A stretch of 64,000 nucleotides of DNA from Mobula birostris (GCF_030028105.1 NC_092384.1:17057629-17121628), one strand, 5' to 3'; numbered from the stretch's first letter, positions 1 through 64,000 are shown. Notes: a model not told the origin generated them from the letters alone. Made by a program: numbers and translations.

Positions 1-740
1 CCCTGGTTTAACTAACCAAAGCACAACACTTCGCAAATGTCTGAGTTATATTCTATCTGCAATTGCTTGCCCTACTTTCGCAGTTTATTGTCGCAGTTAT
101 CTTTCAGTCTAATATACCACCAATTTCGTTGCACTCCAAAATTTATTACCGAAGTTAAAAAATATTTTCATCTGAATATTTTGGAGATGACAAACAATAC
201 TAGAACTGGAACCTACCTGTTCAGTACACCACTAGTTGCAGGCGGTCATTCTTGATATCAATTTTCTACTGTCACCGTCTGACTCCCTCTACCAAACCAA
301 CGTTGTGTTCTTGTGCTCAGGTGGCTGGTTCACCCTGGCTCCAATGTCATCTAGTTTTCTATGGAGGCCTGCCATACGGGACCTTGCAAAAGTCAATAAG
401 GGACAATTCCAGTTGCTGCACTCAGCAATTTTCTTCATCACCTCTTCAAAGCAACTCAATCAACTTTTTGTAAGAGATTCCAAATTATATATCCATTTTA
501 CGGTCACTATTTCAAACTTTGTCTCTCCAAATTGTGATAGATTCTCTCTCTCCAATCCCCTGCAGTATCTTTTCACGCACCAATGTTGGGATCGCCAACT
601 TGAACTCTCCTCTTGTCCTTGCAAATCTTCTTAAATAAATGCACATTTGTCACTCTCCAATGCTGCCGTAATACAGTCCTAGTTAATGACGATACTGATA
701 TCTTTGAAATAGGCCTTACAATTTCTCCTCACGCTTCTCA
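1..740 (-). mobile_element. Old CR1-clade LINE, degraded RT fragment
   Basis: The reverse strand reads through frameshifts as WRVTNVHLFKK..YHNLERQSL..EEVMKKI..ATSGV, the CR1 RT region seen intact elsewhere in the window. Confidence 0.7.
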
Positions 741-1559
741 CAATGTCAAAAGATACACTTGATTAGGTGCCGTCTGTTCATCACATGGACTGTATTTTTA
801 CACCGCGAGCACCCCGTTCCCCCCACGTTTCCGTTTTTTTCATGTGCATCTGTTAGAAAATAATTTTTCCCCCCACCTTAATCCCTTACGATCCCTGATT
901 TTTAACACAGTGATGGGAAATAATAATTTACAGCCGGGTCATTGCGATTTCTCGGTGCCTATTTCCCCATTTCCTCTTGCTTTATATTCAGAAGTTGTAT
1001 CATGCTAGCTGTGTGCTTTCATGATTTCATTCAGGTGCACTATAATAGAGCTTATATTTCTCTCGCGAATTGCTTGAACCCGTTTCCTATAGATGAGGCA
1101 GATGTCCTTTCTTCGAAACATTGTTTCAATGTTCTCGTGAACCGGAATTCTCTAATCCTGTTTGCCTTGCCATTCTCTCCACCAGTATCACTCATGCATA
1201 TTAGTGGCAGTTAATAGAGGGCATCGCCTTGAAATAAGAGAGCAAGAATAAATAAGGTTTTCGAAGCAGGTACATCACGCAGTGGTACAAGAGAGTGTTG
1301 ATTTAATCACAAGAGTTAAAGGGCATTCAAACATGCCCACTAAGAGGCAAAAAAGTGCGATGTAGTCCACGTCCGATCATAAAGAATTATGATCAATACA
1401 CACATCATTGGTCGAAAGGCATTTTCCAGTGCTGTACTTGAATTACTTAACGGTTAAGATTAAACAACGGGCTCTAGCTTATATCGTTTATAAGCAGTAA
1501 ATCGGGAAGGACTAGAATATAGGTAACGCCCCGTGCGAATTCGGAACGGCCCTAGGGCG

Positions 1560-2045
1560 ACATGTGGAAGTGGTAAAGGACTGAATGAGAAGGAATCTGA
1601 CAGGAGAGGATATTGGACCATTGGAGAAAATGAAGGAGAAGCAGCATCAAAGCGAGGTGAGGCGAAGAGAAGGGATAAAAAGGGACCCAGAATGGGAAAT
1701 AGAAAACGATGAAAAGTGTACGAGAGAAATTACTGAAAGTTGGAGAAATCATTGATCATATCAGCAGGTTGGAGGCAATAGAGAAGGAATATAAATCCAC
1801 CTATCAAATGCCATCTCTTTACCTCCCCCTCCCCCCACTAATCACCTGCCAGTTTATGCGCCTTTCCCTCCCCTATCTCCTTTTTGTGACTTCATTCCCC
1901 CTTTCTTTCCAGTCATGAAGAAGGATCTTACTCCGAAACATCGACTGTCTGTTTTTCACCATTGATGCTGCCTGACCCACTGAGCTCCGGTAGCACGTTG
2001 TGGGCTTTCCTCGGGTATCTGCAGAATTTCTTGTATCCAAGGCAT
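1560..2045. mobile_element. Penelope-like element 3' fragments in opposite orientations
   Basis: 1560-1795 resembles the reverse of the PLE C-terminal coding end; 1800-2040 carries the PLE 3' end (cgaaacatcgactgt..gatgctgcctgaccc..ctgcagaatttc). Confidence 0.6.
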
Positions 2046-2141
2046 CGACATAGCCTTGACCATGTGACTTCATAAATAATGGTCACCTGCTTATAATATC
2101 CTATGAATTTCTATCTTTCAGGTAGACCACTCTCATTGGCA

Positions 2142-2196
2142 ATGTCGTTGGATGCAAACTTTTCGTGTTTGGCTCTTCTCGCCGCGTTTTGGCCAG
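2142..2196 (+). CDS. Leader (signal peptide) exon
   Basis: MSLDANFSCLALLAAFWP+G, phase-1 donor CAG|GTACGC. An upstream acceptor (ctttcag|, 2121) implies an earlier 5' exon; a candidate donor is CAG|GTACAT at 1269/1270. Conserved in the paralog at 32408-32462. Confidence 0.85.
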
Positions 2197-5100
2197 GTAC
2201 GCTTAATTTTTAGTGCCCAATCTAAGAATCAAATATGCTATAACATTATACATTTGATACCCGCAGCAAATTTAGCAAATATCCATTGTTCTGCCTATTT
2301 TGCCTGTTGATTCTTTGTACAGTGTGTGCAACTGTCTTCATCATTTTCACTTATGCTTTGTCAGTCGCAAAAGTGACTTCGGCCAAAGTGGAACAATTCC
2401 CTCCAATCTTAAAAGTCCCAATCGGTGGAAATGAATCCATGTTCTGCAAATTTCCAATATTACAAGATACTGCTGAAGTTTCGTGGTGGAAGGCGGGTCA
2501 AAAGGCATTTATAGAACCAGACAGCAGAAATCAGTTCAATGTGAAGAAAGGCAGGGGGACATTTACCCTCCTGAATGTGAGATATGCGGACGCCGGCTTG
2601 TATTACTGTCAAGTGAAAAGTCAACAACAAATATTCGGAAATGGAAATGGCTCTCAGCTTATTGTGTTAAGTAAGTGTCTTTATTCCTGGAAGTAGAAAA
2701 TTTTCATCGCTTTGCATTTTGGCAAAAGCAAGATTGCAGAAATGTTGTGAAATGGTATTGCTGGTTTAAGATTTGTGCCACTAGTATGCTTTATACCTTT
2801 TAAAAAAGAAAAATATCATTTTGGCCTTTTTTTCGGATTGTTCTGTTTATTACTTCGATGTGCTTCTGGAGATTGGTTTTTGCTCCACTTATTATTTGGA
2901 CCGTTACTATTTCCAACCATATCTTTGTTATGCCCATATTCCTACACAACGCCCCACCCTGTGCCGCCTTGACCTATTCCTCAACGAGCCCTAACAACTT
3001 TAAACAATCAAAAGCTTTAAACAGCGGATGAACTGAACCACTGAATTTTTAGACGACAATTTGATTCCGGTTAGCTCATTCGATATAGGGAGCTGTAGAC
3101 AAGTTGCGTTGAAAGCAAATCACAAGCCAACTAATTCAAAGCGAAGCATTGTCGAGGTTAAACGACATTCGCCCATTCTTCATCCCGCTTTTATACATAT
3201 CGACGTATTTCGCCGATTTCGATCCAGTAATTGCTTAAACGCATAGCTACAAATATTTATAAGTAATTAATAAACATCGTTCAGTCTGCCAAACTCTCGA
3301 AGAACTTTTGTGGAACGGGGAACATAGAAATACCGTAATCAACAGTTCGGTAAATTCACTGAGGAACATATTCACCTTCCATCTGAAGCCCAAAAGCAAA
3401 CAAAGCCACTTAATTAATATAACCATATAACCATATAACAATTACAGGACGGAAACAGGCCATCTCGGCCCTTCTAGTCCGTGCCGAACTCTTACTCTCA
3501 CCTACTCCCATCAACCTGCACATTCCTTTCCTGTCCACATAGCTGTCCAATTTAACTTTAAACAACACCGAAACTGCCTCAACCACTTCTGCTGGAAGCT
3601 CGTTCCACACAGCTACCACTCTCTGAGTAAAGTAGTTACCCCTCATGTTTCCCCTAAACTCTGAACTCATGTCCTCTTGTTTGAATCTTTTCCACTCTCA
3701 ATGGAAAAAGCCTATCCACGTCAACTCTATCAATCCCCCTCATAATTTTAAATACCTCTATCAAGTCCCCCCCCCCCGCCTCAACCTTCTACGTTCCAAA
3801 GAATAAAGACCCAACTTGTTCAACCTTTCTCTGTAACTTAGGTGAAAATTCTAATAATTTTGCTCTGTACTCTCTCTATTCTGTTGACAACTTTCCTATA
3901 ATTCGGTAATCAAAACCGTACACAACACTCCAAATTTGGCCTCACCAATGCCTTGAATAATTTGAACATTACATCCCAACTCCTATACTTAATGCTCTGA
4001 TTAATAAAGGCCAGCATACCAAAAGCTTTCTTCATCACCCTATCCACATGTGATTCCACCTTCAGGGAACTATACACCATTATTACTAGATCCCTCTGTT
4101 CTATTGCATTCTTCAATGCCCTACCATTTACCATGTATGCCCTATTTTGATTAACCCTACCAAAATGTAACAATTACTGGACGTATGCGTAAAACCTGCA
4201 CAATGAGAAACAACGCTTGCTCCGTTGCTGCTCCACAATGCCGATCCTATAGAAACCAGCATAGTTGTGCAGATTCACTGACTCTCATTTTGCGTTAATA
4301 CAAAATTGAGCAATGAAGAGGCAGAAGTTGGAACAAACATTGTCTGTTTGAAGAAGAAATGAAGTCAATCCCAGCACACGTTAAGTCTACCACGTTCATT
4401 CCAAACAGGTGTGCGTTCCCCACCTGTCTGTCATGTTTATTTGCCCACTGAAACAATTAATAACTGACAAATTCATGGGATTTCAAACCACCGCAATGAT
4501 AGCATTGAGAGTGGTAGCGTAAGACAGAGAATACGTTCGATCAAATAATAGCTAAATATTCTACATCGGTGTTATTATTTTGTAGCTCCACCGACTCCTC
4601 TGAAAATCATTCGTGTTGAAGAAGTATCATCTAAATCCCGGAAACTCATGTGTAAAACTGCAGCATTTTATCCTAAGAAATTAGACATCTTTTGGCGAAA
4701 GAATAATATGGAAATTCTCACCAAAATAGAAACGTCAATACATGAGATTTCAGAAGGATTTTTTGAGGCTTCCAGTACTTTGGAAGATGCGCAGCCTGCT
4801 CAGGGCAAAATGCTTTACACCTGTCTGGTAACTCACGAAACGCTCCAAGTTCCTGCCAGTTTCAGCTATATTATCGAAGAAGGTAAGACCAGAAGCATTT
4901 AAAGCAAACTTCGACCTGAATGAGAATATGCCTGGAGAGCTGTAAAATCACGAGAAAGAAAATGTGAAATCTCACTTTTTTTCAAAGGGGTAAAGTTAAC
5001 ATGTGTACCATTTTTACATTATTTACAGCCTAACGCATGCAAGGAAATGTGTGTGTCAACGACAAAGGTAGAACAAGGAAAGAGATCATGATGAGGGATT

Positions 5101-8100
5101 TTGAGCAGCTAGGGACTAACCTGAAAAGCATAATCGAAAAAAGTGGTAATGTCTAGATTACTACCTGAGCTACGTGCAAATTGGCACAGGGTTAAGAAGA
5201 TTAGACAGTTAAATTCGTAGCTCAGAAATTGGTCTGGGAGAAGTGGGGTTGAATTCATGGGTATCTGGCACCAGTATTGAGGGAGCTGTTCCATTCGGAC
5301 GGGCTCCACCTGAACCGTGATGGGACCTGGCTCCTGGCGAATCACTTAACTAGGGTTGTGGATAGGGTTTTTAAGGTATGTAGCATGGGGGTTGGTTCAG
5401 CAGATTGGAGAAGTATGGATTAAGTAAAAGTGAAAAGTGTGGATAACGATAAAGTAAAAGCAAAAGATAAAAAAAAGCAAAGTGAGGGTAGAATGCAGAA
5501 AAGTAAAGCACATAAAAGACAAAGATCACTAGATTTTAAAGGCACAATGCCTGTAAGGGCATTTTATCTGAATGCTCTTGCTATCCGGAACAAGGATAGT
5601 GAACTTGTGGCACAAATCAGTATAAGAGCGTATGATTTAGTGGCCTATACAGAACCGTGGTTGCAGAATGGAGATAACTGGGAATTAAATACCCAAGGAT
5701 ATCAGGAATACGGGAGGATAGGCAGGAAGGTAACGGAGGTGGGGAAGCGCCCTAAATTAAAGATGAGAGCAGGGCGATAGAGAGAGACAATATAAGATCT
5801 CAGGAGCAGAATGTTGAATCCGCCTGGGTAGAGATTAGGAATAGTAAAGTGAAAACAAACGTTGGTGAGAATTGTCTATAGGCCACCAAATAACACAATT
5901 ACAGTGGCACGGGCAATAATCCGAGAAATATCAGAGACATGTAAGAATGGAATAGTAAGTATCGTGGACTTTAACTTGCACATGGATTAGGTGAATTAAG
6001 TTGGTCGAGGCAGTCTTGAGGAGGACTTGCGAGAATCCATACATGCTAGCTTTCTTCAACAGCATGTTGCTGAACCTACAAGGGAACATGCTATCTTGCA
6101 TCTAGCGCTGCGCAATGAGACAACTAAAATTACCAATCTTGTAGTTGGGGATCCTCTTGGAAAGAGTGATCACAGCATGACATTCTTATACACATGTAGG
6201 GCGCAATAATTCGATCTAACCTCAGTATATTATACCTACAAGGGCGACAACAAAAAAGATGAGAGAAGAGATGGATAATGTCAATTGGGAGCACAGGCTA
6301 TATGGTGGGACGTTTGAAGAACAGTGGAATACTTTCCAAGAGATTCTTCACGATGCTCAATAGCAGTATATTCCAGTTAAAAGCAAGGACAGTAAGTGCG
6401 GGGAAAGCCAGCCTTGGATAACTGAGGAAATTAAACAATAGACAATAGGCAATAAGTGCAGGATTAGGCCATTATGCCCTTCGAGCCAGAACCGCCATTC
6501 ACCGTGATCATGGCTGATCATCCACAATCAGTAACCAATACTTGTCTTATCCCCATAACACTTTGATTCCGCTATCTTTAAGAGCTCTATCCATCTCTTT
6601 CTTGAAAGCATCCAGAGAATTGGCCTCAACAGCCTTCTGGGGCAGAGCATTCCATACACTCACCACTCTCTGGATGAAAACGTTTTCCCTGAACTCCGTT
6701 CTAAATGGCCTACCCATTATTCTTAAACTGTGGCCTCTGGTTCTGGACTCATCCATCAGCGGGAACATGCTTCCTGCCTCCAGCGTGTCCAATCCCTTAA
6801 TTTTATATGTTTCAATAAGATTCCCTCCCAGCCTTCTAAATTCCAGAGTATACAAGTCCAGACGCTCTAATCTTTCGACATATGACAGTCCCGCCATCTC
6901 GGGAATTAACTTTGTAAACCTACGCTGCACTCCCTCAATAGCAAGAATGTCCTTCCTCAAATTTGGAGACCAAAACTACACACAGTACTCCAGGTGTGGT
7001 CTCACCAGGGCCCTGTACAGCTGCAGAAGGACCTCTTTGCTCTTATACTCAATTCCCCTTGTTATGAAGGCCAGCATGCCATTAGCTTTCTTCACAGCCT
7101 GCTGTACTTGCATGCTTGCTTTCAGTGACTGATGTACAAGAACACCTAGATCTCGTTGTACTTCCCCTTTTCCTAACTTGACTCCATTTAGATAATAGTC
7201 TGCCTTCCTGTTCTTACAACGAATTTGGACAACCTCATATTTATCCACATTAAACAGCATCTGCCCACTCACCCAGCCTGTCCAAGTCACCCTGCATTCT
7301 CATAACATCCTCCTCACATTTCACACTGCCACCCAGCTTTGTGTCATCGGCAAATTTGCTAATGTTACTTTTAATTCCCTTATCTGAATCATTAATATAT
7401 ATTGTAAACAGCTGCGGTCCCAACACTGAACCCTGCGTACCCCACTGGTCACCGCCTGCCATTCTGAAAGGGACACATTAATCGCTACTCTTTGTTTTCT
7501 GTCAGCTAATTTTCAATCCATGTCCGTACTCTGCCCCCAATGCCATGTGTCCTAATTTTGCCCACTAATCTCCTATGTGGGACTTTATCAAAGGCTTTCT
7601 GACAGTCCAGGTACATTACATCCACTGGCTCTCCTTTGTCCATTTTCATAGTTACATGAAGGCATCAAAGAAGGCATCAAACTAGATGCTAGTGCGTAGA
7701 AAGTGACCACGAGTAGTGAGAAATTGGAAGACTGGGAAAGTTTAAAAAGCAACAAAGAACCACTTAGCAAGAAATGAAGAAAGGGAGGATAGATGATGAA
7801 AGTAAACCAGTGTAAAATATTAAAACGGACAGTCAAAGTTTGAATAATTATATAAAGCGGTGTCCAAAGTGAACGTAGGTCCCTTGGAGGACGAGAAAGG
7901 GAATTGATATTGGATAATGAGCAATTGGCTAAGGCCTTGAATGACTATTTTGTGTCGGGTTTCACCGTGGAGGACACGCCTAACGTGCCGAAGAGAGATG
8001 CTATGGATGCAATGGGAGGTGAGAACCTCGATACAATAGCTATTACTTAAGAGGTAGTGCTGAGTAATTTTGTGGGTCAAAAGATGCACAAATCTCAAGG

Positions 8101-11100
8101 TACTGAAAGAAATAGCAGAGATTATAGTTGTGCTCTGGTGAGAATTTACCAAAATTCACTGGACTCTGGTCAGGTCCCGGCGGATTGGAAGAAGGCGAAT
8201 GACATTCGCCACTGTTCAATAAAAGATGTAGAGAAAAAGCAAGTAACTATAGGCCAGTTGATTAACACCTGTAGTTGGGAAAATGCATGAAGCTGTATTT
8301 AAATAAGAAATTGCGAAGCATCTCTGAAGAAATGGATCCATCAGGCAGACTCAGCATGGGTGAAGCAAAGGCAGGTCCTGTTTGACTGGAGCTTTTTGAC
8401 GATATAACAAGTGCAGTAAATAGAAGGGAGCAGATGGACGTTATAAACTTAGATTTATAGAAGACGTTCGGTAAGGTGCCACATAAAAGACGTATCCATA
8501 AGATAAGAATGTATGGAGTAGGGGGTGATGTATTAGCATGGATAGAGACTCGGCCAGCAAGTAAAAAGCAGATAGTTGGGATACACGTGTGTTCCTCTGG
8601 TTGGCTAGCAGTGGTGAGCGGTGTGCCAGAGAGGTGCAAATATTCACAATATACATGAATGATCTAGAAGAGGGGACCGAGCGCACTGCATCTACGTTTT
8701 GCTGATGACACTAAATTGAGTAAACAAATAAATTGTGCAGAGGATATGGACAGTCTGCAGAGAGATATAGATATGTTTAGTGAGTGGGCAAGAGTCTGGC
8801 CGGTAGAGTACAATGTTGGTAAATGCGAGGTCATCTACTTTGGAAGGAGAATGGAAGATCAGATTATTATTTAAATTGTGCAAGGTTGCAGCGTACTTCT
8901 GTGCTGGGAGTGTTTGTGCATGGATCGCAAAATGTTGATGAGCAGTTGCAGCAGGCTATCAAGAAGGCAAATGGAATGCTGGCCTTCACTGCTGGAGGGA
9001 TTGAATTTGAGAACAAGGAGGTTATGCTGCTGTCTAAGTCGCATGCCATCTTGGTCAATGTCTCCCATCCACTACATAATGTACTGGGTGGGCACACGAG
9101 TACATTCAGCCAGAGGCTCATTCCACCGAGATGCAGCACAGAGCGTCATAGGAAGTCATTCCCGCCTGTGGCCATCAAACTTTACAACTCCTCTCTTGGA
9201 GGGTCAGACATCCTGAGCCAATAGGCTGGTCTTGGACTTATTTCATAATTTACTGGCATAAATTACATATCACTATTTAACTATTTATGTTTCTATAACT
9301 ATTTATTATTTATGGAGCAACTGTAACGAAAACCAATTTCCCCCGGGATTAATAAAGTATGACTATGACTATGACTATGACTAACTGTAAAGGGTACTGG
9401 TGAGGCCGCATCTAGAGTACTGCGTGCAGTTCTGGTGTCCTTACTTGATGAATTATATACTGGAGGCAGTGCAGAGGATGTTCACCAGATTGATTCCGGA
9501 GATGAGAGGGTTAAGCTATGAGGAGAGATTCAGTCGCCTGGGAAAGTTGTTTCCACTGATAGGTGAGACTAGAACTAGGAACATCGCCTCAAGATTCGGG
9601 AGAGTAACCATAGAATGGAAATTAGAAGGAACTTATTTTCTCAAAGAGTGATTAATCTGTGGAAATCTCTGCCCAATGAAGCAGTGGAGTCTACCTCACT
9701 AAATATACTAAAGACAAGGTTGGATATATTTTTGAAGAGCAGGGCAATTCAGCATTATGGGGAAAGGCAGGTGGATGGAGATGAGTCCCTCATCAGATCG
9801 GCCATGATCTTATAGGCTCGATGGGCCAGATGGCCTACTGCTGTTCCTATTTGTTATGTTCTTACGAAATTCCTGCATTCATTCATAGCCTATTACATAA
9901 CAAGCACTTGTATATATTAAAAAAAAATTAAATGAGAAAAAACACAAATGCCAAAAGAGGTATTTCGACAGATGTCGAGGTACATGGTCGATGAAGTAGA
10001 TTTTATCATTACTATTTTCCATGAGGAAATGTGAAAAAGGTAAGGTCTTGCGTGGAGTTCAACAAATCATCGGGAACATGATTTTCTGGTTGTAGAGTGG
10101 TGTTCTGCAGGGGCTGGTATAGGAACTATTTCTTTTCCCACGATATGTCAATAATTTTAATGACGGAATTGATCGCTTTGTGGCAATGGTTTCAAAAGAA
10201 GGTGGGGTAATATGAAGTATATACTCCAGCAGAATTAGTGTAATAACGACCTGTGGTAATGGCATGAATATTTACTCCGGAGTATAATGCAATTCCATTT
10301 CTTTTCCTATTAGTCCAACCCAGCTCTAGTTTCCTGAAGATTGAGATTTCTTTAAGACTGCCAGAAATTTCACAAATAAATATTGTGACCGGAAGATCTC
10401 TTTATAATGGCCACCACTTTTATTTCTATGTAATATTAGTGACACTGAAAGCAAATGACATGAATGTGATATTATATCGAATACAGTTCAGTTCCATTAC
10501 TTTCTTTATCCAATTGACCGTTGCATACGTTTGTGGAAAGTCAACTATTTTCCGTCGTGCACTTTTTCGCTAATCTTTAGTCATTTGTTGGATAAAAATC
10601 AAGATTTACAAATGGAAGATCCTGAAGAAATGAGTATTTGATAACCCTGGGTAAAATAATTTGAAAAATATATTTTACTTTGATAAAGTGTGTGTAAAGG
10701 ACACACAGTATGTTTGCATTAACTAAAATCTCAAGCGAGAAATAGAATATGTAATTAGAAGATCAGGAATGATGTGAATATTACCTTTTGCACGGTTATA
10801 TCAGCATGACAAAAGACAATTTTATGTAAGGTTGTTCAAAAGGCTCTGTGAATTGAGAATACAATACGTAGATAGGATTCTCGCTGAGAATATTAAGTGG
10901 CAGTTTCCTTCGGCCAGATGTAGATTCCTTGTCGTGATAAAAGTCGGTCCTGAGAGATGACTTCACTCTGTTGGTAGATCTTTGTAATTTCACCTCCTAG
11001 TATTGTGCATGAGTATTCATTGGAAAAATCCGAGATCGCAATCGTTATATTTCATTCAGTTGAGAATCGACGCAGCTGAACAGTGTAGGAGAAGATTAAG

Positions 11101-14100
11101 CAAAATTTTGGAAGTTGGTCACGTTTACAAATAGTCAAATCATATTTATGTTTCAAATGTTTATAAATGATATTTTACTACATCCATTGTTCCATATTCT
11201 GCTCTTTTTTTAACTATTTGCGCAGTCCTACGTCTTTTGCTACCTCTGCATTTAAAACTGGAATTCTCTCGGCAAGTGTCTTTCTTGCATTACTTAATCT
11301 AAACCTGCCCGTTTGTACCCCCCCCCCACGGTTTTAATCAGGTATCTTGTCGCTTCTCATACATGGTTCGGATTATGTTTTTTAATATTCTATTAATGCA
11401 TCTTGTAAAGTTTTGTGAAAGTAAAAAGTCATTTTCTCTTGTTTGCCAGTGGGATCTACTGAGACAGTTTTCGAGTGACAGTTTGAAAAGAAACGATGTC
11501 ATTTCGAATCTGCCATCAAACTATCCACAAAGACATCGTAAAAAGATAAACTCTCTTAATTCAAATAAAAAAATACTTACGGTAAAGAACTAAAACACAA
11601 ACAAGAGAATATCTGTAGATGCTGGAACTGCAATCAACACACACTAAATGTTGCAGGAACTCAGCAGGCCAGGCAGCACCAGTCCTGCCAAGAGTCTCGC
11701 CCGAAACGTAGACTACTTTTCCCCACAGCTGGTGCCTAGCCTGCTGAGCTCTTCTGGCATTTCGTGTGTGTTGCACTGGAAAGAACCACGATGCAAGATT
11801 ATCTGTTCGCTCCATAAGTCCCATCATCACATTAAAACTCGTGTCATACTGCGTCTCTTGCCTGAATTACCAATTAAAATGCTCTAATTTCTTGTCTCAC
11901 GGTCTCTGTAAATTTATATAAGTTTCACAGCTTCTTCTTTTTTTTTTTACATGGTCCAGAACACAAGAATAAACCTCTGATTCTTGGATGTGCATTGGGC
12001 GGAGTGGCAATTGTAATTCTGATTATAATTTTCGTAACAAGCGGAGTTAACAGAAAACGGTGGTAAGAACATGAATGATTTGACAAGCATTTCAATTTAT
12101 TACCTCTACAGATTGAAAAGAGAGATGATAATGAAAGAATCAAGATTTCCAAGACATTACCCAGTTCACATTGGGCAATGCTAATTATAAATAACAATAT
12201 AATTTTACATTCCCGTTCAAGTTATCCGATCATCCCTCGCACCTACGATTTTCAGTCACTTGGGGTTTGGGTTTTCAGGCCGTGACTTCCAGCGGCGAAT
12301 TTACACAAGTAATAATAATCTTACTGCTGTAGTTTCGTTGTTTTGAGATATAACATTCTGATACTATAATGCCGCCACTCTGCTCTTTCAATCAAAATCT
12401 ATATCCACCACATTCATAAAGGGTCATGCACAACACATTTCATGGCCACAATGTGCGCTGATACTATTTTGAATATCTGTCAAGAGTTGCAACTTTCGGC
12501 AAGAAATATGATTGCAATCCAATGCGCAACTTTAAATTTTCTACCATTACCGTTATTATTTAAGTTGTTGTATAATTTTAAACCCATTAGCCATTAAAAC
12601 AATTTCTGAGGAAGCAAGTCAGAGCGGAGAATTTGTAGGTGAAACAGCTTTTATTTTTGCTTCTGAGAACGATATATTAGAAACATAGAAAATCTACAGC
12701 GCAGTACAGACCCTTCGACTCACAAGGCTGTGCCGAACATATCCTTACATTAGAAATTACCTGGGATTACCCATAGCCCTCTACTTTTCGGAGCTCCATC
12801 TATCTGTCCAGGAGTCTCTTAAAAGATCCTATCGTTTCTGCCTCCACCGCCGCCGCCGGCAGCCTATTCCACGCACTCACCACTCTCTGAGTGAAAAAAA
12901 AACTACCTATGACATCTCCTCTGTACCTACTTCCATGCACCTTAAAACTGTGCCCTCTCGTGGAAGCCATTTCAGCCTTGGGAAAAAGCCTCTGACTACC
13001 CACACGATCAATGCCTCTCATCATCGTATACACGTATATCAGGTCACCTCACATCCTCCGTCACTCCAAAGAAAAAACGCCGAGTTCACTCAACCTGTTC
13101 CCATAATGCATGCTCCCCAATTCAGGCAACATCTTTGTAAATCTGCTCTGCAATCTTTCTAAGGTTTTCACATCATTCCCACAGTGACGTGACCAGAACC
13201 CAGCATAGTACTCCAGGTGTGGTCTGACCTGTTATCAATATAGCTGCAACATTACCTCTTGGCTCCTAAACTGAACTGCACGATTGATGAAGGCCAATGC
13301 CCCGTATGCTTTCTTAATCAAAGTGTCAACCTGCGCAGCAGCTTTCGGTGTCCTACGTATAGACTCGGACCCAAATTTTCTTCTGATCCTCCACACAGCC
13401 AAGAGTCTTAGCATTAATACTACATTCTGTCATCACATTTGACCGACCAAAATGAACTACCTCACAGTTATCTGGGTTGAACTCCATCTGCCACTTCTCA
13501 GCCCAGTTTTGCATCCTATCAATGTCTTGCTGTAACCTCTGATAGCCCTCCACTAAATGCACAACACCTCCAACCATTGTGGCATCAGCAGACTTACTAA
13601 CTCATCCCTCCACTTCTTCATCCAGGTCATTTATAAAAATCAGTAAGTATAGGGATCCCAAAACAGATCCCTGAGGCAAGCCACTGGTCACCGACCTCCA
13701 TGGAGAATATAACCCGTCCTCAACCACTCTTTGTCTTCTGTGAGCAAGCCAATTCTTGATCCACAAAGCAAAGTCCCCTTGGATCCCATGTCTCCTTACT
13801 TTCTCAAGAAGCCTTGCATGGAGTACCTTGTCAAATCCCGTCCCCATTGATGATGCAAATATCATCGCCAGAGGCTCACCAGTCTCCTCCCTCGCCTCCC
13901 GCAGTAGCTTGGTGTACATCTCGTCCGGTCCCGGTGACTTATCCAATTTGATGTTTTCCCAAAGGTCCAGCACATCCGCTTTCTTAACATCTCCATGCTC
14001 ATGCTTTTCAATCCGCTGTAAGTCATCTTTACAATCACTAAGATCCTTTTCTGTGGTGAATATTGAAGCAAAGCAGTCATTAAGTACCTCTGCTATCTGC

Positions 14101-17100
14101 TTTGTCTCCATATACACTTTAGCACTGTCACACTTGATTGGTCCTATTCTCCAACGTCTTATCCTTTTGCTCTTCACATACTTTTTGGTAGAGGAAGATT
14201 ATGATCAATTACAACCTAGGCATGGATATGTCTGTGAGTGCATGAGAACCGATGACAATCTGAGTTGTACAACGCTGCTTCAATGGTCCGTAGTTCCCGA
14301 GGAGTGCAAAGGTGACAGTTGTCCCTGCGTAAGCTGTTGGAGAAAGGAGGAAAAAGCAAATAACTGCGGAAGGAAAAAAAAAGATGACGAGAAAGCTAAA
14401 TAGCATGGGAACCAGGGTTAGCCAGGCGACTGAACACGACAGCACCGAATTAGTTTAGTATAATATCAGAAGATGATAGTGGAGATTTCCTATTCAAAAA
14501 TGAAGGCCTGCAATTGCTGATGTACTGAAGAGGGCAGTTCAGGTTTCAGTACTGTTTGTCATTTAGTTCCGAACCACCTAAAAGGATAATATTGTTAACA
14601 TCTTTAATACCTTCGGGGAGGCAACGAAATTCCTGATGCAATAGAAAGCAAAAGCTAACCAAGACAATGAACTGGGAAATGGTCCTTCAATTTCAGATAT
14701 GATTTAACTTGGACAATGGCGAAGTGTTGCATTTTGTTTGGTTAAAATAAATCTGGAATTACACAGTAACTTGCCCTGGGGTTTGAAGTAGAACGCAGGG
14801 ACTGAGGGCAAGTGGCGACGGAGGTGGACAGAAAGGTATAGAAGGTGTTTGTCACAATTCACACAACAGTGGGGGCAATGTGTGCAGGGTCTGGACTGTC
14901 CTGTTATACTATACACGTCGTTAGTGAAACAAGAAGAGTATTCTGTTCGTTACTGATCGCCCAGCTATAGAAAACTCATGACAGTCCTTAACACAATGCA
15001 GAAAGGACTTACGAGTTTGTTATCAGGACAGCAAGCTTTTAGCTGTAGCGAGAGGCTGGGGCTATTCTTTCATGAGTACAAGAGGTTGAGAGATGACCTT
15101 ATATAGGAATATAAAATGGCGAGGGGGGTAGGCAGACCTAGGTTACAGTTTTTTACCCAGGATAAATTAATCGAAATCAGAATACAGCAATTCAAGGTGT
15201 GATAGAAAATATTTGAAATGGCTCTAGGGAAGGTTTTCAACAAATAGGAGCTTGGTAAAAGTAAAATGTACTAGATGGGTTCGGTAGCAATGTGTGCAAT
15301 ACAGTTAGATTGGTATGTTAAGTAATGTTGAGACCAAAAGGATTTCAAGAGACAAAAATGGTCCTCTGGGAGACCAGAATGATAATCTACGCATGGAGCC
15401 AAAAGAGAATGGGGAGATCTTAAATGTATTTTTTGATCTGTATTTACTCGGGAGCTGGACACAGGGTCTGTAGAAGTGACGCAAAAGAACATTGAGGCCA
15501 TGGTCTTGTATTTCCTCATTCAAATCTTCGAAAATTCCGTCCTGGACGAAAGGGAAACCAGCATGACTTATTACTGTATGCTCCTTCTTCCCTTCACTTA
15601 TCTCCAGCTATCTAAGGTACTCTCCGTCCCATCCAACACGGTACCTTTAGTTCCCAGTATACTTACTTTCCGCATATGTCAAACATTTTCTCCAAATGCT
15701 CGTTAAAGAATACTCACATCAGTAACAGAAGAAATTTTGCAGAGTTGCAGGCAATCCAGAACAACACACACAAAATTGTAAAGAAACTTAGCCGGGAATG
15801 AAGCATATATGGAAGAGAATAAACAGTCGATGTTTCGGGCCAAGACCCTTCATTAGCATTGGAAACGAAGAGGGAAAATGCCAGAATATAAAGATGGGGG
15901 AGTGGAAGTAGGTCCAACTAGAAGTTCATGGTTAAACCCCGGTGAGTGGGGGAGAGGCGATGAACTAAGAATCTGGGAGATGACAGAAGGAAAAGGAAAA
16001 TACTGTAGAATAAGGAGTTTGATAGGATATTAAATTAGAGCTTGGGAGAAAGGGAAGGAGGAAGGGCACCATAGAAAGGATATAGGTAGGTGAGGAGAAG
16101 AAGTAGGAGGCCAGAGTGTGGAACAGAAGAAGAGGGAAGGGAGAGAGAAAAATTAATGAAAGAAGAAATCCGTGTTCATGCCTCAGGCTGGAGGCTACCT
16201 AGACTGAAAATGAGGCGTTTATCCTCCACCCTAGGAGTAGCCTCATGGTGGCAGAAGAAGCCGAGAACCAAAATATCGCGACAAGAATGGGGATAGGAAG
16301 AGCAATGACTGGCTACCGGAATTTCCACTTTTTGTGGATGCAGTGGAGATGCTTGAAAAAGTGATCCGCTAATTTATATTATGTCGCACCAACGTAAAGT
16401 TGGTCGCGTCGGAGGTACCGGACAGAATAGACAAGCATAATAGATTCGGAGATGAATGTGTTACCTCACCAGGACTGACTATTTAGGGCCCTGAATGGCG
16501 CTGAAAAATTATATATCTCAAGTATAATTTTCATGTTGTCTTGGCCTGACAGGAACATTTTCCTTCTATTTGGATTTACATTTTTGATTCGAAACCAAAT
16601 GCTGTCTTCACCCAGGGATCTGCTCACGTTAGTACAGGTTTGAGAACACTTCATAGTCATTTAAAGAGGAAAATCAGTTTAGAATCTACCTCGGTGTTGT
16701 AATTCATCACAAAAATTTAAAAAAAGCCTTTTTTCATAGCGAGTCCACTTCTATTTTAAGGGTATGTTCAGATACATAGAAACAACATTGACAAATGTAG
16801 TTCTATATACCTTAACGAGGTGCTTTTAGAAACCTTGGACGCATTGGTAATCACTTTTCAATGTTCTATAGAGTCAGGATCAGTTCCTGTGGATTGGAGG
16901 AGGGTGGCTAATATTGTGCCACTTTTCAAGAAAGCAGGGAGAGAGAAAACGGGGAATTATAGACCGGTTAGTGTGACGTCAGTAGTGGGAAAGATGCTGG
17001 AGTCAATAATAAAAGATGAAATTACTACACATTTTGATAGCAGTAACAGGATAGGTCCGAGTCAGCATGCATTTACGAACGGGAAATCGTGCTTGTCTAA

Positions 17101-18796
17101 TCTTCTGGAATTTTTTGAGGATGTAACAATGAAAATGGACAAGGGAGAGCCAGTGGATATATCGTACCTGGACTTTCAGAAAGCCTTTGATAAAGATCCA
17201 CAGAGGAGATTAGTGGGCAAAATTAAGGCACATTATATTGGGGGCAGAGTAGTGACATGGATTGAAAATTGGCTGGCTGACAGGAAACAAAGAGTAGCGA
17301 TTAACCGGTCGCTTTTGGAATGGCAGGTGGTGACCAGTGGGGTGCCGCACAGTTTACAGCTGGGACTGCAGCTGTTTACAATATATATTAATGATTTAGA
17401 AAAAGGGATTAAAAGTAAAATTAACAAATTTGCAGATGACACAAAGCTGGGTGGCAGCTTTGAAATGTGAGGAGGATGTTATGATAATGCAGGGTGACTT
17501 GGACAGGCTGGGTGAGTGGACCGAAGCATGGCAGACGCAGTTTAATGTGGATAAATGTGAGGTTATCCACTTTGGTGGTAAGAACAGGAAGGCAGATTAT
17601 TATCTAAATGGAGTCAAGTTAGGAAAAGGGGAAGTGCAACGAGATAGAGGTGTACTTGCACATCAGTCAGTGAAAGCAAGCATGCAGGTACAGCAGGCAG
17701 TGAAGAAAGCTAATGGCATGCTGGCCTTCATAACAAGGAGAATTGAATATAGGAGCAAAGACGTCCTTCTGCAGCTGTACAGGGCCCTGGTGAGACCACA
17801 CCTGGAGTATTGTGTGCAGTTTTGGTCTCCAAATTTGAGGAAGGACATTCTTGCTATTGAGGAGTGAAGCTTAGATTCACAAGGTTAATACCCGGGATGG
17901 CGGGACTGTCATATGTTGAAATATTGGAGCGACTGGGCTTGTATACACTGGAATTTAGAAGGATGAGAGGGGATCTGATTGAAACATATAATATTATTAA
18001 GGGATTGGATACGTTGGAAACGCTGGAGGTAGGAAACATGTTCCCGCTGATGGGTGAGTCCAGAACCAGAGCCACAGTCTAAGAATAAGGGGTAGGCCAT
18101 TTAGAATGGAGTTGAGGAAAAACTTTTTCACCCAGAGAGTGCTGGATATGTGGAATGCTCTGCCCCAGAAGGCAATGGAGGCCAAGTCTCTGGATGCTTT
18201 CAAGAAAGAGATGGATAGAGCTCTTAAAGATAGCGGAATCAAAGGTTATGGGGATAATTGAGGAACTGGATACTGATTGTGGATGATCAGACATGATTAC
18301 AGTGAATGGCGGTACTGGCTCGAAGGGCCGAATGACCTACTCCTGCACCTATTGTCTGTTAAAATTCCGACTAGATTCCATTATTTTCTGATTCAAATTA
18401 AAATAATTCTCAACCCTTCTCCATGTATTCGCTCATGACAGGCTAGGCAAGGTTCTCGGCCCGAAAAGTCGACTGTCCTTTCCTTTCCATTGATGCCACC
18501 TCACGCTTTGAGCGCTGTGTAAACAAAATGTTTCTCTTGACATTGATATTGCTTTGAGTTTTTCTGTACTACTGTGAAGTATAACTGATTCCGCAATCGA
18601 TATAACCAAAAATTAAAATGTTAGAATTGTATTTTATTTTGACGTTCTGATGACCCTTTACTTTTTTGTCTTTGCAGAGTGCTCAAGCTTTAGAATAGAA
18701 ACACGGACTTTGCAGAACAACATGAGAAACTTTTATTTCGGAGGAAGAGGATTTGAAGTCACTTATTTTAGCATTGAGCCATTGTCTGTAACCTAA
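2142..18796 (+). CDS. Gene model: non-rearranging VJ-C1-TM(-ITIM) IgSF receptor (NKp30/NCR3-type V + C1-set), 7 coding exons, 326 aa
   Basis: Exons 2142-2196, 2365-2670, 4586-4882, 11960-12062, 12256-12308, 12591-12638 and 18678-18796 all have AG/GT boundaries and compatible phases (1,1,1,2,1,1). They sum to 981 nt (327 codons) with no internal stop, and AATAAA follows 15 nt after the stop. L/V/C1/TM are solid; the three tail exons are inferred. Confidence 0.75.
2365..2670 (+). CDS. V-set Ig domain exon with germline-joined J-like segment
   Basis: 306 nt, phase 1-1 (ttgtcag| ... a|gtaagt). VAKVTSAKVEQFPP..SMFCKF..VSWWK..TFTLLNVRYADAGLYYCQVKSQQQIFGNGNGSQLIVL: both canonical Cys, Trp, DxGxYYC and a GxGNGxxLxV G strand as in NKp30-type V domains. 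N-glycosylation sequon NES. Confidence 0.95.
3417..4170 (-). mobile_element. CR1 LINE 3' fragment in V-C1 intron
   Basis: ORFs 3410-3670 and 3910-4173 (LHFGRVN..KKAFGML..RPNLECCVRF), (CCATATAA) tail. Absent at the matching position of the paralog. Confidence 0.9.
4586..4882 (+). CDS. C1-set Ig domain exon
   Basis: 297 nt, phase 1-1 (tttgtag| ... g|gtaaga). PPTPLKI..LMCKTAAFYPKKLDIFWRKN..FEASSTL..YTCLVTHETL: C-x4-FYP, W and YTCxVxH motifs diagnostic of C1-set. Confidence 0.95.
6436..7657 (-). mobile_element. Younger CR1 LINE nested in the older CR1
   Basis: TQGSVLGPQLFTIYIND..FADDTKLGG, RPHLEYCV, RKDILAIEGVQRRFT; (CAATAGA) tail at 6436. Confidence 0.9.
9036..9381 (+). mobile_element. Rex1/Babar-type LINE 3' fragment
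   Basis: SHPLHNVL..RLIPPRCSTERHRKSFPPVAIKLYN followed by a (GACTAT)n tail. Confidence 0.7.
11590..11780. mobile_element. Short Penelope-derived terminal fragment
   Basis: gatgctggaact..ggaactcagcaggccaggcagca..cgaaacgtagact..ctgctgag, the recurrent PLE terminal repeat. Confidence 0.6.
11960..12062 (+). CDS. Transmembrane exon
   Basis: Long poly-pyrimidine tract then ccag|; the phase-1 frame gives EHKNKPLILGCALGGVAIVILIIIFVTSGVNRKR, a hydrophobic helix with no charged residue, a GxxxG (GCALG) and a basic stop-transfer sequence. Donor TG|GTAAGA (phase 2); read-through gives ..RKRW*. Confidence 0.85.
12256..12308 (+). CDS. Putative cytoplasmic exon 1
   Basis: gattttcag| ... caa|gtaata, 53 nt; converts phase 2 to phase 1: (C)HLGFGFSGRDFQRRIYT(T). 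Weak similarity to 32705-32745 in the paralog. Confidence 0.45.
12591..12638 (+). CDS. Putative cytoplasmic exon 2
   Basis: cccattag| ... gtag|gtgaaa, 48 nt, phase 1-1: (T)IKTISEEASQSGEFV. The paralog has a positionally matching ag|ccatt acceptor at 33020. Confidence 0.45.
   Translation, partial: PLKQFLRKQVRAENL
12680..14182 (-). mobile_element. CR1 LINE, internally deleted
   Basis: ORFs 13602-14177 (KSPGPDEMY..FDKVLH..QGSVLG), 13353-13577 and 12800-13033; (AAACATAG) tail. Confidence 0.9.
14183..15500 (+). mobile_element. Highly decayed CR1 fragments
   Basis: 14400-14570 aligns by eye to the reverse complement of 180-350 (CR1 RT); further CR1 3' remnants run to about 15500. Confidence 0.55.
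15720..16500 (-). mobile_element. Penelope-like fragment, shared with the duplicate at 33885-34650
   Basis: PLE terminal repeat plus the reverse of the GIY-YIG region; same position in both duplicated segments. Confidence 0.7.
16820..18358 (+). mobile_element. CR1 LINE RT to 3' end
   Basis: ORFs 16820-17470 (VPVDWRRVANIVPLFKK..NYRPVS..DFQKAFD..FADDTK), 17430-17867 and 17864-18082. Confidence 0.95.
18678..18796 (+). CDS. Putative terminal cytoplasmic exon with ITIM
   Basis: Strong acceptor cttttttgtctttgcag|. The phase-1 frame is the only long open one: (E)CSSFRIETRTLQNNMRNFYFGGRGFEVTYFSIEPLSVT*, with VTYFSI matching the ITIM consensus. The acceptor is conserved in the duplicate at 35091. 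Confidence 0.55.
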
Positions 18797-18810
18797 GTGT
18801 CGAGCTCAAA

Positions 18811-18816
18811 AATAAA
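18811..18816 (+). terminator. Polyadenylation signal
   Basis: AATAAA 15 nt after the TAA at 18794-18796. Confidence 0.5.
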
Positions 18817-18949
18817 CAAGTCTGCAAATCGATTTTTTTGTGCTACACGCAAACTTTACCCACAAAGGCTTTCCATGACATCATTAGGCTCGTTCATGCA
18901 GTTCTATTTTCTGCTATTTGCAACTTCCTGTCGACCTGCGTGAAAACTT

Positions 18950-19790
18950 TGTTGCAGGTCTTTAGCTAAAAGAAGAAATTGAATCGTGGTGTACAGACGG
19001 AAGGGGCCCGTCTCGAACATTCGGAACGAAATATTTATGCACCTGTTACTTTCCTTCCTCTTCACAGTACACTTCCTATGGCAACTTGTTGTATACATCC
19101 AAACTCATCTGTGTAAAAACCCTGCCATGCAGAGTTCTCCTTTAAATATTTCTTCTCTCGATTCAGAACGATGTCCTCTAGCTATAGCTCCCAGGCTTGG
19201 GAAATTGACTGCGAGTATCCACTATATTAATGTCTGTAGCAATATTTATCCAAATCTCATGTTATCCTCCAGCCCGCTGTTCTCCATAGTGAACAACCCA
19301 TTTCTATACAATTCATGAATTCCACCATAGTCTCCCCTTCACGGCAATGTCCCGGTGCATCTATACTGCAATCTTTCTAACTCTACCACGTGCATTCTAT
19401 CTTGTGGTGACCGGAAGTGCACACAACTCTCCAAGTGCGGCCTAGCCAATGGCTACAGCTGCAACATGACCTCTCAACACTTGTCAATACACCGTTAAGA
19501 GGGCAAGTAGGCTAAACGCCCTCTTATCTAATATCCTGATGTCTCGTCTTTTCAGGAGACAATCCATGTGCCCCCTAAGGTTCCTCTGTAAATCAACGCT
19601 TCCGTATACTGTATATTTCCTGTCTGTGTCAATGGTCCAGTAAATCATAAACACAAGAGATTCTGGAGATGCTGAAATCGAGAGCAATAAACACAAAATC
19701 CTGCAGGAACTCAGCAGGTCTGACAGTATTAGTGGAGAGGAATGAACTGTTGGGTTTTCTGGCCGAGGACCTTGATTAGCCTGGTTGCTC
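18950..19790 (-). mobile_element. Decayed CR1 3' fragment and PLE terminal fragment
   Basis: CR1 3'-like text at about 19070-19520; PLE terminal repeat at 19640-19790. Confidence 0.5.
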
Positions 19791-20788
19791 TTCTTCGGGA
19801 GTGGGAAGCAACGTTCCCTATAATTTTCCAGCAGCGTGGACCAACCATCGCTCTGAGCAGGAAATTTTTACACCGCTTGTGAGAGGATTATGCACGGGCT
19901 GCCACTATCTTAAGAGTAAGCTATCGATTTCTATTCTGAGTTTGTTGTGACAATTTGTACCAGTGTTGTAACGTGCAACACTGACAATCTAAGTACGTTG
20001 AAGTTCTAAAGAATTTTACATTAAATTTGTCGTATATTTATTATGCAGAAAAATTATGTTATATTCATTAGCACACAGTCATATGGCATTTCACAAATGT
20101 AATAATATAGATTTCATAATCATAAAAGCATAATTTCAAAATTCGATTAACATTATCTCAAAGAAAACTCCGGCTGCGTGACAGCAAATGCTATGTGCGC
20201 AGGAGCACTTCAGTTGCTGCGCGGCTGCATACCCGCACAGCTTAATGGGAACAGTGGGGTCAAGTGTATACAGACCACATTGAGAGGAGGTTGGTTTTCT
20301 AATAAACTGAACTGCGTCCACAAACTTCTGTAATGTTTTTTTTTACTGTCTTGGGCAGTCTCCCGCTGTCAAAATGTTGAATAATTTCATTTATTTGAAA
20401 CTTACAAAGAGCTTTGAATCACATCAAGGTTGAATATTGATGTACAGAAAATTCACATTGTGATCAATACAGACGCGAATTCCCCCATATAGCCATATAA
20501 CAATTACAACACAGAAACAGGCCTTCTCGGCCCTGCCGAACTCTTACTCCTCCTTCGAAAAAAATATCATTTTCATGTGGACACGTGGATAAAGTACTCG
20601 ACCAGAGAGGCATGTAACATTTTCGTTGGATTAAAAAAGGAGTCGTGCAGAAAAACTTAGCCAATGAATAAACAAAGCAATCCTCTTTGTCTTCCATTCA
20701 CAAAGTTTATTGCAGCGACAAACCACTTATTTGGAAATGTCGATAAAACCTGAAACTTTGAATAACATTTCAACGAGGGCCAGTGGAG

Positions 20789-22304
20789 TGTCATGGTCCG
20801 ATCTGTGAAGTCCACGTTCTGGTTCACGGTCAGGTCCGTGGACTACGGACTCCGGGTCTTTCGGCTGTTCCCTGTTTCAGATGCGCTTAATCATAGACAC
20901 CTGATGCTCGTCTTGGTGCTGGGAATATAAGTAACCCGGCGTTCGAGTGTGGTGGCTGATTCCTCATGTCAGTATGCTGTCCTCGCCTCCGCGGGGTAAG
21001 TCAGACCGTCTTTGCCATTACCCTGCGGTTGGATCTGTCCCTTCCTGTCCTTGCCTCTGTTGGATGAGCCAGGCCCTCCTTGCCGTTACCCTGAGGCTGG
21101 AATGTTCCCTACCCTTCCCCTTCCTTTTGAAGCCTTGCCTGCAACCTGTGTATGGAGCCTTGGCTGCAACCTTGTCAAGTTCAACCACCGGAGCGAGACC
21201 GAAGCTTTGTCGTTTGCCACTACCTAGTGTTGGGAACTTTCTCTGTGTCCACGCCTTTGCTTGGTAGGTCCGGCCGTTTTCCGCTACCTTGTGTCGGGAA
21301 CCGTCTCGTCGTGTTCAGTAATCCGTGTATGAGTCCCAGACCTACGTCCTGTTCTCAAGGAGTTGTCCCGGCTCTGTGTTTCAGGTTCCTGTCTCTCAAG
21401 TCCAAGGCTCCGTGTTCCCGTGCTGGAGACCAAGGCTCTATGTTCCTGTCCTCCCCAAGTCCAAGCCTCTGTGTTCTGCGTTCCGGCCGTTGCAAGTCCA
21501 AGGTTCTGAGGTTCCCGTCGTCCCAAGTCCAAGGCTGGGCTGTTCTTGACTACCAAGTCAAAACTTCGTGTTCTCGTCCTGTCCATGTGCCTCGTCCTGT
21601 CCACGTGCTTCGTCCTGGCTGGAGTACCCTCGTCTTGCCCAGGAGTCTCTCTTTCTGTCCTATAGCCTCTCCTAGTCCTGTCTCCCAAGACTACGTCATG
21701 TCTTCGCCTAGTTCCACAGTCCAAGCCGGAATCAAGACCCAGTCTCTGGCTTGAAGTCAGAACACAAACCTCGTCATGTCCTCGCCATGAAGTACCCAAG
21801 CCATGAAGTACCCAAGCCAGGTAGAACCCAAACCATGTCCCAGTCATGTAGCCACGTTATATCCTCGCCTAGTTCCGGGGTTCGAGCCCGAGTAAAGACC
21901 CTGGCTCTGGGTTCTTGTCCAGTCTGCTGCTCGGAGTCCAAGCCCATGCTCCTAGTTCCCAGTTCCTTGTCCGGGTCCCGCTTGCCTAGCCAATATCTTA
22001 TCCAAGTCTCTATTCTTATCCCAGCTCTCTAGAGAAGTTCTGCTCCTAGCACTTCAGTGTCTGTGTCTTGCATTTGGTTCCGCCACCAACGCCCCTCATT
22101 AGTCATAGTCATATTCATACCTATTGATCCCGAGGGAAATTGGGTTTCGTTACAGTTACACTAACCAAGATTAGAGTATAAATATAGCAATATAAAACCA
22201 TAAATAATTAAATAATGATATGTAAATTATGCCAGATGGAAATAAGTCCAGGACCAGCCTATTGGCTCTGGGTGTCTGACCCTCCAAGGGAGGAGGTTAT
22301 GACA
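20789..22304 (+). mobile_element. Solo LTR (TGTCAT...ATGACA) with 5-bp TSD
   Basis: TGGAG at 20784-20788 and 22305-22309 flanks the inverted termini; TATA-like ggaatataag near 20920. The site is empty in the duplicate near 35450. Confidence 0.85.
22091..22296 (-). mobile_element. Rex1-type 3' fragment nested in the solo LTR
   Basis: Reverse complement of the 9200-9380 sequence, including the (GACTAT) tail. Confidence 0.7.
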
Positions 22305-22569
22305 TGGAGATCCATTGCTCTACCTCCTGCATGACAGTATGCATTCAAATTTGTAAATATATCATTGTTCCTATTGATGTAGAGTTACCGGAAGTCTTAG
22401 CCAACAGGATAGTCAAATGCTATCTTCTCAGCCGAACGCGACGGAAGAATTAAATTTTGCCTCAGGAGGTGCTAACTTTATTCGCTGTTATTTTACTGAA
22501 ATTACGCAGTTCATTACCAGGAAACTTTACAAATGAATTCAGTACCCCTATTTATCGGATTCCCTGTGG

Positions 22570-23142
22570 GTTGGAGCACAATATGTCTATCCATGGCCTC
22601 CTCCACTGTCAAGATGAAGCCACACTCAGGTTGCAGGATCAACACTTTATATTCCGTCAGGATAGCCTCCAACCTGATGGCATGAACATTGACTTCTCTA
22701 ACTTCCCTTAGCGCCCCACCTCCCGTTCGTACTCCTTCGATTATTTATTTATTTATTTTTCTCTATCTCCTTTTTCTCCCTCTGTCCCTCTACCTATACT
22801 CCTTGCCCATCATCTTCCCCCCTTCCCCTTTCTTTCTCCCTACGCCTCCCATTCCCTGATCCTCTCTCTTCTCCGCCCTCGTATCCGTTTTGCCAATCAA
22901 CATTCCAGCTCTCAGCTACATTCCTCCTCCTCCTGTCTTCACCTATCATTTCGGATCTCCCTCTTCCCCTCCCACTTTCAAATATCTTACTATCTCTTCT
23001 TTCAGTTAGTCCTGACGAAGGGTCTTGGCCCGAAACATCGACTGTACCTCCTCCTATACATGCTTCCCGGCCTGCTGCGTTCACCAGCAATTTTTATGTA
23101 TGGTGCTTGAAATTCCAGCATCTGCAGATTTCCTCGTGTTTG
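22570..23142 (+). mobile_element. Penelope-like 3' fragment at the rearrangement junction
   Basis: MSIHGLLHCQDEATLRLQDQHFIFRQDSLQPDGMNIDFSNF* plus the PLE terminal repeat. Confidence 0.8.
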
Positions 23143-23309
23143 CTTTCTTCACTTTTCTTCCTTGAATAATTAGTGATAAAATCTACTTAATCGTCCTTGT
23201 GCCTCGACATCTATCTGAATATCTTTTTTTGGCATTGCAGTTTTTTTCATTTAACACTTTTTGAAATATATCGGAATGTGTGTTATGTAATGATATGCAT
23301 ACATTCAGT

Positions 23310-26300
23310 TATTTCATAAGAAAATAAGAAATAGGAGCAGCAGTAGGCCATCTGGCCCAACAAAACGATAAGATCATGGCCGATCTGACGAGGGACTCAT
23401 CTCCATCCACCCGCTGTTCACCATAATGCTGAATTCCCCTGCTATGCAAAAATATATCCAATCTCGTAGTAAGTATATTTACTGAGGTGCCCTCCACCGC
23501 TTCATTGGGTAGAGACTTCACCGCTCTTTGCGAAAAGCAGTTCCTCCTCATCTCCGTCCTAAATTTACTCCACCGAATCTTGAGGCCATGTCCCTATTTC
23601 TAGCAACACACTTCAAAGTTGCTGCTGAACGCAGCAGGCCAGGCAGCATCTGCAGGAAGAGGTACAGACGACGTTTCGGGCCGAGACCCTTCGTCAGGAC
23701 TAACTGAAGGAAGAGCCAGTAAGAGATTTGAAAGTGGGAGGGGGAAGGGAGATCCAAAATGATAGGAGAAGACAGGAGGGGGAGGGATGGAGCCAAAAGC
23801 TGGACAGGTTATTGGCAAAAGGGATAGGAGAGGACCATGGGACAGAAGGCCCAGGGAGAAGGAAAAGGGGGAGGGGAAAAACCCAGAGGTGGGTAAGGGG
23901 TATAGTCAGAGGGACGGAGGAGAAAAAGGAGAGAGAAAGAGGAAGAATGTGTGCATAAAAATAAGTAACGGATGGGGTACGAGGGAGAGGTGGGGCATTA
24001 GCGGAAGTTAGAGAAGTCAATGTTCATGCCATCAGGTTGGAGGCTACCCTGACGGAATATAAGGTGCTGTTCCTCCACCCTGAGTGTGGCTTCATCTTTA
24101 CAGTAGAGGGGACCGTGGATAGACGTGTCAGAATGGGAATGGGATTTGGGATTAAAATGTGTGGTCACTGGGAGATCCTGCTTTCTCTGGCGAACCGAGC
24201 GTAGGAGTTCAGCAAAGCGGTCTCCCAGTCTGCGTCGGGTCTCGCCAATATATAAAAGGCCACATCGGGAGCACCGGACGCAGTATATCACCCCAGCCAA
24301 CTCACAGGCGAGGTGTTGCCTCACCTGAAAGGAGTGTCTGGGGCCCTGAATGGCGGTAAGGGAGCAAGTGTAAGGGCATGTGTAGCACTTGTTCCGCTTA
24401 CAAGGATAACTGCCTGGAGGGAGATCAGTGGGGAGGGATGGGGATGACGAATGGACAAGGGAGTCGCGTAAGGAGCGATCCCTGCAGAAGGCAGAGAGAG
24501 TGAGGGAGGGAAAGATGTGCTTAGTGGTGGGATCCCGTTGGAGGTGGCGGAAGTTACGGAGAATAATATGTTGGATCCGGACGCTGGTGGGGTGGTAGGT
24601 GAGGACCAGGGGAAACCTATTCCTAGTGGGGTGGCGGGAGGATGGAGTGAGAGCAGATATGCGTGAAATGGGGGAGATGCGTTTGAGAGCAAACTTGATG
24701 GTGGAGGAAGGGAAGCCCCTGTCTTCAAAAAAGGAGGACATCGCCCTCGTCCTGGAATGAAAAGCCTCATCCTGAGAGCAGATGCGGCGGAGACGGAGGA
24801 ATTGCGAGAAGGGAATGGCATTTTTGCAAGAGACAGGCTGAGAAGAGGAATAGTCCAGATAGCTGTGAGAGACAATAGGTTTATAGTAGACATCAGTAGA
24901 TACGTTGTCTCCAAAGAAAGAGACAGCAAGATCTAGAAAGGGAAGGGATGTGTCGGAAATTGACCAGGTAAGCTTGAGGGCAGGGTGGAAGTTGGAGGCA
25001 AAGTTAATGAAGTCAACGAGCTCAGCATGCGTGCAGGAAGCAGCGCCAATTCAGTCGTCGATGTAGCGAAGGAAAAATCGGGGACAGATACCAGGATAGG
25101 TTTGGAACATAGATTGCCTATTTCTAGTCTCACTTACTAGTAGAAACAAATTTCCTACCTCTCATCTATGCTTTCTATAATTTTATACGTTTCTAGAAGC
25201 TCTCAGTCATCCTTCTGAATTCCAGCGAGTACAGTCTCAGGTGACTCAATCTCTCCTCATAGTCTAACCCGCCCATGTATGAAATCAATCTGATGAACCT
25301 CATCTGCACCACCTCCAAAGCCAGTCTAACCTTCCTCTAGAAAGGAGACCAGAACTGCATGCAATACTCTAGATGGAACCTCACGAGTACCATATCCTTT
25401 TTCAGCATAACCCCCCTGTTCTTAAGTTTAATCCCTCTAGCAATGAAGGCTCACATTCCATTTGTCTTCTTGATAGTTTGCTGCACCTCCAAACGAACCT
25501 TTTGCGATCATGCACAAACACTACTAAGACCTTCTGCTCAGCAACATTCTGCAATCTTTTACCCTAATAATCTGATCTTCCATTGTTTCTTACAAAGTGG
25601 ATAAAGTCGCATTTACTAATGTTGTACTCCATCTGCAAGACCCTTGCCCACTCATTTAACCTATCTGTATCTCTCTGTAGACTCTCCGTATTCCATGCAC
25701 TGTTTGCTTTTCCACTCAATTTAGTGTCATCAGCAAACTTCGATACACTGCATTCAATCCTCTCTTCCAGATTGTTATTGTTTATCGTGAACAGTTGAGA
25801 TGATTGCCACCAGAGGACAACCCATGTATCCCAGCTCCCTGCTTTCTAATAGTGAACACATTCTCTATCCATGCTAAATCATCACCCCAACTCTATGCAT
25901 CCTTATCATATGGATAAATCTTTTATGTTGCACTTTAACGAACGCCTTCTGAAAATCCGAGTAAGTAACGTCCATCTGTTCCACTCTAACCACTGCACTC
26001 ATTATATCCTCAAAGATATCCAGCAGTTTGTCAAACAGAATCTGCCTTTGATGAATCCATGCTGTGTCAGACTGATGGACCACCTCTTTAGCTATTTTAT
26101 CGATATCCTCACCTCCCATCGCATCCATCTGTCTGCCCTTTCATTATTGCTCACTTATTGTTTCGATTAGTGCTTGCTTTTTAAAGTTTTCCTAATCCTC
26201 CAATTTGCCATTACTCTTGGCGACTTTGTACTCACGAGCTTTCAGTTTAATGCCTTCCTTTAATTCTTTAGTTATCTATGGCTGGCTCTCCTCACCCTTA

Positions 26301-27320
26301 CTGCCCTTGCACTTAACTGGAATATACTTTAATTCAGCACCATGAAAAATCTCTGAAAGTTTACTACTGTTCCTCAACAGTCTCAACATATAGCCTATGC
26401 TCCTAGTACACCTTATCCACTCCTCCTTCATCCCATTTGCGCCTTCCATTTATAGCAGAAGATCTGTTATGTTGTGATCACTCTGTCCAGGAGGATCCAT
26501 GAATACAAGATGAGTAATTCTATTTGTCTTATTGCACAGGACCAGATCCGAGATAGCATATGCCTTTACAGGTTCAGTAACATGTTCAAGAAAACAATCA
26601 CGGATGTATTCTCTGAAGTCCTCCAAAAGAATGCCTCGACCAACGTGATTCAGCTAATCTGTGTCCAAGTTAAGGTATCCCTCGAGAACTGCTATGCTAT
26701 TCTTACATGTCTCAGATATTTCCCTGTTTATTACTTGTGCTACTGTTGTGTTATTATTCGGTGGCTTCTAAAAATCTCGCGAGTCATTTTTTTGCCACTT
26801 ACTATTACTAATCTCTACCCAGGTGGAGTCAACATTCTGCTCGTTAGATCTTATATCGTCTCTCACTATTGCCCTGATCTCATCCTTAATTAGCAACGAA
26901 CGCTACCCTGCCTCCATTAACCTGTTGCCTATGCTTCCGTATTACCTGATATCTCCGGACCTTTAATTCCTAGTCCTCAGCACCCTGCAACCACGTCTCT
27001 GTAATGACCACTATATCATAACCTTTATACTGATTTGTGCCACAAGTTAATTGACCATGTTACGAATAGTACTGGCATTCAGATACACTCACTGTGCCTT
27101 TAAAATCTAATAATCTTTGTCTCTTGTGTACTTGACCTTTCTGCACACCACGCTTGCTTTACACTTTTTAAAAATTTTGCTTTTCCGTTAACGTTATCCA
27201 CACTTTTCACCAATACTTTATCCATACTTCTTCAATTTGTTGAACTCACCCTCTGCTGTTTCGCTTAAAGCCCTGTCTATAACTCCTAAGTGGTTCGCAG
27301 GATCCAGGTCCCATCACGGT
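23310..27320 (-). mobile_element. CR1 LINE orthologous to 5107-9870, split by a Penelope element
   Basis: Same distinctive segments (gaaaagtgtggataacg..agattttaaaggcaca) and the same 3' flank as the copy at 5107-9870. Confidence 0.8.
23604..25120 (-). mobile_element. Penelope-like element, RT C-terminus + GIY-YIG endonuclease (5'-truncated)
   Basis: ORF 23998-24741: PLVLTYHP..YPCKRNKCYTC..VIYCVRCSRCGLLYIGET. Flanked by a tttctag duplication (about 23597-23603 and 25121-25127). Confidence 0.92.
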
Positions 27321-29875
27321 TCGGGTTGCAATGAGCGAATGAAACGAACCCAAGTGCAGGACACAGGCATGGAGATTGACTTAGGATGCTTACGCGGACG
27401 TGAGCGTTGAACGGCAAACAGGAGGGATCTGGACACGGAGCCTTGACAGAGAGAGACGAAGTATCATAGATAGACATTGAAACTGGAGCAAAACTTAGAA
27501 CATACAGTCCTAAGTGGCCGGGAAATTTTAATTACCACACAGGCAAAACCAACGATCTGACGACTAGTGTTTGCAACGCCGGGGTTCTCCTAATGGAAAG
27601 CAGGTGAGCTGTCATCAAAGAGAATTAGAAGCAAATGGGAAATTAACGGTCGGACCCATGACAGAACCAAAAGAAATGAGGAGAAAGGACGGGAATTAAC
27701 GACCGGGACCGTGACGGCCCCGCACCCCCCACCACCTCAACGGGAGTCTCCAGGCGAACCACCAGGCTTGTCCAGATTGTCTCGATGGAAATCACGGATG
27801 AGGGAATAGTCCAGGATGAAGGAGCGGGAAATCCAGGAGCGTTCCTCCGGGCCATATCCCTCCCAATCGACCAGGTACCAGAGGCCCCTGCCTCGGCGGT
27901 GCACATCCAGTATTCGCTGGACGTTGTACGCTGGGTGGTTGTCAATGATCCGAGCGGGTGGAGGGGGCTTGGCAGGAGGGCACAAAGCGCTGACAGATAC
28001 AGGTTTCAATCGGGAGACGGGGAAAGTGGGATGAATGTGCAGGGATCCGGCCATTTGATTCGGACCACCGAGGGGTTGATGACACTCTCAATCTCGAATG
28101 GTCTCAAGTAGCGAGGATCGAGTTTCTGGGGTTCATTCTAGAGGAGGATGTCTCTCGACGAGAGCAAAACCTTCTGCCCAGGCCGAAAATTTGGTTCAGG
28201 AATTCGATGGCGATCGGCAATCCTCCGTTTGCGGTCGGCTGAGCAGAGCAGGACCGCGCGTGCATCCTTCCAGATCTTGCGGCAGCGGCGGAGATGGGCC
28301 TGAACAGAAGGCACAGCAATGTCATCATCATGTGCGGGAAAGAGAGGGGGTTGGTAACCGCGGGAGCATTCGAAATGATACATTCCGGTGGTGGTGCTGA
28401 CCAGGGAGCTGTGGGCGTACTGGACAGAAAAGAGATGGGTACTCCAGGATGACGGGTTGTTGGCGGTTGTGCACCTCAGTAGTGATTTCAAATCCTGGTT
28501 TGCTCGTTCTGTTTGACCATTAGTCTGCGGATGGAAGTCGGAAAACAGCTTTCCTGAGGCTCCCAGGTCTTGACAAAAGGATCTCCAGACTTGAGAGATG
28601 AACTGGGGGCCCCGTCATAAATATTGTCAGAGGGAATACCTTGAAGGCGGAAGACACGATGAACAAGGAGGTCTGCTGTCTCACGGGCTGTAGGGAGTTT
28701 GGGAAGGACTACGAAGTGCACAACTTTAGAAAAGCGGTCCGCCACGGTGAGTAATGCAGTGTTCCCATGTGAAGGGGGTAGTCGAGTAACGAAATCTAGC
28801 GCAATGTGATACCAGGGGCGGTTAGGGACAGGTAGGGAACGAAGCAACCCAGCAGAAGGTCAGTGGGAGACTTTTCCGCGTACACAAACAGAACAGGCAG
28901 AGACGAACGAACGGGTGTCAGCCTCCATGGAGGGCCACCAGAAATTTCTCTTCAGAAGAGACAGAGTTTGATCGATTCCTGGATGTCTAAGAAACGAGAA
29001 GTGTGCCCCCACTGGAGAACCTGAGACCGAACGGAGTCAGGCACGAAGAGGCGATTGGAGGCTCCATTGCCTGGGTCAGTTTGAATCCGTTGGGTCTCTT
29101 TGACTAAGGATTCGATCTCCCAGGTGAGGGCAGCCACTACACAGGATGGTGGAAGGATGGTCTCGGGGATGGGAGGACCCTCCTCGGAGTCGTATTGACG
29201 ACAGGAAGCATCGGGCTTCCCGTTCTTGGACCCCGGACGATAGGTGAGTGTGAATTTGAAACGGCCAAAAAATAATGCCCAAAGGGCTTGGCAGGATTTC
29301 AGGTATTTGGCGGTTTGGATGTATGCGAGAGTCCTGTGTTCTGTCCAGACGATGAATGGATGTTCCGCTCCCTGCAGCCAGTGTCTCCACTCCTCCAAAG
29401 CGCCTTTGATGGCCAGTAACTCCCAGTTCCCTACGTCGCAGTTCCGTTCGGCGGGGGGTAGCCGGAGAGAAAAGAAAGCGCAGGGATGGATTTTTATGTC
29501 CTGGTCGCAACGTTGGGAGAGGACCGTTCCCACCCCAGAGTCGGAGGCGTCGACTTCCACAATGAATTGGCTAGAGGGATCTGGTTGGACCAGGATGGGG
29601 GCGGAGGTGAAACGCCTCCTCAGCTCCGAGAAGGCTGAGTCCGCTTCGGGGTTCCAGTGAAAAGAGCTCGTAGGAGAGGTGAGTCGAGTGAGAGGCGCTG
29701 CCACCCGGCTATAATCCCTGATGACACGACGAGTGAAGCTTGCGAACTCCAGAAATCGCCGGAGTTGCTTGAGTGTCGTGGGTTTCGGTCACTCCGGCAC
29801 CGCTCGGATCTTTTCGGGATCCGCCCTCACTTGCCTGCTCTCGATCATGTACCCTAAGAAGCTGACAGAAGGGCC
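27320..29875 (-). mobile_element. Gypsy chromovirus LTR retrotransposon, 5'-truncated (RT end, RNase H, integrase, chromodomain, PPT, 3' LTR)
   Basis: [25 protein letters not shown] (28952-29704); [17 protein letters not shown] (28488-28847); [23 protein letters not shown] chromodomain (27737-28054); purine tract near 27720-27740. Confidence 0.92.
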
Positions 29876-30498
29876 ATGGAACTCGCGTACAGGAACAGGG
29901 AGGTACTATTGCAATTGTACAAGGCCTTGGTGAGACCACACCTGGAGTATCATGTGCAGATTGGGTCCCCTAATCTGAGGAAAGATATCCTTGCCATAGA
30001 GGGAGTACAAAGAAGGTTCACCAGATTGATTCTTGGGATGGCAGGACTTTCATATGATGAAAGAGTGGATGAACTAAGCTTATACTCGTTGGAATTTAGA
30101 AGATTGAGGGGGGATCTGATTGAAACGTATAAAATCCTAAAGGGATTGGACAAGCTAGATGCAGGAAGATTGTTCCCGATGTTGGGGAAGTCCAGAACGA
30201 GGGGTCACAGTTTGAGGATAGAGGGGAAGCCTTTTAGGACCGAGATTAGGAAAAACTTCTTCACACAGAGAGTGGTGAATCTGTGGAATTCTCTGCCACA
30301 GGAAACAGTTGAGGCCAGTTCATTGGCTATATTTAAGAGCGAGTTAGATATGGCCCTTGTGGCTAAAGGAATCAGCGGGTCTGGAGGGAAGGCTGGTACA
30401 GGGTTCTGAGTTGGATGATCAGCCATGATGATACTGAATGGCGGTACAGGCTCGAGGGGCCAAATGGCCTACTCCTGCACCTATTTTCTATGTTTCCT
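29876..30498 (+). mobile_element. CR1 LINE 3' fragment
   Basis: ORF 29876-30409 (YKALVRPHLEY..RKNFFTQRVVNLWNSLP) and a (CTATTTT/CTATGTTT) tail. Confidence 0.92.
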
Positions 30499-31182
30499 CA
30501 AACAGAAATTTTTTGGTCCAACTTCTGCCTCTTCATTGGTCAATTTTGTATTCACGGAAAATGATTGTCAGTAAATCTGCATAACTATGCTGGTTTTAAT
30601 AGGATCGGCATTGTGGAGCAGCAGACGGAGTAGGCTTTGTTTCTCACTGTAGAGGTTTTACACGTAGGTCCCATAATTGACATTAATGGAGTAGCTTAGT
30701 TTGCCTTTGGGCTTTAGGTGGACGGGGAATATATTCCTCTGTGAATTTACTGAACTCTTGATTACGTTGTTTCGATGTACCCGTTTCCCAAAAGCTTTCG
30801 AGAGCTTGGCAGAGTGAACGATGCTAATTAATTATTTAAAATATTTGTAGCTATGCGTTTAAGCAGCTGCAGGATCGAAATCGGCGAAGTACGTCGGGAT
30901 GTGGTCGAAAAAAGCAAGCCGAAGAACGGGCGAATATGGTTTAATCTCGACAACGCTTCGCTTTGAATTAGATGGCTTGTGATTTGCCCTTCAACAGAAT
31001 TTGTCTACGGCTCCCTATCTCTGATCAGTTAACCCGAATCAAATTCTTCGTCTAAAAATGAGGTGGTTCAGTTGATCCGCTGTTTAAACCTATTGGTTGT
31101 TTAAAGTTGTCGAGGCTGGTTGAGGAATAGGTCAAGACGGGGAGTGGGCCTTGTGCAGGAGAAGAGGCATAACAAATACAGT

Positions 31183-32064
31183 TGTTACATGCCTCAAAGA
31201 GATCTGTGATTTTTTTTGTGAGACTGAAATAATGGTCTTTTGGATTTAATTACCTGATGTAATTTTCCCGCCGATGTGAGGGCACGTGATGACATGTGCT
31301 CCACGGGTATATAAGGGTAGACCCCCAGATGACACAGTTAGTTTTTAGTTTTTAGATCTCCAGGTAGAACGTGCTGTGTCTCCGTTTCTGTTGCGTTTTG
31401 TTTTTGTGACGCAGTTTCATTTTTGAAACGGCTGTGCGTTCTGTTGCAAGGGAAATATTTCTGGACTGGAAATTTTTGCTAGATTTGCTGATGTACCTTA
31501 TTCCAGCAGCAGTAGAAGGGAGAGTGAAGACTTTATCGAAGTACAGGACCAAAGGATTGAGAGGAGCAGGTATGTTCGGCAGCTTAACAAAGGATAGACC
31601 TTACTGAGTCTTCGTTGAAGGAGTAGCGACCTGCATCGTGAGCTAACTCTTGCCAAAAGAGATTTAGTTCATGCAAAGGTTTGCTATCTCTAGAATTTAA
31701 GGTCAGTTGTCTTAAACTGCTTATTTACTGCATCGTGAATCATTTGAACAGAACCTGCAGGAAAGTCGCGTCTGTGAAGAAATCCTTCTCCAGAGAAGTC
31801 TCTCCCAATTGAACGTATAAATCTGTTGGACTTTCGAACTTACCACTTTATGAACTATATCTGACTTTAACGTTTTAAGAACTGTTTTCGCACTTAACGC
31901 TTTAAGAACCAGTGCCGAGTGACGATTTGTTGAACAGTTGCATAGCGGTTAACTTCCGGTTAAGGTTTTCGTTTTTTAAAATCGTTTATCCGTGTTTAAC
32001 AAATGTTTGGTTGTTTTTATATAACCTGTCTCGATTGGCATTCATTGTTGCCGGTTACGTAACT
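31183..32064 (+). mobile_element. Solo LTR (TGTTAC...GTAAC) in the paralog V-C1 intron
   Basis: Inverted termini, TSD-like cagt/cagc, TATA gggtatataaggg at about 31306. Interrupts the alignment to 2930. Confidence 0.7.
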
Positions 32065-32326
32065 CAGCATATGGTTGGAAATATCAACGGTCCAAATAAT
32101 ACGTGGAGCAAAAACCAATCTCCAGGTTCACATCGAAATAATAAACAGGATAATCCGAACGGTAAAAGAGTAAATGATATTTTCCTTTTTCTTACAAAGG
32201 TGTAACGCGAATTGGTGACACAAATTCTTACCCAGGAATACCCTTTCACAACATTTCCGCAAACTTGACTTTACTTAAATTGCAAAGAGTTGAATATTTT
32301 CCACTTCCAGGAACGAAGACACTTAC

Positions 32327-32381
32327 TAAGCACAATCAGCTAAGAGCAACTTCCATATCCGAATATTTGTTGCTGACTTTT
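32327..32381 (-). pseudogene. J-like 3' remnant of the paralog V exon
   Basis: KSQQQIFGYGSCS*LIVL followed by an intact a|gtaagt donor; in-frame TAG; the V part upstream is missing. Confidence 0.9.
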
Positions 32382-32407
32382 GGCTAAACAGACCACGCTC
32401 ATTTGCA

Positions 32408-32462
32408 ACGTGGGTGTATGCAAACGTTCGGTGCGTGGCTCTTCTCGCCGCGTTTTCGCCAG
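32408..32462 (+). pseudogene. Orphan leader exon of the paralog
   Basis: 55 nt like copy 1: (ACG)WVYANVRCVALLAAFSP, start ATG>ACG and donor GT>GC. Intron similarity to 2197-2290 continues to about 32560. Confidence 0.88.
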
Positions 32463-33089
32463 GCAAGCTATTTTTTTGTGCCCATTCTACGGAGCAAAAA
32501 TGTTATAATATTATACATTTGTTACCCGCAGCAAATTTAGCCAAGCAAATATCCAGTTTGCTCACAGCTAAAAAAATGGTTTTTATACTGTTTGAAAGTA
32601 CTGACAACTAAGAAAAAAAATTCTTTGGAGGCTTAAGATTTTTAAATATTTAATTTTTGTCTTCATTTTGGAAGATTTCGGATGATTTGAATTTGATAAA
32701 AAAAATCAGATGTTAACGAGGGTTGGATTTGACAGTCCCACTTAACTCTGAAGGCCACTGTATTAATTTTCTGAAGAAACGTGTCGGACTATTCTGGAAA
32801 CCCCACGAATTGTGCAATACCTGACTATTACCATGTGCATTGCTTTATCACATAGAATCTTTCCTCAGCCATCAGGAACATTGTTATAGATTTTAAAAAG
32901 TACTTTACGGCAATTGCAAGATTTGCAAATTCCACTGTACTTGTCTTTTAACATGAAAGGTGCTCGGTACAGTCGGAAGAATCAAAGACTGGGAAACAAA
33001 ATCAAACTCTTAATTTGCAGCCATTCATCGGGCGATCGATCAAAAATCATAGATCTGTTTCACTCTCCCTGACGCTCTATGATCAGCTG

Positions 33090-33545
33090 TTCGTAAACAC
33101 AAAATACTCTGCAGATCTCGGGGTCAAAGGAACACTCACAACACTCTGGAGGAACTCAGCAGGTTGGGCAGCATCCGTGGAAACGATCAGTCAACGTTTC
33201 GGGCCGGAACCCTTCGTCAAACCTGAAGAGGGAAGGGGCAGAGGCCATATAAAGAAGGTACAGAGAGGGTGGGAATGAGAAGGCTGGTAGGTTCCAGATA
33301 AAAAACCAGTAAGCGAAAGATAAAGGGATGGGGGAGGGGAAGCAGTGAGGAGATAGGCAGGAAAGGTGACGAAGGAATAGGGGAAAGCACAAAAGGCAGT
33401 AGAAGGAGGCAGAACCATGAGAGAGGTAGTAGGCAGCTGGGAGAGGGGGCAGAGTGAAACTAGGATAGGGGAAGGGAGGGGGAGGGAAGGACCGGAAGTT
33501 GGAGAATTCAATGTTCATACCAAGGGGCTAGAGACTACCTTGACA
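33090..33545 (-). mobile_element. Penelope-like 3' fragment
   Basis: MNIEFSNFR end plus PLE terminal repeat. Confidence 0.75.
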
Positions 33546-33659
33546 GTATATGAGCTGTTAATCTCCATGTTTCCTCTATTTTTTGCGGACATCGGTTTTT
33601 TGGAATATTTTGCTGCTGTTATCCAGCAAATACTGCACTATCTAACGTGATATTTATCC

Positions 33660-35730
33660 CCATGGTCCTATATTACTTCATTCAAGTCTTTGAAAACATA
33701 GAGGATTGGATCCAAGACCAAAGGGACTTCAGCATGCTGTAGGCTTCTTATTCCCTTCTCTCAGCGGCAGCTATCCAATCAATACTCCGTCAGACCCAGC
33801 ACGTTACCTTTAGCTCTTAGTGTTCCCATTTTCCGATAATGTAGAATATTTTCTCAAAGGACCGATAAAAGGGTATTCATATCAGTAACGCAAGAGATTC
33901 TGCAGATACTGGAAATACAGAGCAACACACACAAAGTGAACTCAGCAGATCAGGCAGCATTTATAGAAGTGAATGAACGGTCAAGGTTTCGGACCCCGAC
34001 CCTCCATTAGGACTGGAAAGGAGGAGGGTAGATGCCAGAATAAAAAGGCGGTGAGAAGGAGGACAAATTAGAAGGTGATAGGTGAAGCCAGGCGACTGTG
34101 TTTTGGGGTGTGGGAGATGAAGTAAAAAACTGGCAAGTGAGGGCTGGTAAATGCAAAGAAATGGAGAATAAGGAATGTGATCGGTAATGAGAGTAGACTA
34201 TGCGAGAAAGGGAAGGAGGTGGGACACAAAGGGAAGGTTATAGGCATGTGAGGAGAAAAGATAAGAAGGCAGAGGGTGGAACAGAAGAAGAGAGAAGGGG
34301 GAGGGAATAAATACAGGAAGGAAAGTCGATGCTCATGATTGGAGGCTACCAAGACTGATTATGAGATATTGCTCCTCCACCCTGACAGGGTGTCATGGTG
34401 GCATAAGTGGGGACCATGTATCGACATGTCGGAACTGATTCGATAGGAATAAAAATGATTGGCCATCGGCAAATTCCGCATTTTACAGATGGATTGGAGG
34501 AACTCGAAAAAGCGGTTCCCCATTTAACGTCGAGTCTCACCAATGTAGAGGAGGCCGCACTAGTAGCACCGCCAACAGTAGACAACCCTAAGCAATTCGC
34601 AGCTGAAGTGTTGCCTCACCTGGACTGATTGTTCGTGGCCCTGAATGGAGGTGATGTAATTATAACTTTCAGCTTTTCTTCATCTCACAGGCAATTTTCC
34701 ATCCGTTTATATTTATATTTTTTTTATTCGGAACCAACTGGTCTTGATGTATCTTAGCAGGAGTTTGACAACATTTCAAAGCCATTTAAATAGCTATATG
34801 TCAGTCTAGAATTGAGCCAGGTTGTGAAATTAAATTCACACAGGAATGACTCTTTCTTCATAGAACGACAACCTCTTTGTTTCAGTGTACGATCTGAGAT
34901 ATATATCCAAGTATATTTCATTATTTTCTGCCTCAAATGAAAATAGCCCGCGAACATTCTCCATATATTCTCTCATGATATAACCCTTCACGCTTGGAAG
35001 ACTGTCCGCAATTGATATGGTTAAAAATTAAAACTTTTAAAATATGTTTTGTTTAACATTGTGATGAAGTTTCTCACATTTCTCTTCCCAGAATGCATAA
35101 GCCGTTCTCACGGCGGCGGCTTTCCGCTCATGGATCTCATCTAGCGGCGTAGCGTTTTCGATATCTCCAGGAGCGGCCTAGAAGGCGGGTGACCTCGGGG
35201 TACGGCCTTCTGGCTGCGGACGAACTGATTCCACGCCGGTGTCGCTGACTGAAGCTTCGCGGAAGTTCGGAACATCGAAACAGCTGTGTAATCTGCCGTC
35301 GAAATAAGCGCAGCTGTAGACTGTAACGACGAAATAACGAGCTGTTGGTCTTCCTCTCGCTATGACAGGAGGGATACGTCATCCAAACCACTTCTTCAAC
35401 AATTTCGACAGATCCTGAAATTTTTTAACAACATGACAACGATGGTCACTAGAGACTCATTGAATTACCATCTGCATTTATGAATTGAGATTTATGAATA
35501 TAGCACTGTCCTTGTATTGACGAAGTTATCACGTTGGAAGTCCCTACGGAACAGGACAGTAAAATGATATCCTCTCAGTCAAACACATCGTAAAAATTAA
35601 ATATTGCCTAACGAGAAACTAACTTCATTCTCTGTTGTTATAATTAAGTTACTCATTGCGTTACCATGAAGCTTTGAAAGTGAAATCGATTCCCGTATCT
35701 CTCTGTTTCCCTGTGGGTTGGACCACAATT
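33660..35730 (+). repeat. Direct duplicate of the tail region 15500-22570 (minus later inserts)
   Basis: cattattttctg..ttctccat.tattc.ctcatga at 18379 and 34920; matching acceptors at 18677 and 35091; caaaccactt..cctgaaa at 20720 and 35384; ccctgtgggttgga.cacaat at 22562 and 35709. Confidence 0.85.
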
Positions 35731-38199
35731 CAGTGAACGTTTAGGAGATTCAAAGATCACTTATTTGTTATTTTCTTCTTATATTGCCATCGAGTCACAG
35801 AGTCAGTCGGCCTCATGATTAGATTATCTATTTCACACAATTCTGTTATTGTTCATCTCTCCTTTCACGTCTACTAGCAAATGTAACGCCTAAGGCATTG
35901 ATAAGAATACCGGTAAAAAAACTAGCAGACACAAATTTCAATATGAAATTCGTAAAAACGTGTAACATTTATTCGTCAAAGAGTGCCCATGATGCTTATG
36001 AATCTTGTTTTTGCATCGACTGCATTAAGAAAGAACTGCCAGAAGAGGGCTTGGCGATGCAGAGTGGACGCTGGTCTGATTTCTTTCTTCGATATTTATT
36101 TATCTCAGTTTTTGACTTAGCACCTTTACTCGGTAATTCATTTCAAATCTAAGTGCTTTTAGAAACTTCAGGATGCGCTCATCGAAATCTGGACCGCTGA
36201 TGCAGATGTTGCACGAACAATAAAATTACACGATGTCTTGCTTTCAATAAGAACAATGGAATGAAAGGAGAACAATTAGCATTGCACAAATATACATGCC
36301 TTACAGAGCCGCAAGTGCTGGTGGGACTTGACATGAATGGCTAGTTCTTTAATCATATTCACGAAAGCCTGAAATGAAAACTCAATGGATATCCTGATTA
36401 GAATGCACAACTGGAAAATGAAGGAAACAAAAGAAGTAGCTTTGCAAAAAAGCGAAGCTATACTCGACTAATGAGCAATTTCTTGTAATTAACAGTAATG
36501 AATGCAACATTGAGCATTATTATTCTAAAATAACACCGCCTAAATACGATACTTTGGCTTGATGTCAACAAGAGTCAGGATCAACCAAGTTTTGTACTAA
36601 CGTTTACAACCATTTCAACATAGTAACACAATAATTCTACATTTCTGTGTGAATTAGTTCCTTCTATGGAATACTGGTCCACTCTTTCATCAGCTCCTTT
36701 TTAACCTCCTTTGAATCCAATCCTGCGGATCCCAAGTATTTCCTACATTGCTAACAGTAATTCCTGTCTTTCTCTCAGTTATCCCTCCTGTTTATGAAGC
36801 TATCTCCTTACACTTCACACTCCAGTTACAAGTTGACATCTTGCCTTGTAGAGCACTTGGCCAGCCAAGTTGCAAGCAGGACTTCTGGCTGTGTGGTACC
36901 TCTCAGCACGTTTCTTATATTAGCCCTCAACAATTTTGCCGCTGTAACTCGCAAGCACAGTCAAAGCTGTAAGCAGCATCATTTAATAATCTCAAACAGT
37001 TTGTGAGACGGATGACTGTAGTTCTACTGTAGCTACTTAGTGCGACTCTAGAACAGATTACAACAACCTTTTCTTTTTCTTTTTAGCCCTGCGGCCTTCT
37101 AACGCACTTTCATACTTGGTAACGGCCCCTGCAGCACTGTCATTCTTGCTAACGCCCCACTTAGGCACAACAGACTTCCCGCCGCCCCACAGTGCAAGCA
37201 TTTCTATCGCAAGCTAACACGAGAAAGGGGATACTATTTAAAATGTTTATTTGTCTTTCAACCAAGCTTACACAGTACCTGCACACTGTACAGCAGTTTC
37301 GATATCAATGCGATCGTTGAGCTTGATGATTTTAGCAAAAGTTGAACTATCTGGTCCTGACAGCAAAAGCCAGAAGTCCTCACGCGTAACAATGCCCAAG
37401 CGGTTTCTGTATTTATTTTGTTTTATGAGTACATGCTCCATTGCCTCTTTCAACAAGGTAGGAGGATGTAAATGCAATGTAGAACAGTTTGCCTCTTCTC
37501 CAAAGACCAGAAAACTTTGTATAACAGTGCTGCTACATACCACAAAAACCGACAGTTTTGAAAAGTATTTTTCCTTCTTTACTATTTTGAATTTCTATAA
37601 TTTCTTCGTGCAGGTTTTCTTCCTGTTCTTCCACCTTATAAAGAAACGGATTAATTACGCCGTCCAGAATTTCCAGATCGTTCAACTCCTTGAATCGATT
37701 CTGAAAATCCTTCCTCAGTGATTGCAGGTGTAAGGAGTACTTTTGCAAATCACAGTCCGTGAAAGGGAGTGCTATATTTTCCATGCAGGGAAACTGTGAG
37801 AACATTCTTCGCCTGATGTTTTGTTTAACATTTCCAAGTTTCCGATAAAAGTGGACAGTGCACTTTATCCCTGGAATAAATTGAAATTTTCACCCTGCAG
37901 TTTCATATTTATAATGTTCATTTTGCCATACAGATCGGCGAGGTGTGCCACATCTCCACGTAGAAGTTAAATCTTATTTCCCAAGCTCTTGCCGACTTTG
38001 AGCAAAAATTCGACCACAGTGTCCAAAAGATCAAAAGAACGTTCTATCCAGCAGCCTTTTGACAGCGAACGCAGCTCAGTGTGAAAAAACAAGCATTAAA
38101 ACTCTTCGTCGTTATCTTGGCATTACTGGCTAAATATTTTGCGATTTCATGGATGAGTTTTATTTTTGCTGATAGCAGATATTATAAGAATCATGCTTG

Positions 38200-41100
38200 A
38201 AGAAAATTGCTGGCCGAGGTTTTGGCTGCGAGATGTTGATGATGAAGTCATAGAAGGATTGTTCACAGAGGCTCTGTATGTAGAAGTTAGGGACAGGAAA
38301 GGATCAGTATCTCTACTGGGTGTTTTTTATAGAACACCCAATAGAAAGAGGGACATCGAGGAGCAGATAACGAGACAGATTCTGCAAAGGTTTAAAATAA
38401 CAGGGCTGTTGTGGTGGGACATTTTAATTTCCCAAATATCTATCGGTATCTCCCTAGCGCAAGAGATATAGATTAGGTGGAGTTTGTTATGTGTGTTCAG
38501 GAAAGTTTCTTGACACAATATACAGGTAAGCCTACAGGAGGAGAGGCTGCACTTGATCTGGTATTGGCAAATGAAGCCGGTCAGGTGTCAGATATCTCAG
38601 TAGGAGAGTATTTTGGAGATTGTGATCACACTTTATACTCCTTTACTATAGCATTGGAGAGAGATAGGAACAGACAGGTTAGGAAAGCGTTTTAATGAAC
38701 TAAGGGGAAATATGAGGCTATCAGGCAGGAATTTGGAGGCATAAATTGGGAACAGAATTTCTTAGAGAAATGTACAGCCGAAATGTGGCAAATGTTCGGT
38801 AAATATTTGCGTGGAGTGCTGCATAGGTACGTTACAATGACATAGAAATATAGAAAGATAGAAAACAGGTGCAGAAATAGGCCATTCGGCCCTTCGAGCC
38901 TGGACCGCCATTAGGCATGATCATGGCTGATCATCCAACTCAGAACCCTGTACCTGCATTCTCTCCATACCCCCTGATCCCTTTAGTCATAAGGGCTATA
39001 TCTAACTCCCTCTTAAATATAGCCAACGAACTGGCCTCAGCTGTTTCCTGTGGCAGAGAATCCCACCGGTTCACCACTCTCTGTGTAAAGAAGTTCTTCC
39101 TCATCTCGGTCCTAAAAGGCTTCCCCTTTATCCTCAAGCTGTGACCCCTGGTTGTGGACTTCCCGAACATCGGGAACAATCTTCCTGCATCTAGCCTGTC
39201 CAATCCCTTTGGAATTTTATACGTTTCAATAAGACCACCCCTCAATCTTCTAAATTCCAACGACTATAGGCCTAGTCGATCGAGTCTTTCATCATATGAA
39301 AGTCCTGCCATTCCAGGAATCAATCTGGCGAACCTTATTTGTACTCCCTTTATGGTAAGAATGTCTTTCCTCAGATTAGGGGACCAAAACTGCACACAAT
39401 ACTCCAGGTGTGGTCTCACCAAGGCCTTGTACAACTGCAGTAGTACCTCCCTGCTCCTGTACTGGAATCCTCTTCCTATGAATGCCAGCATACCATTCGC
39501 CTTTTTCACCGCCTGCTGTACTTGCATGCCCACTTTCAATGACTGGTGTATAATGACACCCAGGTCTCGTTGTACCTCCCCTTTTCCTAATCGGCCACCA
39601 TTCAGATAATAATCTGTTTTCCTGTTTTTGCCACCAAAGTGCATAACCTCACATTTATCCACATTAAATTGCATTTGCCATGAATTTGCCCACTCACTTA
39701 ACCTATCCAAGTCATCCTGCATCTTCTTAGCATCCTCCTCACAGCTAACACTGCCGCCCAGCTTCGTGTCATCCGCAAACTTGGAGATGCTGCATTTAAT
39801 TCCTTCGTCTAAGTCATTAATATATATTGGAAACAACTGGGGTTCCAGCACTGAGCCTTCTGGTACCCCACTATTCACTGTCTGCCATTCTGAAAAGGTC
39901 CCGTTTATTCCCACTCTTTGCTTCCTGTCTGCCAACCAATTCTCCATCCACATCAATACCTTACCCCCAATACCGTGTGCTTTAAGTTTGCACACTGACT
40001 AGGGAAATGATATATGGAAAAGATGGCAGGGTACAGGAACTGTCGTATACAAAAGCTGTTGTAAATCTCGTCAAGAAGAAAAGAAAAGCTTACGAAATGT
40101 TCTAAAAACTAAGTAATGATAGAGATCTAGAAGTATATAAGGCGAGCAGGAAGATGGTTCAGAATGAAATTAGGAGAACCAAAAAGGGCCATGAGAAGCC
40201 CTTGGCGGACAGGTTTAAAAAACTCCAAGGCATTCTACAAGTATCTGAAGAGCAAGATGATAATATGCGAGAGAATAGGACCAAACAAGTGTGACAGTGG
40301 AAAAGTGTGTACAGAACCGGTGGAGAGCAGAGGTACTTAATGAATACTTTGCTTCAGTATTCAGAGCGGGAAAAAGAATGTTGGCAATTGTAGGGATGAC
40401 TTACAGCAAACTGAAAAAGCTTGAGCATGTGGATATTAAGAAAGATGATGTGCAGGGGCTTTTGGATAAAGTTGGATAAGTCTCTGGGACCGGTTGAGAT
40501 GTACCCCAGGCTACAGTGGGAGGCGAGGGAGGAGATTGCTGAGCCTCTGTCGATGATGATGCAAAGGCCAATGGGGATAAGAGAGGTTCTGGAGGATTAG
40601 AGGTTTGCGGATGTTGTTCCGTGATTCAAGAAAGGATGTAGAAGTAGCCCAGGAAATTGAAGACTTGTGAGGTTTATTTCAATGGTTGGTACCTTGATGA
40701 AGAAGATCCTGAGAGGCCGAATTTTTGCACATTTGGAGAGGCATATAATATGATTAAGAATAGTCAGCATGGATCTGTCAAAGGCAGGTCGTCCCTTGCC
40801 AGCCTGATTGAAATTTTTGAGGATGTCTCTAAACTTATCCATGAAGGTAGAGTAGTAGATGTAGTATATATAAATTTCAGCAAGGTAATTGAGAAGCTAC
40901 CCCATGCAAGGCTTATTGAGAAAGGAAGGTCTCAAGGGATCCAAGGGGATATTGCTTTGTGAGTCGAGAAGTGGCTTGCTCACATAAGGCAAAAGGTGGT
41001 TGTAGACGGGTCATATTTTGCATGGAGGTCGGTGACCAGACGTGTGCCTCAGGGATCTGTTCTGGGACCCATACTCTTCGTTATTTTTGTAAATGACCTG

Positions 41101-41985
41101 GATGAGGAAGTGGAGTGATGTGTTGGCAAATATACTGATTACATAAAGGTTGGGAGTGTTCTGAATAGTGTGGAGAGCTGTCAGGGGTTACAGACGGACA
41201 TTGATAGGATGGAAAACTGGACTGAGAAGTGGCAGATGGAGATCAACCCAGGGAAGTGTGAGGTGGTTGATTCTGGTAAGGCAAATGTGCTGGCAGAATA
41301 TAGTATTAATGGTAAGACTCTTGGCAGTGTGGAGGATCAGAGGGATCTTCGGGTCCGAGTCCATAGGACACTCAAAGCTGCTGCGCAGGTCGAATCTGTG
41401 GTGAAGAAAGCATACGGTGTATTGGCATTCATCAATCGTGGGGTTGAATTTAGGAGCCGAGAGATAATGTTGCAGCTATATAGGACCCTGGTCAGACTCC
41501 ACATGGAGTACTGTGCTCAGTTCTGGTTACGTCACTACAGGAAGGATGTAGAAACCATAGAAAGGGTGCAGAGGAGATTTATAAGGATGTTGCCTGGCTT
41601 AGGGAGCATGCCTGATGAGAATAGGTTGAGTGAACTCGGCCTTTTATCCTTGGAGCGACGGATGACAGGTGACCTGATAGAGGAGTATAAAAGGATGATA
41701 AGCATTCTTCGTGTGGATAGTCAGTGGCGTTTACCCAGGGCTGAAATTGCTATCACGAGAGGACACAGTTTTAAGGTGCTTGGAAGTAGGTACTGAGGAG
41801 ATGTCAGGGGTAAGTTTATTTTACGCAGAGAATGGTCAGTGCGTGCAATCGGCTGCCGATGGTGGTGGTGGAGGTGGATACGGTAAGTTCTTTTAAGAGA
41901 CTCTTGAGTACAAGGAGCTTAGAAAAAGAGAGCGCTATGGGTAACCATAGGTAATTTCTAAATTAAGGACTTGTTCGGCACAGTA
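38200..41985 (+). mobile_element. CR1 LINE (APE to 3' end) inserted in the hAT fossil
   Basis: LLGVFYRTPN, GDCDH, RTLVRLHMEYCAQFW ORFs. Confidence 0.88.
38840..39998 (-). mobile_element. Younger CR1 nested in the CR1 at 38200-41985
   Basis: ORF 39264-39995 (SGVPEGSVL..FADDTKLGG..RPHLEYCVQFW). Confidence 0.9.
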
Positions 41986-42448
41986 TTATGGTCTGTATTT
42001 TGCGGCAGGTTTTGTTTGTTTCTATGTTTCTAATTACACAATGAATTACAGACAGACGTAATTTAGTTTTCATAAATGTCACTAAACTAGCATGGCGACC
42101 TGTCCTATATCGTGTTCCATCTTTTGTAAAAGAAATCATGTTCCTAATCGGAATACATTTATCATCAATATACATTTTTACTCGTCATAGATTATCCTCT
42201 GTTGATATTTTTTTTCTAACTTCTTACATAAGAAAAGCTGTGTATAATCTTTTCCATTTTTGAGAAACTATGCATATGCCATTCGCAACGCCTTGCTGTC
42301 TCTCACAGTTGTCTCATCCATTTGTATCGCAAATTCTGTTATTTGCAGCTCATTCAGTAGTTCATAATCAATGTCTTCAGTCATTTCATCAACACGACAT
42401 GCTATAGAATTATTACTCAGATGAATTGTTTGAAAAATACTGGCGTCC

Positions 42449-43914
42449 GGTCATGGTCCTGAAGTCCGCGGTCCGGTTCATGGTCCACTCCGTGGACTCC
42501 GGACTCCGGGTCTTCCGGCTGTCCCTTGTTTCATTTGGGTTTAATCATAGGCACCTGATGCTCGTATTGGGGTTGGGAATATAAGAGGCCCTGGGTTCGA
42601 GTGTGGTGCTGGGTTCGTCTCGTCAGTATCCCGTCCTCGCCTCTGTGGGGTAAGTTAGGCCGATTTTGCTGTTACCCTGCTGTTGGATCTGTCCCTTCCT
42701 GTCCTTGCCTCAGTTGGGTAAGCCAAGCCGTCTTTGCCGTTATCCTGAGGCTGGACTGTTCCTTTCTCTTCCCCTTCCTTCTGAAGCCTTGCCTTCAACC
42801 TGTGTCTGAAGCCTTTGCCTGCAACCTGTGTCTGGAGCCTTTGCCTGCAACCTGTGTCTGGAGCTTTACCCTGCAACCTGTGTCTGTAGACTTGCCCTGC
42901 ACCCTGTGCCTGGAGCCTTGCCCGCACCCTGTGCCTGGATCCTTGCCCGCAACGTGTGTCTAGAGCCTTGCCCGCAACGTGTGTTGAGAGCCTTGTCCGT
43001 AACCTCTGCCTGAAGCCTTGGCTGCAACCTCGTCTGCGTCCACGCCTTCGTTAGGTAAGTCCGGCCGTTTGCCGCTACCTAGGGTTGGGAACCGTCTCGT
43101 CGTGTTCAGTATTCTGTGTAGAGCCCTGGCCCCAAGTCTGGTTCTCAGGGAGGGTTCCTGGCTCTGTGTTCCATGTCGCTGTGTTCCTGTCTCTCAAGTT
43201 CAAGGCTTCGTGTTTCCATGCTCTAGACCAAAGCTCTGTTTTCTGTCCTCCCCAAGACCAAGGCTCTGTGTTCTGCGTTCCTGTCGTCCCGAGTCCAAGG
43301 TTCCGAGGTTCCTGTCGACCCAAGTCCAAAGCTCGTCTGTTCCTGAGTACCAAATCAAGGCTTCTTGTTCTGGTCCTGTCCATTTGCTTTGTCCTGTGCT
43401 GGAGTTCCTTCGTCCTGCCCAGGAGTCTCTCATTCTGTCCTGCAGCCTCGCCAAGTCCTGTCTCCCAAGACCACGTCATGTATTTGCCTAGTTCCGGTGT
43501 CTGACCCGAGTCAAGTCCCAGGTTCTGGGCCCTTGTCCAGTCTCGGACTTGAAGTCCGAACACTTGACTCGTCATGTCCTCGCCTCGAAGAGCCCAAGCC
43601 TCGTCAAGACCTCGCCTCGAAGAACCCAAGCCATGTCCAGTCCTGTAGACACGTCATGTCCTCGCCTACTTCCGGGGTCCGAGCCTGAGTGAAGACGCAG
43701 GTTCTGGGTCCTTGTCGAGTCTCCGGCTCGGAGTCCAAAACCTGGCTCCCAATTCCCAGTTCCTGGTCCTGGTCCTGCTTGCCTAGCCAATGTCCTAGCC
43801 CAAGTCTGTGTTCTTGTCCCAGCTCGCTAGTCAAGTCCTGTTCCTAGTACTTCAGTGTCTGTGTCTTGCATTTGGGTCCGCTCCCAGCGTCTCCCGCCCC
43901 CCCCCCATATGACC
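42449..43914 (+). mobile_element. Solo LTR, same family as 20789-22304, with expanded ~25-bp tandem array
   Basis: Shared 5' part (gtcatggtcc..ggactccgggtctt) and 3' end (gtgtcttgcatttgg..atgac); about 10 units of gagccttgccygcaacctgtgtct at 42783-43035. Confidence 0.85.
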
Positions 43915-45499
43915 TATCCGTTTTGAGAACATTGACGAACACATGACACAGGTGGCATTATTAATCCTTCACGAATTGTCTGAGACTTTCCATGTTTTTC
44001 TATCGTTTTGGAAATGTTATCACAGGGAATGAGACCTCTATTAAGGTCATTTTTCGCTTCTTGGTAAGTGACTCAAGTGTGCAATGCTTTTCAGATGCTT
44101 CTTTCATCCTCTGGAATCAAGTAATACCACACGTAGCCTCTTCAGAGGGTTTCCTTTACGGTTTCTCTACAATCTCGATGGTGTCATGGTTTCATTAGGA
44201 TCAGAGGTCAGGACTCACCCTCTCCAAACTCAGTATTTATCCGTCACTAATGAGGCTAAATTAAATTAAATAATTACTCAAAGTGCGAATGCCTATCCTA
44301 TGATGGCGACGGCAGCGAGTTGACACGGATGGAACGATGGTAGCAGCACGCAAATGAAAAGTGAGTGGAAGATGAAGATCACAACAGCGAAAATTACGTT
44401 TGCAAGGATTCCGAATGGAATGTTAATGTTAGTCGGGATAGAGCCGGTGTTCGGCAGGCGACCTTTATACTATACCAGCTAGACGACAGACCGATCACGT
44501 AGGGACTCACAGACCCCAAAGATGGTTGTTGACCGCGCATATGCCGGTGAGGTCGTTTCAAAGATTTCAAGAGGAATCCTCGTGGTTGCCAGGTGCTCTG
44601 ATGCAGTCTATTTCACTATTTGGTTCCGGCCAGCGCTGTATCGTTGTGCGACCTGTTTCCCGTAGATATCTAGAGAACTTTTTTTGGGGGGGGGGGGGTT
44701 GCAATTGTTAAATTGCATGAATTCACTCCTTGCCGCGAGACAAATGGAACTGTTGGGGATCCTGGTTGCTAATTTATGCATCCGCAGTAATGCCTGTTTG
44801 ATTGGTAAGGTCGGATGAGATTGCCGAGTTTCAGACGCGTTGTGATGACGAAAGCTCACCACCTGCAGAGCGATTGTTCTTCGTGTGTTCCAGTGCCTCA
44901 TCCTTTTATTGGGAAATATCTGCTTTATCGGTCGGTTCTAGTGGCAGTGCCAGAGATGTTTTCTTGCTGGTGATACAGTGGGGCTGAATTAATCAGTGAT
45001 GGTGCTGAGGGATGTACTGTATGGTAATATGCATTCGCAAAGCCAGGCGCGTGGCATTCAAAAGTCAGTTTCAAACATTATGTGCCTACTATAAATGCCT
45101 CTGTTGGTTCACAAGCAACAGCAATTGGTAGATCTAATATAGAATTAAACTGTGACAGTCTCAGCAGCATTGGAGACCACCCGGGCTACACAGAGCATAA
45201 ACAAACAAACCAACAGAGCATCCGAACAACAGCAGACAATGTGAATCACGCACCAATCCCGCAATCAGCGTCAAAGGCGTGCTTTTCAACTGAGAAACAG
45301 AACACTAACCCACAATGTCCACTGCTATTCGCATTAGATAGACAGATAATGCGAAAAGATACACGTTATTAAAGTCAAATAAGGCAAACAACAAATGCAA
45401 GGCTTTACCAAGAGTTGCATAAATCGTACTCAGACCATGCAACACCTCAATTAATTCGGCTACTGAATTTAAAACAAAAATCAACAGAATCAGCGCTTG

Positions 45500-47115
45500 G
45501 AAATCTAAGCAAAAATTAAACAAATTTAATAGCAGTAAATGTAATATTTTTGGATTTGCAGGAGACATAGGGACTTTGGGGTATCCACCATAAAATAATA
45601 ATAATACTCAACATTTGTTTTGGCCCATTTTTTAAAAAAAGCACTGCATTCATTATTGATGTTTTAAGAGAAGCACAGTCCGTCTGTTGTTGTGACTGGT
45701 GGCGAAAACACCAATGTATTTCTGGATGCCAAGTGCTTTGGTCTTCCAGCTGTTTATGGCCAACAGGGCCAAGCTGCTGTTCCGAGCATCGCCGCTGCTG
45801 TTCCTTAGGTAGTTTATCAGGCGTCTGAGGCAAGAGAAACTCCGTTTGCATGAGGCAGATGTCACAGGTAGAGTCAGTGATATGCAGATTAGTTTGCATA
45901 AATCAATAAAAGCTTCGCGGTAGAGTCTCATTAGAGCTAGAAATTCCACTGTGTTATTCACTGTCTGTCCTTGCTTTTGTTTTGTTTCCAGCAGGCGCCG
46001 AACCTGATGTAGCTCTGCAGTCAGGTTCAGTTCAGTCACTCCATAGTATTGGGCCATTGACCAAAGACAATTCTTGTCTCGGAAGAACTTGGATTTGGGA
46101 CTCAATGCTGAGACTCCAGTCAGAACACCCCGAGTCTCAATTAAGACCGTCTTTTCATTTCAGTCTGAAGTCTGTCTATAACCGGATAGAAACAATGCTT
46201 GCAAAGGTCATCAGAGGATGTGACAGGTGTGTGTTCAGTTTAGGCCTGAACAACAAAATCATGTAGGCGGCGTAGTGGCTGGGCCTGTCTCCTTTCTTGT
46301 GGTCTGGTTTGTATACCGGCCTTGACGCACAGGTCCCGAGCTCCTGCCTGAATTTCACTCCATGATTCCTCTCCCCGTTTTGCTGAGAATGCTTCGATAA
46401 TAGACTGAGCCAAGTCCACAGCGGATGAAAGCTCCAAACTGGGAGATTGTAGCTGGTCTGACTTGATAACTCAGAATAAATTCTCAAACAGAGTGAAAAG
46501 GAAACTGCTCGTCAATCAGTCCATTTACAGCTCTGGCCTCCGTTTTTCTCCGAGCATTTTGCTGACCCATAATATCCTGCGGTGTAGCTAGAATGGCAGG
46601 GAGTGATTTCCTTATAGCCTACAAAACTGTATACTGCCATGCCCAGCGTGTATCTGACAATTTCTTCAACTCCACGGACTGTGCAGTTGATTCCAATTCT
46701 CTCTGCGTCTTCATGAAAAGATCGTGGGCATCAGAGTTTGAATATATGTTCTAAGCAGCTGCAAAGTTTCAAAAAACTCAGCCGCCCGCTTCTTGTACAT
46801 TGATCACAACATTCACTAAAACAAGGTTAAGTCTGTGAGCATGGCAGTGTGTATATAATGCCTGCGGGACCTCTTTCCTGAACCACTCTTGTAACCCGTT
46901 ATTGCTTCATCCACGTTCTCGTCCAAATCCCGCTCCATTTCTTGTTTCTCTACTTCGCCCTCACACTCCTTCGATGAACTGCTGTCGTCCTCATCCCCAC
47001 TTACTACTTTCTGCATGACACTTTCAATTACGACAGGCTCAGGCTGAGACACCATTGATTCCTCTGGATGAGGTCGTTTCTCAGTAAAACTCGATCCATT
47101 TTTTACGCCGGCCAA
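45500..47115 (-). mobile_element. hAT transposase fossil (ZMYM1-like, C-terminal dimerisation domain)
   Basis: LTLPVTSASCKRSFSCLRRLINYLRNS..LALLAIN (45653-46105); upstream fragments at 46240-46437 and 46816-47115. Confidence 0.85.
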
Positions 47116-47160
47116 AATAATGCACCTGTCAGGTCCATGCTAGCTTGTAAAAGCACAACG

Positions 47161-47161
<1 letters not shown>

Positions 47162-47200
<39 letters not shown>
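47162..47200. repeat. (TG)n microsatellite
   Basis: About 19 uninterrupted TG units. Confidence 0.95.
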
Positions 47201-47203
<3 letters not shown>

Positions 47204-48099
47204 GGAATCCGTTAGTCTCGCGAGTTCAATGTTTTGAGTTCGAGTTTTGGGACTTAGAGTTCAGAGGGAAAATGCGCAATATATAAATGTGAAAGTGAGG
47301 TATGCGTCAGGCGATGGGTGGAATCAAACTCGTGCGATGGAATGGTGGAATGTTTGTAAGCGTAGCGAGAAAAGTTTGATCCAATTTGCTCATTGCAAAG
47401 TCCTTCAAAACATGTGATTAAGGTCGAGACTAACATGTATTATTAGGATGGATTGAAGGATAGATATAGGACAGTTAATGGTTGCCATTGTTGTCATCCA
47501 AGAAGAAGATACCGCGGGATCGCAGCCGCTCCGTCGGTACTGCAAACCGACCTTGATTTAAGATGGTTAATGAACGCACTTTGCGTGTAAACGCACTTTC
47601 CCTGATTTGCCAGAACATTTTAACCGAGATTTAGCCCTCAAATCCTGAAATGAGAATTTCAGTTCTGTATGAACCAAAGCGATAAGCCAAGCTTCAAAAT
47701 CATGTCTGGTGTTTAGCAGATAGAACATTGTTCTCCAACAAATAGACCTCTGGATGTGGAAATTGTTTGTTAGTAGTGGGGTGTTTCTAAATAGCTTGCA
47801 GCAACTCCGAGCGATAGAATTTAGTAATATCGTCGTAACAGTGGAACAGTTAGAGATGGCGCCCTCTCCAGGCAGTGGCAATGACATAAAACACTTGATT
47901 GGGATGATGCAGAGGGATTTACAGGTTTATATTAATCTCTGTACTTTACAAATATTTTACAATGTTGAACCCGTTATCGTTTAAATCATTATCTTATTTA
48001 TTTACTTCCTTTATTTGACTATTCTGATCTATCACCAGATAAATAGAAAGCAGACGTGCTTTTACATCTTGATGAGAAAGCTCAGTTCATTATTTTTTG

Positions 48100-51000
48100 T
48101 CATATATAATTTTTATTCAGTTTTCAAACATGATTACATGAAATAACAACATCTACGCTCCCCCCTCCCCTTAACCCCTCTCCCCGATATACATCCCTAA
48201 CTAAAAGAAAGGAAAGAAAGAAAGAAAGATTGCCTGGATATTGGAAGGTCTCCACATGGTCCATGGGATTCAAACTAAATTTAATATATTTGTTTGTTAC
48301 TTTCCCCAAAGGACTAACATCTTTATCATCAGAGCACCTAAATATGTCAACCTATCTTTTGCAAATAAGGGCGCCAAATATTCAAAAATGTATCATAATT
48401 ATCTCTTAAATTATAATAATTTTTCAAGTGGATTACAGCTAAACATTTCATTATTGCAACGATCAATACTTGAATACGAATCCGATATCCAAGTAACTGC
48501 TATAGCCTTCTTGACTACTGCCAATGCAATTTTTATAAATTCTTTTTGGTATTTATTCAATTTAAGTTTCGGTTTTATCCCTTCAATGGTACCTAATAAA
48601 AAATAATATAGGGTTATGTGGAAGTTGAGTTCCAGTAATTTGTTCCAATAAAACTCTTAAATATATCCAAAAAGGTTGAATTTTGGAACAGGACCAAGTA
48701 GAATGTAAAAAAGTACCAATTTCTTGATTACACCGAAAACATTGATCAGATAAGCCTGAACTTAATCTAGTTCTTTTTTGCGGTGTAATATATAATTGGT
48801 GTAAAAATTATATTGTACTAATCTAAGTCGAACATTTATTGTATTTGTCGTACTGTCAAGACATAGTCTTGATCAATTTGTTTCGTCAATATTAATACCC
48901 AAATCTGTTTCCCATTTTTGTCTTGACTTGTGAATTCTTTGGTTAATTGTCTATTTTTGAATCAGATTATACATAAAAGAAATATTTTTTTAAATTTTTC
49001 CTTTTTAATTAAAATTTCTATTTCAGTTGGTTTCGAAAAAAAAAACATTGTTTGACCCAGTTTGTCGCTTAAATAAGCCCTTAATTGAAGGTAACAAAAT
49101 AAAGTGCTATTTGATATTTTATATTTATTCTTTAGTTGGTCAAATGATATCGATTTACTTCCTTCATAACAGTCTCCTATACATCTAATCCCTTTCTTAT
49201 ACCTATTATATAAAAGTTGATTATCCATTATGAAAGGAGTAAGTCTGGTTTGGATCAAAGGTCTCCTTGCTAATAAAGATTTCTTTATTTCATCATCAAC
49301 ATTTATCTTATTCCATAGACCAATCAAATTGTTTAATATAGGAGATTCTTTCCTTTCCTGTAGCCATTTAAATTCCCATTTATATATAAAATCTTCGGGT
49401 ATATTTTCTCCTATCTTATCTAATTCTATTCTAATCCATGCCGGTTTTCGTTCGTCGAAAAAAGATGCAATAAATCTAAATTGATTTGCTTTATAACAAT
49501 TCTTGAAGTTTGGAAGTTGTGACCCTCCTAACTCAAATTTCCATGTCAATTTTTCCAATGATATTCTTGACATCTTACCTTTCCAAAGAAATTTCCTCAC
49601 ACATTTATTTAACTCTTGAAAAAAATTCTTTGTATTTGAAATAAATACTGTAATCTAGGAAATATATTCATTTTTACAGCATTGACTCTACCTACTAATG
49701 TTATTGGTAATATCATCCATCCATTTGTCAAGATCTTCTTGAATTTTTTTTCGATACTGGTAAATAAGTTTATATAAATTCTTTATATCTTTATCAACTC
49801 TTACACCTAAAGACTTTATACCATTTATCGGCCATCTAAACTGGGTTGCTAATCGACATTGACTATAGTCCCCTTTAGTGAGAAGTAAGATTTTACTTTT
49901 ATCCCAGTTTATTTTATACCCTGATACTTTTCCATATTCTTCAATCTAGAAGATAGTTTACGTAACGAATACAGTGGGTTTGTTAAATAAAATAAAACAT
50001 CATCAGCAAATACGTTAATCTTATATTCCTCCTGAATAACTCCGAAACCCTTAATATTGAATCAATTCTAATTAGTTCTGCTAATGGTTCTGTCGCCAAT
50101 ACAAATAAAGCAGCTGATAAAGGGCAACCTTGTCTAGTTGACCTTTTTAACTGGAATGGTGTTGAAATTTGACTATTTGTCACTACTTTAGCGTTAGGAT
50201 TAGTGTTTAAGGTTTTAATCCAGTTTATAAAAGGTACTCCTAGCCCATAGTTTTCTAATACTTTAAATAAAAAATCCCATTCCAATCAAATCAAATGCTT
50301 TTTCTGCATCCAAGGCTACCACCATACTCATTTCCTCCCTCTTTTGTGCCAAATGAATTATACTAAGTAGCCGAGTTACATTATCTGCCAATTGTCTATT
50401 TTTAATAAATCCTGTTTGATCCATATGTATTAATTTTGGTAAATATTTAGAAAATTTACAAGATAAAGTATTTGCTATTATTTCATAATCCGTGTTCAAC
50501 GAAGAAATAAGCCTATATCATGCTGGTTTTAAAGGATCTCTATCTTTATTTGGCAATACTATTAACATTCTGGAAGATTCTGGAAGTTTATGTGTTTTTT
50601 TTCCGCTTGACGCATTAACTCCATAAAAGGAGAAATTAATAAATCTTTAAACTTTTTATAAAATTCAGGCGGAAAACCATCCTCTCCTTGAGATTTATTA
50701 TTTTGAAGTGATCCTAAAGCTTCTCCAACCTCTTTTAATGTAAAAAGCATATCTAATCCCTTTTGTTCTTCCGAATTCAATTTTGGAAGAGTTATTTGAG
50801 ATAAAAATCTTTCTATCTCATTAACATCATTTTGTGATTCCGATTAATATAATTCGGAGTAGAAACTTCGCAAGTTTCATTAATTTCTAAAGGTTTATAA
50901 GTAATTTTATTTGCACTTGTTCTAATTGCATTTATCGTTTTGGAAGCCTGTTGTGTTTTCAATTGTCAAGTAAAAATTTTGTGTGATCTCACACCTAACT

Positions 51001-51300
51001 CATAATACCTTTGCTTAGTTCTCATGATTGCTTTTTCTGTTCGGTATGTCTGAAGCGTATTATATTGTAACTTCGCATTGACACGTTGTTTTCGTTTTTC
51101 TTCTATCATATGTCTTTGAGATTCTTTTTCTAATTTTGTAATCACTTTTTCCAATTGATCTAGTTCTACCATATATATTCCTTCTTAATGTTAGACGTAT
51201 AGATTAGCTGACCCTTCAAATATGCTTTCTTCGCATCCCATAATACAAATTTATCATCAATTGAATAAGAGTTTGTATCGGAGTTCATCATTTTTGTACA
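48100..51300 (-). mobile_element. L1-clade LINE ORF2, 5'-truncated, frameshifted
   Basis: GEDGFPPEFYKKF, DQTGFIKNR..ALDAEKAFD, TRQGCPLSAALF fragments; 3' UTR near 48100. Confidence 0.92.
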
Positions 51301-53488
51301 GGACATTCTGTAGCGCTGGAAAATAAGGATAGAGTTGAAACAGCGTTAGGAGTGAACGGAAAATAAATAAATCGTGGAGAGAATTACCGACAGTAAGACT
51401 CATACTCAATGGTCAGCTGTTGTGGCTTTGTTAGCCAGACAAATGACTGCTTGTGTTTTGTTAATGGGTAGGTTAAATAATGAACAAAGAAGATACGAAT
51501 ACAAAGATCCTGTCAACTAAGAATAAGATAGGATATGGTGGACCTTTACTTGAAAGTGGGCATGGAAACAATATTTATCAGTGAAGAAATCGATAAGATT
51601 CGAGATGGGAAGTGACCTGAGTGAACGAAGTAAATGAATCATTGGCAAAGTAAAACCTATCGCAGTCATCCGTCTGGTAGATAAATCTTCCAGAAGCAGT
51701 TGAGCAAAAGGGATCACGGGCAGGCGGAAAAGCAAGTGAGTGATATAAACAGATCAGCCACCATCTGCGTTCACCACTCTTGTTTTCAAGGGTGCAGTTT
51801 TCTATTATTTTTGGAATTTTCTCTGGATTGCTGAAATTGATTAAGAATAGGTTCCTGTTTGCGTTATCAAACTGATTATTTATTTCTCCGCCGGTGTTCC
51901 CTTTACCTACCCCTCACCTTCCTTAGTCCCGCACCTCATCCACCAACAACATCAATCTGAAAGTAGAGGCATAGAAATCTAGAGCATACTACAGAATCTT
52001 CGTCGCACAATCTTGGGCCGACCATGTAACCTACTCTAGAAACTGCCAAGAATTTCCCTGCGCACAGCCTTCTATTTTTCTAAGTTCTGACGAAAGACAA
52101 TAATATATTATAAACATATGTTCACCCTGTTCTACCACACACTTAGCTGATGTGTCTGTTTGCTGACTATAAGTGATAGAAATGCTGGGCTGTGTTTAGC
52201 ACCATGTTCTTCGCGAGTACACACCTGGAAACATGACACCCATATAGATCTACTTTCCAACGTCTATTTGCTTTTGGTAAATGTTAAGACTAGCTTAGTG
52301 TGACCATATGCTTTTCTATTCTGCTTCAATGCAGGCTTGGGCAGGTATATAGGTAGGGGCGGATTTTCTTGCCTGTTGGCTGCGCTGAGATTTCCGTTAC
52401 TGCCATGTGATACTGCAGTTGTATTTTACAGCTAATTATAAACATTAAGCCGTGAATGAATATGAAAAGCAAGAGTTTTAATTAACTGAAAAATGTCTAG
52501 GGTAAACTTTCATCATACAGCTTTTACTTATCAAAATTAAAGCAGGGAAGTGTTATCACGAGGACAAGTTGTGAACAATATCGAGCGCTTTCTATTTCCC
52601 TCGGTTGAACGTTGACTTAAGAGAGCAAAAATTGCTTTTTAATCGGTGGATTTCCCAGCCTAAAAAATTCTCTCGCCGTTGATAGCAAATCTCTGTATTT
52701 TTATATTTATCATCTGAGGTGTGTGGAGGCAAAATTATTGGGACGTATTTAAGCAGGAGTAAATCCTATTGCTTAGATTTCCAGCATCTACAGATTTTCT
52801 TTTGTTTTTAAAGGGAAGTAAGTTTTGTTTTCTTGGAAAGATCGCGGACTGTGGAATGGAGCAGAAGACTGAGCTTATCAGACACTACCACCTTGAATGG
52901 CCAAGCAGTCAACGTTCCTTCAAGATTTCCTTTTGTGATTTCATTATAGGCGTTTCTTTCCTTACTTAAAGAGAACTTTAACAAAAGTAAGTTAAGGGAG
53001 TAGCGAAATCCTTGAAGTAGCAGTTATGGTACAAAATATTTGGATAACTCCTAATACAAGCGCATTTTGTGTTATCTGTGTCTGATTGCCACATCCTGTT
53101 TCGTCAAAAGACGTCACAGGTGTTTGCTCAGCCGCACCTGCCAACACAGTTCCAAGTGCACATGGACATTGTCATCAGTGGACAGCGCATAACTGATAGA
53201 ATGAACGTTGGAACTTTGTTGATTCAGGCTGTCTGATTAAAGGTTTGTCACAATTGGGTATTTCCGCCGGTTCAGTTCTCCGCGGTTATCATTAGACATT
53301 AAGAAGGAATCTGATAGGAGCGGACAGTGAACCCTGGAAAACATGGAAGGAGGAGGAGTACCAAGGGGAGGCGATGGGGAAATGAGGAGAAGAGAAGAGG
53401 TGAAAAGGAAATAGGATGAGAAATGGGGGAAAAAAGAGAATGGAATGGTGGAGAGATCACCAACAACTGGAGAAATCGATGCTCATGC

Positions 53489-53745
53489 CTCCGGTTTTCG
53501 CACATTCCAAAGACGGACGGGTTAGGAGGTTAATTATATTTATATTTCAGTATAGTGTCAATGTATGCTCAAGTTTGTAAAATTAACTTCCTTTGGGATT
53601 TTAGATATATACGAACCCCCGGGGTACTCCGATTTTCCCACATTCCAAAGAGGTAGGGGTTAGGAGGTCAATTGGTCACGTGGGTGTGACTGAGCGTCAT
53701 GTACTAGTTGCACTGGAAGGGCTTGTTCGTGCTATATCTCTTATG
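53489..53745 (+). mobile_element. V-SINE/HE1-type SINE fragments
   Basis: ctccggtttt..cacattccaaagac..gggttaggaggt.aatt core, present twice, then ggaagggcttgtt.gtgctatatctct. Confidence 0.55.
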
Positions 53746-54344
53746 CAAATCCATATCATATTCACGCTAATCTCTCTGCATTACCTGGGAATAGACAACG
53801 CGCTCCTCCGGTTGTCCATCCTTGCGAAATCGTTTGCTGATGCTGTGGTTTAGAGAAGCATAGGCAGTGGTGTGCTCTACCAGTGCTTGTCAGCCTGCTA
53901 GAAAAAACATATTTAATACAGCTAACTGAGACAGAGGTCAGTATCATCATAAACTTATTTTGATTTGGACTATAAAGTCACAGAGAAGGTTTAAAAAAAG
54001 GTTGGAATAGCATTTTGTCTGCGCACAATGATAGTGTCCATACATCATACCGGAGGCGGGATCTCAAACATCTCAGGCTAGAAATCGTTATGTTTTCTTT
54101 AGATTTTCAAACGACCGCTTAGAACAATCCCATGAATAGGACGGGATTCTCATTTCTAGCCATCTCTTTTTTTCACCTCCCAAGTCCCATCTCTTACGTT
54201 CCTATAAGTTTTTTTTTTTTTTGTATGGGCATCATCCGATGTTCCACCTCTTATGAATGCGAACGATTATTTAAATCATTGGCATAACCATACAGAAACT
54301 GTGTCCCTGACATTAGCTAAGTTACGGATATTGGAGCAAATGCG

Positions 54345-54400
54345 AAGTCCTGATGCTAAGACTCGCTTAACTAAGTCCTGATGCTAAGACTCGCTTAACT
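54345..54400. repeat. Perfect 28-bp tandem duplication
   Basis: aagtcctgatgctaagactcgcttaact x2. Confidence 0.95.
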
Positions 54401-54744
54401 AAGGCCACAAACACGGAGCGGCATCCTGGGGCTCTGCTGATTTGATAGGTTTGGTTGTAAATCACTTAAATTACGCAGAGCAAACAGACAGGCTGGTTAC
54501 AGAAAATATTAAAATAGCATTTGTTTTGGCTCATATTTAAGGGCATAGTATTTCAGAGTAATAAAGCAATAGCAAAAGTTTAATCATGAATACTTCAGCA
54601 ACTTTGATATTTCTCTGAAGAGCAGCCCTACATTTCTGGAAACGTTACGAACGCTGTTAGAAGTTTTAACGCAGCTCTACTATAGCGCTACTATGTATGG
54701 CTACGTTATCTTGGTGAACTGAAAAGCTGCTGCAGTCCCTTCCT

Positions 54745-56490
54745 TTGCACTTAGCCTGCTTCCTAGAATCAGTGGAACATTGGCTGTTCGACAGAAAACA
54801 GAGTGGGAAGAAAGGGATCCTATTCTGGTTGGATGCCAGTTACCAGTGGAGATCCACAGGGTTCGGTGTTGACACGTTGCTTTTTATGATGTATGTCAAT
54901 GATTTAGACTATGGAATTAATCGATTCGTGCCTAAGTTTGCCGGTGATACAAAGATAGGTGGAGGAGCGGGTAGTGTTGAGGAAATAGAGTCCACAGACA
55001 GACTTAGATAGTTTACGGGAATGAGCAAAGAAGTGGTAAATGAAATACAATGTTGTAAAGTGTATGGTCATGCACTTTGCTGGAAGAAATAAACGGAAAG
55101 GCTATTATTTAGATGGGGAGAGAATTCAAAATGCAGGGATGCAGACGGAGTTGGGAGTCCTTGTGCAGGATACCCTGAAGGTTAACCTCTAGGTTGAGCC
55201 GGTGGTGAAGAAGGCGAATGCAATGTTGGCATTCATTTCTCGAGGTATAGAATATAAGAGTACTCGTGAAACTACACTTGGAGTATTGTGTGCAGTTTTG
55301 GGCTCCTTATTTTAGAACGGATATACTGACATTGGATAGGGTTCAGAGCAGATTCACGAGAATGGTTCCAGGATTGAAAGGGTTACCGTATGAGAAAAGT
55401 CTGGCAGCTCTTGGACTATATTCCCTGGAGTTCAGGAGAATGCCAGAGGATCTCATAGAAACATTCCAAATGTTAAAGGACTGTCAAGATTTGAGATGGC
55501 AAAATTATTTCCCATGCTTGGAGAGTCTAGGACAAGAGGGCACCCAGTTATGCATCCGGAATTCCCACGAGTCGTTGAGGATGTTAAGCTGCTTTCATAG
55601 ACATTTTGTCGCCAACATTGAATTCCATCTTCTGTGCTCTCGGAATTGAAATCGTTCATAGTAACGTATAATTTGTCCATTGGATCCAGCTGGATGTCAT
55701 CGAGGTGGGGATGCTGAGTTCGGCCGGAAGTGGACACCAACATTGTTGATCTTATCCTGCTGTGGGTCTGGATGAATTGTAAGAGAATGTTCAAATGAGA
55801 GACAGCTCTTGAGGATTTTTTTTCACCCAGAGAGTGGTGGATATACGGAATGCTCTGCCCCAGAAGACTGTGGATACCAAGTCTCTGGATGCTTTCAAGA
55901 AAGACATGGCTAGACCTCTTAAAGATAGCGGAATCAAAGGTTGTGGGGATAAGGCAGGAACTGAATACTGATTGTGGATGATCAGCCATGATCACAGTGA
56001 ATGGTGGTGCTGGCTCGAAGGGCTGAATGGCCTACGCCTGCACCTATTGTCTATCGTCTATTGTCTTCTTTACCTTTCAGGTCATTTAAGTTGTCTAATC
56101 TAGAAAAGTCACTGTGGCAGAATACACCGGCTGCAGTGGATATGTTTTCTGCCGAGACTGGAGATCCTGAGCTTCAGATGCTCCTTTCCTCGATACATAA
56201 GTACCAAAGATGACACTGTGATTTATTCCCCATGAACCACTGTCTGTTCTTCATTAGACGATTCTTCATGGCGTGTAGGAATGAAACAGTTGAGACCAGT
56301 TCATTGGCTATATTTAAGAGGGAGTTAGATATGGCCCTTGTGGCTACGGGGGTCAGGGGGTATGACGGGAAGGCTGGGGCGGGGTTCTGAGTTGGATGAT
56401 CAGCCATGATCATAATAAATGGCGGTGCAGGCTCGAAGGACCGAATGGCCTACTCCTGCACCTATTTTCTATGTATGTTTTCTATGAAAC
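54745..56490 (+). mobile_element. CR1 fragments of several subfamilies (about 54745-55547, 55808-56060, 56270-56490)
   Basis: FAGDTKIGGG, KLHLEYCVQFW and typical CR1 3' ends. Confidence 0.85.
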
Positions 56491-56974
56491 GGTAACTTGG
56501 ACCGATTACTGAGCAATTAAAAAGAAGCTGGCTGAAAAAATTGCCTCGGTTAAGCACTTGTGAGATTGTCGTGGCTGCTTTTATGCGACAATTAAATAAG
56601 ACTGCACACACATCATTAATTGTAAATGCTTTAGAGATAGTCCTGTATCTCTATAGTTTCACCGCCGTAGATTTTGTTCATTGTTAACTGGCATGGAATA
56701 GCACAAAGTATAAGAAAATTCGTGTTTTTAAGTATTTAATTTATCGGTTTATGAATTCAAATGCTTGAATATTTCTGATAACGTCAGAAAAATCAAGATT
56801 TTTCCAACTGTTAAGCACAGCTTTCGTCAGGTCTGCGGACTGACTGTGAATCTAGATTTCTAATTTGTGAGACATTTTGGTCCACCCCACCGTCGCGCCT
56901 TTAAATGTCTCTACCTTCATAGGAATCATATTCCCAAATGTTTTCCACAATGTCTTTCTATGATAGAACAGCAC

Positions 56975-57430
56975 AGGAACAGGTCTTCCGACCCACAATG
57001 CTGCGCCAAACCAGCTAAAAAGCACACCAAAACACCTAAATACTAATCGCACCCACCTAAGTTATTTTCATATTCCTTCATCTTCCTTATATCCAGGGGC
57101 CTATCCAAGTTTTATTAAAAGCCCCTATTGTATTTGCCGTTATCATCATGCCAGGCAGGGCATTCCAGGCATCCACGACTCTCTAAGTCAAAAAGCTTTC
57201 CTCTCACGTCTCCTTTAAACCCATCTGCTCTCACCTTCAATTTCATTTCACGTTTCAAATTTGGGCAACCGATACTCTCTGTGCACTATCTATATCTCTG
57301 ATATTCTTGTAAACCTCACTCAGATCAGCCCTCAGCCTTCGACGGCCCAATGAAAACAACCCAAGTTTATCTAGCCTCTCGGTATAGTATAAACGTTTCA
57401 AGCCAATCTTCGTTATTCTTTTGCTGTGTT
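56975..57430 (-). mobile_element. CR1 3' fragment
   Basis: YTERLDKLGLFSLGRRRLRADLSEVYK. Confidence 0.75.
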
Positions 57431-58389
57431 GGACTTTGTCTGACTGCAAAATTAATGCTACTGTTTGATACCGTTGGGCAGAAGTGACAGGCATATCCTA
57501 GCAGGCTCGGATCCATCGGCTGAGAAAGAAATCGTCTTAACACTTCAAGTTGATAGTTTTTCAGTCAGCCATGAACAGCAATATTTGGTATTTTCCCCTC
57601 TTTGGAAAAAGTTCCTTACGGGCCATGGCTCCTCATGTTTTTTTCGCTTAATTTCGGTTTACAGACATCCGCAGTGCTGTTTTCCATTAATTACCCTGCT
57701 TTCCATTAACCATCTAACGTGATATGCGATAAACACTTTGAGGCATGAACCTCCTTCCCCTTTCATTTGTCTTTAAATGCATCGTGGAAATATTTTGGTT
57801 AAAGGCAACTCTGGACATTATCATGGAATTTTTCTATCTGTTCTTTACCCCAATAACACTGCTTTTAATATAAGATGGATGAGTACAGCACAGGAATAAG
57901 ATCTTCGGAGAACTGTCTGTCGCAAACTCGATGTCAAATTAAACTAAATCTTTGCAACCTGATTGTGCTCTATATCCCAAAATTTACTGAACTTCGAATA
58001 TCCATTCATAAGCCTCTTTCTTACAGTATCTTCTTCTGCTTTCACCTTTAATGTACAAAGATTTTTGTTTAATTCCTGCATGTAAGGTACGTCGAGTTCC
58101 TGGCGCTCCTACATTTTATGCGAATTGAAATTTTCGCAAAAATTAGTCACGTGTGTCTGCGAGTCCATATGAAGAAAATGTATACCGTTTAAATGAAAGG
58201 GCAGGACTTTCAACTAATTCTCAAATGTATTTTCTAACTCGTCCAAGTCTGGAATACGTTAAAGTCATTAAATAACACTCTAGCTCTCAGTGACCTGAAG
58301 CGGATATTATTTCATGTAATCTATGAATTCTGATATGAGTTGCACTATCTGTAAGATTACACAACTGCCACGAAGAAGCTCAACAATGA

Positions 58390-60720
58390 AATTAGGAGAG
58401 CTGGAATGGGGCATCAGAACGCCTTGGCGAGCAGGATTAAGGAAATTGCCATAACATTCTACAAGTATGTGAAGAGCAAGAAGTTGAGCTGTGAGGGAAT
58501 AGGACCAATGAGGAGAGAGAGTGGAAACATGTGCATGGAACCGGAGGAGGTAGCGGAGATACTTAATGAATACTTTGCTTCAGAATGCGCTAGTGAAAAG
58601 GACCTTGGCAATTGTGGAGATGACTTACAGCAGACTGGAACGCTTGAGTGTATAGACATTAAGAATGAAGATGTGCTGGAGCATTTGAAAGGTATTATGA
58701 ATAGGGACGGCAGGGTACCAGAGGATGGAAGGTTGCAAATGTTGTTTACTTCTTCGATAAAGGGAGTAGAGATAACCCAGGGAATTATAGACCAGCGAAT
58801 CCTATTTCCGGGGTAGGCTAATTGTTGGAGAAGATCCTGAGAGATAGGATTTGTGAGCATTTGGAGAGACATAATTTGATTAGGGATAGTCAGCATGGCT
58901 TTGGCTTTGTCAAGGGCAGTACATGCCTTACGAACCTGATTGAATTCTTTGAGGATGTAACAAAACACATTGATGAAGGTAGAATTGAATCGAATTGAAT
59001 TGAATTTATCTTAATATTTGAATACATGCTCATCTCCGTCTAAATGTGCAACAAACAATTTATAGTAATTTATAATAAATAGTATGTCAAGCATACTATA
59101 ACATATAACATACTATAACTTATAATACAGTTGTGTCAACATGAGTTAAGCAGTTTTGTGACCTGGTGGAAGAAGCTGTCCTGGAGCCTGTTGGTTCCCG
59201 TTTTAAGATTACATACAATTTTATTGTCATTCTGCCGAGTACAGATACAAAGCCAACGAAATGTAGTTAGCATCTGAACAGAAATGCAAAGAATAGTGTT
59301 ATTTACAAAATAAGTGCAAATAAAAAGTAAGTGCTGCAGCACACAAATATAAAAGTACTGAGACAGTACAATATGGGTACAATACTTGTAGCGCTGTCAT
59401 GCGAGGTTCAGCAGGGTCACAGCCACTAGGGAAAAGCTCTTCCTGTGCCTGCCGGTGCGGGAGTGGAGGGTCCTGTAGTGCCTACCGGATGGGATGAGAG
59501 TAAAAAGTCCATGGTTAGGGTGAGGTGCATCCCTGATAATGCTTTTTGCCCTGCCCAGGCAGCATTTATGATAGATGTTCTCAGTGGTGGGCAATTGGGT
59601 GCCTATAATCCGCTGGGCAGTTTTCAGCAGACGCTGGAGTGCTTTGCGGTCCGATATGGGACAATTGCCATACCACACTGAGATGCAATTGGTGAGTATG
59701 CTCTCAATGGTACAGTGGTAAAAGTCCGTCAGTATCCTGGGACAGAGGTGAGCTTTCTTGATGCTCCGCAGGAAATAAAGGCAATCTTGCGCCTTTTTGA
59801 TCAGGATCGAGGGGTTCAGAGACCAGGAAAGAGCCTCGGAAATGTGGACACCAAGGAATTTGAAGCTTGATACACGCTCCGCTATAGCTCCGTTGATGTG
59901 GATGCGGACGTGAGTATGGCTGCGAGTATGCCTGAAGTCCACAATGATATCCTTGGTCTTCTGGGTGTTAAGGGCCAAGTAGCTGTCGACACACCAGGCG
60001 GCCAGGTGCTGGACCTCGTCCCTGTAGGCGGTCTCGTCGTCCCCTCTGATCAGACCAACCACCGTGGAGTCGTCTGCGAACTTGATTATGGAGTTAGAAC
60101 GCAGTCATAGGTGAAAATGGAATACAGAAGAGGGCTCAGAATCAACACACAGCCTTGAGGCAAGCCGGTGTTCAGGTTGAGAGTGGAGGAGGAGAGGTTG
60201 TCTAACTTAAGTGATTGGGGTCTGTTACTCAGAAAGCTGCGGTACCGTTTCTCTGATGGTAGCAGCGGGAAGAGTTTGTACCAAAGCTTTCTTTACTACC
60301 CTATCTACCTGTGCCGCCACTTTCAACAAATTATGCAGCTGTATTCCTAGATCCTTTTGTTCTATCACACTCCTCAGTGCCCTGCCATTCACCGTGTAAG
60401 ACCGACCCTGGGTGGTCCCGCCGAAATGCAACATCTCGTACTTGTCTACAGTAAGTTCCAACTACCTCACCTTGAATGCCAAGCGACTGAACATTCTTGA
60501 CCAACTTTCCATGTGGGCCTTGTCAAATGCCTTACTAAAGTCGACGTTGGAAACATGCGCTGTCTTCATCCACTTCCCTGTTAACCTCCTCAGAAAACTC
60601 TATCAGATTGGTTAGAAATGACGTACAATGCACGAAGCCATGCTGACTCTCTTTAATCAGTCCATCTCTATCCAAATACTTCAATATCCGGTCCCTTAGA
60701 ATATCTTCCAATTACTTTCC
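58390..60720. mobile_element. CR1 fragments (+ 58390-58985; - 60170-60720) flanking a Rex1 insertion
   Basis: EILNEYFAS, QHGF..CLTNLIEFFED; the reverse strand carries DFSKAFDK-like and LHFGG motifs. Confidence 0.75.
58985..60165 (-). mobile_element. Rex1/Babar LINE RT C-terminus
   Basis: ORF 59397-60062: DDETAYRDEV..LNTQKTKDIIVDFR..FKFLGVHIS..FYHCTIESILT..LIPSGRHYR; (ATTCA)n tail. Confidence 0.9.
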
Positions 60721-60740
60721 CCCTACCGCTGTCAAGCACG

Positions 60741-62298
60741 TTGTTGTTCAGTCGTTACCTCATGGACTCCTGTACACTAAGCCGTCTTGTTGGAAACTGC
60801 CTCTCTAAGATCCCCCAAGGTTATACGCACTGTCTGAGTGTATTATCCTCTGTCATTGTAGCCTCTGTCGCCCCCAACTTCTTTTACCTTCTGTTTTACC
60901 TAACATGACAGTATTCTCCAAGGAATACTGTCTACTCACGACTGGTCAAAATATTTGAACTTTTTTCTCATAATCAAGCCTCCTAATGAGCAGTCTGGCT
61001 GTATTTCTTCAAGTATTGTCTTGTTGGGTCTTTTTGCTCGCTAACGAACTCTTAACACTTCCCTCCAGCATCCAAATGCAAAGGTGTTGATTCTTTTGTA
61101 TTAAGTCTTACTAATAATCCAGCTCCCATAGCCATACATCGCAAATGGAAATACTATAGACTGGACAATACGGATTTTCGTAGACAATGTTATATTTCTG
61201 CTCTGCAGTATTTTATCTAAATTTGCCATTGCTGCGCTCCCCAGAAGTAAACGCAGTTTAATTTTGTGGCTGCAGTTCCCATTTATAGAAATATTTGAAC
61301 TAAGTAAGACAAAATCCGTCACTGTTTCCACTTCCTTTCCATTTATTAGCATGGAGTTGATAGGGATGGTCGACATAATCTTGGTTTTCATCATATTGAG
61401 TGACAATCCAGCTTTTGCACTTTCTTTTTTCACTTTGATTAGAAGCTTCCTCAGAGCCTCCTTACTTTCAGCCTTTGGAGTACTATCACCTGCACGTCTG
61501 AGTTTCGTCCGGCTATTTTGATTCCAACAGTTGAGTCCTCTACACCAGCATTACTCATGATGTGTCCAGCATATAGATTAAATAAGCAGGGTGACAGTAG
61601 GCAGCCTTGCCAAACTCCTTTCCCAATCTTGTTCCGTTTTTTTGTTACGTGTTCAGTTCTAACTATTGCATCTTGATCTTCGTACAAGTTTCTCATAAGG
61701 CAGACTAGAGGTCCAGGTATCCCCAATTCTTTAAAGATTTGCCATAGTTTATTATAGTCCACACTGTCGATGGCTTTAGAGTAGTCAATATAGGTAAACA
61801 CTTTTCGGAATTCCCTCGATTTCTCCATTATAATTTGGTGTCTGGTGACTCTGCCTCTTCTAAAACCAGCTTGTACATCTGGCAGTTTTCGTTCCATATA
61901 TTACTGGAGTCTTGCTTGTATGATGTTTAGCATTAACTTGCTAGCATGTGAAATTAGTGAAATTGTTCGGTAATTTGAACATAACTTACATTTTTCATTT
62001 TGGGAATTGTGATATGAACTGATCTTTTCCAGCTTAAAGGCCATTGTTGGGTTTTCCAGGGAAAACTGCTGGGAAATTGCATGCAACACTTTTACACAAC
62101 ATCACCTTTTAAAGTTTTAAACAATTCAACTGGAATCCTGTCACATCCTTCAGCCTTATTAACCTTTTATCACCCATTCGACTTCAGTTTGCAGAATGTC
62201 TGTCTCTAGATCAATGAGGGAGTCGTTGTAAATGTCTTCACCGTTGGCATCTTTCCTGTCAAATTTTTCTATGTATTCCTGTCATTTCCTTATGTTTG
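60741..62298 (-). mobile_element. RTE-clade LINE of BovB type, internally deleted
   Basis: LPDVQAGFRRGR..IDYSKAIDSVDYNKLW..LMRNLYEDQ..GKGVWQGCLLSPCLFNLY; NCSHKIKLRLLLG..ITLSTKIRIV..VFP..YG; 3' end ttgttgttcagtcg (CAA tail). Confidence 0.9.
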
Positions 62299-62559
62299 AA
62301 TGGCGGTGCAGACCTGGTCCTGGACCTGGACCTTAGCACCCGGAAGGCAACATCATCGAAAAATGTCTTTGTCGTCCGCAGAACATCCTTGCTGTTCTCC
62401 TAAAGAATCCCCTATATCCACAGCTCCCCTCTCGAATAGTATCCAAAGTGCTATACCTGCTGTTGAGGGGAATGGCCACAATGTACTCTGCGCTGGCAGT
62501 TAAGATCCTTCCCCTTCCTGACTATCACCCAAATATAAACTGCAAATAAACTTTCTGCC

Positions 62560-63498
62560 AGAACAAAAATATTATTTGATTCGTACTTTCAATGAGAACA
62601 ACGCAATAAAAGACCCACCTTCAGCACTACACAAATATACAGGACATGTAGAGCCACAAGGCTGTGTTAGTGGCAAAAGACATGAATGACAAGTCCACTA
62701 ACCATGTTCAGAAAAGCCTGAAATGAAAACTCGATGGATATCCTGGTTAAAATGCACAACTGAAAAAATGGAAGGAAGCAAAAGACATAGCATAACATCA
62801 AAGCGCAGGTAACGTAGATTAATGAGCAATTTGGGTATTTAACTGAAATTCTCGTTTTTATGCGATAATGAGCATTATTATTTTAAAATAACACGATCTT
62901 AACGTAATGCTTTAGAGTAAAAGATAACGTGTTTGCATCAAATATATGCACGTAATGCTTTAGAGTAAAAAATAACGTGTTTGCCTCAAATTACTAATCA
63001 ACTTCGTTGTTCCTCGGAATATTGACAAGCATCCTTGAACATGTGAAATAATAATTGAAATAAAAGGAAACTACTCGACTAATTCGGTGGGCCAGGCAGT
63101 GCGGGTGAAGGCATGCGGGTGTTTAATGTTTTGAGCTCGAGACTCGGGATTTAGAGTGTAGAGGGAAGATGTGCAATATATAAAATGAAAAGGAGGTGTG
63201 CGACCGGTGGTAGATGGAACCAAGCTCGTGGGATGGAGTGGTGGAGACTTTGCAAGCGGAACGAGAAAACATTAATCCAATTTGCTCATTACGGAATCCT
63301 GTAAAAATATATAATATCGGTCGAGTCAAACATGTTTTATTAAGGTGGATTAAAGGGTATATATTGGACAGTTAATAGGAGATATCATTACCATCCAAGA
63401 AAACGATACCATGTGATTAATGCTGCTCAGTCGGCAGTGTAAAGCGACCTTTATTTAAGATGTTTAGTGAAACGCATTTTTGAGTGTAATATATCTTC
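62560..63498 (+). repeat. Direct duplicate of 36210-36560 plus 47210-47600
   Basis: aaagcctgaaatgaaaactc.atggatatcctg.tta.aatgcacaactg at 36365 and 62713; atccaatttgctcatt at 47379 and 63275. Confidence 0.85.
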
Positions 63499-64000
63499 TG
63501 TCATAAGGAGGTGGCTGACACAGTGCAAGACACAGACACTGAAGGACGGGGGACAGGACTAGGATACCGGGTGAGAAAAAGGACATGGACAGGAAAACCG
63601 GGAACCCGGAACTGGACTGGACAAGAGAGCTAGGAGCCAGGGCTTGGACTCCGAGCCAGAGACTGGACAAGGACCCAGTACCTGGGTCTTGCCTCTGGCT
63701 CGGACCCAAGAACTAGGCAAGGACGAGGCTTGGCAGGCAGGCAGGACGAGGTTGGAGTCTTCAGGCTTGAGGTTAGAGGCGAGGTTTGGCAGGAGCCAGG
63801 ATGCTGGAGTCTTCAGGCTTGAGGCTAGAGGCAAAGCTTGGCAGGAGGCAGGAGGCTGGAGTCTTCAGACTTGAGGCTAGAGACTTGAGGCGAGGCTTGG
63901 CAGGAGGTAGGAGGCTGGAGTCCTGAGTCTAGAGGCTAGAGACGAGGCTTGGCAGGAGGTAGGAGACTGGAGTCCTCAGTCTTGAGGCTAGAGGCTAGAG
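63499..64000 (-). mobile_element. LTR of the TGTCAT family (3' end), running off the window, with ~50-bp tandem units
   Basis: tgtcataag terminus, gcaagacacagacactgaag (reverse of the family 3' end), repeated gaggcttggcaggagg..ggagtc..gaggctagag. Confidence 0.8.

What the first reader, a model, noticed from the sequence alone, without database searches (positions are those of the whole stretch)
2142..12062. Germline-joined VJ + C1 + TM: an antigen-receptor-like chain that does not rearrange
Seen: a single exon encodes the V domain through YYC and a J-like strand (IFGNGNGSQLIV), with no heptamer or nonamer inside or around it. It is followed by a phase-1 C1-set exon and a TM exon. Established: C1-set domains are largely confined to Ig, TCR, MHC, tapasin and a few relatives such as SIRP and B7-H6. 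VJ-type V domains with GxGNGT define NKp30/NCR3-like receptors, and non-rearranging VJ-C1 genes (VJC1/PRARP type) are discussed as models of the pre-RAG antigen receptor. Inference: this is a cartilaginous-fish member of that class. It has no charged TM residue and no extracellular unpaired Cys, so it would not pair like TCR/CD3 or NKp30; the TM GxxxG and TM Cys suggest TM-mediated dimerisation.
Basis: partly seen in the sequence, partly recalled or inferred. Interest (0 to 1): 0.85.

Follow-up and report, generated by a model that had tools for sequence, protein, structure and literature searches.

The report
Tail-less SIRP-like manta ray receptor gene
This is a real, expressed manta-ray gene for a surface protein with a ready-joined antibody-like tip and one antibody-type constant domain, but it is one tail-less copy of a large shark-and-ray receptor family that public annotation already predicts, not a special forerunner of antibodies.

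Summary
RNA contigs confirm the leader, single-exon V+J-like, C1-set and TM exons at the stated coordinates, and no RSS flanks the V exon.

The gene continues past 12062. The TM exon splices directly to a terminal exon at 18678, which creates a TGA at the junction. The product is 253 aa with an 8-residue tail.

That protein is identical to a RefSeq Mobula birostris model misnamed "NCR3 ligand 1-like". It belongs to a family found in rays, sharks and chimaeras, which RefSeq labels inconsistently as SIRP-alpha-, B7-H6-, TCR-beta-, Ig-lambda- or tapasin-related-like.

Canonical members carry a four-tyrosine tail that is collinear with amniote SIRP-alpha tails: 30-45 bits, against at most 13.7 bits in 2000 shuffles. 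Other members have an Arg-bearing TM.

This copy sits one base out of phase with its relatives at the TM exon end, which accounts for the lost tail.

The N-terminal domain is short (54 residues between the cysteines) and looks I-set-like. By fold, the ectodomain is about equally distant from B7, SIRP and Ig/TCR chains.

Earlier follow-ups in this scan reported the same family on other DNA of this genome.

Verdict: a new member of a known kind, of moderate to low interest. I found no paper on the family in the held library.

The parts
2122..2196 (+). Second exon: 5' UTR end plus leader. The CDS runs from ATG 2142 to 2196 (55 nt, phase 1). A 5' non-coding exon of at least 93 nt lies upstream and was not located.
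   Evidence: Sequence. In an RNA contig of X1, record positions 94-169 lie on 2118-2193 and 93 letters lie on nothing in the stretch. Joint 2193>2362 with cut +3, that is 2196>2365, GT..AG.
2365..2670 (+). Single exon for the variable-type Ig domain including the J-like G strand. Cys46 and Cys100; sequons N41 and N113. Phase 1-1.
   Evidence: Pfam Ig_3/I-set/V-set E 3e-7 to 1e-6. RNA joints on both sides. Cys spacing 54.
2631..2666 (+). J-like strand IFGNGNGSQLIV. It fits GxG[T/S]xLxV as G-N-G-S-Q-L-I-V and lies inside the V exon.
   Evidence: Sequence. Family consensus GNGTGSxLxV. Predicted as the F-G hairpin plus G strand (E107-111, E115-121) at high pLDDT.
4586..4882 (+). C1-set constant-domain exon (Cys143, Trp157, Cys200, His204). 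Phase 1-1.
   Evidence: Pfam C1-set 36.3 bits, E 7.5e-9. RNA joint 2670>4586. The contig ends exactly at 4882 and runs on into other exons. Superposes on MHC class II, Ig light chain and IgNAR C domains at rmsd 1.3-2.0 A.
11960..12062 (+). Stalk plus transmembrane exon (103 nt). Uncharged TM with G229-C230-A-L-G233-G234. Ends in phase 2.
   Evidence: Sequence. 103 nt of the 856-nt RNA contig lie between the C1 part and 18678. Predicted helix 224-252.
12061..12061 (+). Extra T relative to relatives at the end of the TM exon. It moves the donor from phase 1 to phase 2.
   Evidence: tblastn places Hypanus P0005 residues 341-374 on 11959-12060 and the contiguous residues 375-411 on 12062-12172, one base out of frame. 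Relatives end the exon with ..KRG or ..SHG. Inferred from proteins; DNA of relatives could not be fetched.
18678..19323 (+). Terminal exon. Its first base completes TGA (12061-12062 + 18678); the rest is 3' UTR. The end at about 19323 is estimated from contig length. Read in phase 1 it would give a 39-aa tail holding the ITIM-like VTYFSI.
   Evidence: The 856-nt contig lies on 18677..19000 at record positions 324-647 and runs on for 323 nt. Sequence, translation. In the phase-1 frame it matches the tail of the Hemitrygon P0161 short isoform.
4883..11959 (+). 7.1-kb intron 3 filled with retroelement fragments. It holds no family exon.
   Evidence: Reverse-transcriptase-like ORFs on both strands. 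tblastn with family proteins finds nothing here.
12063..18677 (+). 6.6-kb last intron. No tail-exon remnants were detected.
   Evidence: Sensitive tblastn with 24 family tails gives nothing better than E 0.2. The RNA contig skips the whole interval.

Best explanation
The locus is an intact, transcribed, non-rearranging gene of a manta ray (Mobula birostris or a very close relative). It encodes a 253-aa type I membrane protein made of a signal peptide, a short variable-type Ig domain with a built-in J-like strand, one C1-set domain, an uncharged TM helix and an 8-residue tail.

It is one member of a chondrichthyan-wide multigene family of V(J)-C1 receptors. Canonical members signal through a SIRP-alpha-like four-tyrosine (ITIM-type) tail. 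Other members carry an Arg in the TM, as activating receptors do.

This copy and its nearest myliobatiform relatives have lost the tail. Here the TM exon is one base out of phase with relatives, so its splice to the last exon creates an immediate stop codon.

Most likely it works as a non-signalling ligand-binding partner of its inhibitory paralogues, either as a decoy or adhesion form comparable to SIRP-gamma. Alternatively it signals only through a partner chain, held by the conserved TM Cys-Ala-x-Gly-Gly motif.

Shown: gene structure, splicing, transcription, family membership and tail loss. Inferred: the ligand-binding role, the decoy or pairing mechanism, and the one-base insertion as the cause of tail loss.
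For: - Exons and phases come from the sequence.
- RNA contigs give the joints 2196>2365 and 2670>4586, then C1 + 103 nt + 18678 onward.
- The spliced product equals P0185 over all 253 residues. Its source names it NCR3 ligand 1-like, Mobula birostris.
- The M. hypostoma orthologue P0186 is 94% identical.
- An exhaustive phmmer search and two word-seeded searches return family members from rays, sharks and Callorhinchus.
- In the tree of 48 ectodomains, this gene groups with P0186. These two join P0002 and P0005 (100/99*) and then Narcine P0010 (100/95*). Only the Narcine member keeps a Tyr-motif tail.
- The TM and tail fall into three classes.
- An HMM of chondrichthyan tails scores amniote SIRP-alpha tails at 30-45 bits. 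The best of 2000 shuffles scores 13.7.
- Tyrosine spacing is 23/13-14/23 in the family and 24-25/17/24-26 in SIRP-alpha.
- The frame offset is seen at 12061.
- AF2 gives mean pLDDT 89.3 with a V-C1-helix layout. The best rigid fit is to rodent SIRP-alpha D1-D2 (TM 0.65-0.66, rmsd 3.9-4.0 A).
Against: - The family has one C1 domain, whereas SIRPs have two. Its N-terminal domain is 8-13 residues shorter between the cysteines than SIRP D1.
- The tail likeness could partly reflect convergence on SHP-binding motifs. Tails of unrelated ITIM receptors were not available as a control.
- This copy has no tail at all, so its link to SIRP rests on its paralogues.
- Function was not tested. Contigs drop rare isoforms, so a minor tailed transcript cannot be excluded.
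- The tail-less state may simply mark early decay.
Confidence: 0.6

Rival explanations
1. The copy is a decaying gene. The frameshift at the TM exon end removed the inhibitory tail, and what remains is transcribed but no longer useful.
For: The frame offset at 12061 puts a stop at the splice junction. ITIM-like codons are stranded out of frame in the 3' UTR. The cluster holds other wreckage: scrambled leader and J-end fragments at 32331-32463. RefSeq gives different C-termini for the two Mobula orthologues.
Against: The leader, V, C1 and TM exons are intact in both Mobula species, at 94% identity. The nearest relatives in M. hypostoma and Hypanus also have intact ectodomains with short tails, and form a starred clade. 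Separate short-tailed members in Pristis and Hemitrygon are also complete. The transcript is correctly spliced and assembled at depths of 13-31.
Confidence: 0.2
2. It is a B7/butyrophilin-type ligand, as its RefSeq name 'NCR3 ligand 1-like' suggests. It would be shown to receptors on other cells rather than acting as a receptor itself.
Confidence: 0.1
3. It is a relic close to the antigen-receptor precursor, of the UrIg/UrIg2 or PRARP kind, or a germline-joined Ig/TCR-type chain.
For: Single-exon VJ-like domain plus C1, split leader and phase-1 exons. The C1 exon hits IgA, UrIg2 (9dmx), Ig light chain and IgM in the PDB sequence search. Ig light chains top the Foldseek PDB list.
Against: - UrIg has three C domains and is secreted; UrIg2 has nine or more C domains (PMC12227049). 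This gene has one.
- UrIg2 matches reach only 8-17 bits per domain.
- Ig light chains fit poorly as rigid bodies (TM 0.34-0.38).
- The V-type domain has I-set length.
- No RSS-bearing paralogue lies in the window.
- The family's signalling parts are those of innate paired receptors.
- Earlier notes of this scan place the MHC-type genes on other pieces of the genome (unchecked).
Confidence: 0.07

Closest known systems
SIRP family (SIRP-alpha, -beta, -gamma; PTPNS1/SHPS-1)
   Same: Non-rearranging N-terminal domain with a J-like G strand, followed by C1-set domain(s) and a single TM. The family has inhibitory members (four-tyrosine tail collinear with SIRP-alpha), activating-type members (charged TM) and tail-less uncharged members. 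The tail-less form is this gene and is comparable to SIRP-gamma as described in PMC12975943. The best rigid superposition is on rodent SIRP-alpha D1-D2.
   Different: It has one C1 domain instead of two. The Cys-Cys spacing of the first domain is 54-59, against 62-67. The SIRP 'YYCVKF' signature is absent. Identity is only 14-22%. The charged TM residue of the activating-type members is an Arg near the outer face with D/E-H at the inner end. Orthology, synteny and CD47 binding were not tested.
NKp30 / NCR3
   Same: The G strand has a GxGNG[T/S] motif carrying a glycosylation sequon, the domain is short and encoded in one exon, and the gene does not rearrange.
   Different: From my own knowledge, NKp30 has no C1 domain and carries a TM Arg for CD3-zeta/FcR-gamma. 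This gene has a C1 domain and an uncharged TM.
B7-H6 (NCR3LG1), B7 and butyrophilin ectodomains
   Different: Identity is only 20-23%, within a flat list of hits. The family's tails and TM types are receptor-like. A J-like motif is present.
UrIg and UrIg2 of elasmobranchs (PMC12227049)
   Same: Non-rearranging single-exon VJ plus C1-type domains, with a split leader, in cartilaginous fish.
   Different: UrIg has three C domains and is secreted. UrIg2 has nine to eleven C domains. This gene has one C1 and belongs to a multigene family with ITIM tails. Sequence likeness is weak. That paper does not mention this family.
PRARP (Fu et al. 2019, J Immunol 202:1992; cited in PMC10751288 and PMC11599192)
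   Same: Those papers list it among non-rearranging VJ-type IgSF genes.
   Different: No comparison was possible. The paper is not held and no PRARP sequence was reachable.

Membership tests
Non-rearranging VJ-C1 receptor (structural class) | Variable-type domain and J-like strand (GxG[T/S]xLxV) in one exon, with no RSS | tested here: met
   The exon 2365-2670 holds YYC and G-N-G-S-Q-L-I-V. The RNA joints flank the whole exon. No heptamer or RSS composite lies near it.
Non-rearranging VJ-C1 receptor (structural class) | Adjacent C1-set domain on its own phase-1 exon | tested here: met
   Pfam C1-set 36.3 bits against a cut-off of 21. Joint 2670>4586.
Non-rearranging VJ-C1 receptor (structural class) | Full V-set size with C' and C'' strands, as in Ig, TCR and SIRP D1 | tested here: not met
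   Cys46-Cys100 spacing is 54, against 62-67 in SIRP D1. The Pfam I-set and Ig_3 matches span most of the domain, while the V-set match covers only residues 52-101. Only 12 residues separate the predicted C and D strands.
SIRP family | One V-set plus two C1-set domains | tested here: not met
   The window holds one C1 exon only, and the RNA contig goes from C1 straight to TM.
SIRP family | SIRP-alpha-type cytoplasmic tail with four tyrosine motifs | tested here: not met
   This gene stops 8 residues after the TM. Paralogues do meet the feature: 30-45 bits against SIRP-alpha tails with 0 of 2000 shuffles as high, and matching spacing.
SIRP family | Orthologous genomic position and CD47 binding | not tested
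   One look-up in Callorhinchus showed only another family member within 10 kb. DNA of ray relatives could not be fetched.
NKp30 / NCR3 | A single Ig domain with no C1, and a TM Arg for adaptor pairing | tested here: not met
   A C1 exon is present and the TM has no charged residue.
B7-H6 / B7 / butyrophilin | Specific kinship of the V and C domains with B7-family members | tested here: inconclusive
UrIg / UrIg2 | VJ followed by three or more C1-type domains | tested here: not met
   This gene has one C1 domain. The definitions come from PMC12227049.
PRARP | Sequence kinship with chicken PRARP genes | not testable with these tools
   The paper is not held, and no PRARP sequence could be obtained by name.
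Germline-joined Ig light chain or TCR chain | Clusters with Ig/TCR V and C domains; RSS-bearing paralogues nearby; no ITIM or Arg-TM paralogues | tested here: not met
   Nearest relatives are TM receptors with ITIM tails or Arg-TM anchors. There is no second V or C1 and no RSS in the window. Rigid fit to light chains is TM 0.34-0.38.

The most novel reading that the evidence does not exclude
The chondrichthyan V(J)-C1 family is the ancestral form of the SIRP lineage, with one C1 domain, dating SIRP-type paired receptors to the base of jawed vertebrates. Tail-less members such as this one pair through the conserved TM Cys-Ala-x-Gly-Gly motif with ITIM-bearing paralogues. That would give a two-chain V-C1 receptor laid out like a TCR or Ig heterodimer but not rearranging. 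The expanded CD47-like five-pass proteins that earlier scan notes report in this genome might be its ligands (unchecked lead).
Probability: 0.1. Interest if true: 0.7.

Novelty: new member of a known kind. Interest (0 to 1): 0.35.

Why it matters
Non-rearranging VJ-C1 genes of cartilaginous fish bear on how antigen receptors arose. The two most recent papers read here name UrIg, UrIg2, NKp30 and PRARP as the relevant relics, and the UrIg2 paper does not mention this family.

The work here places this gene in a large, lineage-wide, expressed family with SIRP-alpha-like tails. If the tail homology holds, SIRP-type inhibitory signalling on a V-C1 scaffold is as old as jawed vertebrates.

It also explains the conflicting RefSeq names. 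The ectodomain is roughly equidistant from B7, SIRP, Ig/TCR and tapasin-related proteins.

For this particular copy the value is modest. It gives a corrected annotation and an example of an inhibitory receptor turned tail-less, apparently by a one-base change.

Tried and rejected
- **Germline-joined Ig light chain or TCR.** Rejected, because the relatives are TM receptors with ITIM or Arg-TM parts.
- **NKp30.** Rejected, because this gene has a C1 domain and no TM Arg.
- **UrIg/UrIg2.** Rejected on domain number.
- **Hidden ITIM tail exons between 12063 and 18677.** Sensitive tblastn found nothing better than E 0.2, and the RNA contig skips the interval.
- **Profile searches of the PDB with V-only and C1-only alignments.** Uninformative, because whole-chain scores add up over many Ig domains.
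- **Word-seeded profile search.** It returned only chondrichthyan proteins, so it says nothing about distant relatives.
- **dN/dS and the DNA check of the one-base insertion.** Not possible.
- **Synteny.** One Callorhinchus look-up showed only a second family gene.
- **PRARP.** The term was found only as a citation and the paper is not held.
- **Domain phylogeny against Ig, TCR, B7, NKp30 and UrIg.** Not done. No tool supplied those reference sequences, and I did not type any from memory.
- **The 5' non-coding exon.** Not located. The region 320-403 resembles the N-terminal extension of model P0002, but no donor site is visible there.


Full report
**Observation**

- The leader runs from ATG 2142 to 2196 (55 nt, phase 1).
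- One exon, 2365-2670, encodes a variable-type Ig domain. It runs through YYC (TGT 2607-2609) and the J-like stretch IFGNGNGSQLIV (2631-2666).
- A 297-nt phase 1-1 exon at 4586-4882 carries the C1 hallmarks: FYP after the first Cys, and YTCLVTH.
- The exon 11960-12062 encodes a stalk and an uncharged TM helix.

All splice sites are canonical. Pfam gives Ig_3, I-set and V-set for the first domain (E 3e-7 to 1e-6) and C1-set for the second (36.3 bits, cut-off 21, E 7.5e-9). A motif scan of all six frames finds no other V or C1 exon in the 64 kb.

**Transcription and splicing**

An RNA-labelled run (X1) holds 24% of the sampled words of 2100-5000, which is about the exonic share. Its contigs, with no mismatches, carry the joints 2196>2365 and 2670>4586, both GT..AG.

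An 856-nt contig covers 4776-4882, then 103 nt, then 18677/18678 onward to beyond 19000. The 103 nt match the length of the TM exon. So C1 is spliced to TM, and TM directly to a terminal exon starting at 18678.

The TM exon ends with TG and the terminal exon begins with A. A TGA therefore forms at the junction, and the protein ends ...VNRKR at residue 253.

A further 5' non-coding exon exists, because 93 contig letters upstream of about 2120 lie on nothing in the stretch. I could not place it.

**Rearrangement signals**

No exact heptamer lies within 1500-5000. The only ones in the first 20 kb are at 906 and 13180. Heptamer-spacer-nonamer composites number 4 in the window, against a mean of 1.3 (maximum 5) in block shuffles. 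None is near the V exon. The claim that the gene does not rearrange stands as far as sequence can show.

**Identity**

An exhaustive phmmer search of 1.8 billion representatives with the V exon gave single-domain hits of 84%, 82% and 63% identity, and many weaker ones. By their source names these are proteins of rays, sharks and the chimaera Callorhinchus.

My spliced model is identical over all 253 residues to P0185. Its source names that protein 'natural cytotoxicity triggering receptor 3 ligand 1-like' of Mobula birostris. The M. hypostoma orthologue P0186 is 94% identical. The gene is therefore already predicted in public annotation with exactly this short-tailed structure.

RefSeq names for family members are inconsistent: SIRP-alpha-like, NCR3LG1-like, TCR-beta-like, MHC class II DP-alpha-like, Ig lambda-like, PD-L1-like, CD276 homologue and tapasin-related-like.

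**The family**

In an alignment of 48 members, both Ig-fold cysteine pairs, the WW motif, DxGxYYC, GNGTGSxLxV, the PPTPL linker and the C1 signature are conserved.

Three membrane and tail designs occur:
- a TM with Cys-Ala-x-Gly-Gly followed by a 100-aa tail with three or four tyrosine motifs;
- a TM with an Arg near the outer face and D/E-H at the inner end, with a short tail;
- the Cys-Ala-x-Gly-Gly TM with a very short tail, as in this gene.

In a maximum-likelihood tree of the ectodomains, this gene pairs with P0186. These two join M. hypostoma P0002 and Hypanus P0005 (100/99*) and then Narcine P0010 (100/95*). Only the Narcine member keeps tyrosine motifs in its model. Other short-tailed members (Pristis P0169, Hemitrygon P0170) sit elsewhere in the tree. 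Tail loss is therefore recurrent, as in other paired-receptor families.

**How this copy lost its tail**

Hypanus P0005 aligns to the TM exon at 11959-12060. Its next, contiguous residues align at 12062-12172, one base out of frame. Relatives end this exon with ..KRG or ..SHG, that is in phase 1, whereas this gene ends in phase 2.

The simplest reading is a one-base insertion (T at 12061). I could not confirm it on DNA of relatives, because none was served.

Read in phase 1, the terminal exon would give a 39-aa tail containing VTYFSI. The start of that frame matches the tail of a Hemitrygon short isoform, P0161.

No remnants of the usual intermediate tail exons are detectable between 12063 and 18677. 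An earlier first-reader note (s1-145755) proposes a hidden ITIM tail built from three small exons in this interval. The assembled transcript contradicts that for the main product. Contigs can miss rare isoforms.

**Relation to known families**

*Structure.* The AF2 model is confident (mean pLDDT 89.3).
- Against Swiss-Prot models, the hits B7-H6, CD276, Ig kappa, TCR-beta, SIRP-alpha, PD-L1 and tapasin-related protein all fall at E 5.5e-16 to 1.2e-14 with 14-22% identity. The best rigid fit is to rat and mouse SIRP-alpha D1-D2 (TM 0.65-0.66, rmsd 3.9-4.0 A).
- Ig light chains head the Foldseek PDB list but fit poorly as rigid bodies (TM 0.34-0.38).
- In AlphaFold DB clusters, a single entry scores E 2e-24 at 33% identity, in the family's range (organism withheld by the tool; I read it as a family member). 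Everything else is at E 2e-15 or weaker and 22% identity or less.

The ectodomain is therefore a distinct lineage, roughly equidistant from the known V-C1 families. That accounts for the conflicting names.

*The tail.* An HMM of twelve long chondrichthyan tails scores amniote SIRP-alpha tails at 30-45 bits. The best of 2000 composition-matched shuffles scores 13.7.

The four tyrosines are collinear. Spacing is 23/13-14/23 in the family and 24-25/17/24-26 in SIRP-alpha. The motif types alternate in the same way (xYAxLN/D, xYAQT or xYASI, LTYAxLD/Q, xYAEV or xYASV), and 8-16 residues follow the last tyrosine.

I take this as the best available evidence that the family is SIRP-like. The caveat is that unrelated ITIM tails were not available as a control for convergence.

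*Differences from SIRPs.* The family has one C1 domain rather than two. Its first domain has a Cys-Cys spacing of 54-59 against 62-67. Only 12 residues lie between the predicted C and D strands. That is I-set length rather than full V-set.

**Literature**

- UrIg (VJ plus three C domains, secreted) and UrIg2 (VJ plus nine to eleven C domains, TM) are the described elasmobranch non-rearranging antigen-receptor-like genes (PMC12227049). That paper mentions neither SIRP nor this family.
- PMC10751288 lists NKp30, PRARP and UrIg as VJ genes linked to the MHC.
- PMC11599192 lists CD79, NITR, SIRP, CD8, NKp30 and PRARP as joined-VJ IgSF members.
- The PRARP paper itself is not held.
- Searches for SIRP with cartilaginous fish or shark terms found no description of this family.
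- Earlier follow-up notes of this scan describe the same family at several other places in this genome and reach similar conclusions. I treated them as leads and re-derived the points used here.

**Mechanism**

The parts shown are a secreted-pathway leader, two Ig domains, a TM helix and no signalling tail.

The likeliest role (inference) is a ligand-binding chain that does not signal on its own. It would be either a decoy or adhesion form alongside inhibitory paralogues, like SIRP-gamma among SIRPs. Alternatively it is a chain that pairs in the membrane through the conserved Cys230 and Gly229xxxGly233-Gly234 motif with itself or with a tailed paralogue.

The main rival is early pseudogenisation. 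Against it stand the intact ectodomain reading frames in two Mobula species and in the nearest relatives, and the correct splicing.

**Verdict**

This is a new member, already predicted under a misleading name, of a known kind of system: paired, SIRP-like IgSF receptors. The family as a whole deserves a proper description. This single copy is of moderate to low interest.

Noticed in passing
window 32250-32560: Scrambled remnant of a paralogue. A leader copy lies on the + strand (32390-32463, 84% identical), with ATG changed to ACG and the donor GT changed to GC, followed by intron-1-like sequence. Head-to-head with it, 8 bp away, lies an inverted copy of the J-like end of the V exon (32381-32331, 88%) with its donor and intron. 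That copy holds an in-frame stop. The breakpoint falls right after the codon that follows YYCQV, where a V/J split would lie in a rearranging gene. The V body is missing. This could be a chance inversion breakpoint.
   Followed up: partly
window 53785-53889, minus strand: A cytoplasmic exon of another family member (..TAYASLN..ERVVYSQ), 80% identical to Hypanus P0152 residues 271-305. Its V and C1 exons are not in the window, so a convergently oriented tailed paralogue probably starts beyond the window's end.
   Followed up: partly
window 18678-18800: In the phase used by relatives, the terminal exon reads a 39-aa tail with NFYF and VTYFSI (ITIM-like). In the transcript's own frame it also shows a weak likeness (E about 0.5) to the family's last tyrosine exon, with Phe in place of Tyr (NTDFAEQH). 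Both lie in the 3' UTR of the observed mRNA.
   Followed up: partly
window 15085-15236: A 152-nt contig of run X1 with no mismatches, at low depth (2.1), lies wholly inside the last intron and shows no joint. It may be pre-mRNA, a minor exon or a repeat transcript.
   Followed up: no
window 3361-4233, 13001-14200, 15801-16200, 16801-18400: Intronic stretches with summed contig depths in the hundreds to tens of thousands in all RNA-labelled runs, at 95-99% identity. These are abundant retroelement families, and reverse-transcriptase-like ORFs lie on both strands nearby.
   Followed up: no
window 12062-12172; proteins P0005 (Hypanus) and P0162 (M. hypostoma): The C-termini of these two RefSeq models (..GKNMNDLT..RFPRHY..) are translations of the intron that follows the TM exon. 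They are likely read-through artefacts of gene prediction rather than real tails.
   Followed up: partly
window 42780-43030 and 63724-64000: Tandem arrays: a 25-bp unit repeated 9.9 times, and 52/59/111-bp units running into the window's end.
   Followed up: no
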